In this document: piece by piece, positions 1 to 64,000 of the stretch
Layout of the letters: each line of letters opens with the position of its first letter
Numbering within the stretch: position 1 is the stretch's first letter
From: Takakia lepidozioides
Lineage: Eukaryota; Plantae; Bryophyta
DNA: 64,000 bases
Direction of reading: 5' to 3'
NCBI GenBank assembly: GCA_030704615.1
Contig: CM060732.1
Coordinates: 18,414,001-18,478,000 of the forward strand
Program-made: the position numbers and the translations under genes
Notes under the pieces: model-generated
Databases searched by the model: none
Told to the model about the DNA's origin: nothing
The model's input: only the letters and a program-made list of their open reading frames with translations

Positions 1-1
1 G

Positions 2-430
2 ACCAACCTAGCACCACCAGAGTTGCTCAAGAGAGCATATGATTCCATTCAACGGCCACCCAGTCTCACGGTTGAGGGCATTTTGGACCAAGGGAGGCAG
101 CCACAGAGGGTGCGACATGATGACCATCCACTTTTGGTGGTGGTTAATCGAGTGGGACAGCCACGTACGGCCTTGCCTACACTTGTGAGATTTCCCACGT
201 CTCATGCTTTTCAAGACAATGGTCCAGGGTTGATTTGGGACAGTGCACTACAGCAATTGATGGAGCCCAATGCGGATGAGAGAGAGCGGGCAATGGGGTT
301 TGACACAGGCACTACAGCTATGCCAGCTCTATCAGAGGCATCACGCCGATAGATGTTGGGTCAAGCAATGGATCTAAATTGCTTGACATGGGTCATTAGC
401 TTGTGCATGGTTGAGCAACGGAGGTTGTAG
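2..430 (+). pseudogene. C-terminal part of a DNMT3-like C5 DNA methyltransferase domain inside the Gypsy polyprotein
   Basis: Frame 2 reads TNLAPPELL...LTVEGILDQGR...EPNADERERAMGFDTGTT...SEASRR*MLGQAMDLNCLTWVI. This matches the end of C5-MTase motif VIII (WxNL), motif IX (ExERxxGFP) and motif X (RxxxLG). In-frame TAG stops at 350 and 428. Confidence 0.8.
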
Positions 431-936
431 ACAGTGGTGGCTACTACTGCACTCCCATTGGATAGTGCATCCTCCCTGCCAACCGGGACGGTTGAGGCAG
501 TGAGTGGGGGCAAGCACAGGATCATGGGGTGCAAACACCCATGGCAGATGTGGGATCAGATGCGGAAAAAGAGAGTCATTGGGTCTCTCAAGGAGCAATA
601 TGAGGAGTGGGGAGAGCCATACACGGAGGATCAGTTGGAGGCCAAGGTGGCCAAGGCTCTTGAAGAGGTTGAGGATGTTTCTTTTGCGGAGGATGTTTTC
701 AAGGTGGCTATGGCGGAGCAAGTGGAGGCTACGCCATAGTCAGGGTGGGCAGATAAGGCCCAAGAGATTGCTATCTAGCAACCAAAGGTGCGTTTCCTAC
801 TTCCAAGCTTGGTGTACCCAAGGTTGCAGTCACTGAGGACAATTGCGAACCAGATGTCGGATCTACAGTCACTGGAGGAGAAAGACGGAGGATCCAACGA
901 TTTCTAAGGGCTTATAAAAATTGCTTTGCCTTCGGT

Positions 937-2271
937 TTGAAGGATTTGGGGAGTTTGAAGGGCCAGGAGATTCGTATTGATTTGGCAAGTGACACGCCAA
1001 TTTTTCGAAGGCCCTACAGGTATAGTGACATAGAGAGGTCTTTGATCCAGTCGCGGACTATGGAGTTGTTCGAAGCTGGATTGGTGGAGTTGTCAGGTGG
1101 GGGGTATGCCTCGGCAATGGTGATGCCAGCTAAGAAGGATATCTATGGCAATTGGACAGAAAAGAGGATATGTGGGGACTACCGTCCTATGAACCGTCAG
1201 ACTAAGTCCGATAGATATGCCATGCCAACTCCAGAGGAGATCTTTGATGCCATTGGGCATGCAAAGGTGTTTAGCACATTGGACTTGCGATCCGGTTACC
1301 ACCAGTTGCCAATCAAAGAGGCTGACAAGCAAAAGACGGCATTCTGGGGGATTGACCAACATGGGAAGGATTGCTTGTACCAATGGCGGTTCCTACCGTT
1401 TGGGTTGAAAAATGTTCCTACAGAGTTTCAGATGGTCCTGGATAGGATTCTTGCGGGGCTAGACTTTGCCCGGTGCTACATTGATGATATCATCATCTTT
1501 AGTGCCACAGTTGAGGAGCATGAGAGACACCTTCAGGTGGTGTTTGAGCGCTTGAGAGCGCATGGGTTGAAATTGCACCCTGGGAAGTGCAAGTTCTTCT
1601 ACAGCCAGATTGAGTATCTAGGCCACATGATATACCCTGGAGGACTGGGTGTTCAAAAGACGAAGGTGGAGGCCATTCCACGCATTCCACGCCCCATAGA
1701 TGTTAGCAGAGTTCGTGCTTTCATGGGATTGACAAACTACTATCGACGGTTTGCAATCAAGGGATTTAACAGCATTGCAAAGGCTCTTACCAAGTTGACC
1801 AAGGTGGGTCAGGGGTGGCAGTGGGAGGAGGAGCAGAAGGAAGCCTTTGAGGAACTCAAGGTTTGATTGACTTCTGCACCTATTTTGAGGCGGCCTACTC
1901 AGGGGCGGCCTTTCCAGCTACATACGGATTGGAGTATGCTGGGGATTGGGGCAGTGCTCGCACAGGTGGATGATGAGAGAAGAGAGTTTGTAGTGGCATA
2001 TGCTAGCCGTTCGAAGAATGATGCCGAGATGAAGTGTAGTTCCTATGAAGGGGAGTGTCTAGCTGCAGTATGGGCAGTGGCACATTTTAGATGTTACCTC
2101 TATGACAATCTCTTCACCTTTTTCACGGATCACCAACCATTGAAGTGGTTGATGGAGTCAGACAAGCTTAGGGAAGCTTGCACGGTGGGCACTTATGCTT
2201 CAAGAGTACGACTTCCAGGTGGTGCATCGAGCCGGTGTAGTCAATTGGGATGCAGATGGGTTGAGTCATAA
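937..2271 (+). pseudogene. Gypsy reverse transcriptase and RNase H
   Basis: ORFs 937-1866 and 1867-2271 share a frame, separated by a single stop. Motifs DYRPMN, LDLRSGYHQ, PFGLKN, YIDDI, TDWS, YSxxEGECLA-like. Frameshift near 2170. Confidence 0.95.
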
Positions 2272-2359
2272 TCCATGCACGAGCAAACATGATGATACTA
2301 GAGCTCGGTGGCATGGTGAGACGGATGAGGAGATGGGAGGATAGCATGCATCTGCCTTT

Positions 2360-3919
2360 TTGTGCATTCTAGCAATGGGAGCTCAAACTGGTCCATCCCA
2401 TGTGATTGGTCATGGAGATAGTGTGCATGACGATCCAGAGATCAATGAAGAGTTTGGTGGTGCTAAGGAGGTGCATGAAGATGCAGCAGTGTTGGCCTAC
2501 CTTTGTATGGGAGAGACAGCAGCCAATATGACTGCTAAGGAGAGAGATCGAATCCTACAACGGGCCAAGAGGTTCAAGTGGGAGGGGACTTATTTGCTCC
2601 GAGTATGGGAGGATGGACGAGTGAGGATTGTGCCTCATCCAACACAACGAGCGCGATTGGTACGCCATGCCCATAAGGAGTTGGGACATTTTGGGGTGCG
2701 ACGCACTTATGGTTTGCTGCAAGGGCAGTATTGGTGGCGGGGCATGCACACAGATGTGCAACAGTTAGTGGCAAGGTGCATGGTGTGTAATAGGGTGCGT
2801 GCTTCCTTTAATGCACCTATTCCACAATTGCATCCTTTACCCATCATGAGATTGGGATATCGATGGAGTCTTGACTTCGCGGGACCATTGCCACTGACGA
2901 TGCGCCACAACAAGTATGTGCTGGTGATGGTGGAACACTTCTCCAAATGGATTGAGCTGGTGCCATTGTCTGACGAGGCAAGTGAGGAGGCTGCGTATGC
3001 ATTCTTAGATCGAGTGCTTAGCCAATTTGGTGCTCTAGCCGAAGTACTTACAGACCAGGGGAGAGAGTTCTTGGGGGAGTTTCAGGATTTGTGTGAGCAA
3101 GCCTTGATAGATCACCGCACGACTTCTCGGGATCATCCCGAGGCTGATGGCTTGGCGGAGAGAGTTGTTCAGACAGTCAAGAGGGGTTTGCGCAAGTACG
3201 GTTTGCAGAAGGGACACCTGGGAGATTGGGACCTTCAGCTACCTTGGTTGGCTATGGACTATAGGTTCAGCAAACAAGCGTCACTTGCCTCCTTCTCACC
3301 TTACTTTCTTCTCTTCGGCCGAGAGCCAGATTTGCCTACATCTATTCGCAGGGAGGCTGCAGTAGTCCTTGACCTTGATGATCCGGATGTGTGGATACAA
3401 ACGTGTGACCAGCGGGCAGAGTTGTTCAAGAGAGTCATGCCTATGGCTTTTGAGAACCTTGCTATTGCCCAACACCGAGACACATTGAGGTATGCCACCA
3501 TACATGGAGGCGGATATCGACCGGGTGTTCGGAGATTCAACCCTGGGGACTATGTGTATCTGCAGCAGACAGCACCTACGACCTTGGATGTCACAGCAAG
3601 GCGTGTGATTCTATGGGTATGGGAGGTGTTGTCTTCAGGAGTGTTGATTCTGGAGGGTCGAGATGGCATGGTATGGAAGGACCATGTACGCAATTGTGCG
3701 CCATATCACCTTCTACATGTGGATGGGAGGATAGATCCCAACCTTGCAGTGGTACCTACAGGGTTGCGTTGCATGCTATGTGGGCATGCTGGTGGTGCCG
3801 CAACCATGTTGGTGTGTGACAAATGCTCAAGGGGGTGGCACATGGGATGCTTGACACCGCCACTTGAGGAGGTTCCTAGCGGAGAATGGTTGTGTCCACG
3901 ATGCCTTGGACAGAGGTAG
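2360..3919 (+). CDS. Gypsy integrase with C-terminal PHD finger
   Basis: HHCC (HKELGH...CMVC) and DDE core (SLDF, TDQG, ERV). At 3770-3904, CMLC-x11-CDKC-x4-H-x2-C...WLCPRC is a C4HC3 PHD pattern. Confidence 0.92.
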   Translation: MCILAMGAQTGPSHVIGHGDSVHDDPEINEEFGGAKEVHEDAAVLAYLCMGETAANMTAKERDRILQRAKRFKWEGTYLLRVWEDGRVRIVPHPTQRARLVRHAHKELGHFGVRRTYGLLQGQYWWRGMHTDVQQLVARCMVCNRVRASFNAPIPQLHPLPIMRLGYRWSLDFAGPLPLTMRHNKYVLVMVEHFSKWIELVPLSDEASEEAAYAFLDRVLSQFGALAEVLTDQGREFLGEFQDLCEQALIDHRTTSRDHPEADGLAERVVQTVKRGLRKYGLQKGHLGDWDLQLPWLAMDYRFSKQASLASFSPYFLLFGREPDLPTSIRREAAVVLDLDDPDVWIQTCDQRAELFKRVMPMAFENLAIAQHRDTLRYATIHGGGYRPGVRRFNPGDYVYLQQTAPTTLDVTARRVILWVWEVLSSGVLILEGRDGMVWKDHVRNCAPYHLLHVDGRIDPNLAVVPTGLRCMLCGHAGGAATMLVCDKCSRGWHMGCLTPPLEEVPSGEWLCPRCLGQR

Positions 3920-4175
3920 TAGGCATGACAATGGTGAAGTTGGCAAGTGATCGAAGGTCTAGCCAGTGGGAATTCAACGTCATGGATACTCAATTGAAGA
4001 TCACGGATTACAGGCAGACGACTAACGATGGGGCTACTTGTGTACCCGGCCTCTTGATTTATCGACTTCAGATGTTGGGACTTATACGATTGAAGACCAA
4101 GCGATGATCTTATTGGGTGGATACTTGTCAGCTATCCGGTGTTAGATGGACCTAATCACCAGCTAGGGGGGCGAT

Positions 4176-4698
4176 TGTGGCATAGCTTTCTAGGATTGTG
4201 TGCTTAGATTGTGTGTAGACGACGATGTATGTTGTGGCACGATGCTTAGGTGCACGACAGCTATAATGGTTTTAGTCATGGTTAACTAGAATTACCTACT
4301 TCTAGTTAATTAGGACATTTTAGATATTTATATGTGCATTTTGTGTGTTGGGACTTCATTTGGTCTCATATGCCAAGTGAGGAATCAAGCCTCACTTGGG
4401 ACATGGGGATGGGTTTTCCCCTTGTGAGGGTTGAGGAGGCTCATCTTCTGGAAGTTGAGCCTCCATGAGCCTCTCCCACCTCCATAGCTCTAGGTATTGA
4501 GAGGGAGTGTGGGGAGGGCTTTGTAGGGTGGATTCCTTTAGCAAAGGTGCCATTGACTTGCTAGTTTATGTGATTGAGTGGATTCATGAGTGGAGTGTTT
4601 CCATTGTGTGTTCACTTCCATTATCATTGTGGCATAGCTTTCTTAGATTGTGTGTGGACAGCGATGTATGTTGTGGCACGATGCTTAGGTGCACGACA
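4176..4698 (+). repeat. Gypsy 3' LTR with an internal direct repeat at both ends
   Basis: Starts TGTGGC right after the purine tract and ends GCACGACA at the junction with Copia RT sequence. 4176-4259 and 4628-4698 are near-identical. Confidence 0.8.
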
Positions 4699-7600
4699 GG
4701 CCTATGTTTGTCATGTCAAACCTTTTGCTTAGCTGTGCCTGTATCCACTCGATTTTTTTAACATGATCTCCAGTAATGAGAAGGTTGTCTACATACAGGA
4801 CAATAACCATAATCTTTCCATCTTCTATACAATAATATAGATTGTAGTCTGCATTACTCCTATGTAGACCTTGAGCTTTAAGATAGGCGTCTATTATTTC
4901 GTACCATTCACGGGGAGCTTGCTTCAGTCCGTAGAATGCTTTGTTGAGTCTGCATACCTTGCTCTCTTTTCCTTGGACGATGAAACCTTGTGGCTGCAGC
5001 ATGTAGACCAACTGCTTTAGGTGACCGTTGAGAAATGTTGTTTTAATATCCATGTGATACATGGGCCAATTCCGTTGAGCTGCAAGGGCCACTAGAGCTC
5101 TCAAAGTGCTCCACTTGGGCACTGGGGCGAATGTTTCCTCGTAGTCCACTCCTTGACGTTGCTCAAATCACGGACCACCAACCAAGCTTTGTAGACTGGT
5201 TGAGCTTCACCTAAGCCTTGTTTCAGCTTGTAAACTCATTTTGCACTTCGTTCCTCTTGGAAGGTCTACCAGATCCCATGTAGAGTTTCGATCAATACTG
5301 CGCATTTCCTCGATCATAGCAAAGATCCAAGCTGGATCCTTGCATGCCTGTTCAAAAGTCACAGGTTCCTCAGAAGTGGTGACGGTGATTGCGTGAGCTG
5401 CAGGCTTTGTGATTCCAGAGATGATATAATCCTTGTGCCAATCAGGTGCATGTCTTTCACGAGTCGGATATCGTTGAGGTGTTGGCACCGCAGTCTCCTA
5501 ATCAGTTGGAATATTTACTGCAATCTCCTGATCAATTGGAATATTTACTGCAGTCTCCTGATCAGTTGGAGTATTTACTGCAATTTCCTGAGTTGGATTT
5601 ACATCCTCGGGTGCCAGAGTGGACCCTTCCTTATGTGTACTCCCATCTGTCTTTATGAATGGGTCATGTACAATGATTGTATGCCGAATCATTGGTTGAT
5701 ATGGAGGGGTGTCACCTTGAGGAGTAGTCTCCTTTTCTTGGGGAGGAACTAAGTTCCCTGGGGATGGTGGGATGAAATCCCCAAGGCCTGTAATTACCTC
5801 TGGTGTGGTCGAGAGGTTGCGATCAGAGATCTGCAATGAACTCTCATCAAAGACCACGTCTCTGGAGATAACAATTTTTCTCTTCTCTGAGTCAAAACAT
5901 ATGTAGGCTCTTGAGTTTGTGTCGTATCCCAGAAAGATACATTTTCTAGACCTGGCCTCCATCTTTCCTCTTTCTTCTTTGGGAATATGCACATAAGCAG
6001 TGCAACCAAACACTCACAAAAAGGAAAGATCTGGTTTGACCTTGGAGTATTTTTCCTCCGGGGTAATACCAGAATTGGCTTTTGTGGGAGATCAATTTAC
6101 CAGAAAGTTTGCCGTGTTGAGTACCTTTGGCCAGAGATATTTTTCCACTGGGGTAGAGACAACCATGCTCCGCGCTCTGTCCAAGAGAGTTCGGTTCTTT
6201 TGTTCCGCAACCCCGTTCTGTTGGGGCGTGCGTGCTTGGGTCAGTTGCCGATGGATGCCTGCATTTTTGCAAAAATCTTCAAAAGCAGTGGACAAGTACT
6301 CTCCTCCCCAATCTGTTCGAAGCGCTTCGATCTTGAGCCCAGTCTCGTGCTCAGTAAGAGCCTTGAATCTCCGGAAGACCATTAGAGCTTCACAGTTCTT
6401 GCTGATAAAATAAATCCAGGTTTTTCTAGAGAAATCATCTGTGAAGGTAATAAAGTACCTAGACCCCTTGAGAGATTTTGTGGCTAGAGGGCCACATATA
6501 TCAGAGTGAATGAGTTGTAAAGGTTTGTTTGCTCTATTTTCACTTTTCTTTGGAAATGTCTCTCTGCAGTGCTTGCCAAATTGACAACCTTCACATATGC
6601 AGGTAATGAGAGGTAAATAGGGGATTCCTTTTGCCACATTTCAGCTGGACAAGTGGTGAAGGCTTGGATAGTTAAGATGCCCCAATCTATTGTGCCATAG
6701 ATGTACATCAACCTTTCCTTCAACTAGATTGACTTCTATTCCTGGTTTTGGAGGTTTCTTTCCCGTATCAGTGCACTTGCTACTATCAAATACAACAACA
6801 AGATTCTTATTGACTAAAGCTCCTACAGATAGTAAGTTCTTAGTCAGACCCGGTACGTAGAGAACATCATCGAACTCCTTTATTTCTCTAGAATTGCCAC
6901 GAAGGCTCACAGTGCCAGTCCCTTGGAATTTGTGAGGCACTCCTCCAGCTGTGGTCACATTGTAAGACTTGGTGGAGGGTTTGATCTGATCTAGCAGAGC
7001 TGGATTGCCCGTAACGTGCTTGGATGCTCCAGAGTCGATGATCCAAGATGGGTCATTTGTCTCTATTGCCAGAGCTGTGAGTGCTTCCTTAAAGACCTCT
7101 AAAGCTAGGGCCCTCAACATCCTCAGTACTCTCTTCTGCACTAGGATCTAGTATCTCATCGGTGTCACAGTTTGTGAAATGTGCTTCATGGGGACGAGTT
7201 GGCCCTGGCCCGTTGTAGTGAGTACACTCGCGGGCCTAGTGGCCTGTCTTGCCACATTTGTGACAGACATCAGCCTTCTTGGATGATCCTGAGCTATCCT
7301 CAAATGCTCGCTTGGCATTGAAGCGGCCATGATGTTTGCGCTCTTTTAACAACTTCCGGAAACGCACTATGAGGGCATCCTCCCCGTCATTTTTCTTGGC
7401 TCGATTGATCATATTTTCTTCTTCCAAGAGCATGCGGCCAGTCAGCTCTTCCAAGGAAGGAAGCTCCTTCTCACAAGAAATGGCTCGGATGAATCCATCG
7501 TAGCTGTCCGGGAGTGTGTTGATGACCTGCTCAACCACCATGCCATTGTCGGGTGCTTCATCTGTTACGTGTCTCATGAAATCAGCAACTGAACTACCTT

Positions 7601-8027
7601 CGGACATCTTGAGGTTAGAAAAGTGGTGCCTCACAGGTAGCCTCTTGGTGTTGTTCTTGGTTTCGAACATCTTTGTGAGGACCTCCCAACATTCATTTGG
7701 ACCATTGCAGTTCATGATGAACGGGACAATCTGATCCTTGATAGACAATTTGAGGATCGCAAAGGCCTTCCTCAATCTAGATCTCATGGAGTCCGGTCCT
7801 GAACTGACCGATGAGATTTCACTTAGGGTATCAAGGTTCCTGATTCCCCCCAATGGGTTTGTTGGAGATGTGACAATATTCCACAAGTCCTGACTCTCTA
7901 GGATATTCTGGATCCTGAACTTCCACATATTATAGTTCGAGGCTCCCTCAAGTTTGTGACAATCAGAGAGAAGTTGCTCAATTCCAGGCATACTGTAAAG
8001 ACTTACATGACACATGAAACAAAACAA
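4699..8027 (-). pseudogene. Copia gag-pol, fragmented by stops and frameshifts
   Basis: ORFs 7236-8027, 6641-7141, 6092-6637, 5498-6013, 5207-5488 and 4685-5149 are consecutive pieces of one polyprotein. Confidence 0.93.
5491..5590. repeat. 30-bp tandem repeat (about 3.3 copies) in the Copia INT-RT linker
   Basis: Units at 5491, 5521 and 5551 (cagtctcctgatcagttggaatatttactg-like), encoding QE[IT]AVN[IT]P[IT]D on the minus strand. Confidence 0.9.
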
Positions 8028-8263
8028 GAAGAAAAAATATGATAACTCACAGCAGTGGATAAGACTGCACTCGCTTTACGACAAAAGGAACTGATGCACT
8101 GACCACTAGCCTTAAAAGTGTCAGTCACCTAAATCAAAGCACCCGTGTGCTAGCTACTAGCTCTATAGCACTAGTCAGGGTGGGCCCTTACTTCGACTAC
8201 TAACTGTATAGTATCGAGTTGGCTATCCAGAAGACCTCAGCCGCTAATCTTATAGCGCTAGGC

Positions 8264-8275
8264 GCTCTAATACCA
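8264..8275 (-). promoter_or_regulatory. Primer-binding site (initiator tRNA-Met type)
   Basis: Minus strand reads TGGTATTAGAGC, one mismatch from TGGTATCAGAGC, and abuts the LTR. Confidence 0.85.
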
Positions 8276-8546
8276 TGTTGGTTTCGTAAACTAAAACAAG
8301 TCAAGAAACAGAGCACATGAGGTTCCTATAAATACTGAGAAGGACCACTGAGCCCAAGGGGCTGGTCCAAGGCTTGCCCTTGACCCTGAGCTAACAAGTG
8401 GGGTTTCACTACTTGATAATGAGCATATCTACACAAAGCAAGGAATTACAAGTGTCACTGCTAATCATGATAAGAGAAGCTACACTAAGAACCCAAGCCA
8501 CACTAAATAATAAGTGCTGAAACATGAAGAGTGGGTAGTTCCAACA
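8276..8546 (-). repeat. Copia 5' LTR (271 bp)
   Basis: Inverted termini TGTTGG...CCAACA, adjacent to the PBS; flanked by ATTAA (candidate TSD) at 8547-8551. Confidence 0.85.
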
Positions 8547-8832
8547 ATTAAGCTAAGAAGAGGCCTCAAAGAGGGCCCGGAAAACTGCGCACCCCATGCC
8601 AAGGACATTAATACATGGATGGTGTGGCAATGGGACCCAGCAGCCGTATGCTTGGAGAAGTGTACGTGGCCAAGGCAACCTTCTAGAAGGGTCCCACCGC
8701 TGAGGGCTCGGCGGGCTTGTAGAAGGTCCCACCGCCCTGTGAGGGTATATAAAGAGAGTCGGGGGCTCTCTTCCCCTTATTCATCTTTGCTCTACTTCTA
8801 TTAATTTATTATGTCATGGTTTGTGTTTTTTT

Positions 8833-8870
8833 GGGGCCCTGCGTGTGCAGAGCCCCCCCCTAGGTACTAG
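8833..8870 (+). mobile_element. Helitron-like 3' terminus
   Basis: GC-rich hairpin GGGGCCCTGC-GTGT-GCAGAGCCCC (8833-8856), a 10-nt spacer, then CTAG followed by T. Confidence 0.55.
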
Positions 8871-8999
8871 TAACTAGTAAGTGAAACTTGGCTATAACAG
8901 GCTTAGCAAATTCAGTTACTATAATTTAATACTAGGAAAATATTAGACTGATCTGATCAGTCTAAATGTTGACCGAACCTCAGAGGACAGAGAACTTAC

Positions 9000-9602
9000 C
9001 CCTCCCTTTTCCCCATGCTACTGAGGTCCTGACAGGGGAGGCCGCCAACCACGAGATCAACCTTCTTATCAATGGCTATTCTATCAAGTATCCGTACATC
9101 TCCGACATGTTGGACTTCTGGATACCTTGCTCTTATCACTTGGATTGCTGGTGCACTCTGGTACTCAAATCAGCCCACTCTTGCATTAATGAAATGCCGG
9201 CACGTTGGTATCCATTTGATAAAACTGATAAGTCATGTACTTCACAGCTTGACGAGCTTTTGGCATTGTAAGCATTCTCTCTACGTTTCTAGGAAGTACA
9301 AAAGAAAGAATCATGCTTTAAATATATTGTGTATCTTCATCCCTAAGGAGTTCCGCCCTCCACTTGGAAGATGGACTACGTTTACAAGTGTATCTTGCCT
9401 CAACAACACATTCCCTCCAAGCAACGCCTCATACTAACCACTTTAGAGCTGTAGCCAACAAAAGGGATGCCAAGACGAGAAAGCACTGCCGGATATCACC
9501 AATTCCGTCAAAGAGGCTCAGGACCACAAGCTTGTCTCCCTTCCATGCCCCTGCATCGTTCTTGAAAGCCGTCACCCAGTCTCCATCTCCCTCATATGGG
9601 GC
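9000..9602 (-). pseudogene. Spliced C5 DNA methyltransferase pseudogene (DNMT3/DRM-like), exons for motifs I-IV
   Basis: Exon 9602-9439 (AG...GT) reads KLVVLSLFDGIGDI, then a frameshift, then AVLSRLGIPFVGYSSKV. Exon 9157-9000 (CAG...GTAAGT) reads SAPAIQVIRARYPEVQHVGDVR...KVDLVVGGLPCQDLSSMGKREG, including the catalytic PC. Not in the ORF track. Confidence 0.88.
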
Positions 9603-9709
9603 CTACAAGTTTGTGTAATTTGGGATCATTGTGAATTCTCTTTAGCGTGACCGTTCTTATTGAACTATCCTGTTATGTAGATGCCCTTGCTGTATTCACA
9701 CCAGACTCA

Positions 9710-12427
9710 CGAGTTCACAGATCTAACGGACCATTGAACCAACAGGCCCATATGACTTATAGTCCACAGTTGGCTTCTTCTAGAACGTCCTATCGATCCC
9801 ATACCTTTCAGAAAATTATTTACAAACAAAACAGGGAATCTAAGAGTAAATCTCACCGTCAAGTTTGCTGGCGGCACCAATGGTGGTAGAAAGAACTCCC
9901 TCCCAAAGAAACTGTGGTAGAAAGAACTCGAGCTCAGTGTAGCACTGGGTGGCCTCGTGGTATCTTGCTTAGTCTTCCGCGCTGGTGATGGCGTTCGAGG
10001 GGAGGGAGAACCCAATTGCTTGTCTCTATCCTCCTTTAGATTCCGAGCTGCTTTCTCAATTTTTTGGATTAGATTGTCCATCTTCCTGTAAACTTGTCGT
10101 AAAGCTTGATGGCTAACTACACTCTAAGAAGCCCTGGCCAATATGGTGAATCTAGAAGATAATTTCAAATCCTTTCCTTTCTAGTACTAGGTTAAAGAAC
10201 TTCCACAAGAAGCTCGAATCTTGAGTTACGAGACAGTAATGCGAAGGGCTCAAAGAAAATTAGAATTATAATCTAGTTCATATCTCCTGTACATACATCT
10301 GCCGGGAGAGAGAGAGAGCTGGAAGAGTGCGTTTTGTGGAAGGGCTAGAGATATGATTCCTCCATATCTGCTAAGAATCCATATTGAAGGCTAACAATGC
10401 GAGAAACTGTAACTTAGGTGAAAGTCTGCATCCAGAGGCAAAGGAACGCCCATGAGAGTACACATCCGCTGAGGCGGCTATCCGCCGTGAATTGGCAAAT
10501 CGAGGGTCTTAGTTGCGCGAGGTTTCTCGGCCTCCACGAGGAGACCTTCGTGAACAAGTCCACTCGGTAACACATTGGACAGCGTCGCCACCCGGCACAG
10601 GAAGCACACATGGAAGTGGTAATCACTTCTCTTTCAAAAACTTCAAGTTTACAACACTGCTTTCGGATCCCTTCATGATGGAGTACCATTGTACTACGAT
10701 CCCTTGGATAAAGCCAGATCAATAGAGGTGACACAATTCCAGGCTGAGAAACTTGAAAATTTTCTCGATAGACTGATGGTGATCGCGCCTGAGCTAATGA
10801 TGTAGAAGTTTCTTGCTTGCTCGATTAGCGGACACTTGACATTGCAGCAAGGTTTGACATATCACCACCTTGGATCCAATTGCTAGACCTGCATATGACA
10901 TGCAAAAGCAAGGTGGATAGGATGAAGATAATAGCCTTCATGCATGTCAATTCTCAGAGCATAAGAAGACAGGCCGAGACGTTCCTTCAAGCTGCACTTG
11001 GTTAACTCCTGGTGCTGAGCTGAGCTATGGAAACCAAATAGGAGAAAATCAGGGATTGAAATTAAGCTGCTACCACCCCGAATCAACACGAAATCCAAAG
11101 GAAATCATGAAGCCAAGTTTCACGTACAGATTAACTACACATAGTGCTCACGAATTTGTTTCACTAATCATAGAGGAATCATAGCCAGATGACAGTGAAC
11201 CTGGCCCAAGTTTAGAGAGAAGCACTAGCGATGGATACTAAGGTTCATGGCGTGTCTCCCGCGCTGACGTGCTTCCAGTTGACCTCATGCTATTCAACTG
11301 CTTCACTAATCTTCGCCCGCATAGATTTGATGACTTATGACCAAACGAATCTTGCTTCATGGTGAATGCAGAGACACCATAGAGGAGGAGGAAAGACTGT
11401 TTTAACTTCTAAGCCCGGGTTTGAGTTTCAACAGATTTGTTGGGTAGTCTCAGCTCGTAGAAAGAGTGAGGATCTCAGATGGGCTTCTCTTACAATGTTG
11501 TGGATACTATCACTTGCTCCTTCAGACTCAACACTGGACTGTCCACCTTGTGAAACGACCATTGACATCCCTTGCTCATAGAATTAACTTTCCAAATATA
11601 CCAAAGGGAGAGAGGATCTACACAAACTTCTCAGTTCCTTTTTGGCCTTCCTGATCGAAGGGCCGTTTTACACTAGGGCCGAAGCCCAAGACCAACTGAG
11701 AATGGAGCATTCCCATTGGCAGAGGGCTGAAAATTGGGCCCAACAGCTTTTACACTACGGCCCGAGCCCAAGAAAATGGAAGTGGGTCATTTGCCTACAC
11801 GGCACCTACATGGCACAAGTTTCGGCGCCAACTTCTTGGGCGGGACTAAGAAAAAGAACCCTCCTAGAGTGGAGACCCAACTCTGGGCTCTTGGGCCCAA
11901 GAAGTTTGGTATTAAGATAGACTATTTTTGTGCGATCATGACTGTTTGATCATGACTGTTGAAGTTGGCCCAAGCCCAGCCCAAGAGTGGTAGAAATTGG
12001 GCCTAGGATTTCTTGGGCTTGGGCCCTAGTGTAAAGTGGCCCTAATTCTATTTTTCCTTCAATTCTTGTGCCTTGGTGTACCAAAAATTTCCAGGTTTCT
12101 GGGGTGCCTGACTGCTAAAGAAGGAAGAGCAAGTGGATGAGGTCTAAAACTGCAGCAGCCAAGGACTCCACTAACACGAATATACTGAGAATCTGTAGTA
12201 TTATACTCCTCAATATACTCCAGCAAAAATATAATATGTAAAGTAATATTCAACAAGTGTTTGAAGGAAACATGGTTCAGGCCACCGTGTTCTCTTCGTT
12301 GATCGATGAGAGAGTTGGGTGCTGCCCTTGTTGTGGAGCAGGGATGATGTGCGCAGGTGCGGAAGCTTGTGGAGGTCGAGGCTGTGGGGAGGTAGGGATC
12401 CTCACTCAGACCTTCACAAGTGTGCAT
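9710..12427 (-). pseudogene. Probable decayed upstream (N-terminal) exons of the methyltransferase pseudogene
   Basis: Coding-like minus-strand blocks with GT donors (about 9710-9805, 9857-10085, 10415-10745, 10888-11040, 11210-11640) carry scattered TAG/TGA stops. Linkage to the MTase exons is inferred from strand and proximity only. Confidence 0.4.
11660..12042. mobile_element. Tourist (PIF/Harbinger)-like MITE
   Basis: TIRs GGGCCGTTTTACACTAGGGCC and GGCCCTAGTGTAAAGTGGCCC; flanks GAA and TAA (imperfect 3-bp TSD); non-coding. Confidence 0.75.
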
Positions 12428-13232
12428 TAGAATCCATAACGTCCTCTTCCCAACGTTATGGGTGGATCTCTCTCTCTCTCGGAACCCTAAACCCTGGAGG
12501 GAATTTATGTTGGTATTATATTACGCTTAGGCAGCACAATCATCGTGAATTGGGAGTTGTTTGTTGTAATTTTCCAAGAGGTTCTGTGTAAAGTGTGAAG
12601 AAAGTAGCTAGTTTGTGATCGTTATGTGGGGTGCACTCTGGAACAACCTTACATTTCCAGTATCGCCACGGATGTCTATTGTAACCTACAGATATCCTGA
12701 TCCGGACAGTTAGCCATTCTGGTTTTAATGTATACTTTTGACTCTGGCATTGTATCACAAGCATTGGGGAAGTACTTGCGGCACAACATGGGGATGAACC
12801 AATTTTCCTGTAGGCCAGAAACTATAATCGGCACACAGTTTTTTGCTTCCGATATTACGTGGCGGAGGTACAAGGTGGCATATTTGACTTCTGGTGGTCA
12901 CAATTGGCATCCAGGACTACCCCCTTGCGGTGGTAGGAGTATGACTCGCACCAGAAGTGCATTCATTTGCGGGCCTGGAATGTGGACTGAGAACATCTCT
13001 CTCCCTCTCTACAGCCTTTTGTTCAATATCTGATCAAACAGTTAGGCCTAACATTCTGGGTACAATGGTTTCTCTGAATTCCCTCAGGCAAACAGCACTT
13101 GGGTCTGCAGCTAAATCAATTCTCAGGTTAAGTTATCCATAGTTAGTAGTATACTACAAATATGCCCCAAAGTACCCAGTACAGCCCCCATAATACCTAC
13201 GGTATGGCATGGTTGCAGTGACAATTGAGGGG

Positions 13233-13422
13233 AAGAATCAATGTATGTTATTGTGGTGGTATTGTCTCCTACTTCTGTGCTCTTTAGGCCAGAGATTGAT
13301 GGGCTGGAGTGCAGTTAGGTCCTGAAAGAATCAATGTATGTTATTGTGGTTGTATTGTCTCCTACTTCTGTGCTCTTTAGGCCAGAGATTGATGGGCTGG
13401 AGTGCAGTTATGTCCTGAAAGA
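13233..13422. repeat. Tandem duplication, 2 x about 93 bp
   Basis: aagaatcaatgtatgttattgtgg...gtcctgaaag repeated with about two mismatches. Confidence 0.9.
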
Positions 13423-13552
13423 GTCTTATATAATTCTACTCAAAAAATGCGGCAAGCAAACAGATTTATAGGAGACTCTGGCCACTAAAAACGTATCCCG
13501 GTGTTGTTGGTTTCTCTGCAGGTTGGATAGGAGGACCCAGTAGCTTTGACCA

Positions 13553-14295
13553 ATGAGTAATCAAGTCCCTGAGCAAAAGAAGGTCAAACTGACCCAGAGT
13601 ATATGGACATGTTGTTCGGTTGGCCAGCTGCTGGGGGCGGTGGTCCTTCATAAAAGGGGAGATGGGGGCCCATCCATGCCCCTCAGGGCATTCTCAATTG
13701 CATCCTTGCTTCTAGGGGCTGGGGCATGTGCTGTTGGTGGTGCACTTCATGCTAGCGGAATTCGAGAGGTTAGTGCCTGTAAGGTGCCAGCTTTTTTGGC
13801 AAATCTTGAATCTGTAGTAATCAGTCTGTTGGATGTGAGGGGTTTTACGCCCTCCAAAAGAGGAAGGGGTGAAGTTATTTTGAAAACTCTCACTACTGGA
13901 AAGCCTTCTGGAAAGCCCCCTCTGCTGTTCCCCTCACCCAACTTTTTTCTGCTCAGTCCAAACAGGGTGCAGGGATTGTGGCCACAAGGCTGTGGGATGA
14001 GAACAAGTTCATAAACACTCTTCTCGCTTTCTCCTGTTCTATCCTTTCCTATTTGTCTAACGTTGTGACTGCTGTTCAACTTGCAGGGTACCAGGAACAG
14101 GGCTAGAGTTGTAGTGCTGATGTCCTTGACATGCATCCTACCAGAATGTCACTGCTGGAGGCCATAAATTCTCAACATTGTTGTCTTCTTTCTGACTAGT
14201 GTATCTCATTGTGGTGGAGGCAGGTAAATGATTTGGTGAGCGGGGGTCAAAAGATTCGACGTGCTCTTGGCAAACCTTCCCGCAACCAGTCATAA
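13553..14295 (+). CDS. Small (95 aa) conserved plant membrane protein, 2 coding exons (13553-13768, 14224-14295)
   Basis: Canonical GT/AG phase-0 intron. Product includes MPLRAFSIASLLLGAGACAVGGALHASGIRE|VNDLVSGGQKIRRALG, with hydrophobic segments, and resembles an uncharacterised land-plant family. Confidence 0.7.
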
Positions 14296-14359
14296 TCTTT
14301 TCTCTTTCCTTCTTTTTGCCTGTTCCTCTCCCTCTCTCTCTCTCTCTGATATCTCTCTC

Positions 14360-16641
14360 TCAATGGCCACAAGGCTACGGCAAACAACGTCTTATGAGTA
14401 CAATCTCTCTCTCTGATATTTCTAGGTCTAACAGTGAGGGGTCTTCTGCTGAATGGAGGGACACAGTTGGAAAAACTGTTCCTATGATTCAAAACAGCCC
14501 TGATGAACTGGAGTATATTTCAATGGCTTATAACGCTCCCATTAGTTCTTCTGAGATTGTGGAAGCAATTGAACATTTAAATGGATATAAAGCTGGTGGA
14601 CCTGATGGTATTGTCAACGAGCTTATCAAGCATGGTGGCGATCCCATGATAAAGGCCCTAGTTCTCCTCTTTAACCTTATCTGGAAGACTGAAATGATCC
14701 CCTTTCGCTGGCGACAGGGGGTCATTGTCAATCTATACAAGAAGGGTGACAGAGAAGAACCGGGGAACTACCGTGGCATCACGCTCCTCAATGCTGTTGG
14801 CAAGACATTCTGCAGAGTTATAAGTACTCGTCTCGAGGTTGATCTGGAGTCTAGAGGTTGTTTCCACGAAGGCCAAGCTGGCTTTCGGCGAAACAGGGGC
14901 TGTGTGGATCATATCTTCACTCTAAGCCAGATTATCCAGGGAAGGAAAAAAGAAGGGAAACCCACTTATGTTTTTTTCCTGGATGTCAAAAAGGCTTATG
15001 ACACTGTGTGGAGAGATGGCCTATGGTTCCGCCTATGGTCTTGTGGGATCAAGGGAAAGATGTGGAGAGTTGTCCACAACTTGTATGCTCACACCAAAAG
15101 CTGTGTCACTGTTAACGGACAGAAGTCCAACTTCTTTGACATAGACCAAGGTGTAGCTCAAGGATGTACTCTCTCCCCTCTGCTCTTCAATGTTTTCATC
15201 AATCAACTCCTTGAGGATGTGGAAAGTGAGGGATTTGGGTTAAGGGTGGGTGATACCACCATACCAGCCCTTATGTTTGCGGATGACTTCGCAGGCATAG
15301 GGGAGACTCCAACCAATCTCCAGGAGTTGATTGATTGCGCGAAGAGATACTTTGATCTTTGGGGGCTAGAGGCTAATGTCAGCAAATGTGCAGTGGTAGC
15401 ATTCAACGACAGAGGAGAGGGAGGAAGTGATCTTAAGTGGCAGTGGGGTAGCCAAGAGATCCCGGTCCTCCCTTCCTACACTTACCTGGGCGTTGAGTTT
15501 TCCTCCAATTGTAATTGGGATGCACATATCCGGAAAGTTGTTCAAACTGGCAAGGGCAAAGCTCTGGGGCTCACTAAATTTTTCTACTGCAGAGGGGTCA
15601 ACTCTGAGGTTACGAAAACCATGCTTTGTTGCGTTATTAGACCTGACCTGTCTTAGAGTATGGATCTGCAATATGGGTTGATAACTCCAACCAGGCTAAG
15701 TCTCTAGAATCCATTCAAGTGGGGGTGCTTAAGGAGTGTATGTCAGCATGCTCCAAAACAGCCAATGTGGCTGTTCGGGGTGAGTTTGGCATTCCGTCCT
15801 TAAGCTCCCGACGAGATGAATTCAAGGTCAGATGGTGGGGTCAGCTGCAACATATGCCCAACACCAGATATCCTAAGCTAATCGACTCTATATCTTGGAA
15901 ACAGGACCGCCCTGTCAAACAGGCTAAGTCCTGGCAGAAGAGAGTAGAAGAGATTCTCAAGGACCTGGACCTGGATCCGCAAGTCTTGACCCTGCTGGAT
16001 AATCTGACTTAGAGGCTGTAGTGTCCAAAGCCATGTCTGTTGCCATGAGATTGTCTGATGAAAATGAAGTAAGGCAGAAAACTTCCCTGAACTTGTTTCT
16101 AGTCAGTGACATGGGGGAGGACATCTTGGATGACCTCAAGGGTCTACCCACTCTCGGCACTAGACTGAAATTTAAACTCAGGGCAGGAAGCCTACCTTTG
16201 AACAGCAAACAGAAGCAGAGAGGAAAGGGAGAGTGCAATTGCCCGTTGTGTAGGCAATCTGAAGACAGTATTCATTTTCTGATACACTGTCCGGGGTTCT
16301 CTCACCAAAGAGACGCTCTCTTCAAATCTATCAAGGGAATTGTGCATGTACCCCTGTTTACCAACTTTGAAAGTCTCGAGACTGAGCCAAAAGCCCAGGC
16401 CCTCCTGAGGCCTAGTTTTTGGGCAAATCACACACAGCAGATTGATGCTTGTGTGAAGGGATTTCTAGAGGATATCTGGAATACCCGGATTAATTCTATA
16501 TATGAAGGTAAGTCTTACTACCAACGTCAGCCCCTGACAGAGGTAGGTTCTGTCCCTTTTGTTCCCGCTCAAACTGGGCGCGGGGTCAATGGCCACAAGG
16601 CTACGTCAAACAACGTCTTATGACTACAATCTCTCTGATAT
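14360..16641 (+). mobile_element. 5'-truncated non-LTR retrotransposon (LINE; RTE/RTEX-like, clade uncertain) with a duplicated 3' end
   Basis: RT motifs GPDGI, NYRGITLL, QAGFR, LDVKKAYD, GVAQGCTLSP, FADD and a C-terminal CPLC...HFLIHC finger; no endonuclease. A GACCT duplication near 15645 causes a frameshift. 14360-14420 duplicates 16586-16641. Confidence 0.9.
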
Positions 16642-17514
16642 TACTGGGCTGGTTTTCACATCTTACTTTGAGACTAATATCCATATTTGACTGGTGAAAT
16701 GCCCATTACAGGTGTCGAATGGAAGTTCAGCCCATGATCTTACTAGGCTTGACTTATCTCAGGGACTGCATTGCTAAAGAATTATTACAGCACATCTATT
16801 TTGGTGAGCTATGGCAGAATTCTAAGCTTGACAACTAACTGCATTCTGAAGATCTGTCTCCTGTAATATCTGCTGCTTTGGTATGTCAACCCTCTCAAAC
16901 TTCTGAGCCTACCTCCACCACCTCTCTCCTAATCTTCTCACTTTGAATTGGAAGGTAGCTTGATTGTTGCTCACAACAGCAGTTGACATTGATGAATGAT
17001 ATCTAAATAATTTCTCCAAATTGTCAATTGATTACTCCTGCATTGCATCTCTCAAACAGCTGACCTTGCTGTTTGACCCAGCACCTCTAAGAACCTCTTC
17101 CCAGTATATGTTGGAACACAGAAAACCTCTTGCCAGTGTACTAATCTGATCAGACAGGCTCATTACAGACAAACAAACTCAGTTGAAACACGAAGAGCTT
17201 CTTCAGAAGATATCTTCCTCAACATTTCTCAAATATTTGGATCTGTCAATTGAAATTCACAAGTTGGTAGAGCATTGAACCTATTTGAGGTGGCAAAGAA
17301 GAGAAACTATATATGGCCCAAGGAAAGCTCAAAGAGTTTAAGGGACAGGAGAAAAGCAACAAACAAGGAAAAAAGTGGGGCCCCGAGAAGGAATCATAAA
17401 GCTCTACTCAAAAACTCTCTTTGTGGATATACCTAGTGACACTAAGCAGAGGTACCTCATTGTTGGATTATTTTGCTCTGCCCCCAGCAATTCGAGTGTT
17501 CCATGAAAGTTCAA

Positions 17515-17762
17515 GGATCTGCCTATTCAGCTCTGTGAAATTTTGATGAGCAATTCTTATGCAACTTCTCATGTTGACAAGGCCCATGGGCCTCGAAATA
17601 AAACACTCCCTCCCCTCCCCTCCCCCCCTGGGAGAGAGAGAACAACCAACAGGCACAAGGGGAGGGAGTGTTTTATCTCGAGGCCCATCGGCCTTGTCAC
17701 TATGAGAAGTTGCATAAAAATTGCTCATCAAAATTAATTCACGGAGCTGAATGGGGAAATCC
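17515..17762. repeat. Fold-back element / MITE with about 95-bp inverted arms
   Basis: attcagctctgtgaaattttgatgagcaatt...aaaacactccctcccct pairs with aggggagggagtgtttt...aattgctcatcaaaattaattcacggagctgaat around a loop of about 45 nt. Confidence 0.85.
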
Positions 17763-19422
17763 AGGTTTATAAACAGTTTCAAAGCCTGATGCCATTCCAG
17801 ACCAGAACATACATAGATCAGACTCCAAACATAAGGGAAAAGATTCCCCCAGTACTCTTGCAAAGCATTAAACACAACAGCTTTTTCCATTTATAAAGTG
17901 GGAGGACCGTTGCTCGAGAATTACCACTGCTGCTCCCACAAAGATGTGGAAGATACATATTTCCACTTCCAACGAAAATTGCAGGCCTCCAAGGTCAGCA
18001 CCCCTATGATCTAGTACAAATCCATCAGAGCAAAACTTGACAAACTGCTGGCTCTCCTTTTGATTGTAAACATAACTATGCAATAAATTCAACGTTCACC
18101 AACTCTAAAACCCTAGGCCCTCTTTGAGACGCTCAGGAGAGGGAGATGAGTGGGTGCACTCAAACCCATCAACCCATGCAAACTGTACCCAAATTGGAAC
18201 GACAATACCAAGAAGAGGGGCCAGCCTAACTTCTTCTGGAAGATTGATGTAGAAGTGCTCATTTCATGATAAGGTCAGTCTGTATATCAACCCCTAAATT
18301 GCAAGACATCGCAGAAATACCTCAACATGCTTCATATATGGTGTCCTCTGTGCATAATTCTTTGCTGTATATATGTGTACCATATCTTGGACTATAGTGG
18401 TTTTCGTGTTATGTTCGACATTTAGCTCTACACAACTGGCTTCCTATTCTTCTCTCGTATTGGTGAGTCCCTAGAGGGGGGGCCCTATAGGCCACGTTAA
18501 TCTCCAATTATCTGAGTCTTTTGTGTGATCAGGTCGATGCCCTGACAAAATCTCCCTTTCTCTCCATCACATTGGCAAGTGAAGTGCAAGACGAGGTTTG
18601 TCTCTGTGAGGGAGGCAGCCATCGCTTTACTGTAAAAATATGAAGGTTTTCTTGGAAGCTGATGGGGTAGTTGAGGGTTAAGGAAGTTGCCTATATTCTG
18701 GCCCAATCATTGATAGTAAAAAAGTTGGTTGGTTGACTAGTCCGAATTTAATATTGGCCCTCCATCCCATGAATGACATGACTTCAGCCTCTCCAGCATT
18801 GAAAGGAAGTGTCCGGACTAGAAGTGAGCGACATTAGGCCGGACCGACTCCATGATGGAACTTCTTATTGTCTAAGGGCCAAAATTAGTGGGGCGTATTT
18901 TTCATGGTTTAGTTCTGGGTATCGGTCATGCCAATAGAAAGAGAGAGGAAAACTCTTGCTGAAGCAGGCGTAGTTACCGATGCCATTTCACTTTGAAGGT
19001 TGTGAAGCTCAAAATGCATGTAGGGTAGAGATGCTTCGTCCTCTTCCTGTATGCTCAAAATGGGGGGATGTAACTCGGGAAGTGAGCTTTACGACGAGGA
19101 GGGAATCACTGGCAGAGGACCGACAGACAGATGCCACGGACGTATGACATACACGCAACACAGCACATTCGTCCCTGACTCTGCTACACCAGTATGGTGG
19201 AGTGAGCTTTTGTTCACTTGCATCAAGCAGGTCTCACCCTTCTCTCGACCAATATATCTGTCTAAAGAGAGCGGTGCCACTTTAGAGTTTAAGCTGCGTG
19301 GCGAGGGAATCGCAGCCACGCGGATCTTGGTCTGCTGAAGAAGCCTTACCAGCGATTTTCGCGATTTACTTACCTATATCTGCAAAATGTGGGCTTGAGC
19401 AGCGACTGACAACTCACAGATC

Positions 19423-19866
19423 CTATGCAGTCAGAATGCTACCCATGAAGTGACAGAAATGGTGAGTCAATCCTCCCTCTGCTCCCAGATGCTCAATCAC
19501 CCATTTTCTAGCCCAATCTTCATCACGGGGACGGCCTGGAAAATGCACTAAGATACTATGTTGCATCATTTTGGACAAATGAGCACGCAGGCAGTCTAAG
19601 TCCAGGGAGATAACAACCTGAGAGTCAGCATTGGGAGCGACAGACTCTGCCCAGGGGACGACATCCAGGTAGCGGCGCGGCGCTTCTATTTTCAGGACCT
19701 TTGCCAAGAATTGACGAGACTGGAGCAGATGACGAGTTGCGAGGGGTCCAAGTACCTCTACCTCTGAAGCTGACCCCTGAACCGGATCTTTTCTTACGAG
19801 AAGCCACTCCTCTAGAAGCCATGGTGTAGCTAAGCCGGAGCTCTCACAAAGGCAGACAATGCACAA
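19423..19866 (-). pseudogene. Possible decayed L1-type LINE ORF1 fragment
   Basis: LRAHLSKMMQHSILVHFPGRPRDEDWARKWV resembles the N-terminal region of plant L1 ORF1, and a GC-rich leader-like tract lies upstream (19900-20700). No RT found. Confidence 0.35.
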
Positions 19867-21534
19867 GGAGGAGGGGAGTGGAGGAGATGCGTGAGATGGG
19901 GAGATGTCACCTTGAATGAGAAAACAGCGGGGTAGCGATCACTTATGCAGGGTCAGAGCAACAACGAACACTAGCGGCGCGAACAGGGACCCAGCCAAAA
20001 GCAATGAAGCAGGGTCGCTCGGGCGTCAAGAGGGGGAGGAGGGCAATTGAAGGTTGGGCTCGCCAGAGAAGCCAGATGACATAACGAGGAAGAAAGGTGG
20101 CGGCCGGGAGATAACAATGCAGGGCTGACAGCGCAGCCCAGGGGACAGCAGCAGGGCACCAGAAGCAGAGAGGGAGATAATGCACTCCAGGGAGAAGGAG
20201 AAGAGTGGAGGAGGAGAGGTGGGGGACGGGCACGACAGGAGACCCAAGGGGGAGGAGGGGAGCTGGGCGGCGGTGCTTAAAACAGACAGCACCAACCAGC
20301 AATAAGCAGGGCCTTTTGCAGCCGCAGGACGGGAAGAGCCTCTATCATACGCAGAGGGGAGAGCGGAAGGGAGCTGGAGATGAGTTCTAGATCAGAGAGC
20401 AAGGTTGCAGTGCAGAAGAGCGGCGAAATGGAGTAATAAGCCGCCCAGGGAGAGAGACGGCGCAACTGCATGCAAAATATTAAAACATGCATCATGCATG
20501 CAAACAGCCAGCAGTGCGGGGGCGATCTAGCCCTGGATCCGAGAATGAGTGCACGCGCGAGATTGGGACAAGTCGGACGAGGAGGAGTAAGGGAGTAAGG
20601 GAGAAAGGGGGGCAGAGTGACGGGGTGGGCTTGGAAAATTCTAAGTCCCAACGAACCACTCACCACAGATCGCGGAGCCCCATCCCCCCAAGTTTTAGTT
20701 TCTTTCTTCCCAATAATTCCACATCATATTCTTGGGATTGAAACTTAGTTTTTTAACATTGATTTATTATGCTCAAGTTATATTTTGAAATATATTTAAT
20801 TTTAATTTATTCTGGTCAGAGTTTGATTGGTTTATATTGGTGACGTTGTAAAATCCGTAGGGAAATTGCCATCTACTTTACCCTTATCCTACCTAAACTC
20901 GTGACCAACTATACATGGTCCATATTCTCATCAAGATCCTTCTTGGGTATCTCTACACCGATAATTGCTTGACTTTGAATAAAGATAAACTGAGGTGTTA
21001 AGACCTGCATAGCTGACAAATACAATACAGACAAACAATGACACAGAAAACAGTCTATCCCAGTACATTTCATTGAAAAACATCTGGGACATTGCAGTTG
21101 AATCTTAGAACAGCACAATCCAATGATCATGTGGTGGTTATGGACACCCAGTTGTTGCAGCTAATAAGGTTTCTCTGGCTGATTCATAAAATTTCTACAC
21201 CAAATGCTGAAGCCCCCCGCTGATTCCCACCCCTGCCTTGTCACAGCTTGACCCCTGGTTCTGCCTGCCTGTAACACCACCACCCCACACTCCTTGAGTC
21301 AAATTTACATCTCCACCCATTACCAGAGATTTTCACAGGCTTCATGCCTGCTACATGACCATTAATGCAGTTAAGCTATCACAGCACCAGCCATGTGAGC
21401 ATCCACATCAAAAGTCGTGACACCTAAGGGAATGCTTATAGAAAACCACATCCTTGACAAAATTCTGGCACCCACACAGCATGCACAACACATTCCTCCA
21501 GGAAATACAAAAACCAGTCTAAAAACATACCCAG

Positions 21535-24500
21535 TCAAGAACAGCAGCTTGACTTTTGTGCAATGGCCTGGCCCTTCATCTGCACTGTGTTGGGCTTACT
21601 GCTGCTCAGTGCTGGTTGGCTTGCCATCCTGCTCCCCAACCCTCCATGTCACAATCTGCATTTGGAAGATTACCCACACTATTTCTGACTTGCTAAACTA
21701 AGGTTCGTACTTCTCAGCTCCGAGAGCTGGATTTAACAAGTGGGACAAGTACAGCCCATAGAAACCTACAGAAAAGAAAGAGAAAGAAGGAAACTGATTT
21801 CTTCCAAGAGGTGGGCTTGAGTCATAAAAACTTTGATGATGGGAACATACCTGTTCTTGATTTCAGCAGCCATTGTCATGAAAGCCTGTTCAACATTGTT
21901 GGCGTTCTTTGCACTGGTCTCCAGGAAAGGGATGCCAACCTCATCCGCAAATGCCTGCAGTGTAAGGTCCATGGTAACATTGCTTGCTTCATTTATTGTG
22001 TAATAACCTTGGCAAGCTAAGTGGATATGGGCTGAGAAGCCAGTACGTATTGTACATATTCTGCATACTAATAGTGGGGACCTCTTCATCTTTTCCATCT
22101 TTTTCTAGGACAGATTATTCTGCCTCTCTCAAGAAGAAAACAAGCTAAAATGATGGAGACCGATGGCTGCTATCACGTAGTGGCTCAGGAGGGGTGCCTT
22201 ACAGGAAGCTCATAAGCCCTACTTTCTGGTGATGCATGACTCAGTAATCGAGCAATTTAGCTGATGTTTGTTTGTGTCCTTCCCCTACAAGTTCTTCATG
22301 GACGCGGATGCCTTTTTACAAGGCGCAAATGGTCTTGTGATGCTAAGAAGAGATTACAGGAACAGAGAGGGCTCATCTAAAAAATACCTTGGCAGTCTGG
22401 GTGTCCACCACCTTTTTGCCAACAAGATCAGACTTGTTCCCAACCAACAGCTTGTTTACGTTTTCGCTGGCATAGCGATCAATCTCATTCAACCACTGCT
22501 TCACATTGTTGAAGCTTTCTGCATCTGTCACGTCATATACCACCTGCTCGCAAGGTTGCAACAACTTGTGAGATTTTGAAAATTGCCATTTGTAGAGATA
22601 ACAGTCTCCTTTGGAAATCTAACCCTCTTGGTCTACCATTGTTGCATAGAAATCTTGGTCACATTTCCAAATAAGAAATAACACTATCCACAATGATGAG
22701 GCCACCAGTGTCTGCAATCCCACCAGAGTATCAGCATGTCAAGCAATGCAACTAAATGGGGAGAAGGAAACAGCAGATGTACAATGATCCCATGAGCACC
22801 CCGATAGTAGCTACTGGTGATGGTCCGGAATCGCTCTTGGCCTGCTGTGTCCCACTGCCAACATATCACCCCCACACAAGTTCTTTGCACTTTTCAGCTA
22901 AAAAATGTGGACTCTTGCCAAAGCAAGTAACTTATATTCTCACATGACCCCTGAAGGGCGACTGCCTTTCAATGGGAAGGTGGACACCTTTATGACATCC
23001 AACACACTTATGTGATTTTGAACCCACAACCACTAGTGAAACATATTGACACTGGGCTATCTATTGGACGTCCTTTTCTGCTAACATATATCAAAGTGAG
23101 AGCCTAGTAAGCTCTGAACTCACCTTTGTGAGGTAAGCAAAGATAAACGAAATGAGATAGCCACATCCAAGGTAAAGAAGGGCTTTCAAAGATGAAAACA
23201 GGAATATCACACAGAAGAAATAAATAAAAAGAGGAAGGGAACCAGAAAGAATGCTGTTTCATAGTAGACAGTCAATCTAAGAGTAGAAACGAATAAACTA
23301 CATCCTTGTTCAATAATGCAAACATACCATGGAAATGGATAAAGAAAACAGGAATTTCAGAGAAAGACACTAAAGTCTCTAAGACAGCTAATACCGTCCC
23401 ACTGTAGAAAGGTAGATAGAAGTGACGGAGGTAAGAAGACATACAATCTGAAGCTTAATCGTCTTCCCATCCAGCTCAACTGTCCTTATTTTCTGTGTGT
23501 CAAAATTCCAGTCCAACCTATTCATAAAAAGTTCCAGTAGTATCTTCCTATAAAAACAACCAAGGTGAACGTGGCCCAAACACGTGCAAAGTTCAGAGAG
23601 CAAGAGCATTCATAAACCTGCCAAGAGTCCAACACATTGCACAGACACCCTCAAGTTTGCTGTCAGGCCAGATTTTGTGTTTTCAAGGGGGTTCCTTAAC
23701 TGGAAGTACTGAGGTATGTTGTCAATTCCATTGACTCAAATAAAAACGCCCAAAGAAACTTACAAAATCGACACCAATAGTACTGATATAGCTCTCCAAG
23801 TAGGAGTCATCCTGCACCACCAGACAAAACCCCTTCATTAGTGTAGCAATATCATCTGTCCAAGTATAGAGTAACAGCTCTATACAGGTATGAAAGGTAA
23901 TCCAAACAGATGTTGCATGAGTGCCAGCAGGTTGCTATAATAGAGCTGCCTTATACTAAGCTAGAGATTTGAGTCTAACTAACCAACATTGATGTCTACA
24001 TTTCTGCACTTATGAAACATCCAAGAAGCAGGCTCATTAAAGCTTCTCAATTTCCATTTAATCATATGACCCGAAATATAGGGTTGTCATGAGCTTACAG
24101 CAAACCGGAGTAAAAGGCACGACTTTCCAACACCCGAGTCCCCAATCAGTAGCAGCTTGAAGAGGTAGTCACTGTCACCAACCCATTCATGCATTCCATG
24201 AGTCCAATAATATGGTAGAGAGAGAGAACATGCCAGCTTATACCAACATCTGCTAATGGTTAACCACAACTCACTGCCATTCTTTGACACCATGCAAGAA
24301 GGTTTGACCACGATTTGAAACTGTGGACAATTCCTGATTTTCTTGACAAGGTGGGAGGTGCTTCATAGAACAAGACAGGTCTACTCCCTGGAGGCCAAGA
24401 TGAATAGACACGGCCCTTCAGACCCCCACCCTTGACTATCCCTTCTGCAGTGCGTTCTCCAGTTGCTCAACTGACTCGTTGCTCAAGTGCTTACTGACAA

Positions 24501-25661
24501 ATGCTTTATGGAGTGCAAGAGTTCTTTTCCCACTCTGGTGCAACAAACTTTTTCTTTACTGCTAAAAAGAAAAAGCAACCACCTCTTGCCTATGTGTAAG
24601 ACTGAGTCAAATTCCATTATCTCCTAATAAGTTGACATCTAAACTAGAACATCCCCTGGTCAGTGTCCTAAAGACATGCATGGAGCACTATGGAAATTCT
24701 TTTGCCCTAAAAATACCCCAATCTAAATGCAAAGGAGGGAAAGAAGGGGGTGGGTGACATATTACATTTCTTAGCACCTCTACTAGTAGTACTGACCTGC
24801 AAATATCAATCCCCACCTTCTTATTTTGCCTAAGGCCTGCTGGGCTATAGATTGTATAATCCACTTCACTCAGAAGCCATGAATGGTAAATTCCATCAAA
24901 CCCCTCTGCCACAAACTCATTAAGTAGAGAGTTAAATAGAGGAGTTCACAGCAGACATATACGTCTGATTGTCCAAGAACTGCAACACTTCCTCTCGTAG
25001 GTTAGAAAAGTTTCAAGAAACTTATAATCATCACGAACTCATCACGTTAATCCTGCAGTGTTATCCAGAGTACTAGAGCAGCATAACATCGCACGCCATC
25101 CCAACATCCGCTATTCTGAAAACCCTAAGTCGACCCCTTCCTCTTTCCTATCCCCATGCCTCCTAGTTGAAAGCACTTAATCACCCTCATCTCCCAGATC
25201 CAGGATTTCAGGCACTGCATGTTTTTGCTTGGCATGCTTAACCAAGGATTCTTGCTGCGACTTCTCACCGCTACAAAATATGACATGTAACCGCTTACCA
25301 TGTGACTCTGAGTTCTCTGTTACCCATTGTCCCCAAACCTGGTCTAAAACAACAGAGCGTCCTACCTAAGCAGGGACGATATGACACCATGACGTGTCCG
25401 TCTCATCCCACAAAGGATGCATTCGATATTCCCAGGGCCGTACATTCAACAACATGCCCATGTGGATTTCCATCAACAACCGACGACCATATCCAGAGAG
25501 ACGGCAGGCTATGGAGGACGCAAACATCTGGGAGGGGAGGATGAAGGAGACAGAGAGTGAGCGACACCGCACGAGATGGAGCTAACACTCCCTCTATTTA
25601 TCACAGATCTTATAAGCCAGAGAGATCCAAAGAAAACAGGGGCTTACTACTCAGGATTCAT
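21535..25661 (-). CDS. RABD2: Rab1/Ypt1-type small GTPase (RABD2 class), 8 exons, 202 aa
   Basis: Exons 25661-25648, 24171-24099, 23811-23764, 23492-23445, 22854-22783, 22543-22388, 21954-21851 and 21628-21535 total 609 nt, all GT-AG. Motifs [34 protein letters not shown] and C-terminal CCS. Confidence 0.97.
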
Positions 25662-27813
25662 GCTCTCCAAACTTCCAAATCACGCGGGCCTCCTCCGAAG
25701 TGAGAGCGTCCCGCCTCTCGCTTCTTACAACCCTTCCCACAGCCTCCTTCCTCGGAAAGACACAGAATTCTTCACAGAGAGACAGACGCAGAATCCCTGC
25801 ACAATTGGGTTCAGCGACGGGGCGGTACAGATCGCGCTTACATGAGATGCCACCCAAGCCCACAACTTTAGATGCCGGGAAGAAGACGAAAACCTGAGTG
25901 ATTGCTTGCCCAAGCAAACCCCAGTTGGTACTTTCCCTGCAATTACCCAACTGGAGAGAAGTCCACCTCACCCTTGGGGGTATCTGGGTTTGTCATTTAT
26001 CACTCACACGGAGCGCTTCTTGGCCAGGGAGTGGGGTTTGAGAGACGACTCTTTCGGAGAGACAATTGGGCTTCAAACTAAGATGTTTAGGAATTGCATA
26101 AGGTTCGAGCTTGTCCATAATGTCTGTCCCTGCAGATAATTAGGAATTGCTCCCAGGGTTCAAATACAGTATTCCAGGCAAGCACTTCACCATTCCAAGG
26201 CTGAAGACTTCCAGATTGAGAACCTGGAGGGTGACTAATGTGCCCCTATTTTGATGTCCATCTTTGGCTTGTGGGTGGAGTTGCAATGCTTGGGATTTCT
26301 ACATGTTTCACACTAATGATACAGCTCATCTCTCTCCTTGACCACACATAAACATGGAAATGTAAGCAATAGATAGTCAGAGATGTTTTCGATTTCACAT
26401 AGTTCGCCAAGATTAAGAGATCATGGGTGGTCACCTTGATCCAGGCTTTGTAATAAGCCAACTGGTTGTTGTTCTTACACTGACACACCAACAGTGGTCA
26501 TCCACACAAGAGTTCCAAATCTTTACTAGAGAGAGGTATGAGCCATTTCTATGATGTGATCAGTTTCTCTTGCTGCTGACAGTAGAAAAAATATGAAATG
26601 GATTGCATAACTAGCCCTGCAGTGGATTGGGTAATGGCCATTTTACTTAATTGACTAAGATTTCAGCGTGCATGTGTTCTTACCTATTGTATGTGCAAAA
26701 ATCGCTCTATCATGCAGAGATCATCAGCTCCTCACAAGAAGCATTCTAAGAACAATCTTTGACCGTTTCAAATAGCTCCTAGCAAAATGCAAGTCCTTTA
26801 TGTATGATGCAATGCTTAAGCATTGAACAAGTCCCTCCGTAGTTCTTCCCATTGCTGCCCATGACAACCAGCCCAGGTGTGACTGGGCTTGCCCCAAGGA
26901 TTCTAGAGACATCAGTCAAAAAGAATGAAAGAGCATGGTCAGTTCTGAGACGTCCATTGCGTGTGTTCCAAGCCCATTCCAACCATCAAACATACTAGGG
27001 TCCAGTAGCAGCATCTGAGAACCCATCCTCCTTGCGGTGTGTCAAAGTCTTGACTGTGAATTGGAGCTGATGCATTTGGCAGTAATCCGCTTTACACAAG
27101 AAGCTGTCCATACTACCACTTTTCTCTTCCATGTAAGAGCATATGTTAGGCCCTTTTCCTTCGAAGATCAGTGAGCAAGCATGTCATGAGAAAGACTAGA
27201 TGACCTGCAGGACTTGGTCCTCATTGCCATCTGAAGACATTCTTTTGCCATATGTATCCATAAGGTCACTGCTGTTCCATTACCAACCACTACACATATC
27301 TAGAGACACGTTGCCTGCCTCAATCGTCAGAAAATTCTTCTTCTTAATGGCATCGGCCCAATCCAAAACTCTATTTTACTGTGGTAGTCAAAATCGCTTC
27401 GTGTACAGAATGCCTGATACTGTCTCCTGTAACTAAGTTAAGATTGTACTCTGAGACTTAGGTGGACGAGCTTGGAAGGAAATTGACTGAGAGCACTTTC
27501 GTACGAAAGCTGGAAGTTCAATGACATACTCCCCGAGGTAGCAAAAGCTTCTGAAGGGGGAAGTTGGGCACTGGCATTCAGCTATGAGACAGAGATAAGT
27601 AGATTGCTTTCTGAGAAAACTCTTCATGTCCTTGCCGCTTCTCTAACAGCTCAGTTGTAGTATATGCCCTATTTTTCTAGGTTAGAGGGAGGAAATTGGA
27701 CAAGAGGACTTCCCAGGATATCTTTGAAGTTCAGTGACAAGAATACGGTATGCCAAGTCAAAAACGTTTAAGTTCTGCTACGATAGAACTTAAGCAGGTA
27801 GGAAGGGCAGGAA

Positions 27814-28344
27814 TCACCGATTCCTGACTCGACCAAATTTCGGCCTATTTGCCTTCCTCTCCATCTTTTCCATTTTTCGCTTCTCTTTCTCATTCATGGG
27901 CGAATCGTCACTGGTCCGTTGGAAGAAGAAAGGATAGAGGGCTAGTTGCCACAACTTGTAGAAAGCAAAAATGGGAATCACAAGGTACACAAACCAGAAC
28001 TTGCCAGAGATTATGGACGAAACCTGGACAAAGCTGGTGATATACAGAATGTCATGGAGGTAAGCGCAAAGTCCCCCAGTGCTCATATCAAACCCACCAT
28101 CCAACAGCTCCCCTGTGCTCTCATCGAAAGAGGGTTTGGCCATCCTCGCCAGCTGGTCATACACCAGCTTGTAAGCACCTGTTGTCACGCACAATCCTAG
28201 TCCATCCTTCCATGACAGACTCCCATATCGCATTCCAAGCCTCAACACAACGTACAGAGCATTGCATATCAGAATTACATTACGCAGCATGCGCATGTGC
28301 TTCTCGTTCTCCTCCTTCCGTTTTTTTGCGCCCTTGTTCGCCAT
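27814..28344 (-). CDS. TMEM208: Transmembrane protein 208 / SND2 homologue (DUF788), intronless, 176 aa
   Basis: MANKGAKKRKEEN...LLDGGFDMSTGGLCAYLHDILYIT...LVIPIFAFYKLW with a basic C-terminus; single open frame from the ATG at 28344. Confidence 0.9.
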   Translation of the reverse strand: MANKGAKKRKEENEKHMRMLRNVILICNALYVVLRLGMRYGSLSWKDGLGLCVTTGAYKLVYDQLARMAKPSFDESTGELLDGGFDMSTGGLCAYLHDILYITSFVQVSSIISGKFWFVYLVIPIFAFYKLWQLALYPFFFQRTSDDSPMNEKEKRKMEKMERKANRPKFGRVRNR

Positions 28345-29534
28345 CTCTTCCGCCCTCGCACCCTCAGTCTGGCTATGGCGGGAGGATTTTCTTACTGGGA
28401 ACAATGGGCTAACAATCTACCATGTTAATATAGAAAACGAGGTTTTGGGAACCTTGTCGTTTGTGTAAGCTCTACTTCCAGGAATTACAACAGGAACCGG
28501 CCCACCATGTTCCTCTCACCTCAAGTTCACCAATAAGTATATGGGAACCTTAGCGCGCCTCTCTTCTTCAGGAAAAGGTCCGCGGACCCTAGAAATTTAT
28601 TCGTACAGTGAAGGCTGCTCTAAGACTTGTGGCTCTGCATCGCAGCTCGTGAAAATTCATATGTGAGATACCGGAGCAACTTGGTTTATTTTCAAATTTG
28701 GAGTGAGCCATACTGGCAGCAGCAGATGCTTGTGATGGTTTACAGCATTTGACAACTGCCTAACCCAATTACCTCTTACATTGCTGCACCCGCAATTTGT
28801 ATGTCACTCATACTCCATCAAGGGAACACTAGATGATGAAGGACCTATGAGTGGTATTGTGCAGAAGGGCTTCATGCTGTCCACAATGCGGAACCAGGAA
28901 GTTGGGTGCAAATCTTTATTGAGTCAGGCACATAACAAGTAAGCTTGTTGCCACCAAAACTTGTAACAAAAAATTAACAACATGATGAGTAGATCACAAT
29001 TGAACCAGGGGTGCAAACTAGAGTGGCACCATCTTTGCCACCCCAAGCAACACATTGGTGTATTGGTGTAAAGAGACAAAATACCTTTTACCTCCCAAAA
29101 CCAGCCGTAGTCTCCAATACAAATAGAACATAAAACCCCTTTGTTGTTTCCAGCATTGTAGGAGCTTATGACAAAGGAACCCCCAAAAAACAAGGCTACC
29201 ATGGCACCATAAGCTACTTTTGGTTGAACTTTGGCTGACTAGTAGCATATACAAAATAGGCTGACTCCTGCCAAAGCAAGCGTAAATCATGGTGTCCCTT
29301 CACCCCAAAGGGAATCATATACAGTGTAGAATAGATCAGATAATCTGAACTTCCATCCTGTGTCTGTGTGTATATGTGTGGAAGAGAGCAATATAGCACC
29401 CATACTATTGAAGAGAGCTGCTGTATCAACTCGCTCTCAGAGGAGGGGCCATTTCAGTCTTCATTGGTGATGATTGGTTATCAGCAGCCATTTGCTCCTC
29501 TTCAGCCCTGTCAATGGCAGCATCTACATTGTCC

Positions 29535-32500
29535 TCAACGTTTCTCAGAGTCTCGGTGGCAGTGCATACTGCTGGAAATCTGTAGTGGTGAGCTGCATCT
29601 TTTAGACTGGGCGTTCAAAGTGTTTGACAGATTTGGGGACGTTTCATGCGGAGTGGCCGAAGGGTCAGGAGACTTGTTCATGGTCATGATGTAAGGTTGC
29701 TTTGTGAGAGCTCTGGAATGAAGGACAAATTATTAGTGCCAAGACTTGTCAATGGTGTGACAAGCTCTAAAATCCTACAACCTCTATCAACGCCCTTCTT
29801 ACATTGTAGGGAGCGCCGAGTTCAACTATCCATGGCACACTCCCAAGACTACCGATCAGAGTAGGTGAGAGTAGACCTGTGCCTGAGATTGTGTATGCAG
29901 AGTGGTCCAGGAATCATCAGATACACCACTGGATTGTAACAAGGACACTCACGTACTAGTCTCTTTTGTCATCATTTTCATGTAGTTGCCATGCTGATCC
30001 CATCTCACAGGGCAAGACAAATGAGAGTACTGTACCTTTCTTTTCGCTTCTCCAAGAAGCGAGCCAGTGATGCTTTCCTTGCTTGGGGTAACTCTGCCCC
30101 AAAGAAAAACACAAACACAAATCGTAAGTCAATGGCCAGGGATGGTTCGAAGACAAGACATTAGATAAAACCACCTACCCTTTGGATTCAGTTACAAGGT
30201 TGTGGCTCGTAGCAAAAATAGTGAAACGATTAACACATTGAACATCCCCTGCATACCTTTAAGTGCTGTCATTTCTTTGGGTCCTGAAAGCTTATTCGAG
30301 CTTGAGGCAGGGCTACTGTATGGTTTTGAATTCTCAGGTTGCTGCTGGGGCTGCTTTCTTGCTGCAGCATACGTACCAGAGCATTGGCCTTGAGGTGGTG
30401 ACACCTGAAACTGGGCATTGACTTGTTCAGAAGGACCCCATGCGGAGGTCATTGGGGTGAGAGGCCTGTCAGGAGCATTCCTTGTTGAAGGTGCTGGCAT
30501 AGGCACAGTTTGCAGGGGCACAGGAGTGCTTTGCACAGGCACAGGTGCACTTTGTGTGGGACCACTTTGTGCAAGGCTTGAGAACCATGGAACCCCACTT
30601 CCAGCCAGGACCATAATTGCTTGTGCCTACAACACCAGCAAGTGCTCCTCCTGCTGATTTAATATGGGAATCACTTGCAAGTCTAGGAGACATCTATTTT
30701 GGCTGAGGAAACTGACAGAGGGCATGCAAGGCAGCATACTAGCATGGTAAACTCATGGTAGCAGACCCCTCCTGGAAGCAACCCAGGAGGAGTGGTGTTC
30801 ATTAGATAACCCTTTATTAGTCACAAATCCTGGAGCTAGATCTTTCTTTCACAACGGAAATTGATGGGCATGACATTCTACCTTGTCCATCGAAATGTTG
30901 TCATAAACATTCACAGTGCCAGCATAGAAGATAGTGAGCTGCGCTGTGCCTGGCCTAACTGAAGAATCTGACCCAGGAACCCTGCAAGAATAGAATATTC
31001 TTGGCATCAGAGGGCATGAAATACTCATAGCAAAACAAAACCAACTGGGGTGCTACTGACAATAACAGAGAGACGCACACCTACAACCAACCTCTTACTG
31101 AGAAGGAGAAGCAACCACAGCAGACAAGCAATCCAATGAATGAACCAATGAGAAAGAAAACCACCTTAGTGCGGTAGGAGGTGCACTGGTTGCAACAGGA
31201 AGGGCCGACTGCTGGGCAGCCACAACAGCACCAAACCCCATGGGCAGCATGGCTGAGGTTGTGGGGCCTACCACCGCTGAGCTTGATCGCGGTTGAATTC
31301 CGGGATTGGGCATTGGTTCATGTTCGCACTGATTTGTGCATGAGAGGGAAAGACCTGCACAAATCAATATCTGGTGAATGAGATGCTATTTTCTTGGAAG
31401 TTTTGCAACAACCAAACTCTCCTTACATATAGCAGACAGTCAGATGATACAGACATTAAAGCCACCTTCATGAGCATGTGATGCATGCACGTGAATGCAA
31501 TAGCCTTGACTATCAATCGATCATCTTCATTTCCAGGCACTAGGACAGTCATTTTCATTCCCCAGTCAATTACCACCAAGAGCTGTGATAGAGCCTGGGA
31601 GCCTCCATGATGCGATTTTTTGGAGAGTGTGTGGGGGAGACCTTGGAAGGTGGTTGGTTCCATTCTCGCCTGGTTAGCCTGCACTCACTGGGTTTTACGG
31701 TTGCTGACCATGTCTTGGGCAGCATGACTTGATTTGCCAGATGAAGATTTGTGGTTTAAAAAGTTTGGCTCGGGGGTCTTTCCACCTTTCCTGATGCCCA
31801 AAAAAAGTGAGCTAGAGGAAAAGAGAACTTCAACACCAAAAAGCAGCAGAATCAGATCCGGAGGAACCTGCACTGCCAGTGCCAGACCGGTCAGGCGTCT
31901 GTGCCAGATCTTCCAAGGCACGGCTGGCAAGGCTCCTCTCAAATCGGCAGCTTCCCCAACCTCCAGTCTCCTCTTTCACAGAAGAGCGTCCCCACTCCAA
32001 GGCCTCTCTGGCTGAAGCTGGCTCAAAGGCGCGCCCTTGCTGCAATCAACAAATTCCAGCACACCCAACAAACACACAACTTGAGTTTCAGGCAGAACAC
32101 AGGAATGTTCGTTCTTCACATCTGGGTTGGGCCTTTCTAATATCATAAAGTTGAAAGGTAGCTAACCCGCTGCATGGCTGCTAGCTTGTTCCAAGAGGGC
32201 CACCGCATCCCTGCACCGCAGATGTCCCACATGCAAACACCCAAAAGAGTACCAAGGATCAAAAATCTGTATCACCATTGGCACCCAAGTCTAAGTAGAC
32301 TCTCTAAACCTAGCTTGGATGTGAGGGCTACACCAGGGAGATGACTTCTCAAACAGAGCTTCCTATGTCACTTTCAGGGCCTTCCTCTCTCTTGCTCTGT
32401 CTCTCAACCTGTCCTCTACATACCTATATGCTCCTAGACAACTTCTGTACAGAAACTTGAGTTCCACAGCACCTTCCTAAGGCAAAAACCAAACATCTCT

Positions 32501-33396
32501 AACTTAGTTCTGATTCTCCTATCTTCTTCCTTGCCATCACAGTTGCGGCTGCAAATGCCAAAGGTCTCCTGCTCCTACATTATTTGCCATCCACCGTGGC
32601 TTTACTTTTCAACCACTACCTTACCCCATTATTACTAGCACCACAAACAGTGGTCATGAGAGGTTGCTTATATGGCAAGGTTTCTCCACCCTGCATGAGC
32701 CGCACTAGTTGGGGAGTGCCACAGCTCAGCCAGAGTAAGAGCACAGGTTGAAATGCATCATCTAAGCCGAGACTCACCCTCCTCTAGGAGATATCTCTGG
32801 CACTCATCTCCAGAGAGCTGCTGACTGGCAGCATCAGTTAGCTCTTCCCAGGGCTCACCGGCAACAATAGCCCTTTCTCTCTCACTTGAAGACGGTGGTA
32901 CTTCCCCGCCCTCCTCTATTGATTTGGTCTCCTCTCCGGCTTCAGGAGTTCCACTCCATGGCTGTGCCTTCTGAACAGTTGCTCTCTTGTATCCAATGTA
33001 TCGGATGGCTTTCTCATTTGCACCGGAGGCCTTGTCGCTAGAGAGACTCCCAGGGCCAGCCAAATTGCATGCATGCCCATTAAATCCCCTTGATCCCGCA
33101 CCACTAGAAGAACTTAAGATCAGACCGTCATTCCCAAGAAGGCCAGCCATGGGATTGCTGGTCAAGGCCGATGAGAGATTAAGTTTGGCTTGCTCGCGCA
33201 TTTGTTGCAATGGAGCGTGCGATGATGTCTGTTCTTGCAAAAGATTAGTAAAGGAAAAACCTGAAGGTGTACTCTCCACTAATTGCCTCCCCGTCTCATC
33301 GTGTTTCTGAATTTCTCTTTCTCTTGTAGTGCCACTGCTGGCCTCACCAAGTCCCATAAAGTCCCGGGCAACCACTTGGTCTCCCTCTCTCCCCAT
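29535..33396 (-). CDS. JAZ: JAZ (TIFY family) jasmonate signalling repressor, multi-exon
   Basis: N-terminal RDFMG; exon 32210-32167 GMRWPSWNK; exon 30981-30882 AQLTIFYAGTVNVYD; exon 30626-30257 AQAIMVLA; Jas exon 30093-30036 ELPQARKASLARFLEKRKER; last exon 29712-29535 ALTKQPY. Exon boundaries between about 31.1 and 32.0 kb were not resolved. Confidence 0.93.
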
Positions 33397-34832
33397 TGGG
33401 GATTGCCAACGAGGTAGTCAAACCAACAAGAGGTGTGTTGACAATCAGATCAAACGCCGCTGGCAGTTCTTTTGATCGAAAAGCCCCCCGCGTCCACCAT
33501 CCATCTTTTCTTGAAGCCCTCCAAAGCCCTAAGTGTATGACCTCAACCTACTTTCGGTTTCGGCTAACCCAGCTGATGCTGTCTATAATTCAATATCCCC
33601 AGCTGCTGGAGGTGCTACGAGAGTAAAGATTCTTGACATATATCCATAGACTAACCTACTTAATGATGCAACTGAATGAAAGCTATGGACTCAATGCTGC
33701 ATAGAGGCCCAACACTAGGCCCAAGAATCCCCGGAGCTGAAAAAAACAGGGGAAGAGAGAGAATTTTTGTGGGATGAACCAGCATCTTGAACAACCAACA
33801 AGACCACAGTTGATCGAGCAAAGGTTGAACTGAAAACAACTGTGACCTAAGATGATTGCGAGTCTGAATGAGTGCCGGAAGGGATACAGGGGGCCGATCT
33901 CAACATGCACTCCACGATTGATAAAACTAGGAGCAGCAATGACGGCAGGTTTGACAAATCTAACTTAATTGCTGGTGATCACCATCAGCTCATCCTCACA
34001 GTACGAAAGCTACCACTGGGGCGAAAAACACGGAAGCTTCGGAGTGATCTACTCAACAAATTGGAATACCCCCCCGATGGAATGCAGAAGCAATTTTCGG
34101 AGCAAGAGCGTCCTTCGTGGACGCTATTGGAAGGAAGGAAATTAAAGATACGCAGATGCTCGACCAGCGCAAAATGGTTTCATGGAGAATCTGAATCAGA
34201 AATCGACCGCACTTTGATGCAGGCCCGGCGGAGCAGCGTAACAACTCTGGAGAAGAAGGTGCTCCTTTAGCTCCCAGCCAAGTTGAGGAGAAAATTGAGA
34301 AACGAGCGTCAGAGGTTTCCCGAAATCGCTCAGATTCTTCCCAGAAAACCCCCACTCCACAGGTAGTCTTCGCCCTTCCTAATCCACTCCACACCTGAAA
34401 AAGCGTGGGGCAAGCCTCCTCGACCACCAATTTATTCCTTCCACCGCACAGCAATCGTGCTCAACAGACGCACTGAGAATGTAAACCTCCGCAAACCCAC
34501 CTCCGAAATGAAGTGCTCTCCAACACCCACAAGTCGGAATGTTTAAATGCACGGATGGCATGCAGGGCCTCCTCGGCCCAGCACGAGGGGTATCAGCGAT
34601 CCACACGCACTCTGGCCACTGACCAGAAACTATTCAATTCACTAAAACTGTGCTGAGCTGAGTTAGTGACTGCCCTTTAGTGAGCAGCCTTGTGTTGTTT
34701 CATTGTTTTCTCTTTTTGTGCTGGGAAAATGTTTCTGTAAAGAGTAAAGAGCTGCAAAAGTGACAAAAACCATAAACAACTTGCAAACTCAAAAACACTC
34801 AGTAAGTTGGTGGGTAACAATATTGGGCTTAA

Positions 34833-35653
34833 CCCTTAAGTTCCCAAGCCCTTTTCTGACTTTTTACCAATTTTGGGTACCCAGCTGCAGTAAATTGCCC
34901 CCATAAACCTACCAAAATCATCCCCAGATTCCAGCCTTATAGCAGTGGCCAGCTCATTTATGCATGACATACCAAAAAATGAGCCAAGTCCACCCTGGAA
35001 ATTGTGAGATTATAGCGTTGGTCCGGACCTCAAATATCAGGTTGCAAAGAAAAAGTGAGAAAGAAATAGGTTTGACCAACTCAAAACCTAGCTTTATCCA
35101 TTTTTGCTTGCCCCAAGACCCACCATTTCCAAATTAGTAGTGGAGTGGCTATGACCCCACTAAATTGCAGGTCCAACTGATTTTTTCACCTATGCTTGCT
35201 ATGCATGCAATTACATGGGGGTTGAAATCTCAAAACTGACAAGAGAAAATGTGCCTCCAAATGAAGTACTTTTTTTTCTACAAATTTTTTAAAAGCCAAC
35301 TGCGGATGTGTGTATGTAATGCTCACACACCACAATGTGAAGCGCTTTTTCCAAAATTGCTAATTTTCTGCCAAAAATGGCCTTTGGAGTGCAATCTGTT
35401 TTGGGCTTGTTTACCTGCCACATCAGCGGTCAACAAGCCCTTTTCAGGCCCCAAAACGTAAATGAGAGATCTAAGATATTTTTTGTAGGTAGTAGCTTTT
35501 GTTTTTGTTTTTTTTTGTTTTTTGCATCATACTCGAGACAAATCCCTTGTCATTAAAGCTTCAGGAATGGGCCCCATCAGATTAGATCTGCAAAAATTAG
35601 GTCGAACTGCAAATTCAAAGTGACCCGATTCAAGGCGCTTGGGAACTTAAGGG
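34833..35653. mobile_element. Non-autonomous piggyBac-type element (821 bp)
   Basis: TTAA|CCCTTAAGTTCCCAAGC ... GCTTGGGAACTTAAGGG|TTAA: perfect 17-bp TIRs starting CCC, with TTAA on both sides; no transposase ORF. Confidence 0.75.
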
Positions 35654-36504
35654 TTAACTTAGATTTTGTATGGGGGGAAATGGCAGAAGGGCCGAGTCAG
35701 CTGCCCTTCACCAGCGTAAAGAACCAACCTGCCCCTCCATGGCCCCTCCAAAATAGTCATCTTCCGAATTTCGTAAGGCCCTAGGCTAGGAGTCATACGC
35801 CTGGAGTAAGCAAGGTCCGTCCTCACAACTTTTTTACTTTTCTTTAAATGGGGAAAGTAGCCCGAAATGTATTACAAGGTAAGGAAAAAAATAACCTTAC
35901 AAAAGGTGCCATTGAGGCTGAGAAAGGGGACACTGCCCCCTGACCAAACTACTCTAACAACAAAAGGGGGAGGGAGGAAGAGAGGACAAGAGGACCAGAT
36001 ATCAAAGGAGGCCCAGAAAGCGAGACTGAACAGAAGACCCAAAAACTAGTAGCTCCCTCATTTCCGTTTGTAAGGTTCACAAAAGAGATGAGCCTTAGAC
36101 ACGCCCCTCCTTAAAGCTCCTAGGGTGCCGCCACTTAACCTCTGCCTCATCCCCATCAGCCGGCGAAACTCTAACTTAGCACTATGTGAACTGCCAGCAT
36201 GCTGTGCTCTCCTTCTGGCAAAGAGCTTCCGCCATAACCCGCCAAGCCTTGAGAAAGCAACAATTTTAACAAAGGGAATTTACATTTGGTCTTTTATGTT
36301 TTCTTAAACTTTTTTTTATCAGTTTCTTGTAGGGAATATGATGACGTGACTGCCTTAGGAAGCCAACACAGTAAGACACTCAATCTACCAGGGTTAAACA
36401 GGTGTGCTGATGACACTCAAAAGAACGCACATGATGTGTGCTACAAGTAAAGCTTCCAAACATTACAAGGAAAAAGCCTATGCACCAATTTCTTACCCTA
36501 ATCA

Positions 36505-36662
36505 AATTAAGAGTAACATCCGACTCTGTGTTCGAATATTTTCTACAACATTGTTAGAAAAAAAAAAACTTACTTGAAGAATAATTAATTGAGAGTAACA
36601 TCGGACTCTACGTCCAAAGATTTTCTACAACATTGTTAGAAAAAATAATCTTACTTGAAGAA
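36505..36662. repeat. Degenerate tandem duplication, 2 x about 82 bp
   Basis: agagtaacatc.gactct...ttttctacaacattgttagaaaaaa...cttacttgaagaa occurs twice. Confidence 0.8.
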
Positions 36663-38890
36663 ACACAGAGATTAAGAGGAGACGACTTGCGTAAGTAAGA
36701 GCCACTTCCCCTTGCACATAATATTGCCCATTTCTAGTTGGCCAGGCTGCTCCCTCCAATACAATGTATCTCTATATTGATGGAAATGAGGGTTATAATG
36801 GAGTAATGAATACCAGGAGACTGATAATAGCCAGTGGCATCTTCCTTCCTAACTTGCTATCAATGGACTGTAGTCCCATGCATGAGAGAGAAGGAGTAAG
36901 TTAGGTATAATCTTTCCTTTGCAGGCTTCTGCATGTCAGCGGGCCATCACCATCTATTCAATAATTTGCATAGGGGGATCCATCCAGTCAGTGCCAGCAG
37001 CCTTGACTTGTGAAATTGAAACTGCTGTGTATATTGAAAATCCAGACTGAGTTCTGATTACCTTTGAGAATTTTATAAAATTTATGAAACCAGGTGAGGT
37101 TTTTTATTTATTTATTTATTTAAAGAGGGATGGTGGCCTCGAAGCTTTATAGATATGCGCGTAAAGATCGCGAAATACATCCGAAGAAAGAGTCAAAATG
37201 GGGATGATAGTGGAGGAAAAAATAACCTCCAAAGAGAGCCGTGAAGGCTTGACGCATGGGGTACACCCAGATGACCGAAGGGGGAAGTAAAGATGACGAA
37301 CTAAAGTGCAACAGATCCCTGCTCAATGTAGAGACTAGGGCTGACTAGCAATGAACCAGCTAGTTAGCCAGAAGCACCAAGCAAGGTGCCCTACTGCAGA
37401 ATGAGATGGGGACCAAGTGCCCATGCCAAAAACCTGAAGCATCAATACCACTGCACTATGCTCCAAAGTCCAACTGAACCTTCGATTTGTATGAACTCAG
37501 CTTCTGGTGACGCCAATTGACATCCTGTGCCTCAGACTCAGCTGGTGATTTGCCAAGCCCTGGGGAAGTTGTCATTCCAAACGATTCGAGTGTCAGAGAT
37601 CTGGGTACAGATGATACTGTCTTTAGCCCAGGTGATGTCGAAGTCCGAGAACAGCTGTTGCCTCCTCCTTTCATTACACTTGCTGGAATCTACAAAGCAA
37701 TACCCGCCACGCCTTATGGCCCTCAATCACCAGCTCTGCATAAATTTTGCATAGAACCGCTCTGATACTGGGGCTGACCGGTCTTGGAGCACAAGTTGCA
37801 AAGAGGTAGACCAATGAAGAACACAAAAAAAAACAAATAAACAAATAAACATGCTAGTGTTTGCCCGTTTGCCCTCTCTACTAGCAAATATCCTAGTTAT
37901 CAAATTATTGTACCCTTCCTTATTACCCGGCCATTGAATAGATTTACCCTGAGGGTAAGGGTATCCTTCGAAATTTCAAACCCCAGGGTATAATCCCTTA
38001 AGGGTATAACAAAAATAATTATCCTCGACAAGGGTAGGGTAAGGGTATTTTTGAATTTCCAGGGTAGGGTATATCCATATACCCTTATTGGGTTTTACCC
38101 TTAGGGTATAATGGCAGAAAAATGGTATCCTCCCAACACTGGTTTTTACCTACCCAAGGAGCCTTGCATGGTGCATGTCTTGGGTTACTTACAGGAATTT
38201 GAACATGATTTTTCAGCACACAAGATGCTTGCTTATATGCTTGTCTTGTTGTCATGACATGTACATAAACAAACCCCGCCCTCCCACCCTGTTTAATCAT
38301 GAATGATTGGGTGAAATCAATTGGGAAGTCATGACAAGAATGGAGGTGTTAGATGGTGCCATGTTTATGGGCTGTTTATGTCTTTAATTGACAATGACCC
38401 TACTGGGTCTTGTCCATGTCTTGACATGACATGAGTAACTTCCATCTCTCCCTCTCTCCATCTCTCTCCTTCTTTTCCCTCATCTCTCCCTCTGTCCCAT
38501 GAAGATGTGGAGAGAGAAGGAGAAAGGGAGAAAGAAGGAGTGAGGAGGGGAAAAAAAACTAAAAAAGAAGGTGGGGGGGGGGGGGGGGTGTGACTCAGCA
38601 GCACCAACATCTGAGCAACAGCTGCTGAGTCACTCCCCTCGGTCTTTGGCTCTTAGGTTTTAAGGGTTACATAGTTTAGTTTAGGGTTAGTTATAATATA
38701 GTTAGTTTAGGATTAGCTGCAATATAGTTTTGTTTTTAGGGTTTGGTTTTGTTGTGGGGTGGGGTGGGGACATATGGCTTTACGTTTGTAGGGTTTTTTT
38801 TTCAAGTTTTTCCAAGGGTTGGGAGTGTAACTCCTCCGGAGGTTACAGTGGGTCACAATACGGTACTCTACCTCTCTCTCGTGCTAGGTC

Positions 38891-40693
38891 ATGCCACGTG
38901 TTTATCGACGTGTCACGCTTGAGGATTCGTTGCCGGCTGTGCCACAACCACCTGCTGAGGGCGAGACAGCACGTTCGCCTCGTCTACGAATTAGGCGGCA
39001 TCGCCATGTCCGCACAGCTTTGCCCCCACGACCACCACCCCGAGGTCATAGGCCGCCAAGTCCAGAGGCACGAGCCCCGGGGAGACCCCGCCGGGACCGC
39101 CTCCCCAAGATTGAGTGTTGGTGCAGTTGGTGTTGGGCACGACTACCGGTTGGGAGGACCACACCGATGATGCGGCGACCCCATGTTGTGTAAAAACATT
39201 ACGCCAAGTACGAGATTGCTGATGCAGCAAAGGTAAGTCGTCCATATATCTTCTCACGTACTCCTCAATTAAAAGTACTATATCTAATGAAACCTCGCGT
39301 TTGTGAATTGAGTATGGATGCATTTCATATCATGCATCTTGCAGCCCCATCTTGATGTCCAAGCTCGCAATTTTTTTGCTGAAGAGGAATACCGATACGG
39401 GTTTCTTCCTTCTTACGAGCCCCACCCCGTTCCAGATGTGAACATTTTTTTCTCGCAACATGACGTAGATGCAGTTTGTGAGGTAGCGGGGTACGATGCG
39501 TGTTTTTCTATTTTTGGGCACTAGGCTAGGTGCTTGCCACCTACGCACACAAATTCGTCATCCTCGACATCGGCACCCCCATCATCCGCATCGTCCGTTC
39601 CTCCTATTGTAGATGGTCTTTCCTCATCACCATTGCCATCCGAGGTCCCTCATACCGACCGGCTACGTGTCCCTTCCTCTCCATTGCCGAAACCACAACT
39701 GCCACCGAGTCTGAGTTCGACATCCTCGACATCGACACCCCCATCATCACCATCATCCGCATCGTCCGTTCCTCCTATTGTACATGTTATTTCTTCATCA
39801 CCATTGCCATCCCGGCCATCTCGGCCAGTACTACCTCCACTTGAGATCCCTCATACCAACCTACGTGGTCTCTTCCCCTCCATTGCCGAGACCACAGCCG
39901 CCACCGAGTCCGTATCCGGGTCCTCCGGCAGAACCCAGATGGATCCCACCACCTTTGGGGACTGTGTATGACTGGGACCAATGGATCACTAGGTTCTCAC
40001 TCCGGGAGAAGGACCCCCGAAGTGATGGACGGGCGCCACCCCCTAGGAGAGGTGGACCGAAGTTGTTTCGCACGGTTGGTTCGCGCCTTCGCCGGCCTGA
40101 TGACGGCACCATACGTCATCGTGGTGCTAGGGAGCTATTCACGATGGGAGTCCAACCCCATTTCTACCAATGTCTTGTGTCTTGTCCAGTTCCGATTCCC
40201 GAGGGTGAGCCCTTTCTTTTTTGGGGTCGCATGTGTTGCGTGATGGAGGCAATGGACCCTAGTATGGGTTGCGGATTTTTTTTTATAGAGGATGTAGTTT
40301 TGGGGGGGGGGAGAGGATTCTGTGGATTTGTTCTCCTATTTTGGGCCGAGGTACACCCACCGGGAGTGGCAATTATTGCAGACACACGGCCTTGGGTCCT
40401 TGATCCATCCTTACATCCTTGTTGTGAACGACAATGATGTAAGGGCGAGAAATTTGGGCCGCAAAACCCATATTTATTGTGACGGAAACCCCGATGTGTA
40501 CAGCAACGTGGCTGGGCTCATCAACAGTTCAGTTACCTTACCGCCGGGCCACACCGCCAACGTGTTTTGGGATGAGCGCCATGACGGGGATAGTAGATTG
40601 GACCCTAACATCACCACTTTTGTGATGACATGTGCAAGGAGGACTATTAGGGCTGGAGAGGAGTTGTTTGCAGAGTATGACTTTAGGCGTTAG
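38891..40693 (+). pseudogene. SET-domain protein gene with Pro/Ser-rich N-terminus, TE-associated, disrupted
   Basis: MGCGFF (GxG), YCDGNP...NVAGLINSS...ANV and RTIRAGEELFAEY followed by a stop match SET motifs. Exon 1 has CWCSWC...H; intron about 39233-39344. Lesions: TAG at 39522 and frameshifts near 39180, 39865 and in homopolymers at 40276-40311. Confidence 0.75.
39559..39910 (+). repeat. Internal duplication (about 150-190 bp x 2) in the Pro/Ser-rich linker of the SET gene
   Basis: catcctcgacatcg.cacccccatcatc...ccattgccga.accaca.c.gccaccgagtc at 39559-39711 and 39721-39910. Confidence 0.8.
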
Positions 40694-41302
40694 CCGACTT
40701 TCATCATTTGTAGATGGACATAGGAAGACATTTTGTATATTGAGGTGGCTTCCTCCACCGTGTATATATATACATAGGCATTGATGTGTATTTGGATGCA
40801 GTTTTTCATGCTATATTCAAGGGAGTTTGGGTGGACGTTATATGTGAATTTGGGTATTTTGAATTATATAGTGTCTCCTTCATGTGGTGAAGCAATGTAT
40901 GTATTCCCCTCGTGTGTACAATGTGTACTTTGGGTTTTATCCTGTATGATAATGAACAACGCCATGTATGGAAATTGATAATGACATGGTTGTTTTTGGG
41001 CATCTTAGGATGCCGGCCACAACCCCACGACGTTAATTCATGAAGTTCATGATCTTGTCATGAACTGGGATTTTGTTCCTTCGGAGGGGGGTGTGTATCA
41101 AAGGGACCTGACAATTAAAAAAAAAAGACCATATCATGTTGGCTGCCATTGTACCGTATGAGTGTTCCCATTTCATGCTTATTATTACTTTGGATTTTAC
41201 ATTAATCTTCTTTTCTTTGGCGCAATTCCGATGGAAGATTGATGAGTGATGTAATCATGTAGTAAGATGTGTCATTCGTTATGAAGTATAATTAGCATAC
41301 AG

Positions 41303-43695
41303 GACTTACTGTTTGCTCGGGGTTGAGCACTAAAGGGTACCACACATGCCTGCATTGTGGCGATGAACTTGATGCACAAAGCTCCAACAATCTTCGCAAG
41401 ATGGTGTATCCCAACTACCGCAAGTTTTTTCCTATGAGCCATCATTGGAGAAGAAGAGACAAACACTTATTTGATGGCAAAGTGGAGTTACGTCCCCCAC
41501 ATGTGACACCATCCGGGCACTTTTGGGAAGACCGATGGAAGAAGGCTCATCCGGAGGGGTCTGGTGAAGTGGAGGTGCGCGGCATGAAGCGGCTTTCAAT
41601 CTTCTACGAGTTGCCATATTGGGCAGTATATATTCCACAAAAACACCATCAATATTGCTATGCATGCATGTGATATTGCATGTTTTGTATGATTTCCATT
41701 GTCACTTTCACGACAAAATAGACGTGTAAGAATTTGTGGGTGGGGATATGTGTAGGACCTGAAGATTCGTCATCTTCTAGATCCCATGCATATTGAGAAT
41801 AATGTTTGCTCGTCCTTTTTTCGTGTTCTTTATGGCACGCCGGCAAAGAATGGAGTGGCTGCGAAAAGAGATTCTCTCGGTGTTAGAAAGGAACTTGAGG
41901 AGCAGGGTCGCATGCCCCATCTATGGGCCGAAGAAAATGGTGTGGACCTAAAGGGTGTTGTACGGTGGAAGTATAGGCGTGCACCTTGGCAATGGACAAA
42001 GGAGGAATACAAAAAAGTGATAGCCACCATAGGAGCTGTCCGAACATCAACTGGTTATGGGTCATCCCTCCGTATGAAGTTCAACGAAGACGGGGTCCAT
42101 GGTTTGAAGTCTCATGACTACCACAATCTATTGCAAGACATCTTGCCCATTGCAGTACGTGGGACATTGACTCCCGAGGTTCGCGAGACGGTCTATAGAT
42201 TGGGAGCATTGTTCCGGTGGATTTGCTCCAAAGAGTTGGAGGAAGCGCACTTTCCACGCATGAAGAAGGAGGCGGCGGTGGTCATGTGTATGTTAGAGAT
42301 GCACCTTCCTCCCTCCTTCTTTGACATCCACGTGCACTTGGTAGTGCACTTAGTGGAAGAGGCTTCGATTGCCGGCCCCGTTCATTCTCGGTGGATGTAC
42401 TACCTTGAGCGATACATGAAGACTTTGAAAGCACATGTAAGACAAATGGCACACCCGGAGGGTAGCATGGCGGAGGGGTATACATTGCAAGAGGCTATGT
42501 TCTACTACATGGAGTACTTGGCAAGGGTGGATAAGGAAGCCCCTCCGATGTGGAAGGAAGATGAGGATATACGAACCAAGGACATCGTTTTGCCCAAAAA
42601 TTCAAAGAGGGTAAAATTACCCATCATGGTGATTAACCAAGCGCATGAGTACATACTGAAGAACACCCCATCCATACATGAGTGGGAGACAAGATACAAT
42701 AATCTTGTTCAGCAACGACAGGAGGAGACGGTTGCGTGGAGGCGGAACCATGCAAAAACGACTACACGCGCTCCGCGAGCAAGGGGCCGGGGTAGGAATA
42801 TGCCTTCATAAGAATTGCCCATGGAATTGCAGCCTCTAAGTTCATTCCGCCATTGGCTTCGGACTGAAGTAGAGGATAGCATTGCGAAAGGTGAGGTGGT
42901 TTCAGATTTGGTGCAAGACATTGCAAGGGGCCCCTCTCAATTTGCGACCTCATACACGGCGGTTTGGGTTCATGGTCGTCATTTCCGCATTCGTGCTCTT
43001 GACATGAAGCGCAAAACAACGGCTTGTGTGCCTCATATTAGCAAGACTCCGTGTGGGGCAGGGGAGATACACGACCATGCGCACACTCAACTACTTTGGA
43101 GAGCTTGAGAGCATACTCCAACTTCAGTATACAAGGCACCAGCCTCTTATCTTCAAGACAAGGTGGTTCCAGCCACATCTTGTGGGGCCATCCGCAACAA
43201 TAGTGGAAGACGAGTCTGGTTTCATGCGCGTCAATACAGATAGGCTCGAGTTTACTTATCGTCCCTCCGATGAGCATTTTTCATGGCCTTCAGACATAGA
43301 GCAAGTTTTCTTTTCCGGATCGGAAGGTGGTTGTGCATGCTCACCCAAGAGGAAGACGTATCTATCATGATCGGGGATCTACATGGGGCGAGGCAAATGC
43401 GGAGGAGGAAGAGACTGGTCATGGTGACACTGATGTTGGCTGAGGTTGGATAAAGGGGATACAAGAGAATGATGACGCCCCGGACAATGTATCCCGGACC
43501 CTATACGATGAGGCTCCATTAGATGCGGATGTTGGAGAAGAAGATGAAGACATGGTCATTGAAACCGAGGTGGAAGATGATTCAGATATGTCTTTTGGTG
43601 ACCAGGCCATTTATGACAATGATTTTGATGAGCAAGAAGACTTGCAGCTTGATGATGACGAAGAAGCTCCGGATAATGATGTTCAAGTTGATTAG
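41303..43695 (+). pseudogene. CACTA (En/Spm) TnpD/Tnp2-type transposase, N-terminally deleted and decayed
   Basis: KGYHTCLHC, SIFYELPYW, intron, LDPMHIENNV, GLKSHDYH, PPSFFDIHVHL, GPVHSRWMY...ERYM, HPEGSMAEGY (DUF4218-like), then NYFGELESI...FKTRWF (DUF4216-like) and an acidic tail. TIRs not identified. Confidence 0.92.
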
Positions 43696-44409
43696 ACACG
43701 TAATCAAAGCTATATAATAATTCTCGCACAGAATTGTACCCATCCCTTCGATTGATTGTACATGTACATGCATGTAGCTTATTTCTATGATTGATTAATG
43801 AAAAATCCATGAAAAAAATCTTTTGTAGGTGTGGCGATCTATGAATGATTTTAGTGAAGTTGTGACTCGAAAAGTGACTCTAGGATTATTGAGTTTTTGT
43901 ACGAGGGCAAGAATGTTGGAAGACATGGTTCTTGTTCTACAAGTGCTAACCAAGACTTATCCCTGGAAACCCTTCAATCGATTTGGTTACCATGATCTCG
44001 ATGCAACAGAAAGAATCTTCGAAATTGGTGTGAAAGACAACAATGTTGCCAAAACCATTGCCAAAGCAATCTACCCTCAACCCTCTAATCCCATGGCCCT
44101 TCCCTTTTCCTTTCCTAGTGTCCCCACCCCCTCTTCTTGCCCTTTGTCTTTAACAATAAGGCCGCTGGGGTTGATCACGATCTCCCACATACAAGATAGA
44201 CCTATTATATTGTAGCACAAAATGAGGACTAAAAAGATTTGCAACAATGGATCCATTCAGCTTGGCCTCTGCCATGACCTTTGCTAAAGACAATATTGCG
44301 ATTTCCCGTCGTCGCAGAACTGTTGGGGCATCGCAATGCCGTCACAAGGCGACCCCTGAAGGTCGCAACCCCCTGCATTTACAATATCTATGATTGCGGA
44401 TTTTTCCTA

Positions 44410-44728
44410 CGCAATGATTTTTGTTTTGGCTCTATTTTGTTCTGTGAATGCAAACCCCAGACCACTACATCCATGGAAAAAACTGGACCAAACAAAAATA
44501 AAAATAAACAAAGAGTTTCCTTCACTCACTATTGCGGAACTCTCTATGGAGAGTGCATGAAGTTGAAAAGAACTAAACTTGGGAGTGCAAATAAGAGAAG
44601 AAAATATGGTTTTTAGTCCAAATGATTTTTGTTCACTCCCAAAATTTGCACACGCATTGCAAACGTTGTCATTAAGCATATGGCTTGGGAACGGAATAAA
44701 ACAAAATCATGTGCATGTGCAAAAAATC
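44410..44728 (+). repeat. Dispersed repeat of about 320 bp (further copies at about 52172-52480, 54028-54345, 57810-58122 and partial 59025-59184)
   Basis: All full copies share aatgattttgtttttggct, actctctatgaagagtgcatgaagtt, ttggagtgcaaa and similar 3' blocks in the same orientation. Confidence 0.85.
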
Positions 44729-44996
44729 ATCATCCCACCTGAGAGGATGAGGAGGAGGATGTGGCGGTGGCAAGGTTGCACACGTCAGTGACGTCACGTC
44801 GGACCTGACGCTGACGCGACCAACGTCACGTCTGTTTTGCCGAAAAATCAGTAAAACATGAGTTAGGTGAAAAATATGTCACGTAGGTGGACACGTTGTA
44901 TTCCAATCGACACCTTGGCAAGTGAATGAAATGTTTTATAAATTACTCAATCCGCCAATAATTGAGGTCATTTTTAAATCATTATTCTTAAATTGG

Positions 44997-45612
44997 TGCG
45001 ACCTCCAAATGGTGGTGGTTGCAGAATTTATCTTATTTTTTAATAGTTGCAACCATTAGCAGAGGGGTTGTTGCAACATTTTTTGTTTTTTAAAAATAGA
45101 TGCGACCACCAGTAGGGGTGGTCGCATTTTTTTTCTTTTTTTAAACAGTTGCGACCACTGCTACTGGTGGTCGCACAATTTTTATTTTATTTGTAATAGG
45201 TGCGACCACCGGCATGGGGGTGGTCGAAGAATTTTAATTGTTTTTTTTTTATTAAAAAAAATTCTCTGTGTCCACGAGCATGGGGGTGGTCGCAGCATTT
45301 TTCGTTTTTTTAATAGGTGCGACCACCAGCATGGGGGTGGTCGCAGAAATTTTGTATTTGTTTAATAGGTGCGACCACGAGCAGGGGGGTGGTCGCAGAA
45401 ATTTGATGTTTTTTTAATAGGTGCGACCACCAACAGGGAGGTGATCGCAGCAATTTTTATTTTTTTTATAAATAATCTCTGTGACCACGAGCATGGGGGT
45501 GGTCGCAAAAATTTTCTTTTTTTTAATAGGTGCGACCACCAGCATGAGGGTGGTCGCAGCAGTTTTTTTTTTAAAAAAAACATGCGACTTCTTCGTGCGA
45601 CCTGAAGCGATC
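44997..45612 (+). repeat. Palindromic TGCGACCACC-N6-8-GGTGGTCGCA array 1 (T-rich spacers), upstream of TATATAA at about 45663
   Basis: About a dozen hairpin units with a period of roughly 45-55 bp. Confidence 0.9.
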
Positions 45613-45981
45613 GCAGCATTGGATCTGATTTGTCGAGCGTGTGAGGCTTGGAGGCTGGAGGGTATATAAGATGGTCCCAATGCCCCTCACTTCTTTTGTG
45701 GCAAACACTTTTGTGGCGAGTGAATGTTCTCTATTCCTTGAGCAAGAGTGTAAGCCCAAGAGGAGGGTGCGGACCGTTTGCTGTTGTGGCTTCCACCAGA
45801 GCCACTGCAGCAAATTGTCGAAAAGCACAATACTACATGGTGCATTGATCCACTTGGATTGATGCCGTAGTACTGGGCCATCGTATTCTGTTCTAACTTC
45901 TATTGCTCTTGACAAATCTACCAAGTACACTAGTGTTCTTCGTTCAACTTTAAGTCTGTGATTAGGGTTTTGGGTGTGAGG

Positions 45982-47062
45982 ATGAGGGAGGAGTGGATCC
46001 CTTGATTCACCATAGACCCGCACAAAAAGGATGGTGTTCAATGCAATCTTTGTGCATTGAAGCTGGCGGGTCGCAAAGATCGCATGTTATATCACCTCGG
46101 CTACAAAGATAGGAAGAATGCAGGGGTTAGTTTATGCCCAAAAGCCTCCATGCAAGTGAAAGCCCACTTTGCCCAATGTGGAGGCAATATCCCCCCGTCT
46201 CTTGATGTGGCCGCGGCTTCTGAGCCAAATACTCCAGGTTCGAATCAAACTGTCATTTAGAGTTGTACCTAGGGGGATTCTTGCGAGGCGTCTACTGTTC
46301 GTGGAGAAGCCGGTGGATCAGGAGCAACACCCGATTGTACGCCAGCACTTGTACGGACCAGACCATTGAGGCAACAATCAATGCAAGAAGACTTAAAATT
46401 TTGTAGTAATCTGCGCTTCTAAGCCAACCGTGCTTCATCTCACCCTGCTCCATCTCATGTTTCTCTTTCTTAAGCCGGTCCATCCCATGCTGGTCCATCT
46501 AGTCTCTCTCCCCCTCATGTAATTCCTTCCATCGCTACTCCGATCCTGGGAGATGGTTCTTCTGCTGCGGGACTTCTGCAAGTCGAACCATCGGATGACG
46601 ACGACCGGCCATTGTTGTTTCATCTGGCCCGACGATGTCCGCATGTGAACCGTGCTCCCTCGACCCTCGCTGGTCCATCTCATGCCCCTTCCTCTCATGT
46701 CGGCCCCTCTGATGTACATGCGAGTAGCCTTTCTCATACGAGACCTGCTCCAAGGCCACCACGAAATCCGGGACAAGCCCAGAAACGGCAGAGAATTGTG
46801 CAACCTTTTGTTGGTGACCGACCTGTGAACAGGCCTGAAACTTAGATGGTATTAATGATATGAGTGGAAATCGACCAGAGAGACAACTGAACGTACTCTG
46901 AAGACGACTACAGGTCCAATGGCCAGTTGCCTCTGGAAACGAAAGAACAGATGGAGGTCATGATTCTAGCACTGATCATGGGAACGGGGGTGCAGTGAGT
47001 GGGGACGAAGATTTTGTACTAGATGTGAGATCATACCATCGTCGTCGTGGCAGACGGAATTA
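45982..47062 (+). pseudogene. Internally deleted hAT transposase (BED zinc finger plus low-complexity C-terminus)
   Basis: MREEWIP*FTIDPHKKDGVQCNLCALKLAGRKDRMLYHLG...VSLCPK matches the W/F-Cx2C-H-C BED pattern, followed by LRQQSMQE. No catalytic core follows. Confidence 0.65.
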
Positions 47063-47389
47063 GGTACAACTATAACTTCTGTGACTTGTCACATAATGTG
47101 TAGTATGTTTCCATGGATATCCATGTTTCAGTTTGGGTACATGCATACGTGTACGGAAATAAAAATGGTGGAATATATGTACCCAAGAAAGGGTTTGGTG
47201 GTTGTACGTGTGTTTGTGTTTCGTCATTACCTTTACATTGTTGATTTCCTATTATGGTTTTCGAAAGCCACAAAAGTCAGGTGCAGCTCCCAACATTCAT
47301 CTTCCCCTTCACAAATCCATGGAAAGTCGATACATGTGTTTTTCATCTGCCTCTCCAAACATACATACAGGTGCAAGGGAACCAACCTT

Positions 47390-48030
47390 CTGGTGGTCGC
47401 ACATATTTAAAAAAAAACAATTGTGTGACCACCAGTAGCGGTCGTCGCAACTGTTAAAATAAAATAAAAATGTTGCCACCACCCCCCTACCCGTAGTTGC
47501 ACCTATTTACTGATTTACTGATTACCCCTGCTGGTGGTCGCAGATTTTATTTTATTTTATTTTGGGAAACATCTGGGAGCGACAGCTCACAAATCAGGCC
47601 CTTTAGTAGTGAGAAGAGAAAATAACCTCTTTCATTTATGCGCCAAGAGGCGTAGATTTTCCTTTTCTTTAATAGATGCGACCACCAGCAGGGGGGTGGT
47701 CGTAGGGGGGTGGTCGCATAATTTTCCGATTTTTTAATATCTACCAACAGTCAGTAGCTCAGTTGGTTAAGTGCACTGAGTGTGACCCGAACGATTCTGG
47801 GGTCAAATCTTGCTACTTGATGGGTGTGGTATGGTTCGTGTGTGGTGCCCCATTGTGCGACCACCAGCAGGTGATGGTCGCATCTATTTGTTTTAAACAA
47901 ATCTCTGTGACCACCCCTCTGCTGGTGGTCGCGCCTATTAACAAAAAACATTATGCGACCACCTCTCTGCTGATTAAAAAAACAAAAATCTGCGACCACC
48001 CCCCTGCTGGTGGTCGCACATAATAAATAA

Positions 48031-48079
<49 letters not shown>

Positions 48080-48101
48080 ACCACCCCTGCTGGCGGTCGC
48101 A
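47390..48101. repeat. Palindromic TGCGACCACC array 2, with (TA)n at about 48036-48076, upstream of TTATAA at about 48161
   Basis: Same motif as arrays 1 and 3, but internal to the element. Confidence 0.9.
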
Positions 48102-48525
48102 GTTATTACTAGCGTGCGCAGTCATGATGACAGCGCGCGCCCCGAGTGTGGAGGGGGGGCTTATAAGGCCTTGGAGGCCATTCTCTCTCTCACTTTTCTC
48201 CACACCAGGACTTGGTGGGCGATGGGATGTTGCATTCCTTGTCATTGAGTCCAAGTGGAGAGGGGTGCTATTGGTTGGGTGAGGGGTATTTTGGGCTGTT
48301 GGATTCTACGAAATCGATGTTGAGTACCTCCCGGGAAGCCCTCCTCTAGCACCCACGTTTTTTTTCATATTGCGTCATATCACTTAGAACTGCCGAGGGA
48401 GTGACACGTGCCTCTAGTACTTGAGGAGGATTAATTAGGGAGTAGGATTAGGTACGATTTAGAAGGGTTGGGAGAGCATTTTTCTTAGCAAACACCTGTC
48501 GAGTAGGGGTAAGCCAAAGCCATAA

Positions 48526-51145
48526 ATGGCGGAGGAGGAAGACAGATGAGGTCATCCCAGGGATAACGATAATGAACCTGGACCTCCAAAAAAAAACCAA
48601 AAGGGGCCAGGCGCGAACTTTGTTGGGACATATACAATGACCCCAACATTCTTGCGGAACCAGGTTGGGAAGTTTGGAAGTTAGGGCAGCGGTGGTCGCT
48701 TGGTGACTGCAGGAAATTTGTGGACTGGTGTCACATAAATCGTTTGTGGCCCAGTGATAGTTGAAGGAGCAGGGATAGAGTGTGGGTCCAGATTCATCCA
48801 AGAGGGCCAGATTTCATGATCCACAAACCAAACAAAATCAAGCTAGTTTGCATTCATGCGCCAACCCGCATTTCCGCCACAGGACAGAGGAGATATATAC
48901 AACATTGTGGGGTCAACCGCTCGTCAACAACAAGGTCCCGTATTTATTTGCGGCCATGTTGTACACAAAGTTGATTTTATTGCGACCGGTGGATTGACAA
49001 ACTGCCACTGCGAGACAGCGTACTAGACTATACATGTTCTCTGATATCCCAGACTTGTATATACGTCAGGGGCAGGACATCATACGGTTCGATGGAAACA
49101 ACGAGGTGGAAGAAGGAGGAAAGACGGATGGAAACGACGATGTGGAAGAAGGAGGAAATGCAGACCAACCTCCAGATTATACGCCGCAACGGGTCTCCGC
49201 AGCCGGACCTTCAACGTCTAAGGTGGAGGGGTGCAAGGTACGCTCTCCATTGGAGGAACAGTTGGCCGCACATGAACAACACATCAAAGACCTGTAGGAC
49301 ATTGTTCATTTGCAACGGTGACAACTAGCAAAGTTGCTGGAAAGAATGGGGTTGGGGACTCTTGACAGCGTACGCAGTGTGCTTCAGGACCCGAGGCCAA
49401 TCACCAACGAGCAAGACATATTGGCGCGTTTGAATATGCCACCAATGGACATTGACCGCGTCATCAACATGGTTGACTCAATCGGGCATGGGAATGAAGT
49501 GCAAACGTTTGAACTGGACCCGGCGAGGGTTGAGGAATAAAGACTTGCGGCGGAGAGGACAAGAAAAGGGAAGGACCTCATAGTGGAAACTGAGGAATGT
49601 TCAGCCGTGCAAATTACATCGGCCCAAGAACAAGAATTAGAGCAGCTTGTAGGGGAACGCGAGCAAGCTAGGGCTGTTGCATATCGGTACTCAAATGCCA
49701 TGCAAATCCGATCATGACCATGGTTGAAGGGGAATTGGCGGAATTGGGTGACATGGGCGGGCCATCTAACATCGCGGGAAACACGAATAGAAGAAGTGTT
49801 GTCCTCCCTCCAACGTGCAACACGTTTGTCGAATCGAAGCGTAGATAACATCTATGTTAATTTGCAAAGGCACGACACTGTGCGTGATGTATTCGTGTCG
49901 AAGTACACTGGATTCACCACATGGGGTGATGTGCATGCCATGTTTGAGCACTGTGTGCATACAATTTCCGATACCAATAACAGCATAAACTGGGATTTGG
50001 AAGTAGAGGAGGAGTGGGACACCAGGCCGAGGATGTCATCCTACATTAATGAGGATAAACGGACGTGGATACCACAGAGCAATCCAGCGTCATGGGTAAC
50101 AGATGGTACGGTGTGCACAATGTGCCTAAACCCTTATGGACCGGAGGGAGGCTATATGCTTGGTTCATGTGGCCATTTGTTCCATCCCACATGTCTCATA
50201 TCGGCAGCCATGCGAGCCAGCCAATGCCCTGACTGCCGTGGACCAATCCATCGACGTTTCTACAAGTTGTTTGGGTTGCAACACAATATGCCCACGCGAT
50301 ACGAGTACAACCGGTACAACATGCCATTGGATGTATCGCCTTACGATTTTTTAAATTAGCAGCACTAGGGGGAGACAATGACATGGGATGCTCCAAGAGA
50401 GATGCACGCCTTGGATGCGAAGACGTTAACTAGGGTTAAAGATCCGGTGACCTTTTGGGTGACATCCAACTGGGAAATAACCGTGCGTGCTAGAGGCATA
50501 CGGGACCCAGTCCAAAGAGATTTTTTTTGCCGGAACTTGGGAGGGCATTGGAGCTGTACCAGACAAAGATTCTTCCGACTGCTTGAGGATCCGTGGGTGC
50601 CAGCGGAAAACGACCCATACAATCGCGAACCGACTGGGAGAGACCTATTTCTGAGGGAGTTGGAAGCCACTAGCATCCGTTGGGAGGATATGAATGAGAC
50701 GTACTGGGTGCCTCGTCGGGATGATGGGCCATTTCTTCCAGAGTTGCGTAGAGACCCCCAGCAGGAGGAGGTGTTGGACAATTTCAAGGCTGCCATCACG
50801 AGTGTTCTAAAGTATTGGCAGAACACATGGCGTGACCAAGTTGCCCCTATTCCAGGGGTGTTCTTGCCACTTCCAAACATATCGGATTTAATTGAAAAAT
50901 TGCATGCCGCCGTAGCAAGAGCGACACACCCGGCTCTGGCAAATGTGGAAGAGAGTCAGCACTCGCCTAGAACGCTACGCATGATGGCAAGGGTGGACCA
51001 CACAACACTGGGTCCCTCTTTGACCACTCGAGCCCAGGCTCGAGCTCTCCGTACTGGTGGAGGCACGTCCTCTACACCCGGAGCATCTTCATCAACATCT
51101 GGAGATGACGACAACGAAGTAATAAATCTAGATGAAGATGACTAG
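48526..51145 (+). pseudogene. RING-H2 finger protein (about 870 codons, intronless), hAT cargo, decayed
   Basis: ORFs 48782, 49034, 49334, 49724 and 50378 are all in one frame, split only by single stops. At 50114-50236, CTMC...CGHLFHPTC...CPDC is a C3H2C3 RING. A coiled-coil-like stretch is present and the protein ends EVINLDEDD. Confidence 0.8.
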
Positions 51146-51239
51146 AAAGGCTAGAAACGTAGGGAGTAGGCCAAAGGTCTCAGGTTGCGAAAACTTAAAT
51201 GTGCAACCTACTATATAGTCTACATAATTTTTGGAAATA

Positions 51240-54200
51240 CGAGGTTCATCCTTTGAACCATTTTTTAATGACCTCATACTTGTTCGGTACCTGTTTGACG
51301 GCATGTACAATATACTGGCAAAGTTTCAAAACAATCAAAAAATGCTGAATGAAGATACCATTGGTTCACCCATTGCAATATTTTTAAATCGAACTCATAC
51401 TTGTCCGGTACCTTTAAGAGGGCATGTACAATGCAATGGCAAAGTTTGAAAGCATTCAGAAATCGGCACATCAAGTAACCATTGGTTCCTCATGTGAACC
51501 ATTTTTTATTGATCTCATACTTGTCCGGTCCATGTAAGAGGCATGTAGAACATACCGGCAAATTTTCAAATCATTCAAATTTTTTTTGATTAAGGAACCT
51601 TTGGTTTATCCTTTTCACCATTAACGATTAATCACAAATAAATGAACAGACGCATAAATCATTTGCCTCCAAATGATTTTGGTTCGCTTTGAGACTTGGC
51701 CAGTATATTCAATGTGTCATGGAAGAGGCCCCAGAGTAATATGAGATCAATCAAAATTTGTTCAATGGGCCGACGGATGGTTGCCCATCCAAATGATTTT
51801 CGTTCGCTTTGAGACTTGGCCAGTGTGTTCAATGTACCCTCTGATAGGTCCCAGTGTAATATGAGATCAATCGAAATTTGTTCGATGGGCCAATGAGGCG
51901 TTCAGTTGTCATCTGGTTTTTGTTCATTGCGAAAAAAAAATCCTGCAATGCGTGCACGACTATTGCACCCATTGAACGGATGTGGTTGAAGCCCCTCTTT
52001 TGCCCGCATGTGCTTGAACATGTGTGCGACACATGTGCGGAGACACAACAGACGAATAAATCATTTGCCTCCCCATCGACACCAAGCCATTCCATAATGT
52101 AATTGAATTTAAATTAATTTAAGCCAATAAATAGGTTTGCACTGCCTTTCATTGGGGGTTTCTGGCACGTATCGATTTTGTTTTTGGCTCAATTTTGTTC
52201 TGCGGCTTCTAGCATCCTAGCACTACTCCCCCGCCAAAATTTGGACCAATAAAAAATGCCCCAAAAAAAAAGTGTTCTCTTCGCTTACTATTGCAAAACT
52301 CTCTATGAAGAGTGCATGAAGTTAAACACAAATCAAGTTTGGAGTGCAAAACAGGGAAGAAACTGTGGTTTTGGGGTCCAAATGAATCATGTTCGCTCCC
52401 AAATTTAGCACGCACGTTGCATATGGCTACATTACACGCCCCATTCAAAAACCGAATGAAAAAAAAATCGTGAGCACACGAAACACAGTCCAACAGGTCC
52501 CAAAGCAATAGCAGATGTAGCGGAATACATTCAACGGGTGAACGGATGGTTGCCCATCCAAATCATTTTTGTTTGCTTCCAAACTTTGCCAGTACGTTCG
52601 AGACACCCTCTCACAGGTCCCAGACTAATATCAGATCAATCAAAATTCATTCGATGGCTCAACAGAGGTTGGCCATCGAGATGATTTTGGTTCGCTTTGA
52701 GACTTGGCCAGCATGTTCAATGTGCCATGGAAGAGGCCCCAGAGTAATATGAGATCAATCGAAATTCGTTCAATGGGCCGACGGATGGTTGCCCATCCAG
52801 ATGATTTTCGTTCGCTTTGAGACTTGGCCAGTGTGTTCAATGTACCCTCTGATAGGTCCCAGTGTAATATGAGATCAATCGTTAACGATTAATCATGAAT
52901 CATTCAACAGGGGAACTGTTGGTTCACCCTTTGAACCATTTAACATTGACATCATACTTGTCCAGTAACTTTAAGAGGGCATGTACAAGACACTCGCAAA
53001 GTTTCAAATGAATCCAAAATCATTTGGCAGGGGATTGATTGGTTCACCCATAGCCAATTTCAGGGGTTGGACTTGCAATTTGAGGGGCTGAAACTACCAT
53101 TCCAGGGGCTTCAATTGCCAATTTCAGGGGCTGCACTAGCAATTGCCATTTCACATGATACAGTTGCAATCTGAGGGGCGGGAACTGTCATTTCAGGGGC
53201 TAGAAGTGCAATTTGAGGGGTTGGAATTAAATTTCAGGGGCTTCAATTGCAATTTGAGGGGTTGGAATCGACAATTTCAATGGCTCAAATTACAATTTGA
53301 GGGGCGGCCGGGGTTGGTCATTTTAGGGACTGACCTTACCAATTTTAAGGGCTTGACTTGCATTTTGAATTGTAATTCAAGGGTTACAATGGGCCATTGG
53401 GGGGCTATAATTACCAAAGCAATGACATAAATCATTTGATAGCGGAATGATTGGTTCACCCTTTCAACCATTTTTTATTCACGTCATACTTGTCCGGTAC
53501 TTGTAGGAGGGCATGTGGCTGACACTTGCAAAGCTTCAAAGCAATGTAAAATCATTTGATAGTGGAACAATTGGTTCACCCTTTCAACCATATTTTACTA
53601 ACCTCATACTTGTCCGGTACCTTTAAAATGGCATGTGAAAGACACTTGCAAAGCTTTAAAGCACTCCAAAATCATTTGATATGTTCATGATTGATTCACC
53701 ATTTTAACCATTTTAGATTGATTTGAAACTTGTGAAAGACCTGTAAGAGGGCATGTACAAGACACTTGCAAAGTTTCAAATCAATTTAAAATCATTTGGT
53801 AGGGGGACGATTGGTTCACCCTTTAAACCATTTTAGATTGATGTCATACTTCTCAAAGACGTGTTAGAGGGCATGTAGAAGACACTTGCAAAGTTTCGGA
53901 GCAATAAAGTATCATTTCATCGGGGAAGTTTCCGTTCACCTTTTCATCCAATTTTGAATTGAACTGGATTTTTACTAAAAAAAAATGATTTAGAGGGCAT
54001 AGGATTGTGGGGCGCAATGAGTGTGAGGCGCAATGATTTTGTTTTTGGCTTGATTTTGTTCTGTGAGTTAAACCCTCACACCACCACATCCCTGCCAAAA
54101 AATGTACCAAAGAAAAATGTTTGGAAAAAAAAACGTTCATCCTTTGCTCTATGCTCACTATTGCAGAACTCTCTATGAAGAGTGCATGAAGTTGAAGATA

Positions 54201-54680
54201 ACTTCACCTTGGAGTGCAAATGAGGGAATAAAATGTGTTTTGGATACAGACGATGTATGTTCATGGTGATATTTTGCATGCAACTCTTCATGTTGTTATC
54301 AAGCATATGGATTCAGAATGGAATTAAAAACAATTCATGTGCAGGCGAAAGATTATTTTTCCTTATGAATTTGAATAACCGATTCAAACAACTTTGTTGC
54401 AGTTCAACTTTGGTCCATATGTGCTTAAGTACGTACAAATCACGTACACAAAGTTGCAAGCGAAGAAATAATCATTTGCCCCCTGAACGACTCGTTAAAC
54501 CTTTCAACCAATTTTCAATCATGAATCATTTAATAGTGGAACTATTGGTTCACCCTTAGAACCATTTTAGATTGACCTCATACTTGTCCGGTAACTTAAA
54601 GAGGGCATGTACAACACACTCCCAAAGTTTCAAATCAATCTAAAATCATTTGGCATGGGAACGATTGGTTCACCCATTAA
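51240..54680. repeat. Patchwork of a 120-bp satellite in both orientations, plus a roughly 21-bp tttgaggggc minisatellite (53060-53380)
   Basis: ttggttcacc-like anchors at 53451, 53571, 53691, 53811 and 53931 (period 120) and at 51361, 51482 and 51601. Reverse-oriented 120-bp copies at about 51660-51900 and 52540-52880. Confidence 0.85.
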
Positions 54681-54845
54681 CCCGGTGTACACTGTCACTC
54701 TTCAAGATTCGTGGGTGTGGTGCTTGATTATCCCATATGATGGACCCAGGTGTCATGGCCAAGTAACAAACCATTAAAACATTATGGTACGAGACAAACA
54801 CAATTGAAAACAACATTTATTCAAACATGGTGTACAGTCAGAGGT

Positions 54846-56353
54846 CTACAAGTTTCTATCCATCCTCCAGCAATTTTTGGGCTCAGGCAAATTGAATAGC
54901 CCCGTCATGAAACGCTTCACAACATTTTCTAGTTTGTACCGCAACTCTACTGTGTCTACACACAAGTTTTCCAGAGCGGAAGCAAAACAGGTTCCAGTAG
55001 ACATATCGTTGAACAGACTTGCATCGAACGTGTTACCCCCATTTATTGCCTGGGCTATCTTCCCAATTGCAAAGGTCTCTGATGGCACGGTTAGAAGGGG
55101 CCTACAAGATGTGCCATCTGACTGGTTGTTGGTTACATTATGAACAATTGCAATTTCAGGTGCAATCCACCATCTATGTGCGAGAGTCTTTATCATCTTG
55201 TCTCTGTTCTCGAAAATGTACAACGTGGTTTTTGGGTCATCCGTCGTGGAGGCCATCCCCCAATCGCATACCCCAATGTACACATCTTCAGATCCTTGTG
55301 GAAAATGCAACAAGATGTTGTCGGGGAACATGTCGTTGTGCAAGAGGTGGTGATTATGGACGTTGAGCATGATGTGCAAAAGCGCCCATGCCAATTGTGT
55401 GCAATTCTGTCGGAATCGAACTAGTCGGTTGACCTCCTGCATTTCCTGCTCCGTCCCCCGTCGTTTCATTAACTCTCTGTTATCCCGATCATTCCCCAAT
55501 TTCCTGTCAATACTCAACCATGATCGTATGGTCCTCCCATTCCACCAATGTGTGTAACCTTCATTTCGACGTGGATGTAACGCAAAATACTTTATGATGC
55601 CGAAATGATGGAACTTTACAGCCGACGCCTCATTGTTATGTTGGACTTTGGCAAGCTCAACATTTGTTTCCTTGGGCGTTTTCCCTGCTAGCTCCCAAGA
55701 TGAAGGAATGAATAGATCCCCAACAATTCTAACCCTTCGAATTGTACCATACCCTCCCTGTTTGGGCGTGTCGAGTTGTTGTACCTGTGCGTTTGTGGAT
55801 ATGTATCTCACGTTCAATGCCGCATCCGCGGACGAGGACCTTGCCTTCCCTGGAGTGGTTTTGTACGTCGTTTGGCGTGGGCCTTTGCCATGTCAGACCA
55901 CTAATCCACAAGCACAAACAACTCATCATCCGAAGTTGGCATGCGACCTTCAGCTACATGTGTTCTTGTAACAAACTTGTCTATGGTTTGCCTCAGATTC
56001 CATGTGGCATCATGGGCTCGGTTCTCCATCCATTTCGTGAATTGGAACTTTGCCCTGTCCTCCTCCCATTCATCCCCGGCCAAAGCCTCCCTCATTTTCA
56101 TCTCCATATTGTGCTGGAATCTAAGGAACCCCTCATTCCTATGTCGGACATACAAAAGATTCAAACGCATTATGTCATTGTCCTTCAAATAATCCAGCAC
56201 TACTTGATTCACCACCTTCGCGGCCTCTGCGTTTGGATAGTCTTTTTTGTTGACCTGACTATCCCGTTCATATGCATGTTTACGCTTCCTACCTTTACGC
56301 CCACTTCCCGAGGAATCCCCTGACACTGCGTTCGAAGCAACGTTTCCGGACAT
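54846..56353 (-). pseudogene. Protein kinase gene (intronless), hAT cargo; kinase domain open at 54846-55817, N-terminal part 56353-55901 cut off by a stop and a frameshift
   Basis: QGGYGTI (Gly loop), LAGK, NEAS, LLHNDMFPDNILL (catalytic loop), CDWGMA, WIAPE. Confidence 0.85.
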
Positions 56354-56719
56354 AATGAAAGTACTCTGAGGGATAGACGCGGCTTCGTAACGGAAAACTA
56401 AACCCAGACTATTGATAACCTTATATACTAGCAGACCAATTTCCTCACCATCTATTGGTATAGTACCCAAAGCAAACTCTCCCGCAGTCCAAGAAAAAAA
56501 AGCTAAAACTCCTCCCCCACACAAATCCACTTTCTCCCCCCCCCCCCCACTCTCAGTCCTGGCCACTGAAGTTTAACTCCAAGAAGCCCCAGAACCGCAC
56601 TCACAGAGAGGGAAAAAAATGGGTTGGGAATGAGGGGTAGGCCCTTATATACTGCTTGGAGAGGCCTGACGTGCGATCGCCTCTGCTGCCCATTCACGCC
56701 CCGCCACGTGTCCAGGGAG

Positions 56720-57123
56720 CGGTCGCACCTAATAACAAAAAAGAAAAAATCTGCGACCACCACTGGCTGGTGGTCGCACCCATTTAAAAAATAATTAAAA
56801 ATGGGCGTGGTCGCACCCATTTAAAAAGTAATTAAAAATGTGCGACCATCCTCTGCTGGTGGTCGCACCTATTTAAAAAAAATGAAAAAGTTGTGACCAC
56901 CACCTGCTGGTGGTCGCACCCAATTTTTTAAAAAAAAAAAATGTGCGACCACCCTCTGCTTGTGGTCGCATCTATTAAAAAAAATGAAAATGTTGCGACC
57001 ACCACCTGTTGGTGGTCGCACCCATTTAAAAAATAAGAAAAATGTGCGACCAGCCCCTTCTGGTGGTCGCACCTATTTAAAAAAAATAAAAATTTGTCCG
57101 ACCAAGCTTTGCTGACGGTCGCA
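56720..57123 (-). repeat. Palindromic TGCGACCACC array 3 (inverted relative to array 1), upstream of minus-strand TATATAA at about 56644-56650
   Basis: About eight units with A-rich spacers on the plus strand. Confidence 0.9.
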
Positions 57124-58181
57124 TGATTGACAATATAAATCATAATATATGAATTTTACAGATAATTAATGAAATCCACGTAATGAGGCCACATCGGTTC
57201 TCATAGTAAATAGTCAGTAGTAAAGTAAAAAAATAAACATATTTATGTACAGTAACGTCGGTTTTGGACGTGACGTGATGCACGTCCGTCGCTGATGTCG
57301 GACGTGACGCTGACGCGTCAACGCTACGTCACGTCCAAATTTGCAACTAGGGGCGGTGGCCGTCAAGTTTGCTGGGATCGGCACCAATGGTGGTAGAAAG
57401 AACTCTGGCCCTGTTATACAGCAAGAGAGAAGGAGCACTATAAAGATTGGAAGAAGGGGATCAATTGACCCTGGCCTCTGCCATGATCTTTGCAAAGAGA
57501 CACTAAACAGGGCATTTCTGCGACTCTTGGTCGTCGCAGTCTCGTCGCATTACCGCTGACGGGCGACTTCTAGCAGTCACAACCCCCGCGAGGTGGCGTG
57601 CCCTCGCCACGTGGCGGCCAAGGGGGAAATGACATCCTTGCGACTCCCCAACGTCACTGCCCTGTTGGAGCGTCGCTAGGCCATCCTAGCGACGACATGA
57701 CATCGCAATACCCCGTCGAGCTGGGCGTGGTGACGTTGCGACTCCCGCACGTCGCTGGGACGTCGCAGTACCCTCTAGCCTGGGGGTCTAGGATTGGGGA
57801 TTTCTGGTACGTAATGATTTTTGTTTTTACTCAATTTTTTTTTGTGAATTCAACCCTTGCACCACTACATCTGTGCAAAATATTGGACCACAAAAAAAAA
57901 TAAAAAAAATAAAAAATAAAAATAAAAAATTGCTCACTTTTTTAGACTCTCTATGAAGAGTGCATGAAGTTGTAGAGAACTTAACTTTGGAGTACAAATG
58001 AGGGAAGATAATATGGTTTTGGGTCCAGATGACTTTTGTTTACTCCCAATTTTTGCCCGTGCATTGCATATGTTGTCATTAAACATATGGCTTGAAAATG
58101 AAATTTAAAAAAAAATGTGTGCAGAGAGAGATGAGTATGAATGAATGCAGCAAAAAGAATAAAAAAAAGAAATGGAGGGGG

Positions 58182-58330
58182 GAGAGAGCGAATGTACTCA
58201 TAAGACGTTGTTTGCCGTAGCCTTACGGCCGTAGACCCGCCCTTAGTTTGGGTGGAACAAAGAGAGAAAAGCTATTACTGTCATGTGAAGACAGGATTTG
58301 ACTGATCCCTTCGAAGAAATTTAATGACAT
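58182..58330 (-). mobile_element. 3' fragment of the same LINE family as 14360-16641
   Basis: Reverse complement reads tttgttccacccaaact...ggccgtaaggctacggcaaacaacgtcttatgagtaca followed by a CT-rich tract, matching 16558-16635. Confidence 0.8.
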
Positions 58331-59364
58331 CGTCTGCCTAGAAAAATTTCCATTGTACTAGAGTCTAGTTTTTATCTCAGCTTACCTCTAATCCAGGTGG
58401 GTGGGAAGTAAAAACCTTAATTTTAGTTTCAATCGCCAAAGAGTTTAGTTCCACTTAAGAGTCAAACACTTTATAGACTAATACTATCAAACCAGATACT
58501 ATCTAAGGCAGAGCTATAGCCACTAAGTAAATGTATTCATTGGCTACGATAAGGACATGATAGCTTGAAGCATTACAACCAGCGTACTGAAATAATATCC
58601 TTCATGACTTTTCATACTAAAGGATATGCAGAGAACACCTGTGACTTATGAAAGTTGCAAGGAAAGACATGCTCTTAAGAGCCACCAATTCAAGGCTTTA
58701 AATGAAATCAGATTGTTGTCGTGGCAGTTTCTAGAAACCCTCGGAATTCAAATAGGTCTCAGGTATGCATAAGGAAGGTCCTACAATCACTCGATCTTTA
58801 GATCCAGATTGCTCATTTCCAGGGATGTGTGTGATCGAGTCCAAAGTTTTTCAATATTTAGTCTCCACGACACATAGTTTCGTTGAAATTTCGAATGACT
58901 CATTGACTGAACTTGGTTCAAGCTCATATTTGGTCCACATGTGCTTAAGTATGTTCAGATAACATATGCAAAGTTGCAAATGACGAGCATCAAGAATAAA
59001 TATTCACCCCGACGTCGTAGGCCCTGCATGAAGTTGAAGAAAACTCACCCTTGGAGAGCAAATGATGGAGGAAAATATGGTTTTGGGTCCAGATGACTTT
59101 TGTTCACTGCCAAATTTTGCACGCACATTGCACACGCAGTCATTAAGCATATGGCTTGAGAATGGGAAAAAAAAAAATCATGTGATTTCACAGGTCTACT
59201 AGATCCTTCCAAACTTCGAAAAAGTTGTCAGTTCAAAGCACATACCACTTTCTGGGTGGGGATCATATCATTCGAGATAAGTCTCACCGAGGTTTTGTAG
59301 AAGTTATCTGATGTATCTAGATGTCAACGTTGTCTACTCACAATGGATGTCTGCTACGACTTAG

Positions 59365-59876
59365 GTGATTATGTCAAACAACTCCCACAAAGGCAACGCC
59401 GTGCAACTGGAGCAAGTGATGCAAAATGGCACCAAGACTCTGCGCTATGTAAATCACATGGAGGTGGAAATGTGTATGGGATATCCAGCAAATTACACCC
59501 ATCATGTGCAAGTAAAGGGAGCCGACAATTACTTAAATGCTCTCATTACAAACATGTACATAAATATTTTTAGCTTATATTTATGACCAGCATAGTGTAT
59601 CTACGTGGTTTTGTGGAGGGAAAGAATGTGAATTAAATATGATGCAAGAGAGGCCAATTTACAATTGGTCTACATGAACATCACTAATCGTTTCGGTCGT
59701 TAATGTCATCCATTGATTGTACTTCGACCAAGCCTGAGGTGGTCAAGAATTTTCAAACCCCAAAAAAACATCCAGGAATGACACATAGGGATTATGCATC
59801 CACTCAGTTACGTTCTCGGTCTTCGCATAAGAACAGAAAGGAGAAGTTGAAGACCAGCATCAGATGGATGTTGCTA
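59365..59876 (+). pseudogene. C5 DNA methyltransferase C-terminal remnant (motif IX, possible motif X)
   Basis: AG/GT-bounded exon 59365-59511 reads VIMSNN...LRYVNHMEVEMCMGYPANYT (motif IX-like). IRWMLL at 59859-59876 resembles the start of motif X. Confidence 0.55.
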
Positions 59877-60129
59877 AAATGTAAAACTCTCATGTTTGCA
59901 TTTCAGAGGACTTTCTTTGGATAAAGCCAAATTTCACGTAGGGAATCCATTGATCCGGAGTGTTGAAAACTTGGAGTGAGGCCGATTCTCTTGTCTTTCT
60001 TGCATCTCTAACATGAGATACTCTAATGATAGTTTGGAACTGTTCGTAGTTGTGAACATTGTTCAACCAACATTGTTCTCTCTTTTTGACGATCCTGGTT
60101 TAAATTAGTGCAATGAAACCAAACAACCT

Positions 60130-60405
60130 CTACATATTGAAATGTGCATAATTTACGGCCCTTGGCTTGCTCGTGTCTATCCGTAGTGATTTATTTGTCC
60201 AGGGATGACCTGTTCTTCCGCTGCAACAAACTCGTTCACAAAATGCTCTTCTTTCGCTCCAATCCATTTGTCTTTTGAGTACAACCTCAGCGTAATACAT
60301 TTGCACAAAGTATTGGCCGATTTCGGCAGAGGCTTTGTGTCCACACACATGTTGGAATTTGGACTTCATATTTTCCATCCAACCACGATCTAGGCTAATA
60401 ACCAC
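60130..60405 (-). pseudogene. Fragment of a TE-associated protein domain of unknown function
   Basis: QYFVQMYYAEVVLKRQMDW aligns by eye with YLFAAMLYTKLILLRPVD* in the N-terminal part of the RING cargo gene. Confidence 0.35.
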
Positions 60406-61168
60406 AATCTAATCGCTAATCGCTAATCGCTAATCGTTTCATCAGAGATCGTTTCAATGGCTTATCGCTAATCGATAATCATGAATCGTCATCGTTAATC
60501 GTTATTCCAAAATCATGGAAGTATTCCTTCAGATCGTTAATCGTTCATCGTTATTCAATTGACGATCTGTTCATTTGATGTTTTATGTTTTATGTTTTAT
60601 GTTTGCAAAATCATCCGATGTTGTGCTTCTCTCTACCGTCATACCTAAGCATGTGATTGAGTTGATTTGTGACGAAGAGTAATGCATCTTTGATCAATGG
60701 TCTTACAATAATATCTTGTTCCTCCAAAAAAAATTAGTTGACTTTATTTCATTATTGTATTTGATGGTTTGATGATAGAATATGATTGATGATTTCGTGA
60801 TTTGATGTTCATTTTGAATTAAGGCCAAAGCTTTATACAAAGCAAAATCATTCGATGTTGTGCTTCTCTCTACCATCTTACCTGAGCATGTGCGCGCGTT
60901 TTTCTCTGACGAAGAGTATTGCATGGATAACAATTGCGTCGTTATGTGACAAAACCATTCAAATTCGTCAAGAAATCGAGGATGTCGCCAAAGAAGTTTA
61001 GTATATGCCTAATCCGACGCTCTCTATAAATTATTTAATAAATCTAGATGTCAACGTTGTCTCCGGACAGTGGAGACAACGAACTTGAAAACTAATAACA
61101 ACGATATTGAAATAAGGGCAAAGCTTTACACAAAGTGAAATCATCCAATGTTATGCTTATCTCTACCA

Positions 61169-64000
61169 TGTCAAGTTATTTTACCACTAGTGTGAAACTA
61201 GCTAGGAAATAGCTAGCTTTTACATATTGACATTTGGGATTGGCCCAAGTGTCAATCCAGGGGTCAAGGCAGATTTAGGCCCTGGAGTGGTTATCTTCAC
61301 GGCAAGCGCGGGAGGCTCATCTTTCTCGAGTTGAGCCTCACCGCGCCTAGCTATGGCGCCGTAGTGTGGATTCCCCATGGCGTGGGGTGCACTTGGCTTG
61401 ACTTGTATTTGAGTGATGAGGTTATATATGCATGAGTTTATGCTTCAGCTTTGTGAGCTCGCATGAGCTTGTGCTTGTATTCTTCTTCTTTATCACTCGA
61501 GAAAGATGAGCTCGTATCTGTGAGTGCCAGATACGAGTTAGTTGTAGCACTTGTGGTTTTTGCTTGAGAATGAGAGAAACCAAGTTGTTATGCAAGGAGC
61601 ACCGTGGAGCTCTTGGTTGTTAGAAGCGGAGGCGATGTGGGTTACGAGGTGGTAGACCTTGGCATTCGATCTTCAGCTTCAGAGATGAAAGCACCATGCT
61701 GCAGGTAATTCCAGAGCACCTTGATGGTTTCAGATTGTGTACATGCATGAGCAAGCACGATTGGGAAGAGGACCAGTCAAGAGCAGGTTATAGTGGCTTT
61801 GGTGGCAAAGCTGAGAACTGGACTTGGGAATGCGAGCTTTCATTGTGTGAAGGATTGCAAGACCAAGCGAAAGGGCTGATTTGGCTTGGGGCAAATCAGT
61901 GCACTTTGTGGAGTATGGTGAGATTGGGTTTCAATCTCGAGCTTCAGCATTGAGAGGGCTCTTGTCATGGCAAGAGCAGGGCTGGAACAGGAGCTAAGAG
62001 GTGCGGCAAGGCCATGGAATGTGCACCTAGGGTTTCAGAGCTTGGAAGAAGAGCTCTTGCACCACAAGAGAAGTGTCTTGTGGCTGGAAATGTAAGCCTT
62101 AGGGTTTCAGGAGCTTGGCAAAGGCTGTGGAGTGCTTAGTCTTGTCTTAGAGAGCATCAAGGAGCCAAGGAGCCAAGATAGGGGGCTGATATCTCTTGTG
62201 TGAAGAGGTTGCATGTGTGGAGCATGTATTCAGCTCATTGAAGCTTCCATCTTCAAGCTTGGAGGGCAAGCAAGGAAGAGGGAAGGGCTGACTTCCCTTA
62301 TGTGAGGGCAATGCATGTGTGGAGCATGCTATCAGCCTGGTGAAGGCTTGCACTTTTAGGTGTGGGAGTGCAAGAAGGAAGGAAGGGGCTGGTTTCCCTG
62401 TAGGGCATGTAGAGCATGCTTTCAGCCTGCTGAAGCTTGTATTTTCAGGTTTGTGGGTGCAAGAAATGAAGCAAAGGAGCTGATTCTCTTATGGTGAGAG
62501 TGGGGCATGTGTGGAGCATGCCTTCAGCCCATTGAGGCTCTTGTTTTCAAGCCTTAGAGAGCTAGAACGGAAGGTCTAGGGCTGGTTTCCACTTGGAGTG
62601 AAAGAAAAGCACTTGTAGGGCCTATGTGAGTTGGGGTTTCAACTTCAAGCTTGAAGGGAGCGCAACTCTTGAAGCAACAGGTGTAGAGGGCTGGAATAGG
62701 CTCTAAGACAGATGCTATGGCCAATGAGAGTGCTTGAATGAGTGCTCACAAGGGCTGGGAACCAGCAGGGCTTGGTTGTTTGCCATTGAGTTTAGTGGCG
62801 TGTTTGGGGAGGCTAAGTGAGAAAGAAGGCTTGGTTTGTGGCAACCACCTCATGGCTTAGGGCTACTATGGTGGTGTGTGGGAGCCGAAAGAGCAAGGAT
62901 ACCTTGCTGATTTCCTCACAGCCACCATAGCTCGGTGGAAAGAAGCCTAGAGTCCAAGAGACACAAACCCTAGCTTGGCGTGGCTAAACCCCTTGGAGAA
63001 ATGGCTAAACTGCCAGAGCGGCCATGTGTGGGGCTGTGACAGGCTGTGGCAAGCTGTGACAGGCTGTGCCCATGGCCTTTGGGGCTGTGACGGGCTGTGA
63101 GGGGCTGTGACAGGCCGTGCCTGAGGCCTTTGAGGCTGTGACGGGCTGTGAGGGGCTGTGACAGGCCGTGCCCATGGCCTTTGGGGCTGTGAGGGGCTGT
63201 GATGGGCTGTGTCAGGCTGTGACAGGCTGTGCCCAGTGGCCTTTGGGGCTGTGACGGCTGTGCGGGGCTGTGACAGGCTGTGCCCTGAGGCCTGTGGGGC
63301 TGTGAGGGGCTGTGATGGGCTGTGCAAGCTGTGACGGGCTGTGATGGGCTGTGATGGGTTGTGACAGGCTGTGCCCTGTGCCCTGTGGGGCTGTGACGGG
63401 CTGTGTCAGGCTGTGACAGGCTGTGCCCAGTGGCCTTTGGGGCTGTGACAGGCTGTGCCCTGAGGCCTGTGGGGCTGTGACGGGCTGTGGCGAGCTGTGA
63501 CAGGCTGTGCCCATGGCCTTTGGGGCTGTGACGGGCTGTGAGGGCTGTGACAGGCCGTGCCTGAGGCCTTTGAGGCTGTGACGGGCTGTGAGGGGCTGTG
63601 ACAGGCCGTGCCCATGGCCTTTGGGGCTGTGAGGGGCTGTGAGGGGCTGTGACAGGCTGTGCCCTGTGGCCCTGTGGGGCTGTGACGGGCTGTGTCAGGC
63701 TGTGGCGAGCTGTGACGGGCTGTGACAGGCTGTGCCCAGAGGCCTTTGAGGCTGTGACGGGCTGTGAGGGGCTGTGACAGGCCGTGCCTGAGGCCTTTGA
63801 GGCTGTGACGGGCTGTGAGGGGCTGTGACAGGCCGTGCCCATGGCCTTTGGGGCTGTGACGGGCTGTGAGGGGCTGTGACAGGCTGTGCCCTGTGCCCTG
63901 TGGGGCTGTGAGGGGGCTGTGACAGGCTGTGCCCAGAGGCCTTGAGGCTGTGACGGGCTGTGAGGGGCTGTGACAGGCCGTGCCTGAGGCCTTTAAGGCT
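61169..64000. mobile_element. Probable LTR-retrotransposon-derived non-coding segment, running off the window
   Basis: Begins TGTCAAG exactly where the third copy of a local repeat (atgtt.tgctt.tctctacc) breaks off, and shares the GAGGCTCA...TGAGCCTC hairpin with the Gypsy LTR. No PBS or second LTR seen. Confidence 0.45.
63030..64000. repeat. GC-rich minisatellite with a roughly 10-bp GGGCTGTGA[C/G] core and higher-order units
   Basis: Dozens of ggctgtga copies interleaved with ggcctttggggctgt and ggccgtgcc modules; continues past 64000. Confidence 0.95.

Follow-up and report, generated by a model that had tools for sequence, protein, structure and literature searches.

A decayed Ty3/Gypsy retrotransposon with a DNMT3-like methyltransferase and a PHD finger in Takakia lepidozioides

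The element and its decay

The window (the whole 64,000-nucleotide stretch of Takakia lepidozioides DNA analysed here) opens within a retrotransposon. Read in frame 2, positions 2-427 encode the C-terminal 40% of a DNMT3-like cytosine methyltransferase (DNMT), and reverse transcriptase (RT), RNase H (RH), integrase (INT) and a PHD finger follow in that order (Table 1). Pfam matches to RVT_1 (E-value 1e-31), RNase H (5e-27), the integrase families H2C2 (2e-16) and rve (5e-15), and PHD (1.4e-10) bear out the four domains, including a complete C4HC3 PHD finger, named in an earlier note made from the letters alone. The element extends to position 4698, through a polypurine tract and B-A-B repeats, and has the Ty3/Gypsy order protease-RT-RNase H-integrase, the protease being known from relatives only; motifs I-VI of the methyltransferase, gag and the 5' repeat likewise lie left of the window and are known from relatives only. 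A Pfam search of the window gave no chromodomain match after the integrase, and chromovirus membership is ruled out by the PHD finger standing in its place. Depth across 1-324 is high and repeat-like.

With stops at 350, 428, 737, 1864 and 2342, and frame changes near 790 and 2170, running through its coding region, the copy is dead, as the earlier note held.

Table 1. Features of the retrotransposon, in window positions
Feature	Position	Strand	Remarks
DNMT3-like C5 cytosine methyltransferase, C-terminal part	2..427	+	end of motif VIII, target-recognition region, motifs IX and X; stop at 350
ORF1-end linker, decayed	428..775	+	DNMT frame; stops at 428 and 737
In-frame stop TAG, then CAA-CCA	776..784	+	candidate readthrough site between Gag-PR-DNMT and RT-RH-INT-PHD
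Reverse transcriptase	880..1863	+	YIDD at 1477-1488; frame change near 790; stop at 1864
RNase H	1867..2170	+	frame change near 2170
DDE integrase	2639..3700	+	H2C2 zinc finger 2639-2803, core 2855-3139
PHD finger, complete C4HC3, at integrase C-terminus	3770..3904	+	ORF stop at 3917-3919
Polypurine tract-like run	4165..4174	+	directly 5' of repeat B
Repeat B, first copy	4175..4259	+	terminates in CA
B/A junction (CA, two bases, start of A), decayed	4256..4265	+	10-bp palindrome in relatives; putative attachment site
Repeat A, 3' copy	4262..4626	+	in relatives, also the entire 5' end
Repeat B, second copy	4627..4698	+	3' end of the element (CA), inside the RT of a Copia element

The methyltransferase and its relatives

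Taken alone, the translation of 2-427 gave no match in a Pfam search or a PDB sequence search, so that of the two profile searches the earlier note had proposed, the one for the PHD finger gave a match and the one for the methyltransferase piece did not. The same translation has 54 homologues at E<=1e-3, many of them with PF00145, and Marchantia Mp4g09160 is 64% identical to it. Alignment of a full-length relative to DNMT3A shows that the window opens on the final three residues of motif VIII and contains motifs IX and X, which, together with the homologues, upholds the original identification. In relatives the domain is intronless and unrearranged, with motifs I, IV, VI, VIII, IX and X in linear order and with the catalytic Cys, Glu and Arg; motifs I, IV and VI, which the note had proposed to seek upstream, are thus kept there in frame. 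Catalytic residues are retained in most of the 179 domains compared (Cys in 175, Glu in 178, RxR in 172). dN/dS is 0.13-0.16 between the window piece and three loci, and 0.07-0.10 between RT and two loci, rough ratios in both cases since dS is near saturation. Judged from these sequence comparisons, the element DNMT is under purifying selection; its association with RT is conserved among copies and its dN/dS (about 0.15) lies below 1, the two points that the note had proposed to test. An AF2 model of a relative's domain (pLDDT 91.6) returned from Foldseek only DNMT3A/B/C among the matches listed, the best being DNMT3A (E 2e-19, target TM 0.83), and in its predicted fold the methyltransferase is DNMT3-like.

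The order Gag-protease-DNMT-RT-RH-INT-PHD recurs in Marchantia, Calypogeia and Sphagnum and in 63 metagenome loci, with ORF1 of these relatives reading Gag-zinc knuckle-protease-DNMT; the Marchantia polymorpha members are Mp4g09160, Mp8g17980 and Mp6g11220. Across dozens of loci the DNMT always lies between protease and RT, so it is neither outside the element nor absent from all other copies, two of the outcomes that the note had named as fatal to its reading. Chlorophyte relatives with integrase and PHD belong to the same DNMT clade and place the DNMT between RNase H and integrase; algal-type relatives mostly carry it inside Pol, with DNMT, integrase and PHD adjacent in one ORF. RT-RH-INT occurs without a DNMT detected in the same protein in 8 of 150 integrase-PHD relatives, which counts against the role proposed below. 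No Klebsormidium-named protein is among the matches listed from the homologue searches. We found no report of a land-plant DNMT-bearing Gypsy element in the literature searched; still, the suggestion that the arrangement is a land-plant novelty does not hold, given the chlorophyte members of the clade and a published Klebsormidium Gypsy-DNMT3 with the same repeat layout.

In a tree from which six rows had been dropped (two duplicates and four long branches), the element DNMTs group together with SH 96 and separate from five phage enzymes and from a host piece of 89 residues. That piece is the only host sequence in the tree, a search for a full-length host DNMT3 having given no match. Phage methyltransferases were rejected as close donors, the best 25 of 425 matching records being only 24-31% identical, and a search of viral contigs gave no match.

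The same window also contains, 9 kb from the element piece, part of a distinct host-type DNMT3 gene. That neighbour, and the failure of the element piece to match Pfam or PDB alone, could suggest that the methyltransferase sits beside the element by chance, or is a host pseudogene that was captured, and in either case does nothing for the element. The host-type piece, however, contains an intron, is encoded on the opposite strand and in full-length alignments reaches no more than 31% identity to bryophyte-type element DNMTs, and the element DNMT shows a fixed protease-RT position in dozens of loci, purifying selection and the repeat-like depth over 1-324. Homologues, conserved domain order and dN/dS refute this reading, to which we give a negligible probability.

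The junction stop and the split repeats

In the relative locus L001, one frame extends over 2064 codons and is interrupted by a stop twice; TAG-CAA-CCA, where DNMT gives way to RT, is one of these interruptions. A stop followed by CAR occurs at 35 of 40 de-duplicated junctions (29 TAG, 6 TAA), which represent some six subfamilies, near-duplicates among them, and at 22 of 324 decay stops within domains. Linker length differs by subfamily, between about 590 and 730 nt, yet the stop is retained, and positions 776-784 show no variant letter at a 3% depth share among host-genome contigs. The stop at 776 is thus a conserved family feature, not decay, and 431-775 is a real ORF1 linker: the "decayed linker" of the earlier note stands as regards the stops at 428 and 737, and fails as regards 776. 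Its single polyprotein is likewise not supported in that form, because the conserved in-frame stop divides DNMT from RT-INT-PHD.

UAG-CAR-YYA stops are leaky in tobacco mosaic virus and in plant retroelements such as SIRE1, and TAG-CAA-CCA at 776-784 presumably represents this context. From these sequence patterns, programmed readthrough of the junction stop appears likely. The strict leaky hexamer is present in only 5 of the 40 junctions, and no conserved RNA stem was found 3' of the stop: five of six folds have z > -1.5, and L041 alone folds better than shuffles. Alternatively, the stop may be a true terminator, with Pol made by reinitiation, from an internal start or from a spliced RNA, and with the DNMT acting as proposed below or as a non-catalytic DNA-binding protein. 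The largest subfamily, with CAA-CCC after the stop and an ATG six bases downstream of it, speaks for such a terminator, as does the literature searched, in which we found no paper tying CARYYA to a retrotransposon. That ATG, however, is missing from the window, L001/L012, L039 and L041, which carry the strict hexamer, and ORF1 and the RT-RH-INT-PHD ORF are in frame across subfamilies; we therefore consider termination quite improbable.

The repeats are split in the form A...B-A-B (3' part at 4175-4698). All ten 5' ends compared consist of repeat A only, and the 3' end is B or B-A-B, so two complete direct LTRs at the ends are absent. In relatives, TG...CA ends with 4-bp target duplications fall at a palindrome within the functional LTR; the duplication is exact in three of the four loci having both ends, with one mismatch in the fourth. 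The 3' CA is the only element end seen in the window. The palindrome, CA-nn-TG, is found also in the distant algal-type locus L055, and its B/A junction is, from the sequence of the ends, a putative integrase attachment site. A DDE integrase and target duplications, with no tyrosine recombinase, exclude DIRS/Ngaro membership; TG...CA ends and 4-bp duplications exclude Troyka, described in the available part of its source with CG...CG ends and a 3-bp duplication (PMC12440569); and none of the four duplications matches the NCGN preference of Phygy (PMC6317226). No target-site preference was seen among the flanks listed, and no TGG-type tRNA primer site after the 5' repeat. A self-complement of 7-11 nt about 30 nt 3' of a TATA-like box, in four of nine repeats, weakly favours self-priming.

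The internal palindrome includes symmetric CAG/CTG cytosines, and it is conceivable that the DNMT serves integration itself, binding or methylating the palindrome and so setting which junction the integrase cuts. DNMT, PHD and palindrome co-occur in both subclades, KnitGypsy-Dnmt3 has a DNMT and split repeats together (PMC5890265, from the available part), and A-B-A-coding-B is seen at none of the ten 5' ends, though two junctions are expected to be available. The central junction bases vary among copies, which counts against such a role, and we rate it as having a low probability.

A proposed role for the methyltransferase and comparison with known systems

The nearest structures to the PHD finger are of the KDM5, CHD4, PHF21A, ATXR5, AIRE and UHRF1 types, and the cage tryptophan is present in 1 of 237 sequences; in sequence it resembles readers of the unmethylated H3 tail. 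We hypothesize that the element is a dead Ty3/Gypsy of the KnitGypsy-Dnmt3 kind, whose methyltransferase, at the end of ORF1, would be made at coat-protein level and would methylate the element's own new cDNA before insertion (probability about 0.57). One in-frame stop divides Gag-zinc knuckle-protease-DNMT from RT-RH-INT-PHD. Rare readthrough would then give little Pol and much Gag-PR-DNMT, and consequently many methyltransferase molecules per particle. Reverse transcription from the polypurine tract, possibly with Tf1-like self-priming, would yield B-A...B-A DNA, on which the integrase would act at the internal CA-nn-TG palindrome instead of at the termini; the resulting insertions would read A...B or A...B-A-B and be flanked by 4-bp duplications. 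The PHD finger borne by the integrase may steer insertion toward H3K4me3-free chromatin, so that new copies, arriving methylated in quiet chromatin, could pass for old, silent host DNA.

In yeast, according to the available part of the KnitGypsy-Dnmt3 study, SymbioDIRS-Dnmt3 domains produced CG methylation, which favours this explanation, and KnitGypsy-Dnmt3 produced none, a result that counts against it and that its authors judged inconclusive (PMC5890265). Against it, too, a self-methylation footprint was sought as CG/CHG depletion and not seen, the element being no different from neighbouring elements (CG observed/expected 0.46, against 0.46 for a neighbouring Copia and 0.35, more depleted, for a LINE). 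Most algal-type relatives carry the DNMT inside Pol, so dosage at coat level is not required by the clade. Only tentatively, with the odds somewhat against it, do we extend the hypothesis to an ancient Gypsy clade spanning the green lineage from chlorophytes to liverworts and mosses, with active DNMT packed in particles (in the Takakia element's family at Gag level, by way of a leaky stop), integration at an internal palindrome and PHD aiming at H3K4me3-free chromatin.

The ADD domain of DNMT3A reads unmethylated H3K4. By analogy, the DNMT might act once integration is complete, inside the nucleus, with the new copy, its flanks or host chromatin as substrate, recruited by a PHD finger that is of the unmethylated-H3K4 type and that, in algal-type relatives, shares one ORF with adjacent DNMT and integrase. 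In the bryophyte-type subclade a stop, RT and RNase H intervene, and with an encoded protease this makes writer and reader probably separate proteins; the physical coupling proposed in the earlier note is not supported, the PHD finger being on the integrase, past the stop. We hold a nuclear writer unlikely.

Methylation is the chief defence of plants against transposons, and elements encoding methyltransferases had been reported from algae and protists only; according to one opinion paper, land plants such as tracheophytes lack them (PMC6338049). With members in Marchantia polymorpha, the question of what use a retrotransposon has for a DNMT of its own can be put to a genetic model for which methylomes and methyltransferase mutants exist. 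If the extended hypothesis is correct, the clade would contribute de novo DNA methylation, from a source so far overlooked, in those bryophyte genomes that have very many copies, and ORF1 of this clade would account for some "hypothetical" genes of Marchantia. The conserved stop predicts that the DNMT is made in amounts like those of the coat protein, and the internal attachment site predicts an integration route unlike that of standard LTR elements; because elements with A...B ends lack paired LTRs, they would probably escape LTR finders.

DIRS elements of the Ngaro/PAT type have split direct repeats with an internal circle-junction-like sequence and integrate by tyrosine recombinase, whereas the Takakia element's family combines a DDE integrase with TG...CA ends and 4-bp duplications. 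SIRE1 and tobacco mosaic virus share with it two ORFs separated by a UAG in frame with CAA-YYA next to it; in the Takakia element's family, unlike in these, the stop lies past protease and methyltransferase, which puts the epigenetic enzyme, not Gag alone, in the abundant product. The following comparisons draw on the available parts of their sources. SymbioDIRS-Dnmt3 has A-coding-B-A-B repeats and a DNMT3 in its coding region (PMC5890265). Gypsy-7a_cRei of Chlamydomonas reinhardtii, compared by description, is a Gypsy polyprotein with a PHD finger and LTRs with subparts, and its insertions favour intergenic DNA; it differs in a domain list that includes no methyltransferase (PMC9940879). EpiLTRs/DAM-LTRs are LTR retrotransposons that also unite a DNA methyltransferase with a histone reader, in their case an adenine methyltransferase and a DNMT4-related enzyme with a chromodomain in place of PHD, and their authors set streptophyte Gypsy-DNMT3 apart from them as something already described (Fernandez-Moreno et al. 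2026, 10.64898/2026.05.21.726589).

By architecture, the closest known system is KnitGypsy-Dnmt3 of Klebsormidium nitens: a Gypsy element whose DNMT3-like domain, free of introns and of rearrangement, evolves under purifying selection, and with DIRS-like A-coding-B-A-B repeats despite Gypsy-type enzymes (PMC5890265). It differs in host (an alga, not a land plant) and in placing the DNMT in the Pol ORF, whereas the Takakia element has an in-frame stop before RT and a C-terminal PHD finger, a word absent from the available text of that paper. Acquisition of the DNMT was there confined to the K. nitens lineage (PMC5890265); the clade described here also spans chlorophytes.

A DNMT3-like methyltransferase in a Gypsy element

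The window element can be placed, with a probability of about 0.9, among the Gypsy retrotransposons with a DNMT3-like domain (DNMT) exemplified by KnitGypsy-Dnmt3 of Klebsormidium nitens. The earlier note had read a C-terminal methyltransferase piece at window 2-430, followed by RT, RNase H, integrase and a PHD finger in a dead copy, and each of these claims held: the frame 2 translation of 2-427 by itself had no Pfam match, and a protein search with it returned 54 homologues (E<=1e-3), of which many carry PF00145, among them Marchantia polymorpha Mp4g09160 (64% identity over 116 residues), Mp8g17980 and Mp6g11220 and proteins of Calypogeia fissa and Sphagnum jensenii; the four downstream domains were all matched by Pfam; and the reading frame of the copy shifts near 790 and 2170 and is interrupted by stops at 350, 428, 737, 1864 and 2342. 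The 5' half of the element, being outside the window, was taken from relatives. A full-length relative, P0004, aligns best with human DNMT3A/B, which places the end of motif VIII at the window start and motifs IX and X within the window; its AlphaFold model (pLDDT 91.6) found only DNMT3A/B/C chains among the structure matches listed (best E 2e-19). Contig depth from the host's own runs, summed over window 1-324, is 60,687 versus 62 at a host-type DNMT3 gene (9073-9700), but summed depth is not copy number and so establishes no more than high repetition for the DNMT part.

The host-type DNMT3 piece, in which motif I is followed by a frameshift and an intron and these by motif IV and a splice donor, matches PF00145 at E 1e-7, has only DNMT3A/B/C among its best PDB matches, shows a flat depth of 62 and is ended by repeats at about 8990. 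A neighbouring Copia LTR is preceded by a polypurine-tract-like G-run, so that an upstream element may share this LTR.

Features of the window and of the 3' end of the element
Feature	Position	Strand	Remarks
Purine run	4165-4174		element 3' end
Repeat B, first copy	4175-4259		followed by two bases
Repeat A	4262-4626		element
Repeat B, second copy	4627-4698		element 3' end, inside Copia RT
Copia element	4699-8850	-	gag, integrase, RT; RT broken by the Gypsy-DNMT insertion
Copia LTR	~8277-8850
Host-type DNMT3 gene piece	9001-9560	-
LINE with RT	14232-16620	+
Exons resembling a Rab1 GTPase by motif	21769-24362	-
Intronless TMEM208/SND2 gene	27817-28344	-
Transposon-like cluster	40298-57100		SET-like ORF 40298, DUF4218 ORF 41756, RING finger 49718; 51-bp and 120-bp repeat arrays
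Kinase-like ORF	54849	-	within the cluster
51-bp tandem array	62950-64000		window end

Family, selection and phylogenetic range

One metagenome scan yielded 63 loci of the family; wherever contigs extend, domain mapping gives the order gag, zinc knuckle, protease, DNMT, RT, RNase H, integrase, with a PHD after the integrase among the 3' ends listed, and a single locus (L055) has the order RT-RH-DNMT-INT. One locus, L001, is intronless and extends over 2064 codons in one frame that contains two stops. Conservation was counted in 179 full DNMT domains gathered by similarity: 175 retain the catalytic Cys, 178 the Glu of motif VI and 172 the RxR of motif VIII. Many algal-type domains have E-C-Q instead of P-C-Q in motif IV (WECQD 77/179, FECQD 11/179), with the Cys retained. 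The predicted dN/dS below 1 was found for the window DNMT piece (0.16, 0.15, 0.13 and 0.23 against L004, L007, L021 and L041; seven further pairs were saturated), and RT gave 0.07-0.10 (against L007 and L027); values of 0.26-1.3 between close dead copies are as expected from decay.

An integrase-PHD search gave 150 representatives, 137 with PHD, 77 with DNMT and 35 arranged as RT-RH-DNMT-INT-PHD, whose named carriers are, among others, Scenedesmus sp. PABB004, Haematococcus lacustris and Chromochloris zofingiensis. A DNMT tree built with FastTree on 51 rows, after removal of four long branches and two duplicates, separates the element domains as a single group (SH 96) from host-type pieces and five phage enzymes, and this group splits into DNMT-before-RT, including the window (88), and RT-RH-DNMT-INT (96); the RT tree likewise groups the window with DNMT-before-RT loci (99). 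The family, which the earlier note assigned to land plants, a placement read here from its named relatives, also occurs in chlorophytes. The trees are rooted at midpoints, and the host row fills 25% of the columns; the simplest, tentative reading would be a single capture of the enzyme, with later movement within the element. Three long-branch relatives (P0183, P0201, P0203) have DNMT before RT within a single ORF, a third arrangement. P0046, annotated as a 'Candidatus Obscuribacterales' DNA cytosine methyltransferase and near-identical to L039 (782-1756), and P0300, an element protein labelled Minisyncoccia, probably stem from eukaryotic retroelement DNA that binning assigned to bacterial genomes.

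A conserved stop and a probable internal integration site

The DNMT and RT frames are continuous except for one stop, so that the product is not simply the "one polyprotein" of the earlier note. In 40 de-duplicated junctions, which fall into about six subfamilies, contain near-duplicates and so are not independent, the stop at the expected place is TAG-CAR in 29 and TAA-CAA in 6, making 35 with stop plus CAR; one has TAG-CAA at a different spacing and four have none, L044 among these carrying two consecutive stops there. CAR follows only 22/324 decay stops within domains. UAG-CAR-YYA is a known leaky stop context; the strict form occurs at 5/40 junctions (window, L001, L012, L039, L041) in four subfamilies, the largest subfamily reading CAA-CCC-ATG. 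No alternative letters are listed at window 776-784 in the host genome, no conserved RNA stem was found after the stop, and the literature searched yielded nothing tying this context to retrotransposons. In the annotation, the proteins Mp4g09160 and Mp8g17980 and those of Calypogeia and Sphagnum terminate 95-97 residues past motif X, where the conserved stop would lie. On this evidence ORF1 is Gag-PR-DNMT, and RT-RH-INT-PHD would likely be made by readthrough, a step we consider well favoured.

In 10/10 relatives only A stands at the 5' end (L046 and L047 being one insertion). At the 3' end, L022, L049, L052 and L058 have B-A-B, and L021, L023, L045 and L046 have B alone behind the purine run. 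A begins TGTCA (TATCA in L052) and B ends CA; exact 4-bp duplications flank L021, L046 and L052, and that of L026 has one mismatch. With B beginning at the purine run and the primer position lying behind the end of A, the expected product of reverse transcription is B-A...B-A; the inserted ends lie not at these expected cDNA ends but at the junction within the B-A repeat. In L004 this junction is a 10-bp palindrome, recurring in the distant L055 about 175 bases past a G-run; both of its two occurrences in all 434 kb (0.4 expected by chance) are at that position. HIV and foamy virus integrases cleave palindromic LTR junctions, and we infer that integration at the internal palindrome is quite probable. 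A...B would result from a one-LTR circle or from a double cut, and A...B-A-B from a head-to-tail circle with a single junction opened; in L022 and L058 A joins B cleanly, head to tail. Only forms retaining a second A would keep the terminal redundancy needed for re-copying. That the DNMT helps to choose this junction seems improbable. No tRNA site was found after A; in 4/9 repeats a TATA-like box is followed, at about 30 nt, by a complement of 7-11 nt, which weakly hints at Tf1-type self-priming.

Proposed roles and comparison with known systems

A complete C4HC3 finger is present in 237/263 integrase proteins, with Gly in 209/237 and Trp in 1/237 two positions before the His. The nearest structures (KDM5 PHD1, CHD4, PHF21A, ATXR5, AIRE, UHRF1) are readers of the H3 tail without K4 trimethylation, and the element PHD probably steers the integrase off active promoters. 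In the DNMT-before-RT subclade of the window DNMT and PHD are probably on separate proteins, contrary to the suggested coupling of writer and reader in one protein. For the DNMT we lean slightly towards methylation of the element's own cDNA, against which stand the yeast test of KnitGypsy-Dnmt3, negative but regarded by its authors as inconclusive (PMC5890265), and a CG depletion no stronger than that of neighbouring elements; action on chromatin after insertion is an unlikely alternative to self-methylation.

Morozov et al. 2019 (PMC6338049) name green algae and charophytes as groups with methylase-coding retrotransposons, which they describe as absent from land plants such as tracheophytes, and PHD-bearing Gypsy elements are known in Chlamydomonas (PMC9940879). 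Neither 'PHD' nor 'methyltransferase' was met in the passages searched of Neumann et al. 2019 (PMC6317226) or of the Apopellia genome paper (PMC12885004), and that of PMC11982613 adds nothing on the element; we found no report of it in bryophytes, of the stop or of an internal attachment site in literature outside subscription journals and Repbase. According to the sections available, KnitGypsy-Dnmt3 was acquired in the K. nitens lineage (de Mendoza et al. 2018, PMC5890265) and is cited as a streptophyte case by Sarre et al. 2025 (PMC12344493) and a 2026 preprint (10.64898/2026.05.21.726589). Its repeats are DIRS-like, as are those of the window element, a likeness of architecture only. The family is a real feature, and to the known kind it adds the land-plant and chlorophyte range, the stop, through which the methyltransferase would be made at Gag level, and the probable internal integration site, all functional steps being putative.

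Follow-up and report, generated by a model that had tools for sequence, protein, structure and literature searches.

A broken copy of a moss-type DNMT3 gene and repeat-borne DNMT3 pieces in a genomic window of Takakia lepidozioides

Gene model of the DNMT3 relic

Six-frame translation of the window (the whole stretch of DNA analysed, 64,000 nucleotides) revealed VLSLFDGIG (about 9524-9498), HVGDVR and DLVVGGLPCQDLS on the minus strand. The first-pass annotation had assigned these peptides to two GT-AG exons. Both exons were present, separated by a 281-nt intron, and a third exon could be added as the first of the gene. The resulting model is as follows, with motifs numbered according to the established C5-methyltransferase nomenclature.

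10081-9857, minus strand: DNMT3 relic exon 1; ATG at 10081, 75 codons, frame open, phase-0 donor GTGAGA
9856-9603, minus strand: intron 1; 254 nt, GT..AG
9602-9439, minus strand: exon 2; motifs I-II, 164 nt, 1-base deletion near 9490; G111D, A115V, E129K
9438-9158, minus strand: intron 2; 281 nt, GT..AG; separates the VLSLFDGIG exon from the HVGDVR/DLVVGGLPCQDLS exon
9157-9000, minus strand: exon 3; motifs III-IV, HVGDVR and DLVVGGLPCQDLS; catalytic Pro-Cys retained; F170L

Directly after motif IV, where a donor site had been proposed, we found GTAAGT at 8999. A different donor, with GTGATA following GIG, was rejected because homology continues past GTGATA in the next frame.

Exons 1-3 together cover the opening 182 residues of a plant DNMT3. 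When read through the frame break (X at the break), residues 1-182 aligned to residues 1-179 of Sphagnum P0167 (E 4e-55), and the alignments to other moss DNMT3s likewise began at position 1. The peptide was recognised as a C5-methyltransferase, as the exon 3 frame matched Pfam PF00145 (DNA_methylase) at E 4e-08, above the curated cut-off. With a land-plant DNMT3 profile, exon 3 scored 79 bits and the motif I exon 38 bits, versus a best score of 7 bits on the reversed window. Exon junctions were shared with other moss gene predictions (P0001, P0006, P0008 and P0009 start or stop there). A profile search of window positions 1-8990 found no motif VI-X exon.

Placement within the plant DNMT3 family

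With exon 3 as the query, 7 of 34 candidate proteins were returned as hits; those with names came from Sphagnum, Physcomitrium and Ceratodon and contained both PF00145 and PF11926. A Sphagnum protein query recovered the family in mosses, liverworts (MpDNMT3a, MpDNMT3b), lycophytes, ferns and Closterium. Among the best 150 of 292 representative-search hits, plant DNMT3 fragments ranked at the top and prokaryote-type enzymes below. Metagenome scans gave 61 pattern matches and 0 relatives with exon C; with the moss alignment, 80 loci were kept from 580 (26-44% identity), none matching the window at the DNA level.

In a tree of the motif I-IV region (38 rows, built without P0176 and without DRM or animal DNMT3 rows), the relic fell within the moss DNMT3 group (support 89/99, node not starred), itself inside a 34-row plant DNMT3 clade (100/100). 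Over the same region the relic was 75% identical to Sphagnum P0167. Motifs I-IV follow the start, and nothing similar to motifs VI-X was found upstream of it, in line with the non-permuted, DNMT3-like order suggested beforehand.

The annotation had also proposed a little-studied methyltransferase family of non-seed plants. The copy is indeed DNMT3-like and comes from a non-seed plant; the family, on the other hand, is plant DNMT3, which has been described and already knocked out in Physcomitrium (Yaari et al. 2019, PMC6453930). As presented there, plant DNMT3s combine an N-terminal DNMT3-type domain with a C-terminal DUF3444, are retained in non-flowering streptophytes separately from DRM, and commonly occur as paralogs in non-flowering plants. 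[quoted passage not shown] DUF3444 was found in the nearest relatives of the relic, which is itself cut at intron 3.

Disabling changes and a likely expressed relative

The copy appears dead, as first proposed. Exon 2 is one base short, and as spliced the frame terminates as exon 3 begins, ahead of the catalytic Cys. In the 42 columns where at least 90% of 29 land-plant DNMT3s agree, the relic was changed in 5 (G111D, the break at W113, A115V, E129K and F170L), compared with 0-3 per intact protein. G111 and E129 belong to the cofactor-binding motifs I and II.

DNA contigs were available from X1 and X2, two DNA runs of one sample that is perhaps the window's own source. In each run a single contig matched the relic (X1, 8856-9993; X2, 8828-10012), with 0 other letters and 0 gaps. 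Because these contigs match the exons without difference, the frameshift is not an assembly error; the deletion near 9490 and the substitutions in GIGD and SSKV are all present in them. The relic is predicted from its sequence to make no active enzyme and to have lost methylation activity. Introns were kept and a disabling lesion was present in the DNA, as in a duplicated (unprocessed) pseudogene. The ratio of observed to expected CpG (0.56 in the relic, 0.44-0.67 elsewhere) did not separate the relic from genes.

A second set of contigs, X6, which is labelled RNA by guess only, contained one (record 20) with roughly 88% identity to the relic and an intact frame. It matched 10070-9981 and then 9590-9439, ending at the intron 2 donor. 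Across intron 1 it was 248 nt shorter than the window, equal to the intron minus 2 codons. Its exon 2 part was 153 nt long versus 152 in the window, so the additional base restores whole codons. For 12 of the 16 exon 2 differences, which are those listed, five codons were silent, four residues were changed and one position lay in the break. Record 20 kept the family residue at A115 and at the proline of G-P-W, and extended 1051 nt beyond exon 2. Neither X6 nor X7 covered exon 3, and uncovered parts carry no evidence. Record 20 is likely the transcript of a still-expressed relative. Contigs that may derive from such a parent are the spliced, frame-consistent ones of X6 and one X1 contig with six of their letters at 59818-59829.

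Retroelements behind exon 3

Repeats occupy the sequence beyond the intron 3 donor.

8547-8899, unstranded: repeat of high copy number, reached after about 100 nt of intron 3; summed contig depth 1246-5035 versus 62 on exons
4685-8546, minus strand: decayed Copia-type LTR retrotransposon; LTR at 8546-8278 (TG..CA), primer-binding site, gag to RT
1-4740, plus strand: Gypsy-type element, nested in the Copia element and running past the window's left edge

The Copia superfamily is presumed from domain order. This element is oriented as the DNMT3 relic, and a contig from another Copia copy ended at 8546; among the contigs listed, none bridged the junction between repeat and Copia element (8546/8547). 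Later DNMT3 exons of the relic, if any, would lie left of the Gypsy element.

The Gypsy integrase frame (2345-3919, plus strand) ends in a PHD finger (PF00628, E 1e-10), where chromoviruses have a chromodomain. A limited check of the plant LTR classification literature found no mention of PHD.

DNMT3 pieces within repeats

On the plus strand, a second DNMT3 piece was detected at 59359-59580 (tBLASTn E 3e-14; DNMT3 profile, 48 bits), with the following features.

59365-59555, plus strand: DNMT3 internal exon; Sphagnum P0002 residues 262-323, multi-copy
59556-59731, plus strand: retained intron, GT..AA with altered acceptor; X6 record 18 joins 59554 to 59732
59732-59876, plus strand: next DNMT3 exon, ending just short of motif X; multi-copy; protein similarity alone weak (E 0.12)
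60075-60144, plus strand: another DNMT3 remnant, containing a stop and corresponding to DUF3444 in moss proteins; E 1.8 on its own; the match of X6 record 18 resumes at 60075
60875-60903, plus strand: repeat module, joined to DNMT3 exon 1 copies elsewhere in the genome

X6 records 17 and 18 matched 59364-59471, 59465-59554 and 59732-59875. Since the window keeps an intron that these contigs skip, the piece is a DNA-level copy. X1 placed 2701 contigs on 58900-61300, with 10-23 at single exon positions, and summed depth in X1 was 557-14966 over 59224-61167 versus 62 on exons 2-3 of the relic; as summed depth is not copy number, only "multi-copy" is claimed. A contig joining 59471 to 60834 was present in both X6 and X7, and the same form occurred in DNA. 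At 61169 a very high-copy element cuts the right side of this repeat.

Parts of exon 1 (9856-9898 and 9985-10070) were also multi-copy, and 9856-9898 recurs at 57360-57405. At 10015 and 10028 the multi-copy pieces agree with the X6 contigs and differ from the relic. An X2 loose end before 9985 matched the module at 60875-60903, differing in 3 of 29 positions (a fit reached in 0 of 100 shuffles).

Multi-copy pieces of host exons with a retained intron, as found at 59-60 kb, are a feature of captured gene fragments. A DNA-type transposon family has probably captured and amplified DNMT3 pieces (exon 1, and internal exons with their intron). A CACTA transposase remnant (PF02992, PF13960) neighbours the region, and no matching CACTA..TAGTG end pair could be assigned around the piece. 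The internal exon was nearer P0002/P0166 (48% vs 39%) and the 5' relic was nearest P0167; therefore, two donor paralogs are possible.

Within the repeat at 59200-61168, the stretch 60256-60395 matched further contigs of X6 and X7 at about 92% (1136 and 1578 nt) with no Pfam hit, and is perhaps a second captured gene.

Other elements were observed elsewhere in the window. A DNA-transposon cluster at 39500-57800 holds CACTA transposase remnants (41296-43370) and 51-bp and 120-bp repeat arrays. Further frames in this cluster were SET-like (40298-40693, weak, E 0.004), RING (49718-50359) and kinase-like (54846-55892). A non-LTR retroelement with reverse transcriptase (14232-16636, plus strand, E 4e-34) has an end sequence that recurs at 14360, at 16583 and, inverted, at 58182. 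Host genes on the minus strand comprise a Rab GTPase gene recognised by eye (21700-23000), an intronless TMEM208 (27814-28416, E 2e-53) and a frame of unassigned family (32758-33417). A GC-rich 51-bp tandem array (62970-64000) runs past the window's right edge.

Origin of the relic

The region 9000-10081 (minus strand) is very probably the 5' part of a broken moss-type DNMT3 copy, likely a DNA-level duplicate of a still-expressed relative, and would encode no active enzyme. An expressed moss-type DNMT3 gene would have been duplicated at the DNA level. Free of selection, the duplicate presumably gained point changes and the 1-base deletion, and insertion of a retrotransposon in intron 3 would have cut it; these events may have come in any order. 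By analogy, the parent enzyme may act as Physcomitrium DNMT3b does, methylating heterochromatin de novo at CG and CHH sites without RdDM. Separately, a DNA-type transposon would have captured pieces of an expressed DNMT3 and amplified them, leaving one copy at 59.4-60.1 kb. One weak point of the duplication model is that it accepts as coincidence two DNMT3 pieces of complementary range on opposite strands within 50 kb.

It is improbable that the relic was never a whole gene and instead represents a transposon-carried capture of exons 1-3. The multi-copy parts of exon 1, including the recurrence at 57360-57405, and the absence of any later DNMT3 exon of the relic from the window would fit such an origin. 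However, exons 2-3 and both introns were covered by one contig per DNA run, the multi-copy exon 1 pieces share X6 letters at 10015 and 10028 unlike the relic, and the break point coincides with retrotransposon insertions.

Still less credible is a single gene whose halves, the 5' relic (minus strand) and the 59-60 kb piece (plus strand), were parted by mis-assembly or by an inversion of 50 kb. The two cover separate parts of the protein (residues 1-160 versus 262 onward of P0002), and their strands are arranged as an inversion would leave them. Against this, the 3' piece is multi-copy and exons 2-3 are not, residues 161-261 are missing in both, and no inverted repeat linking the two ends was found in the window. 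Divergence from the X6 matches also differed (30 of 242 versus 23 of 339 letters; Fisher p 0.028), although those matches may be different genes.

Sequence upstream of the start codon

The preferred duplicate reading places the start of the gene at ATG 10081. The annotation had instead proposed a long, unrecognised N-terminus encoded by decayed exons further upstream. The relic has 104 residues ahead of motif I, within the range of 52-127 in 28 named or full-length land-plant DNMT3s. Of 1223 ATG stretches scored with a profile of 28 plant DNMT3 N-termini, that at 10081 was the best (13.8 bits; next, 4.5), and profile comparison aligned it to the first residue of the core of the moss alignment. 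Pfam scans of exon 1 and of 9 upstream frames gave no PWWP or ADD match.

The DNMT3 profile found nothing above -2.3 bits in 10100-12500, which is occupied by other features.

10100-11600, unstranded: low-copy segment, family unassigned; coding-like plus-strand fragments, no DNMT similarity
11659-12043, unstranded: high-copy MITE; 33-bp terminal inverted repeats, summed depth 3468-7211
12240-12391, plus strand: 5' exon of a divergent spliced gene (start approximate); joins an exon starting at 13522, GT..AG ends

One plus-strand fragment of the low-copy segment (10623-10802) gave no Pfam match, 0 protein-search hits (6 candidates) and an Atlas best of 0.87. Over 11077-11569, contigs differed from the window by 4-9 letters, a hint that this segment exists in another, almost identical copy. 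For the divergent gene, the loose end of an X6 contig at 12393 continues as window position 13524 onward. The region 12240-14250 (plus strand), which runs divergently to the relic, appears to be a small spliced gene for a membrane protein; its best Atlas link is to a cluster from streptophytes (0.94), and TMEM242/DUF1358 is a weak lead only (Atlas 0.76-0.78). An intron of this gene contains two tandem 93-nt copies, 97% alike (13233-13425); Rfam gave 0 matches in the window, these copies included.

A little-known methyltransferase family with its N-terminus coded in 10.1-12.4 kb is thus scarcely conceivable and largely refuted already. In its favour, an AG-like acceptor just ahead of ATG 10081 makes an upstream exon possible, and one Ceratodon model has 32 extra residues. 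Against it, residue 1 of plant DNMT3s falls on ATG 10081, and 15 codons before this ATG the frame contains a stop. X6 record 20 extends no more than 228 nt ahead of its first match (the contig may be 5'-short), and the proposed coding stretch includes a MITE as well as an exon belonging to a gene on the plus strand.

Implications

The relic is a moss pseudogene of an ordinary kind, very probably a duplicate, and belongs to the known plant DNMT3 family. Alone it is of little importance, because DNMT3 paralogs are common in non-flowering plants, as reported by Yaari et al. (PMC6453930). Together, the relic and the repeat-borne pieces would inflate DNMT3 counts and are therefore an annotation trap.

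The probably captured DNMT3 fragments are the sole lead of interest at this window. In maize, captured fragments are described as engaging in cross-talk with their donor genes (Muyle et al., 10.1101/777037). There is a slim chance that transcripts or small RNAs of the captured copies dampen host DNMT3, such that the silencer is itself weakened when the transposon is silenced; the relic duplicate could owe its decay to this cross-talk too. If captured pieces did feed back on the live DNMT3, this would constitute a testable transposon-host conflict aimed at a silencing enzyme. A limited check of the literature found no report of such feedback.

Comparison with known systems

Among known systems, the relic most resembles the plant DNMT3s (PpDNMT3a/b, MpDNMT3a/b and Sphagnum). 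It shares their short N-terminus opening with the same helix, motifs I-IV in canonical order, the moss exon junctions and a position in the moss clade. It differs in its frameshift, its altered cofactor-binding residues and its truncation after motif IV within the window.

Animal DNMT3s carry PWWP and ADD domains before the catalytic domain. Animal DNMT3A/B (PDB 5yx2, 6u8w) were the best solved-structure matches of both exon 3 (E about 0.01) and the moss profile (E 2e-36), but the relic has neither PWWP nor ADD ahead of its catalytic domain. DRM enzymes have UBA domains ahead of rearranged motifs. The catalytic domain of DRM (PDB 4onj, 7l4c) is related (E 1e-17 to 1e-11 with the moss profile), and DRM was absent among the 32 solved-structure matches of exon 3 (E up to 1). 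In contrast to the permuted DRM order, with VI-X before I-V behind UBA domains, motif I of the relic follows the start and no motifs VI-X lie ahead.

KnitGypsy-Dnmt3, described as an intronless DNMT3 inside a Pol polyprotein (de Mendoza et al. 2018, PMC5890265), likewise places DNMT3 sequence next to LTR retrotransposons in a streptophyte. Compared with that description, the relic differs in having introns (two GT-AG introns and a third donor) and a host-type N-terminus, and in that the retroelements inserted into it.

The 59-60 kb piece, in turn, is most like Pack-MULE, Pack-CACTA and Helitron captures: multi-copy host exon fragments with an intron, deletions and mixed orientation, lying within repeats near a CACTA remnant. 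It differs from those systems in having as its donor the de novo methyltransferase of the host itself.

Follow-up and report, generated by a model that had tools for sequence, protein, structure and literature searches.

A SET-domain exon nested in the transposase gene of a decayed CACTA element of Takakia lepidozioides: a candidate transposon-encoded lysine methyltransferase

The analysed window is a 64,000-nucleotide stretch of the Takakia lepidozioides genome (assembly GCA_030704615.1, contig CM060732.1, positions 18,414,001 to 18,478,000), in which a degraded transposase gene and a SET-domain coding region lie on the same strand with the following parts (window coordinates).

38886..38887, + strand: probable AG acceptor closing an intron in the 5' untranslated region; the ATG follows after 3 bases (CTAG/GTCATG)
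38891..39232, + strand: exon 1, 114 codons, with ATG at 38891 and a phase-0 donor (AAG/GTAAGT)
39233..39344, + strand: intron 1, 112 bases, phase 0, GT..AG in the sequence
39345..40693, + strand: SET exon (linker and SET domain), stop codon TAG at 40691-40693
39554..39910, + strand: duplicated Pro/Ser linker of two units, from self-blastn
40222..40690, + strand: SET domain, from GxG, LINSS, the terminal Tyr, and profile and fold matches
41009..41112, + strand: probable beginning of the first TnpD-specific exon, phase-0 acceptor TTAG/GAT, truncated by a deletion near 41113
41113..41302, + strand: probable 3' end left over from a TnpD intron, with a phase-1 acceptor (CAG, 41300-41302)
41303..41625, + strand: TnpD exon covering the end of Transposase_21 (positions 133-198 of the profile), from a profile match
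41756..43698, + strand: last TnpD exon, with DUF4218, a DUF4216-like part and an acidic tail

Exon 1 encodes a Pro/Arg-rich part followed by a C-x-C-x2-C...H module (39116-39199), with C-x-C-x2-C at 39116 and the His at 39197, and contains an in-frame stop codon (TAA at 39191). Its borders coincide with breaks in contigs from X8, a single run that we guess to be RNA: record 24 begins to match the window at 38886, its preceding 154 letters being unmatched, and X8 contigs lose the match at both edges of intron 1 (39230 and 39343), which the DNA contig X5 record 16 crosses without interruption. If read through, exon 1 and the SET exon comprise 562 codons. The two linker units (39554-39711 and 39716-39910) are 72% alike in self-blastn; both the N-terminal Cys/His module and the linker duplication that an earlier note had read from this DNA were recovered. 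X8 record 26 crosses 39483-39524 with one gap letter, which led us to discard a second intron there.

The SET domain carries GxG at 40267-40275 (MGCG at 40264-40275), LINSS at 40517-40531 (INSS at 40520-40531) and a C-terminal GEELFAEY, whose terminal Tyr at 40676 is followed four codons later by the stop codon. The match of the SET piece to PF00856 is weak (E=0.0039, 18 bits, cut-off 22.4), and neither a word-based search among longer proteins nor phmmer against PDB sequences found a match. A structure model of the domain (pLDDT 85.5) retrieved SET proteins as all of the listed Foldseek matches (best E=1.5e-3), VIA-align gave a best Z of 9.4 (rmsd 3.3 over 98 residues), and the fold match of an intact relative reached E=6.8e-7. 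Model and fold matches thus agree on the terminal SET domain proposed in the earlier note, where the sequence profile alone stays below threshold, and the absence of a SET fold, which that note had named as fatal to its proposal, was not observed. The fold matches include enzymes for H3K4, H3K27, H3K36 and H4K20 as well as inactive SET domains, with MLL5, which is not known to be active, ranking first for the window model. As the earlier note had also said, no cysteines follow the SET domain, which ends at TAG 40691-40693; the relatives likewise end within a few residues of the terminal Tyr. Post-SET zinc cysteines typify the SUV39, SET1 and SET2 classes, and in their absence we do not place the window SET in any of these.

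The SET family was defined by 25 of 27 phmmer matches, two long repetitive proteins being left out; PF00856 matches 22 of the 25 members and 12 pass its cut-off. These proteins are only 28-38% identical to the window, with GxG, Asn and the terminal Tyr kept at 70-90% or more and Asn70, Ser71, Gly114, Glu116 and Tyr121 conserved in at least 90%. They have neither a reader domain nor a post-SET zinc site. For relative P0145, the best Atlas cluster consists of 50 SET members, most of them from Streptophyta; the last homologue search, in which 7991 candidates were scored and five proteins returned, gives no taxonomic range. The INSS that the earlier note had seen in place of the usual NHS recurs in this family: in every row of alignment A1 the His of the RFINH motif, as described in the available part of PMC3980110, is absent at that place. 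Judged from this alignment, INSS is a family trait and not decay.

Downstream on the same strand, TnpD is recognised by PF02992 (E=1.4e-11) and PF13960 (E=9.3e-33) and has 161 homologues at E<=1e-20. The match starts only at residue 439 of a 1135-residue relative; about 370 TnpD codons are deleted near 41113, and a search with 120 TnpD proteins did not find the N-terminal part elsewhere in the window. The last exon contains a stop codon at 42809, a base that is C in all contigs matched from X1, X3 and X5, and frameshifts near 43020-43090 and 43320. At the 5' side, the TnpD acceptor at 41009 lies 316 bases after the SET stop codon. The piece at 41009..41112 had no match in Pfam or tblastn, and X5 record 17 departs from the window at 41112 with 371 further letters unmatched. 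Contig depth climbs to the TnpD level within 41113..41302, and the TnpD frame of the related locus L015 breaks, after HDYPG, at the same codon as the acceptor of this intron remnant. The earlier note's spacing of about 600 bp between the SET gene and a downstream TnpD in the same orientation is right as to the strand; the distance is that to the remnant, the likely exon start being 41009.

The position of the Cys/His exon bears on how the two coding regions are connected. Among 22 related loci, this exon was found 5' of SET in 10, with a phase-0 donor in nine of the 10, and between SET and TnpD in none of the eight loci with TnpD directly downstream. The window's own module matched no profile, including PF13963 (Transposase-associated domain), and gave E=0.14 against that of L017, the spacer being longer in the window; the equivalent exons of L013 and L017 gave sub-threshold PF13963 matches (E=1.2e-4 and E=0.011, respectively). 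In X8, the match of record 25 ends at the end of exon 1 with 107 letters left over, and a depth of 2.84 in bin 40912-41087 agrees only with a start at 41007, where the acceptor of TnpD has its AG. The same bin depth could be yielded by another contig. Exon 1 is likely common to SET and TnpD transcripts, and the matched splice phases, together with this one probable RNA run, make it likely that exon 1 is alternatively spliced to SET or to TnpD. The two tandem genes of the earlier note give way to one nested transcription unit with a common first exon, in which SET sits inside the TnpD gene. Relatives have in-frame ATGs at, or shortly past, the TnpD acceptor; therefore, TnpD could also start independently.

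In the window, exon 1 and the SET exon carry two stop codons (TAA at 39191 and TAG at 39522) and two extra bases, one near 39867 outside any homopolymer and one near 40302 in a G run. The base at 39867 is missing from other-copy contigs at all depth in four of four runs; for 40302, which X8 does not cover, the depth without the extra base is 1241 of 1306 in X3, 13.8 of 13.8 in X5 and 569 of 1395 in X1. Both extra bases are, by this comparison, specific to the window copy, and in the G run an assembly error is indistinguishable from a real lesion. The suspicion that one homopolymer frameshift could be an assembly error was right as to its place in a G run, and the contigs of other copies lack this base; further lesions, also anticipated, exist in both SET and TnpD. 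Whichever way the G run is read, the window copy is broken, a dead fossil that makes neither protein. Contigs over SET and the SET-TnpD gap reach a depth of 744 in X1 and 1241 in X3, about 20-fold deeper than the shallowest listed contigs (27-39 and 48-55, respectively), which suggests roughly 20 or more copies, depth being a rough guide to copy number.

These depths bear on the possibility that a single-copy SET gene of the host happens to neighbour a truncated transposon and that assembly errors account for its lesions. One frameshift does fall in a G run. In addition, the downstream 495-1231 bases contain no TnpD in L019, L021 and L022, a divergent subfamily, so host genes may be among the members. 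The roughly 20-fold depth over SET and the gap, the four SET lesions with several more in TnpD, and the same linkage in other lineages speak against this possibility. We consider this coincidence extremely improbable in general, and contig depth and TnpD linkage in relatives refute it for the window locus. The single-copy host genes unlinked to CACTA, which the earlier note had named as contrary evidence, were accordingly not what we found.

In eight of the 22 related loci, TnpD comes directly after SET in the same orientation, and three more contain the first TnpD stretch. SET is thus followed by TnpD in 11 loci from two families, 10 of them from a single family with ~95% identity; most of the others are too short. 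In addition, liverwort gene model P0157 joins half a SET domain to Transposase_21. The position and splice phase of the SET exon are the same across lineages whose SET proteins are less than 40% identical. The dN/dS comparison among copies (pairs with pS <0.65; the frameshifted L012 and L015 rows left out), suggested in the earlier note and made in relatives other than the window's family, gave 0.20-0.40 between families and 0.22-1.31 within one family, where many copies are broken. Purifying selection on SET is thereby supported between families.

The values within one family, along with the broken copies, are what would be expected if the SET exon were a passively captured host fragment of the Pack-CACTA type with no role for the element, and a low-depth contig in X1 and X3 seems to skip the SET exon, a weak indication with 25 letters on one side. 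The dN/dS between families, the constant position and phase despite such divergence, and the lack of a close host parent among the 27 phmmer matches argue against passive capture, a reading already weakened and, in our judgement, very unlikely. We regard SET as transposon cargo with high confidence.

The TIR scans of the window found no convincing TIR pair enclosing both genes, as had been reported before, and no convincing target duplication. In L015, CACTACA at 6060 and TGTAGTA at ~15940 (one mismatch) surround the SET-TnpD unit, the flanks ACA and ATG differ and so offer no matching 3-bp target site duplication, and TGCGA/TCGCA clusters occur at both ends; in L018, CACTACTACA lies 1.8 kb before exon 1. 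The 5 kb preceding exon 1 in the window contain no such clusters. Clusters downstream of 44200 appear to be part of another element. Neither the scanned window ORFs nor the additional L015 genes matched a TnpA of the PF03004 type, and these additional genes have no match in the window. L015, L003 and L006 also bear a separate head-to-head gene without family assignment; therefore, SET may add to, and not replace, a TnpA-type factor. We interpret the window region as a decayed member of a multi-copy CACTA (En/Spm) family.

The conserved GxG, Asn and Tyr make catalytic activity of the SET protein fairly probable. Alternatively, the SET domain may persist without catalytic function, as a binder or decoy that engages, for instance, histone tails or the host Polycomb or H3K9 machinery. 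Such a role would suit the family-wide lack of the RFINH His and a protein that stops just after the terminal Tyr. According to the available text on RomA, its isolated SET domain binds SAM poorly without the ankyrin part, and the window family lacks a C-terminal part of this kind. RomA/LegAS4, which is the best match by profile in PDB, itself reads YINFS without the His, and in the part of PMC10653858 available to us it methylates H3K14; the His is therefore not needed in every SET enzyme. With an active enzyme lacking the His and with GxG, Asn and the terminal Tyr retained as given above, we consider the decoy role improbable.

We favour a model in which the SET exon lies in the predicted first coding intron of the transposase gene and intact copies would splice one Cys/His exon to SET or to TnpD. 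The SET product, a predicted lysine methyltransferase, would mark the element's own chromatin and keep the element expressed; through the common exon, SET production would be coupled to transcription of the transposase and, more speculatively, the enzyme might be recruited to TnpD or to the element's DNA. As a whole, a decayed CACTA copy with a nested SET exon, alternative splicing and a methyltransferase keeping the element expressed stands at about an even chance, and its last part, a histone substrate with an anti-silencing effect, drawn from analogy, is possible though short of probable. The transposon-encoded chromatin modifier of the earlier note gains from the SET fold, the TnpD linkage, the multi-copy family and the purifying selection, and loses its tandem-gene layout.

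An active element-encoded methyltransferase could also have another target, such as TnpD, a host silencing protein or a self-limiting repressive mark. The layout and the selection evidence fit this equally, a family without a reader domain or a post-SET zinc site would suit it, the N-terminal module common to SET and TnpD would suit contact with TnpD, and SET proteins also methylate non-histone targets (PMC10653858, in the part available). VANC and TnpA, the accessory proteins known from DNA transposons of plants, in contrast activate their elements in the available text of PMC12730594 and 10.64898/2026.08.24.746577, and we hold such a target to be unlikely, though a serious alternative.

In the excerpts available of PMC13547354 and 10.64898/2026.08.24.746577, TnpD and TnpA of maize En/Spm and Arabidopsis EN/SPM3 come from one gene by alternative splicing, and Spm3 TnpA lowers CG methylation on its own family. 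The window TnpD has the same Transposase_21, DUF4218 and DUF4216-like parts, the second product likely comes from the same transcription unit, and relative L015 has CACTA-like ends; unlike in En/Spm, the second product has a SET fold where TnpA has a DNA-binding domain, and it is encoded 5' of the main part of TnpD. The text available from PMC12730594 describes (i) SET genes carried by HarbingerS and MuDR families of the oomycete Phytophthora, likewise cut-and-paste DNA transposons with SET cargo and a presumed anti-silencing role, in another superfamily and kingdom, whereas the window SET exon is nested in the transposase gene; (ii) VANC of VANDAL (MuDR), a sequence-specific regulator; and (iii) TET/JBP genes of fungal transposons, including EnSpm, which oxidise methylcytosine. 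VANC and TET/JBP are element-encoded and counter, or are thought to counter, silencing, and neither is a lysine methyltransferase. RomA/LegAS4 and SET8-type compact SET domains are the best matches by profile and fold, at ~20% identity and without ankyrin repeats in the window family, and no substrate is transferable from them. In primates, SETMAR is a SET domain fused to a mariner transposase, domesticated as a single-copy host fusion; its structure 3bo5 is among the VIA-align matches listed. Like SETMAR, the window unit combines SET and transposase in one gene; unlike it, the unit occurs in multiple copies, with SET and TnpD as probable alternative products and not as one chain. The literature searched held no plant CACTA element with SET, and one could already be recorded in Repbase or in supplementary files of the 2026 Spm preprint.

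Tentatively, an early land-plant CACTA lineage may make its own histone methyltransferase by alternative splicing and place a protective mark on its own copies. The plant anti-silencing factors VANC and TnpA bind the element; a SET enzyme would, if this is true, itself write chromatin marks and give plants an example of anti-silencing that is enzymatic and acts at the level of histones. Assays could use existing intact relatives, which measure 230-560 residues, and transformation is easy in mosses and liverworts, so the escape of transposons from histone-based silencing would become directly testable.

The decayed CACTA (En/Spm) copy carries a SET-domain exon between a Cys/His first exon and the TnpD body.

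Gene layout of the window copy
38891 (ATG) to 39232, + strand: exon 1, with a phase-0 donor, AAG/GTAAGT
112 bases between exon 1 and the SET exon: intron 1
39345-40693, + strand: SET exon, comprising a duplicated Pro/Ser linker and then the SET domain

In the sequence, the exon 1 module consists of C-x-C-x2-C at 39116 and a His at 39197. The Pro/Ser linker units are 72% alike in a self-comparison of the window, and the SET stop codon lies four codons past the terminal Tyr of the domain. If read through, the SET gene including exon 1 has 562 codons; codons 101 and 174 are stops, and there is one extra base at about 39867 and another at about 40302. Downstream are a Transposase_21 tail (E=1.4e-11) and DUF4218 (E=9.3e-33). 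The earlier note's description of a SET gene followed by TnpD matches the sequence, except that TnpD is truncated, since its match begins at residue 439 of a 1135-residue relative and 120 TnpD protein queries located no N-terminal part in the rest of the window. The block at 37920-38110, 800 bases 5' of exon 1, is dense in ACCC/GGGT motifs and may be either a subterminal region or a small element.

Contigs of four sequencing runs (X1 and X3, from one sample, X5 and X8) were compared with the window over 38800-44050, and those of the three DNA runs (X1, X3, X5) occupy every bin. Depth reached 744 in an X1 contig over 40730-41013 and 1241 in an X3 contig over 40064-40345, versus 27-39 and 48-55, respectively, for the shallowest contigs listed; this suggests a family of roughly 20 or more copies, contig depth being no copy number in itself. 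Among the best 40 of 480 window-versus-contig differences, which do not include the two SET stops, the extra base at 39867 is absent from all aligned contig depth in all four runs. In X3 and X5 most contig depth also lacks the one at 40302, and the base at the TnpD stop (42809) is C throughout X1, X3 and X5. One X5 contig (record 17) spans SET to 41112 and continues with 371 letters absent from the window, which places a deletion in the window TnpD at about 41113. By this comparison, the extra bases and the TnpD stop are therefore particular to the window copy, and SET and TnpD move together within its family. Over 38800-44050, the window has A/T against G/C of other copies at 140 places and the reverse at 60 (X1), a bias that deamination of methylated cytosine would produce in a silenced copy.

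An aligned set of 11 relatives, used as the query in one metagenome scan, yielded 22 related loci. TnpD lies directly 3' of SET on the same strand in eight of them, and its first stretch is present in three more (94-99% to L004); ten of these 11 loci form one large family, and L017 represents another. Among the 11 loci without a visible TnpD, seven end no more than 402 bases past SET, L013 is followed by an acidic ORF that matches nothing, and the divergent subfamily (L019, L021, L022) shows no TnpD within 495-1231 downstream bases. The named relatives, P0138 and P0157, both come from the liverwort Riccia sorocarpa, and P0157 is a gene model fusing half a SET to Transposase_21. Linkage occurs in four lineages including the window, and one lineage has no sign of it. 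By kinship, the window is likely to come from a bryophyte. In the relative L015, 9.9 kb containing exon 1, SET and TnpD lie between a CACTACA end and a TGTAGTA end, each accompanied by TGCGA/TCGCA clusters, and the flanking bases are unlike. SET is very probably cargo of the element; that it is a chance neighbour of the transposon is a very unlikely reading. The window locus is filed as CACTA by its transposase; a scan of the window found no convincing pair of terminal inverted repeats around the two genes. Two further minus-strand ORFs of L015 have no Pfam match: L015:7485-8620, head-to-head with exon 1 and found also in L003 and L006, could be a TnpA-type factor, and L015:14665-15093 recurs in L005.

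Several other elements share the window. Units 44221-44715 and 57430-58123 are paralogous (77-78% in two blocks) and begin with GACTAAAAAG at 44228 and CACTATAAAG at 57437, each opening being followed by TGCGA/TCGCA motifs; both probably represent the left ends of additional elements of CACTA type. Since the TnpD stop lies only about 530 bases before the unit at 44221, that unit Arrays of 51-bp palindromic repeats (44980-45580, 47380-48090, 56720-57100) each lie just 5' of a TATA-like motif and a gene. The adjoining genes are ORF 46006-46257 (no Pfam match; presumably BED-finger-like), a RING gene at 49718-51142 (PF13639, E=1.8e-7) and two minus-strand genes, ORF 55904-56572 and a kinase at 54849-55892 (PF00069, E=5e-8). 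Arrays and genes together might form one large transposon with several genes, whose own regulator would bind the arrays. The stretch 51200-54700, which lies between the RING gene and the kinase, holds several 120-bp tandem arrays and one 21-bp array. The window also contains a Ty3/gypsy pol (757-3916) with a PHD finger past the integrase (PF00628, E=1.4e-10), a broken copia element (4688-8075, minus), a LINE reverse transcriptase (14232-16620), an intronless TMEM208 ORF (27817-28416, minus; PF05620, E=1.5e-53) and a 10/51-bp satellite (62950-64000).

The window SET piece (131 residues) matches PF00856 below the cut-off (E=0.0039). A full HMMER scan against 1.84 billion representatives found 27 matches, or 25 relatives after two long repetitive proteins were dropped; 22 match PF00856 and 12 pass its cut-off. 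The canonical SET motif is RFINHXCXPN (PMC3980110). The INSS for NHS reported earlier proved to be a family trait, since His is absent from this place in every row of the family alignment, which has [YFL][IVM]NS and retains GxG, Asn, GEE and the terminal Tyr. The family profile has 58 matches to PDB sequences at E up to 1, SET proteins throughout among those listed; the best is RomA/LegAS4 (E=2e-5), whose motif is YINFS and which trimethylates H3K14 (PMC10653858). The predicted structure of the window piece (pLDDT 85.5) retrieved only SET proteins among the Foldseek matches listed (best E=1.5e-3), aligned in VIA-align with Z 9.4 and rmsd 3.3 over 98 residues, and the model of an intact relative gave a structure-search E of 6.8e-7. 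Together with the profile matches, these bear out the SET domain, and the fold is settled at the level of predicted models; the protein is filed outside the SET classes having post-SET zinc. A non-catalytic decoy, with which the missing His would agree, is a less probable reading; with the other motifs kept, the product is predicted from sequence to be catalytically active, with somewhat better than even probability. Enzymes for H3K4, H3K27, H3K36 and H4K20 tie in comparison with the SET piece, so no single substrate is favoured, and the target might also be a non-histone protein or the mark a repressive one.

Nei-Gojobori counts in relatives of the window's family gave dN/dS of 0.20-0.40 when L001 was compared with ten large-family copies. 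Members of the large family compared with one another gave 0.22-1.31, and the range among L019-L021 was 0.20-0.25. Passive capture of the exon is an unlikely alternative to set beside the upper end of these values; the pattern as a whole is that expected of a gene that would be held by active elements and decay in inserted copies.

The Cys/His exon lies 5' of SET in ten of the 22 loci and never between SET and TnpD in the eight loci with TnpD. It resembles PF13963, the N-terminal TnpD domain, below the cut-off in L013 (E=1.2e-4) and L017 (E=0.011); the window module has a longer spacer and is recognized by neither PF13963 nor another profile; it is judged homologous from its pattern and position. 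Splice donors are phase 0 in nine of ten loci and SET acceptors in six of ten (two have lost the AG, one is frameshifted and one has no visible acceptor). TnpD acceptors are phase 0 in six of eight loci, the other two being in frame with the first TnpD stretch given a later frameshift or intron; in-frame ATGs nearby make an independent TnpD start possible. The window acceptor is TTAG/GAT at 41009. X8, a supposed RNA run, has contigs with edges at 38886, 39230 and 39343, each of which falls at a predicted splice site, and a DNA contig from another run crosses intron 1 unbroken. Record 25 of X8 (depth 6.16) extends 107 letters beyond the end of exon 1. Out of 176 start positions, 41007 alone, which falls on the AG of the TnpD acceptor, accounts for the depth of bin 40912-41087 (2.84) under a formula that reproduces three other bins (7.77 against 7.76, 2.77, 7.5); the fit is from this single run, the junction sequence being absent from the best 15 of 31 rows. 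This is a first, indirect hint that exon 1 is spliced to both SET and TnpD, and such alternative splicing is likely. Separately, X1 and X3 show a contig of low depth that links 39342 with 40886 and so apparently skips the SET exon, with only 25 letters on one side.

Alternative splicing yields both TnpD and TnpA in maize Spm and in Arabidopsis EN/SPM3, and Spm3 TnpA reduces CG methylation of its own family (PMC13547354; 10.64898/2026.08.24.746577). Among Phytophthora transposons, HarbingerS and MuDR families are reported to carry SET genes, and fungal EnSpm elements to carry TET/JBP genes (PMC12730594). A search of the literature, to which Repbase Reports and supplements did not belong, turned up no account of SET cargo in a plant CACTA element. 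The nested SET is a real, conserved feature, and the window copy is dead. Intact elements would transcribe one unit, with exon 1 spliced to SET or past it to TnpD. The SET product would be a lysine methyltransferase whose most plausible target is the chromatin of the element itself, and the methylated chromatin would keep the element expressed; by analogy, such putative histone-level anti-silencing is a tentative reading, rated somewhat short of even.
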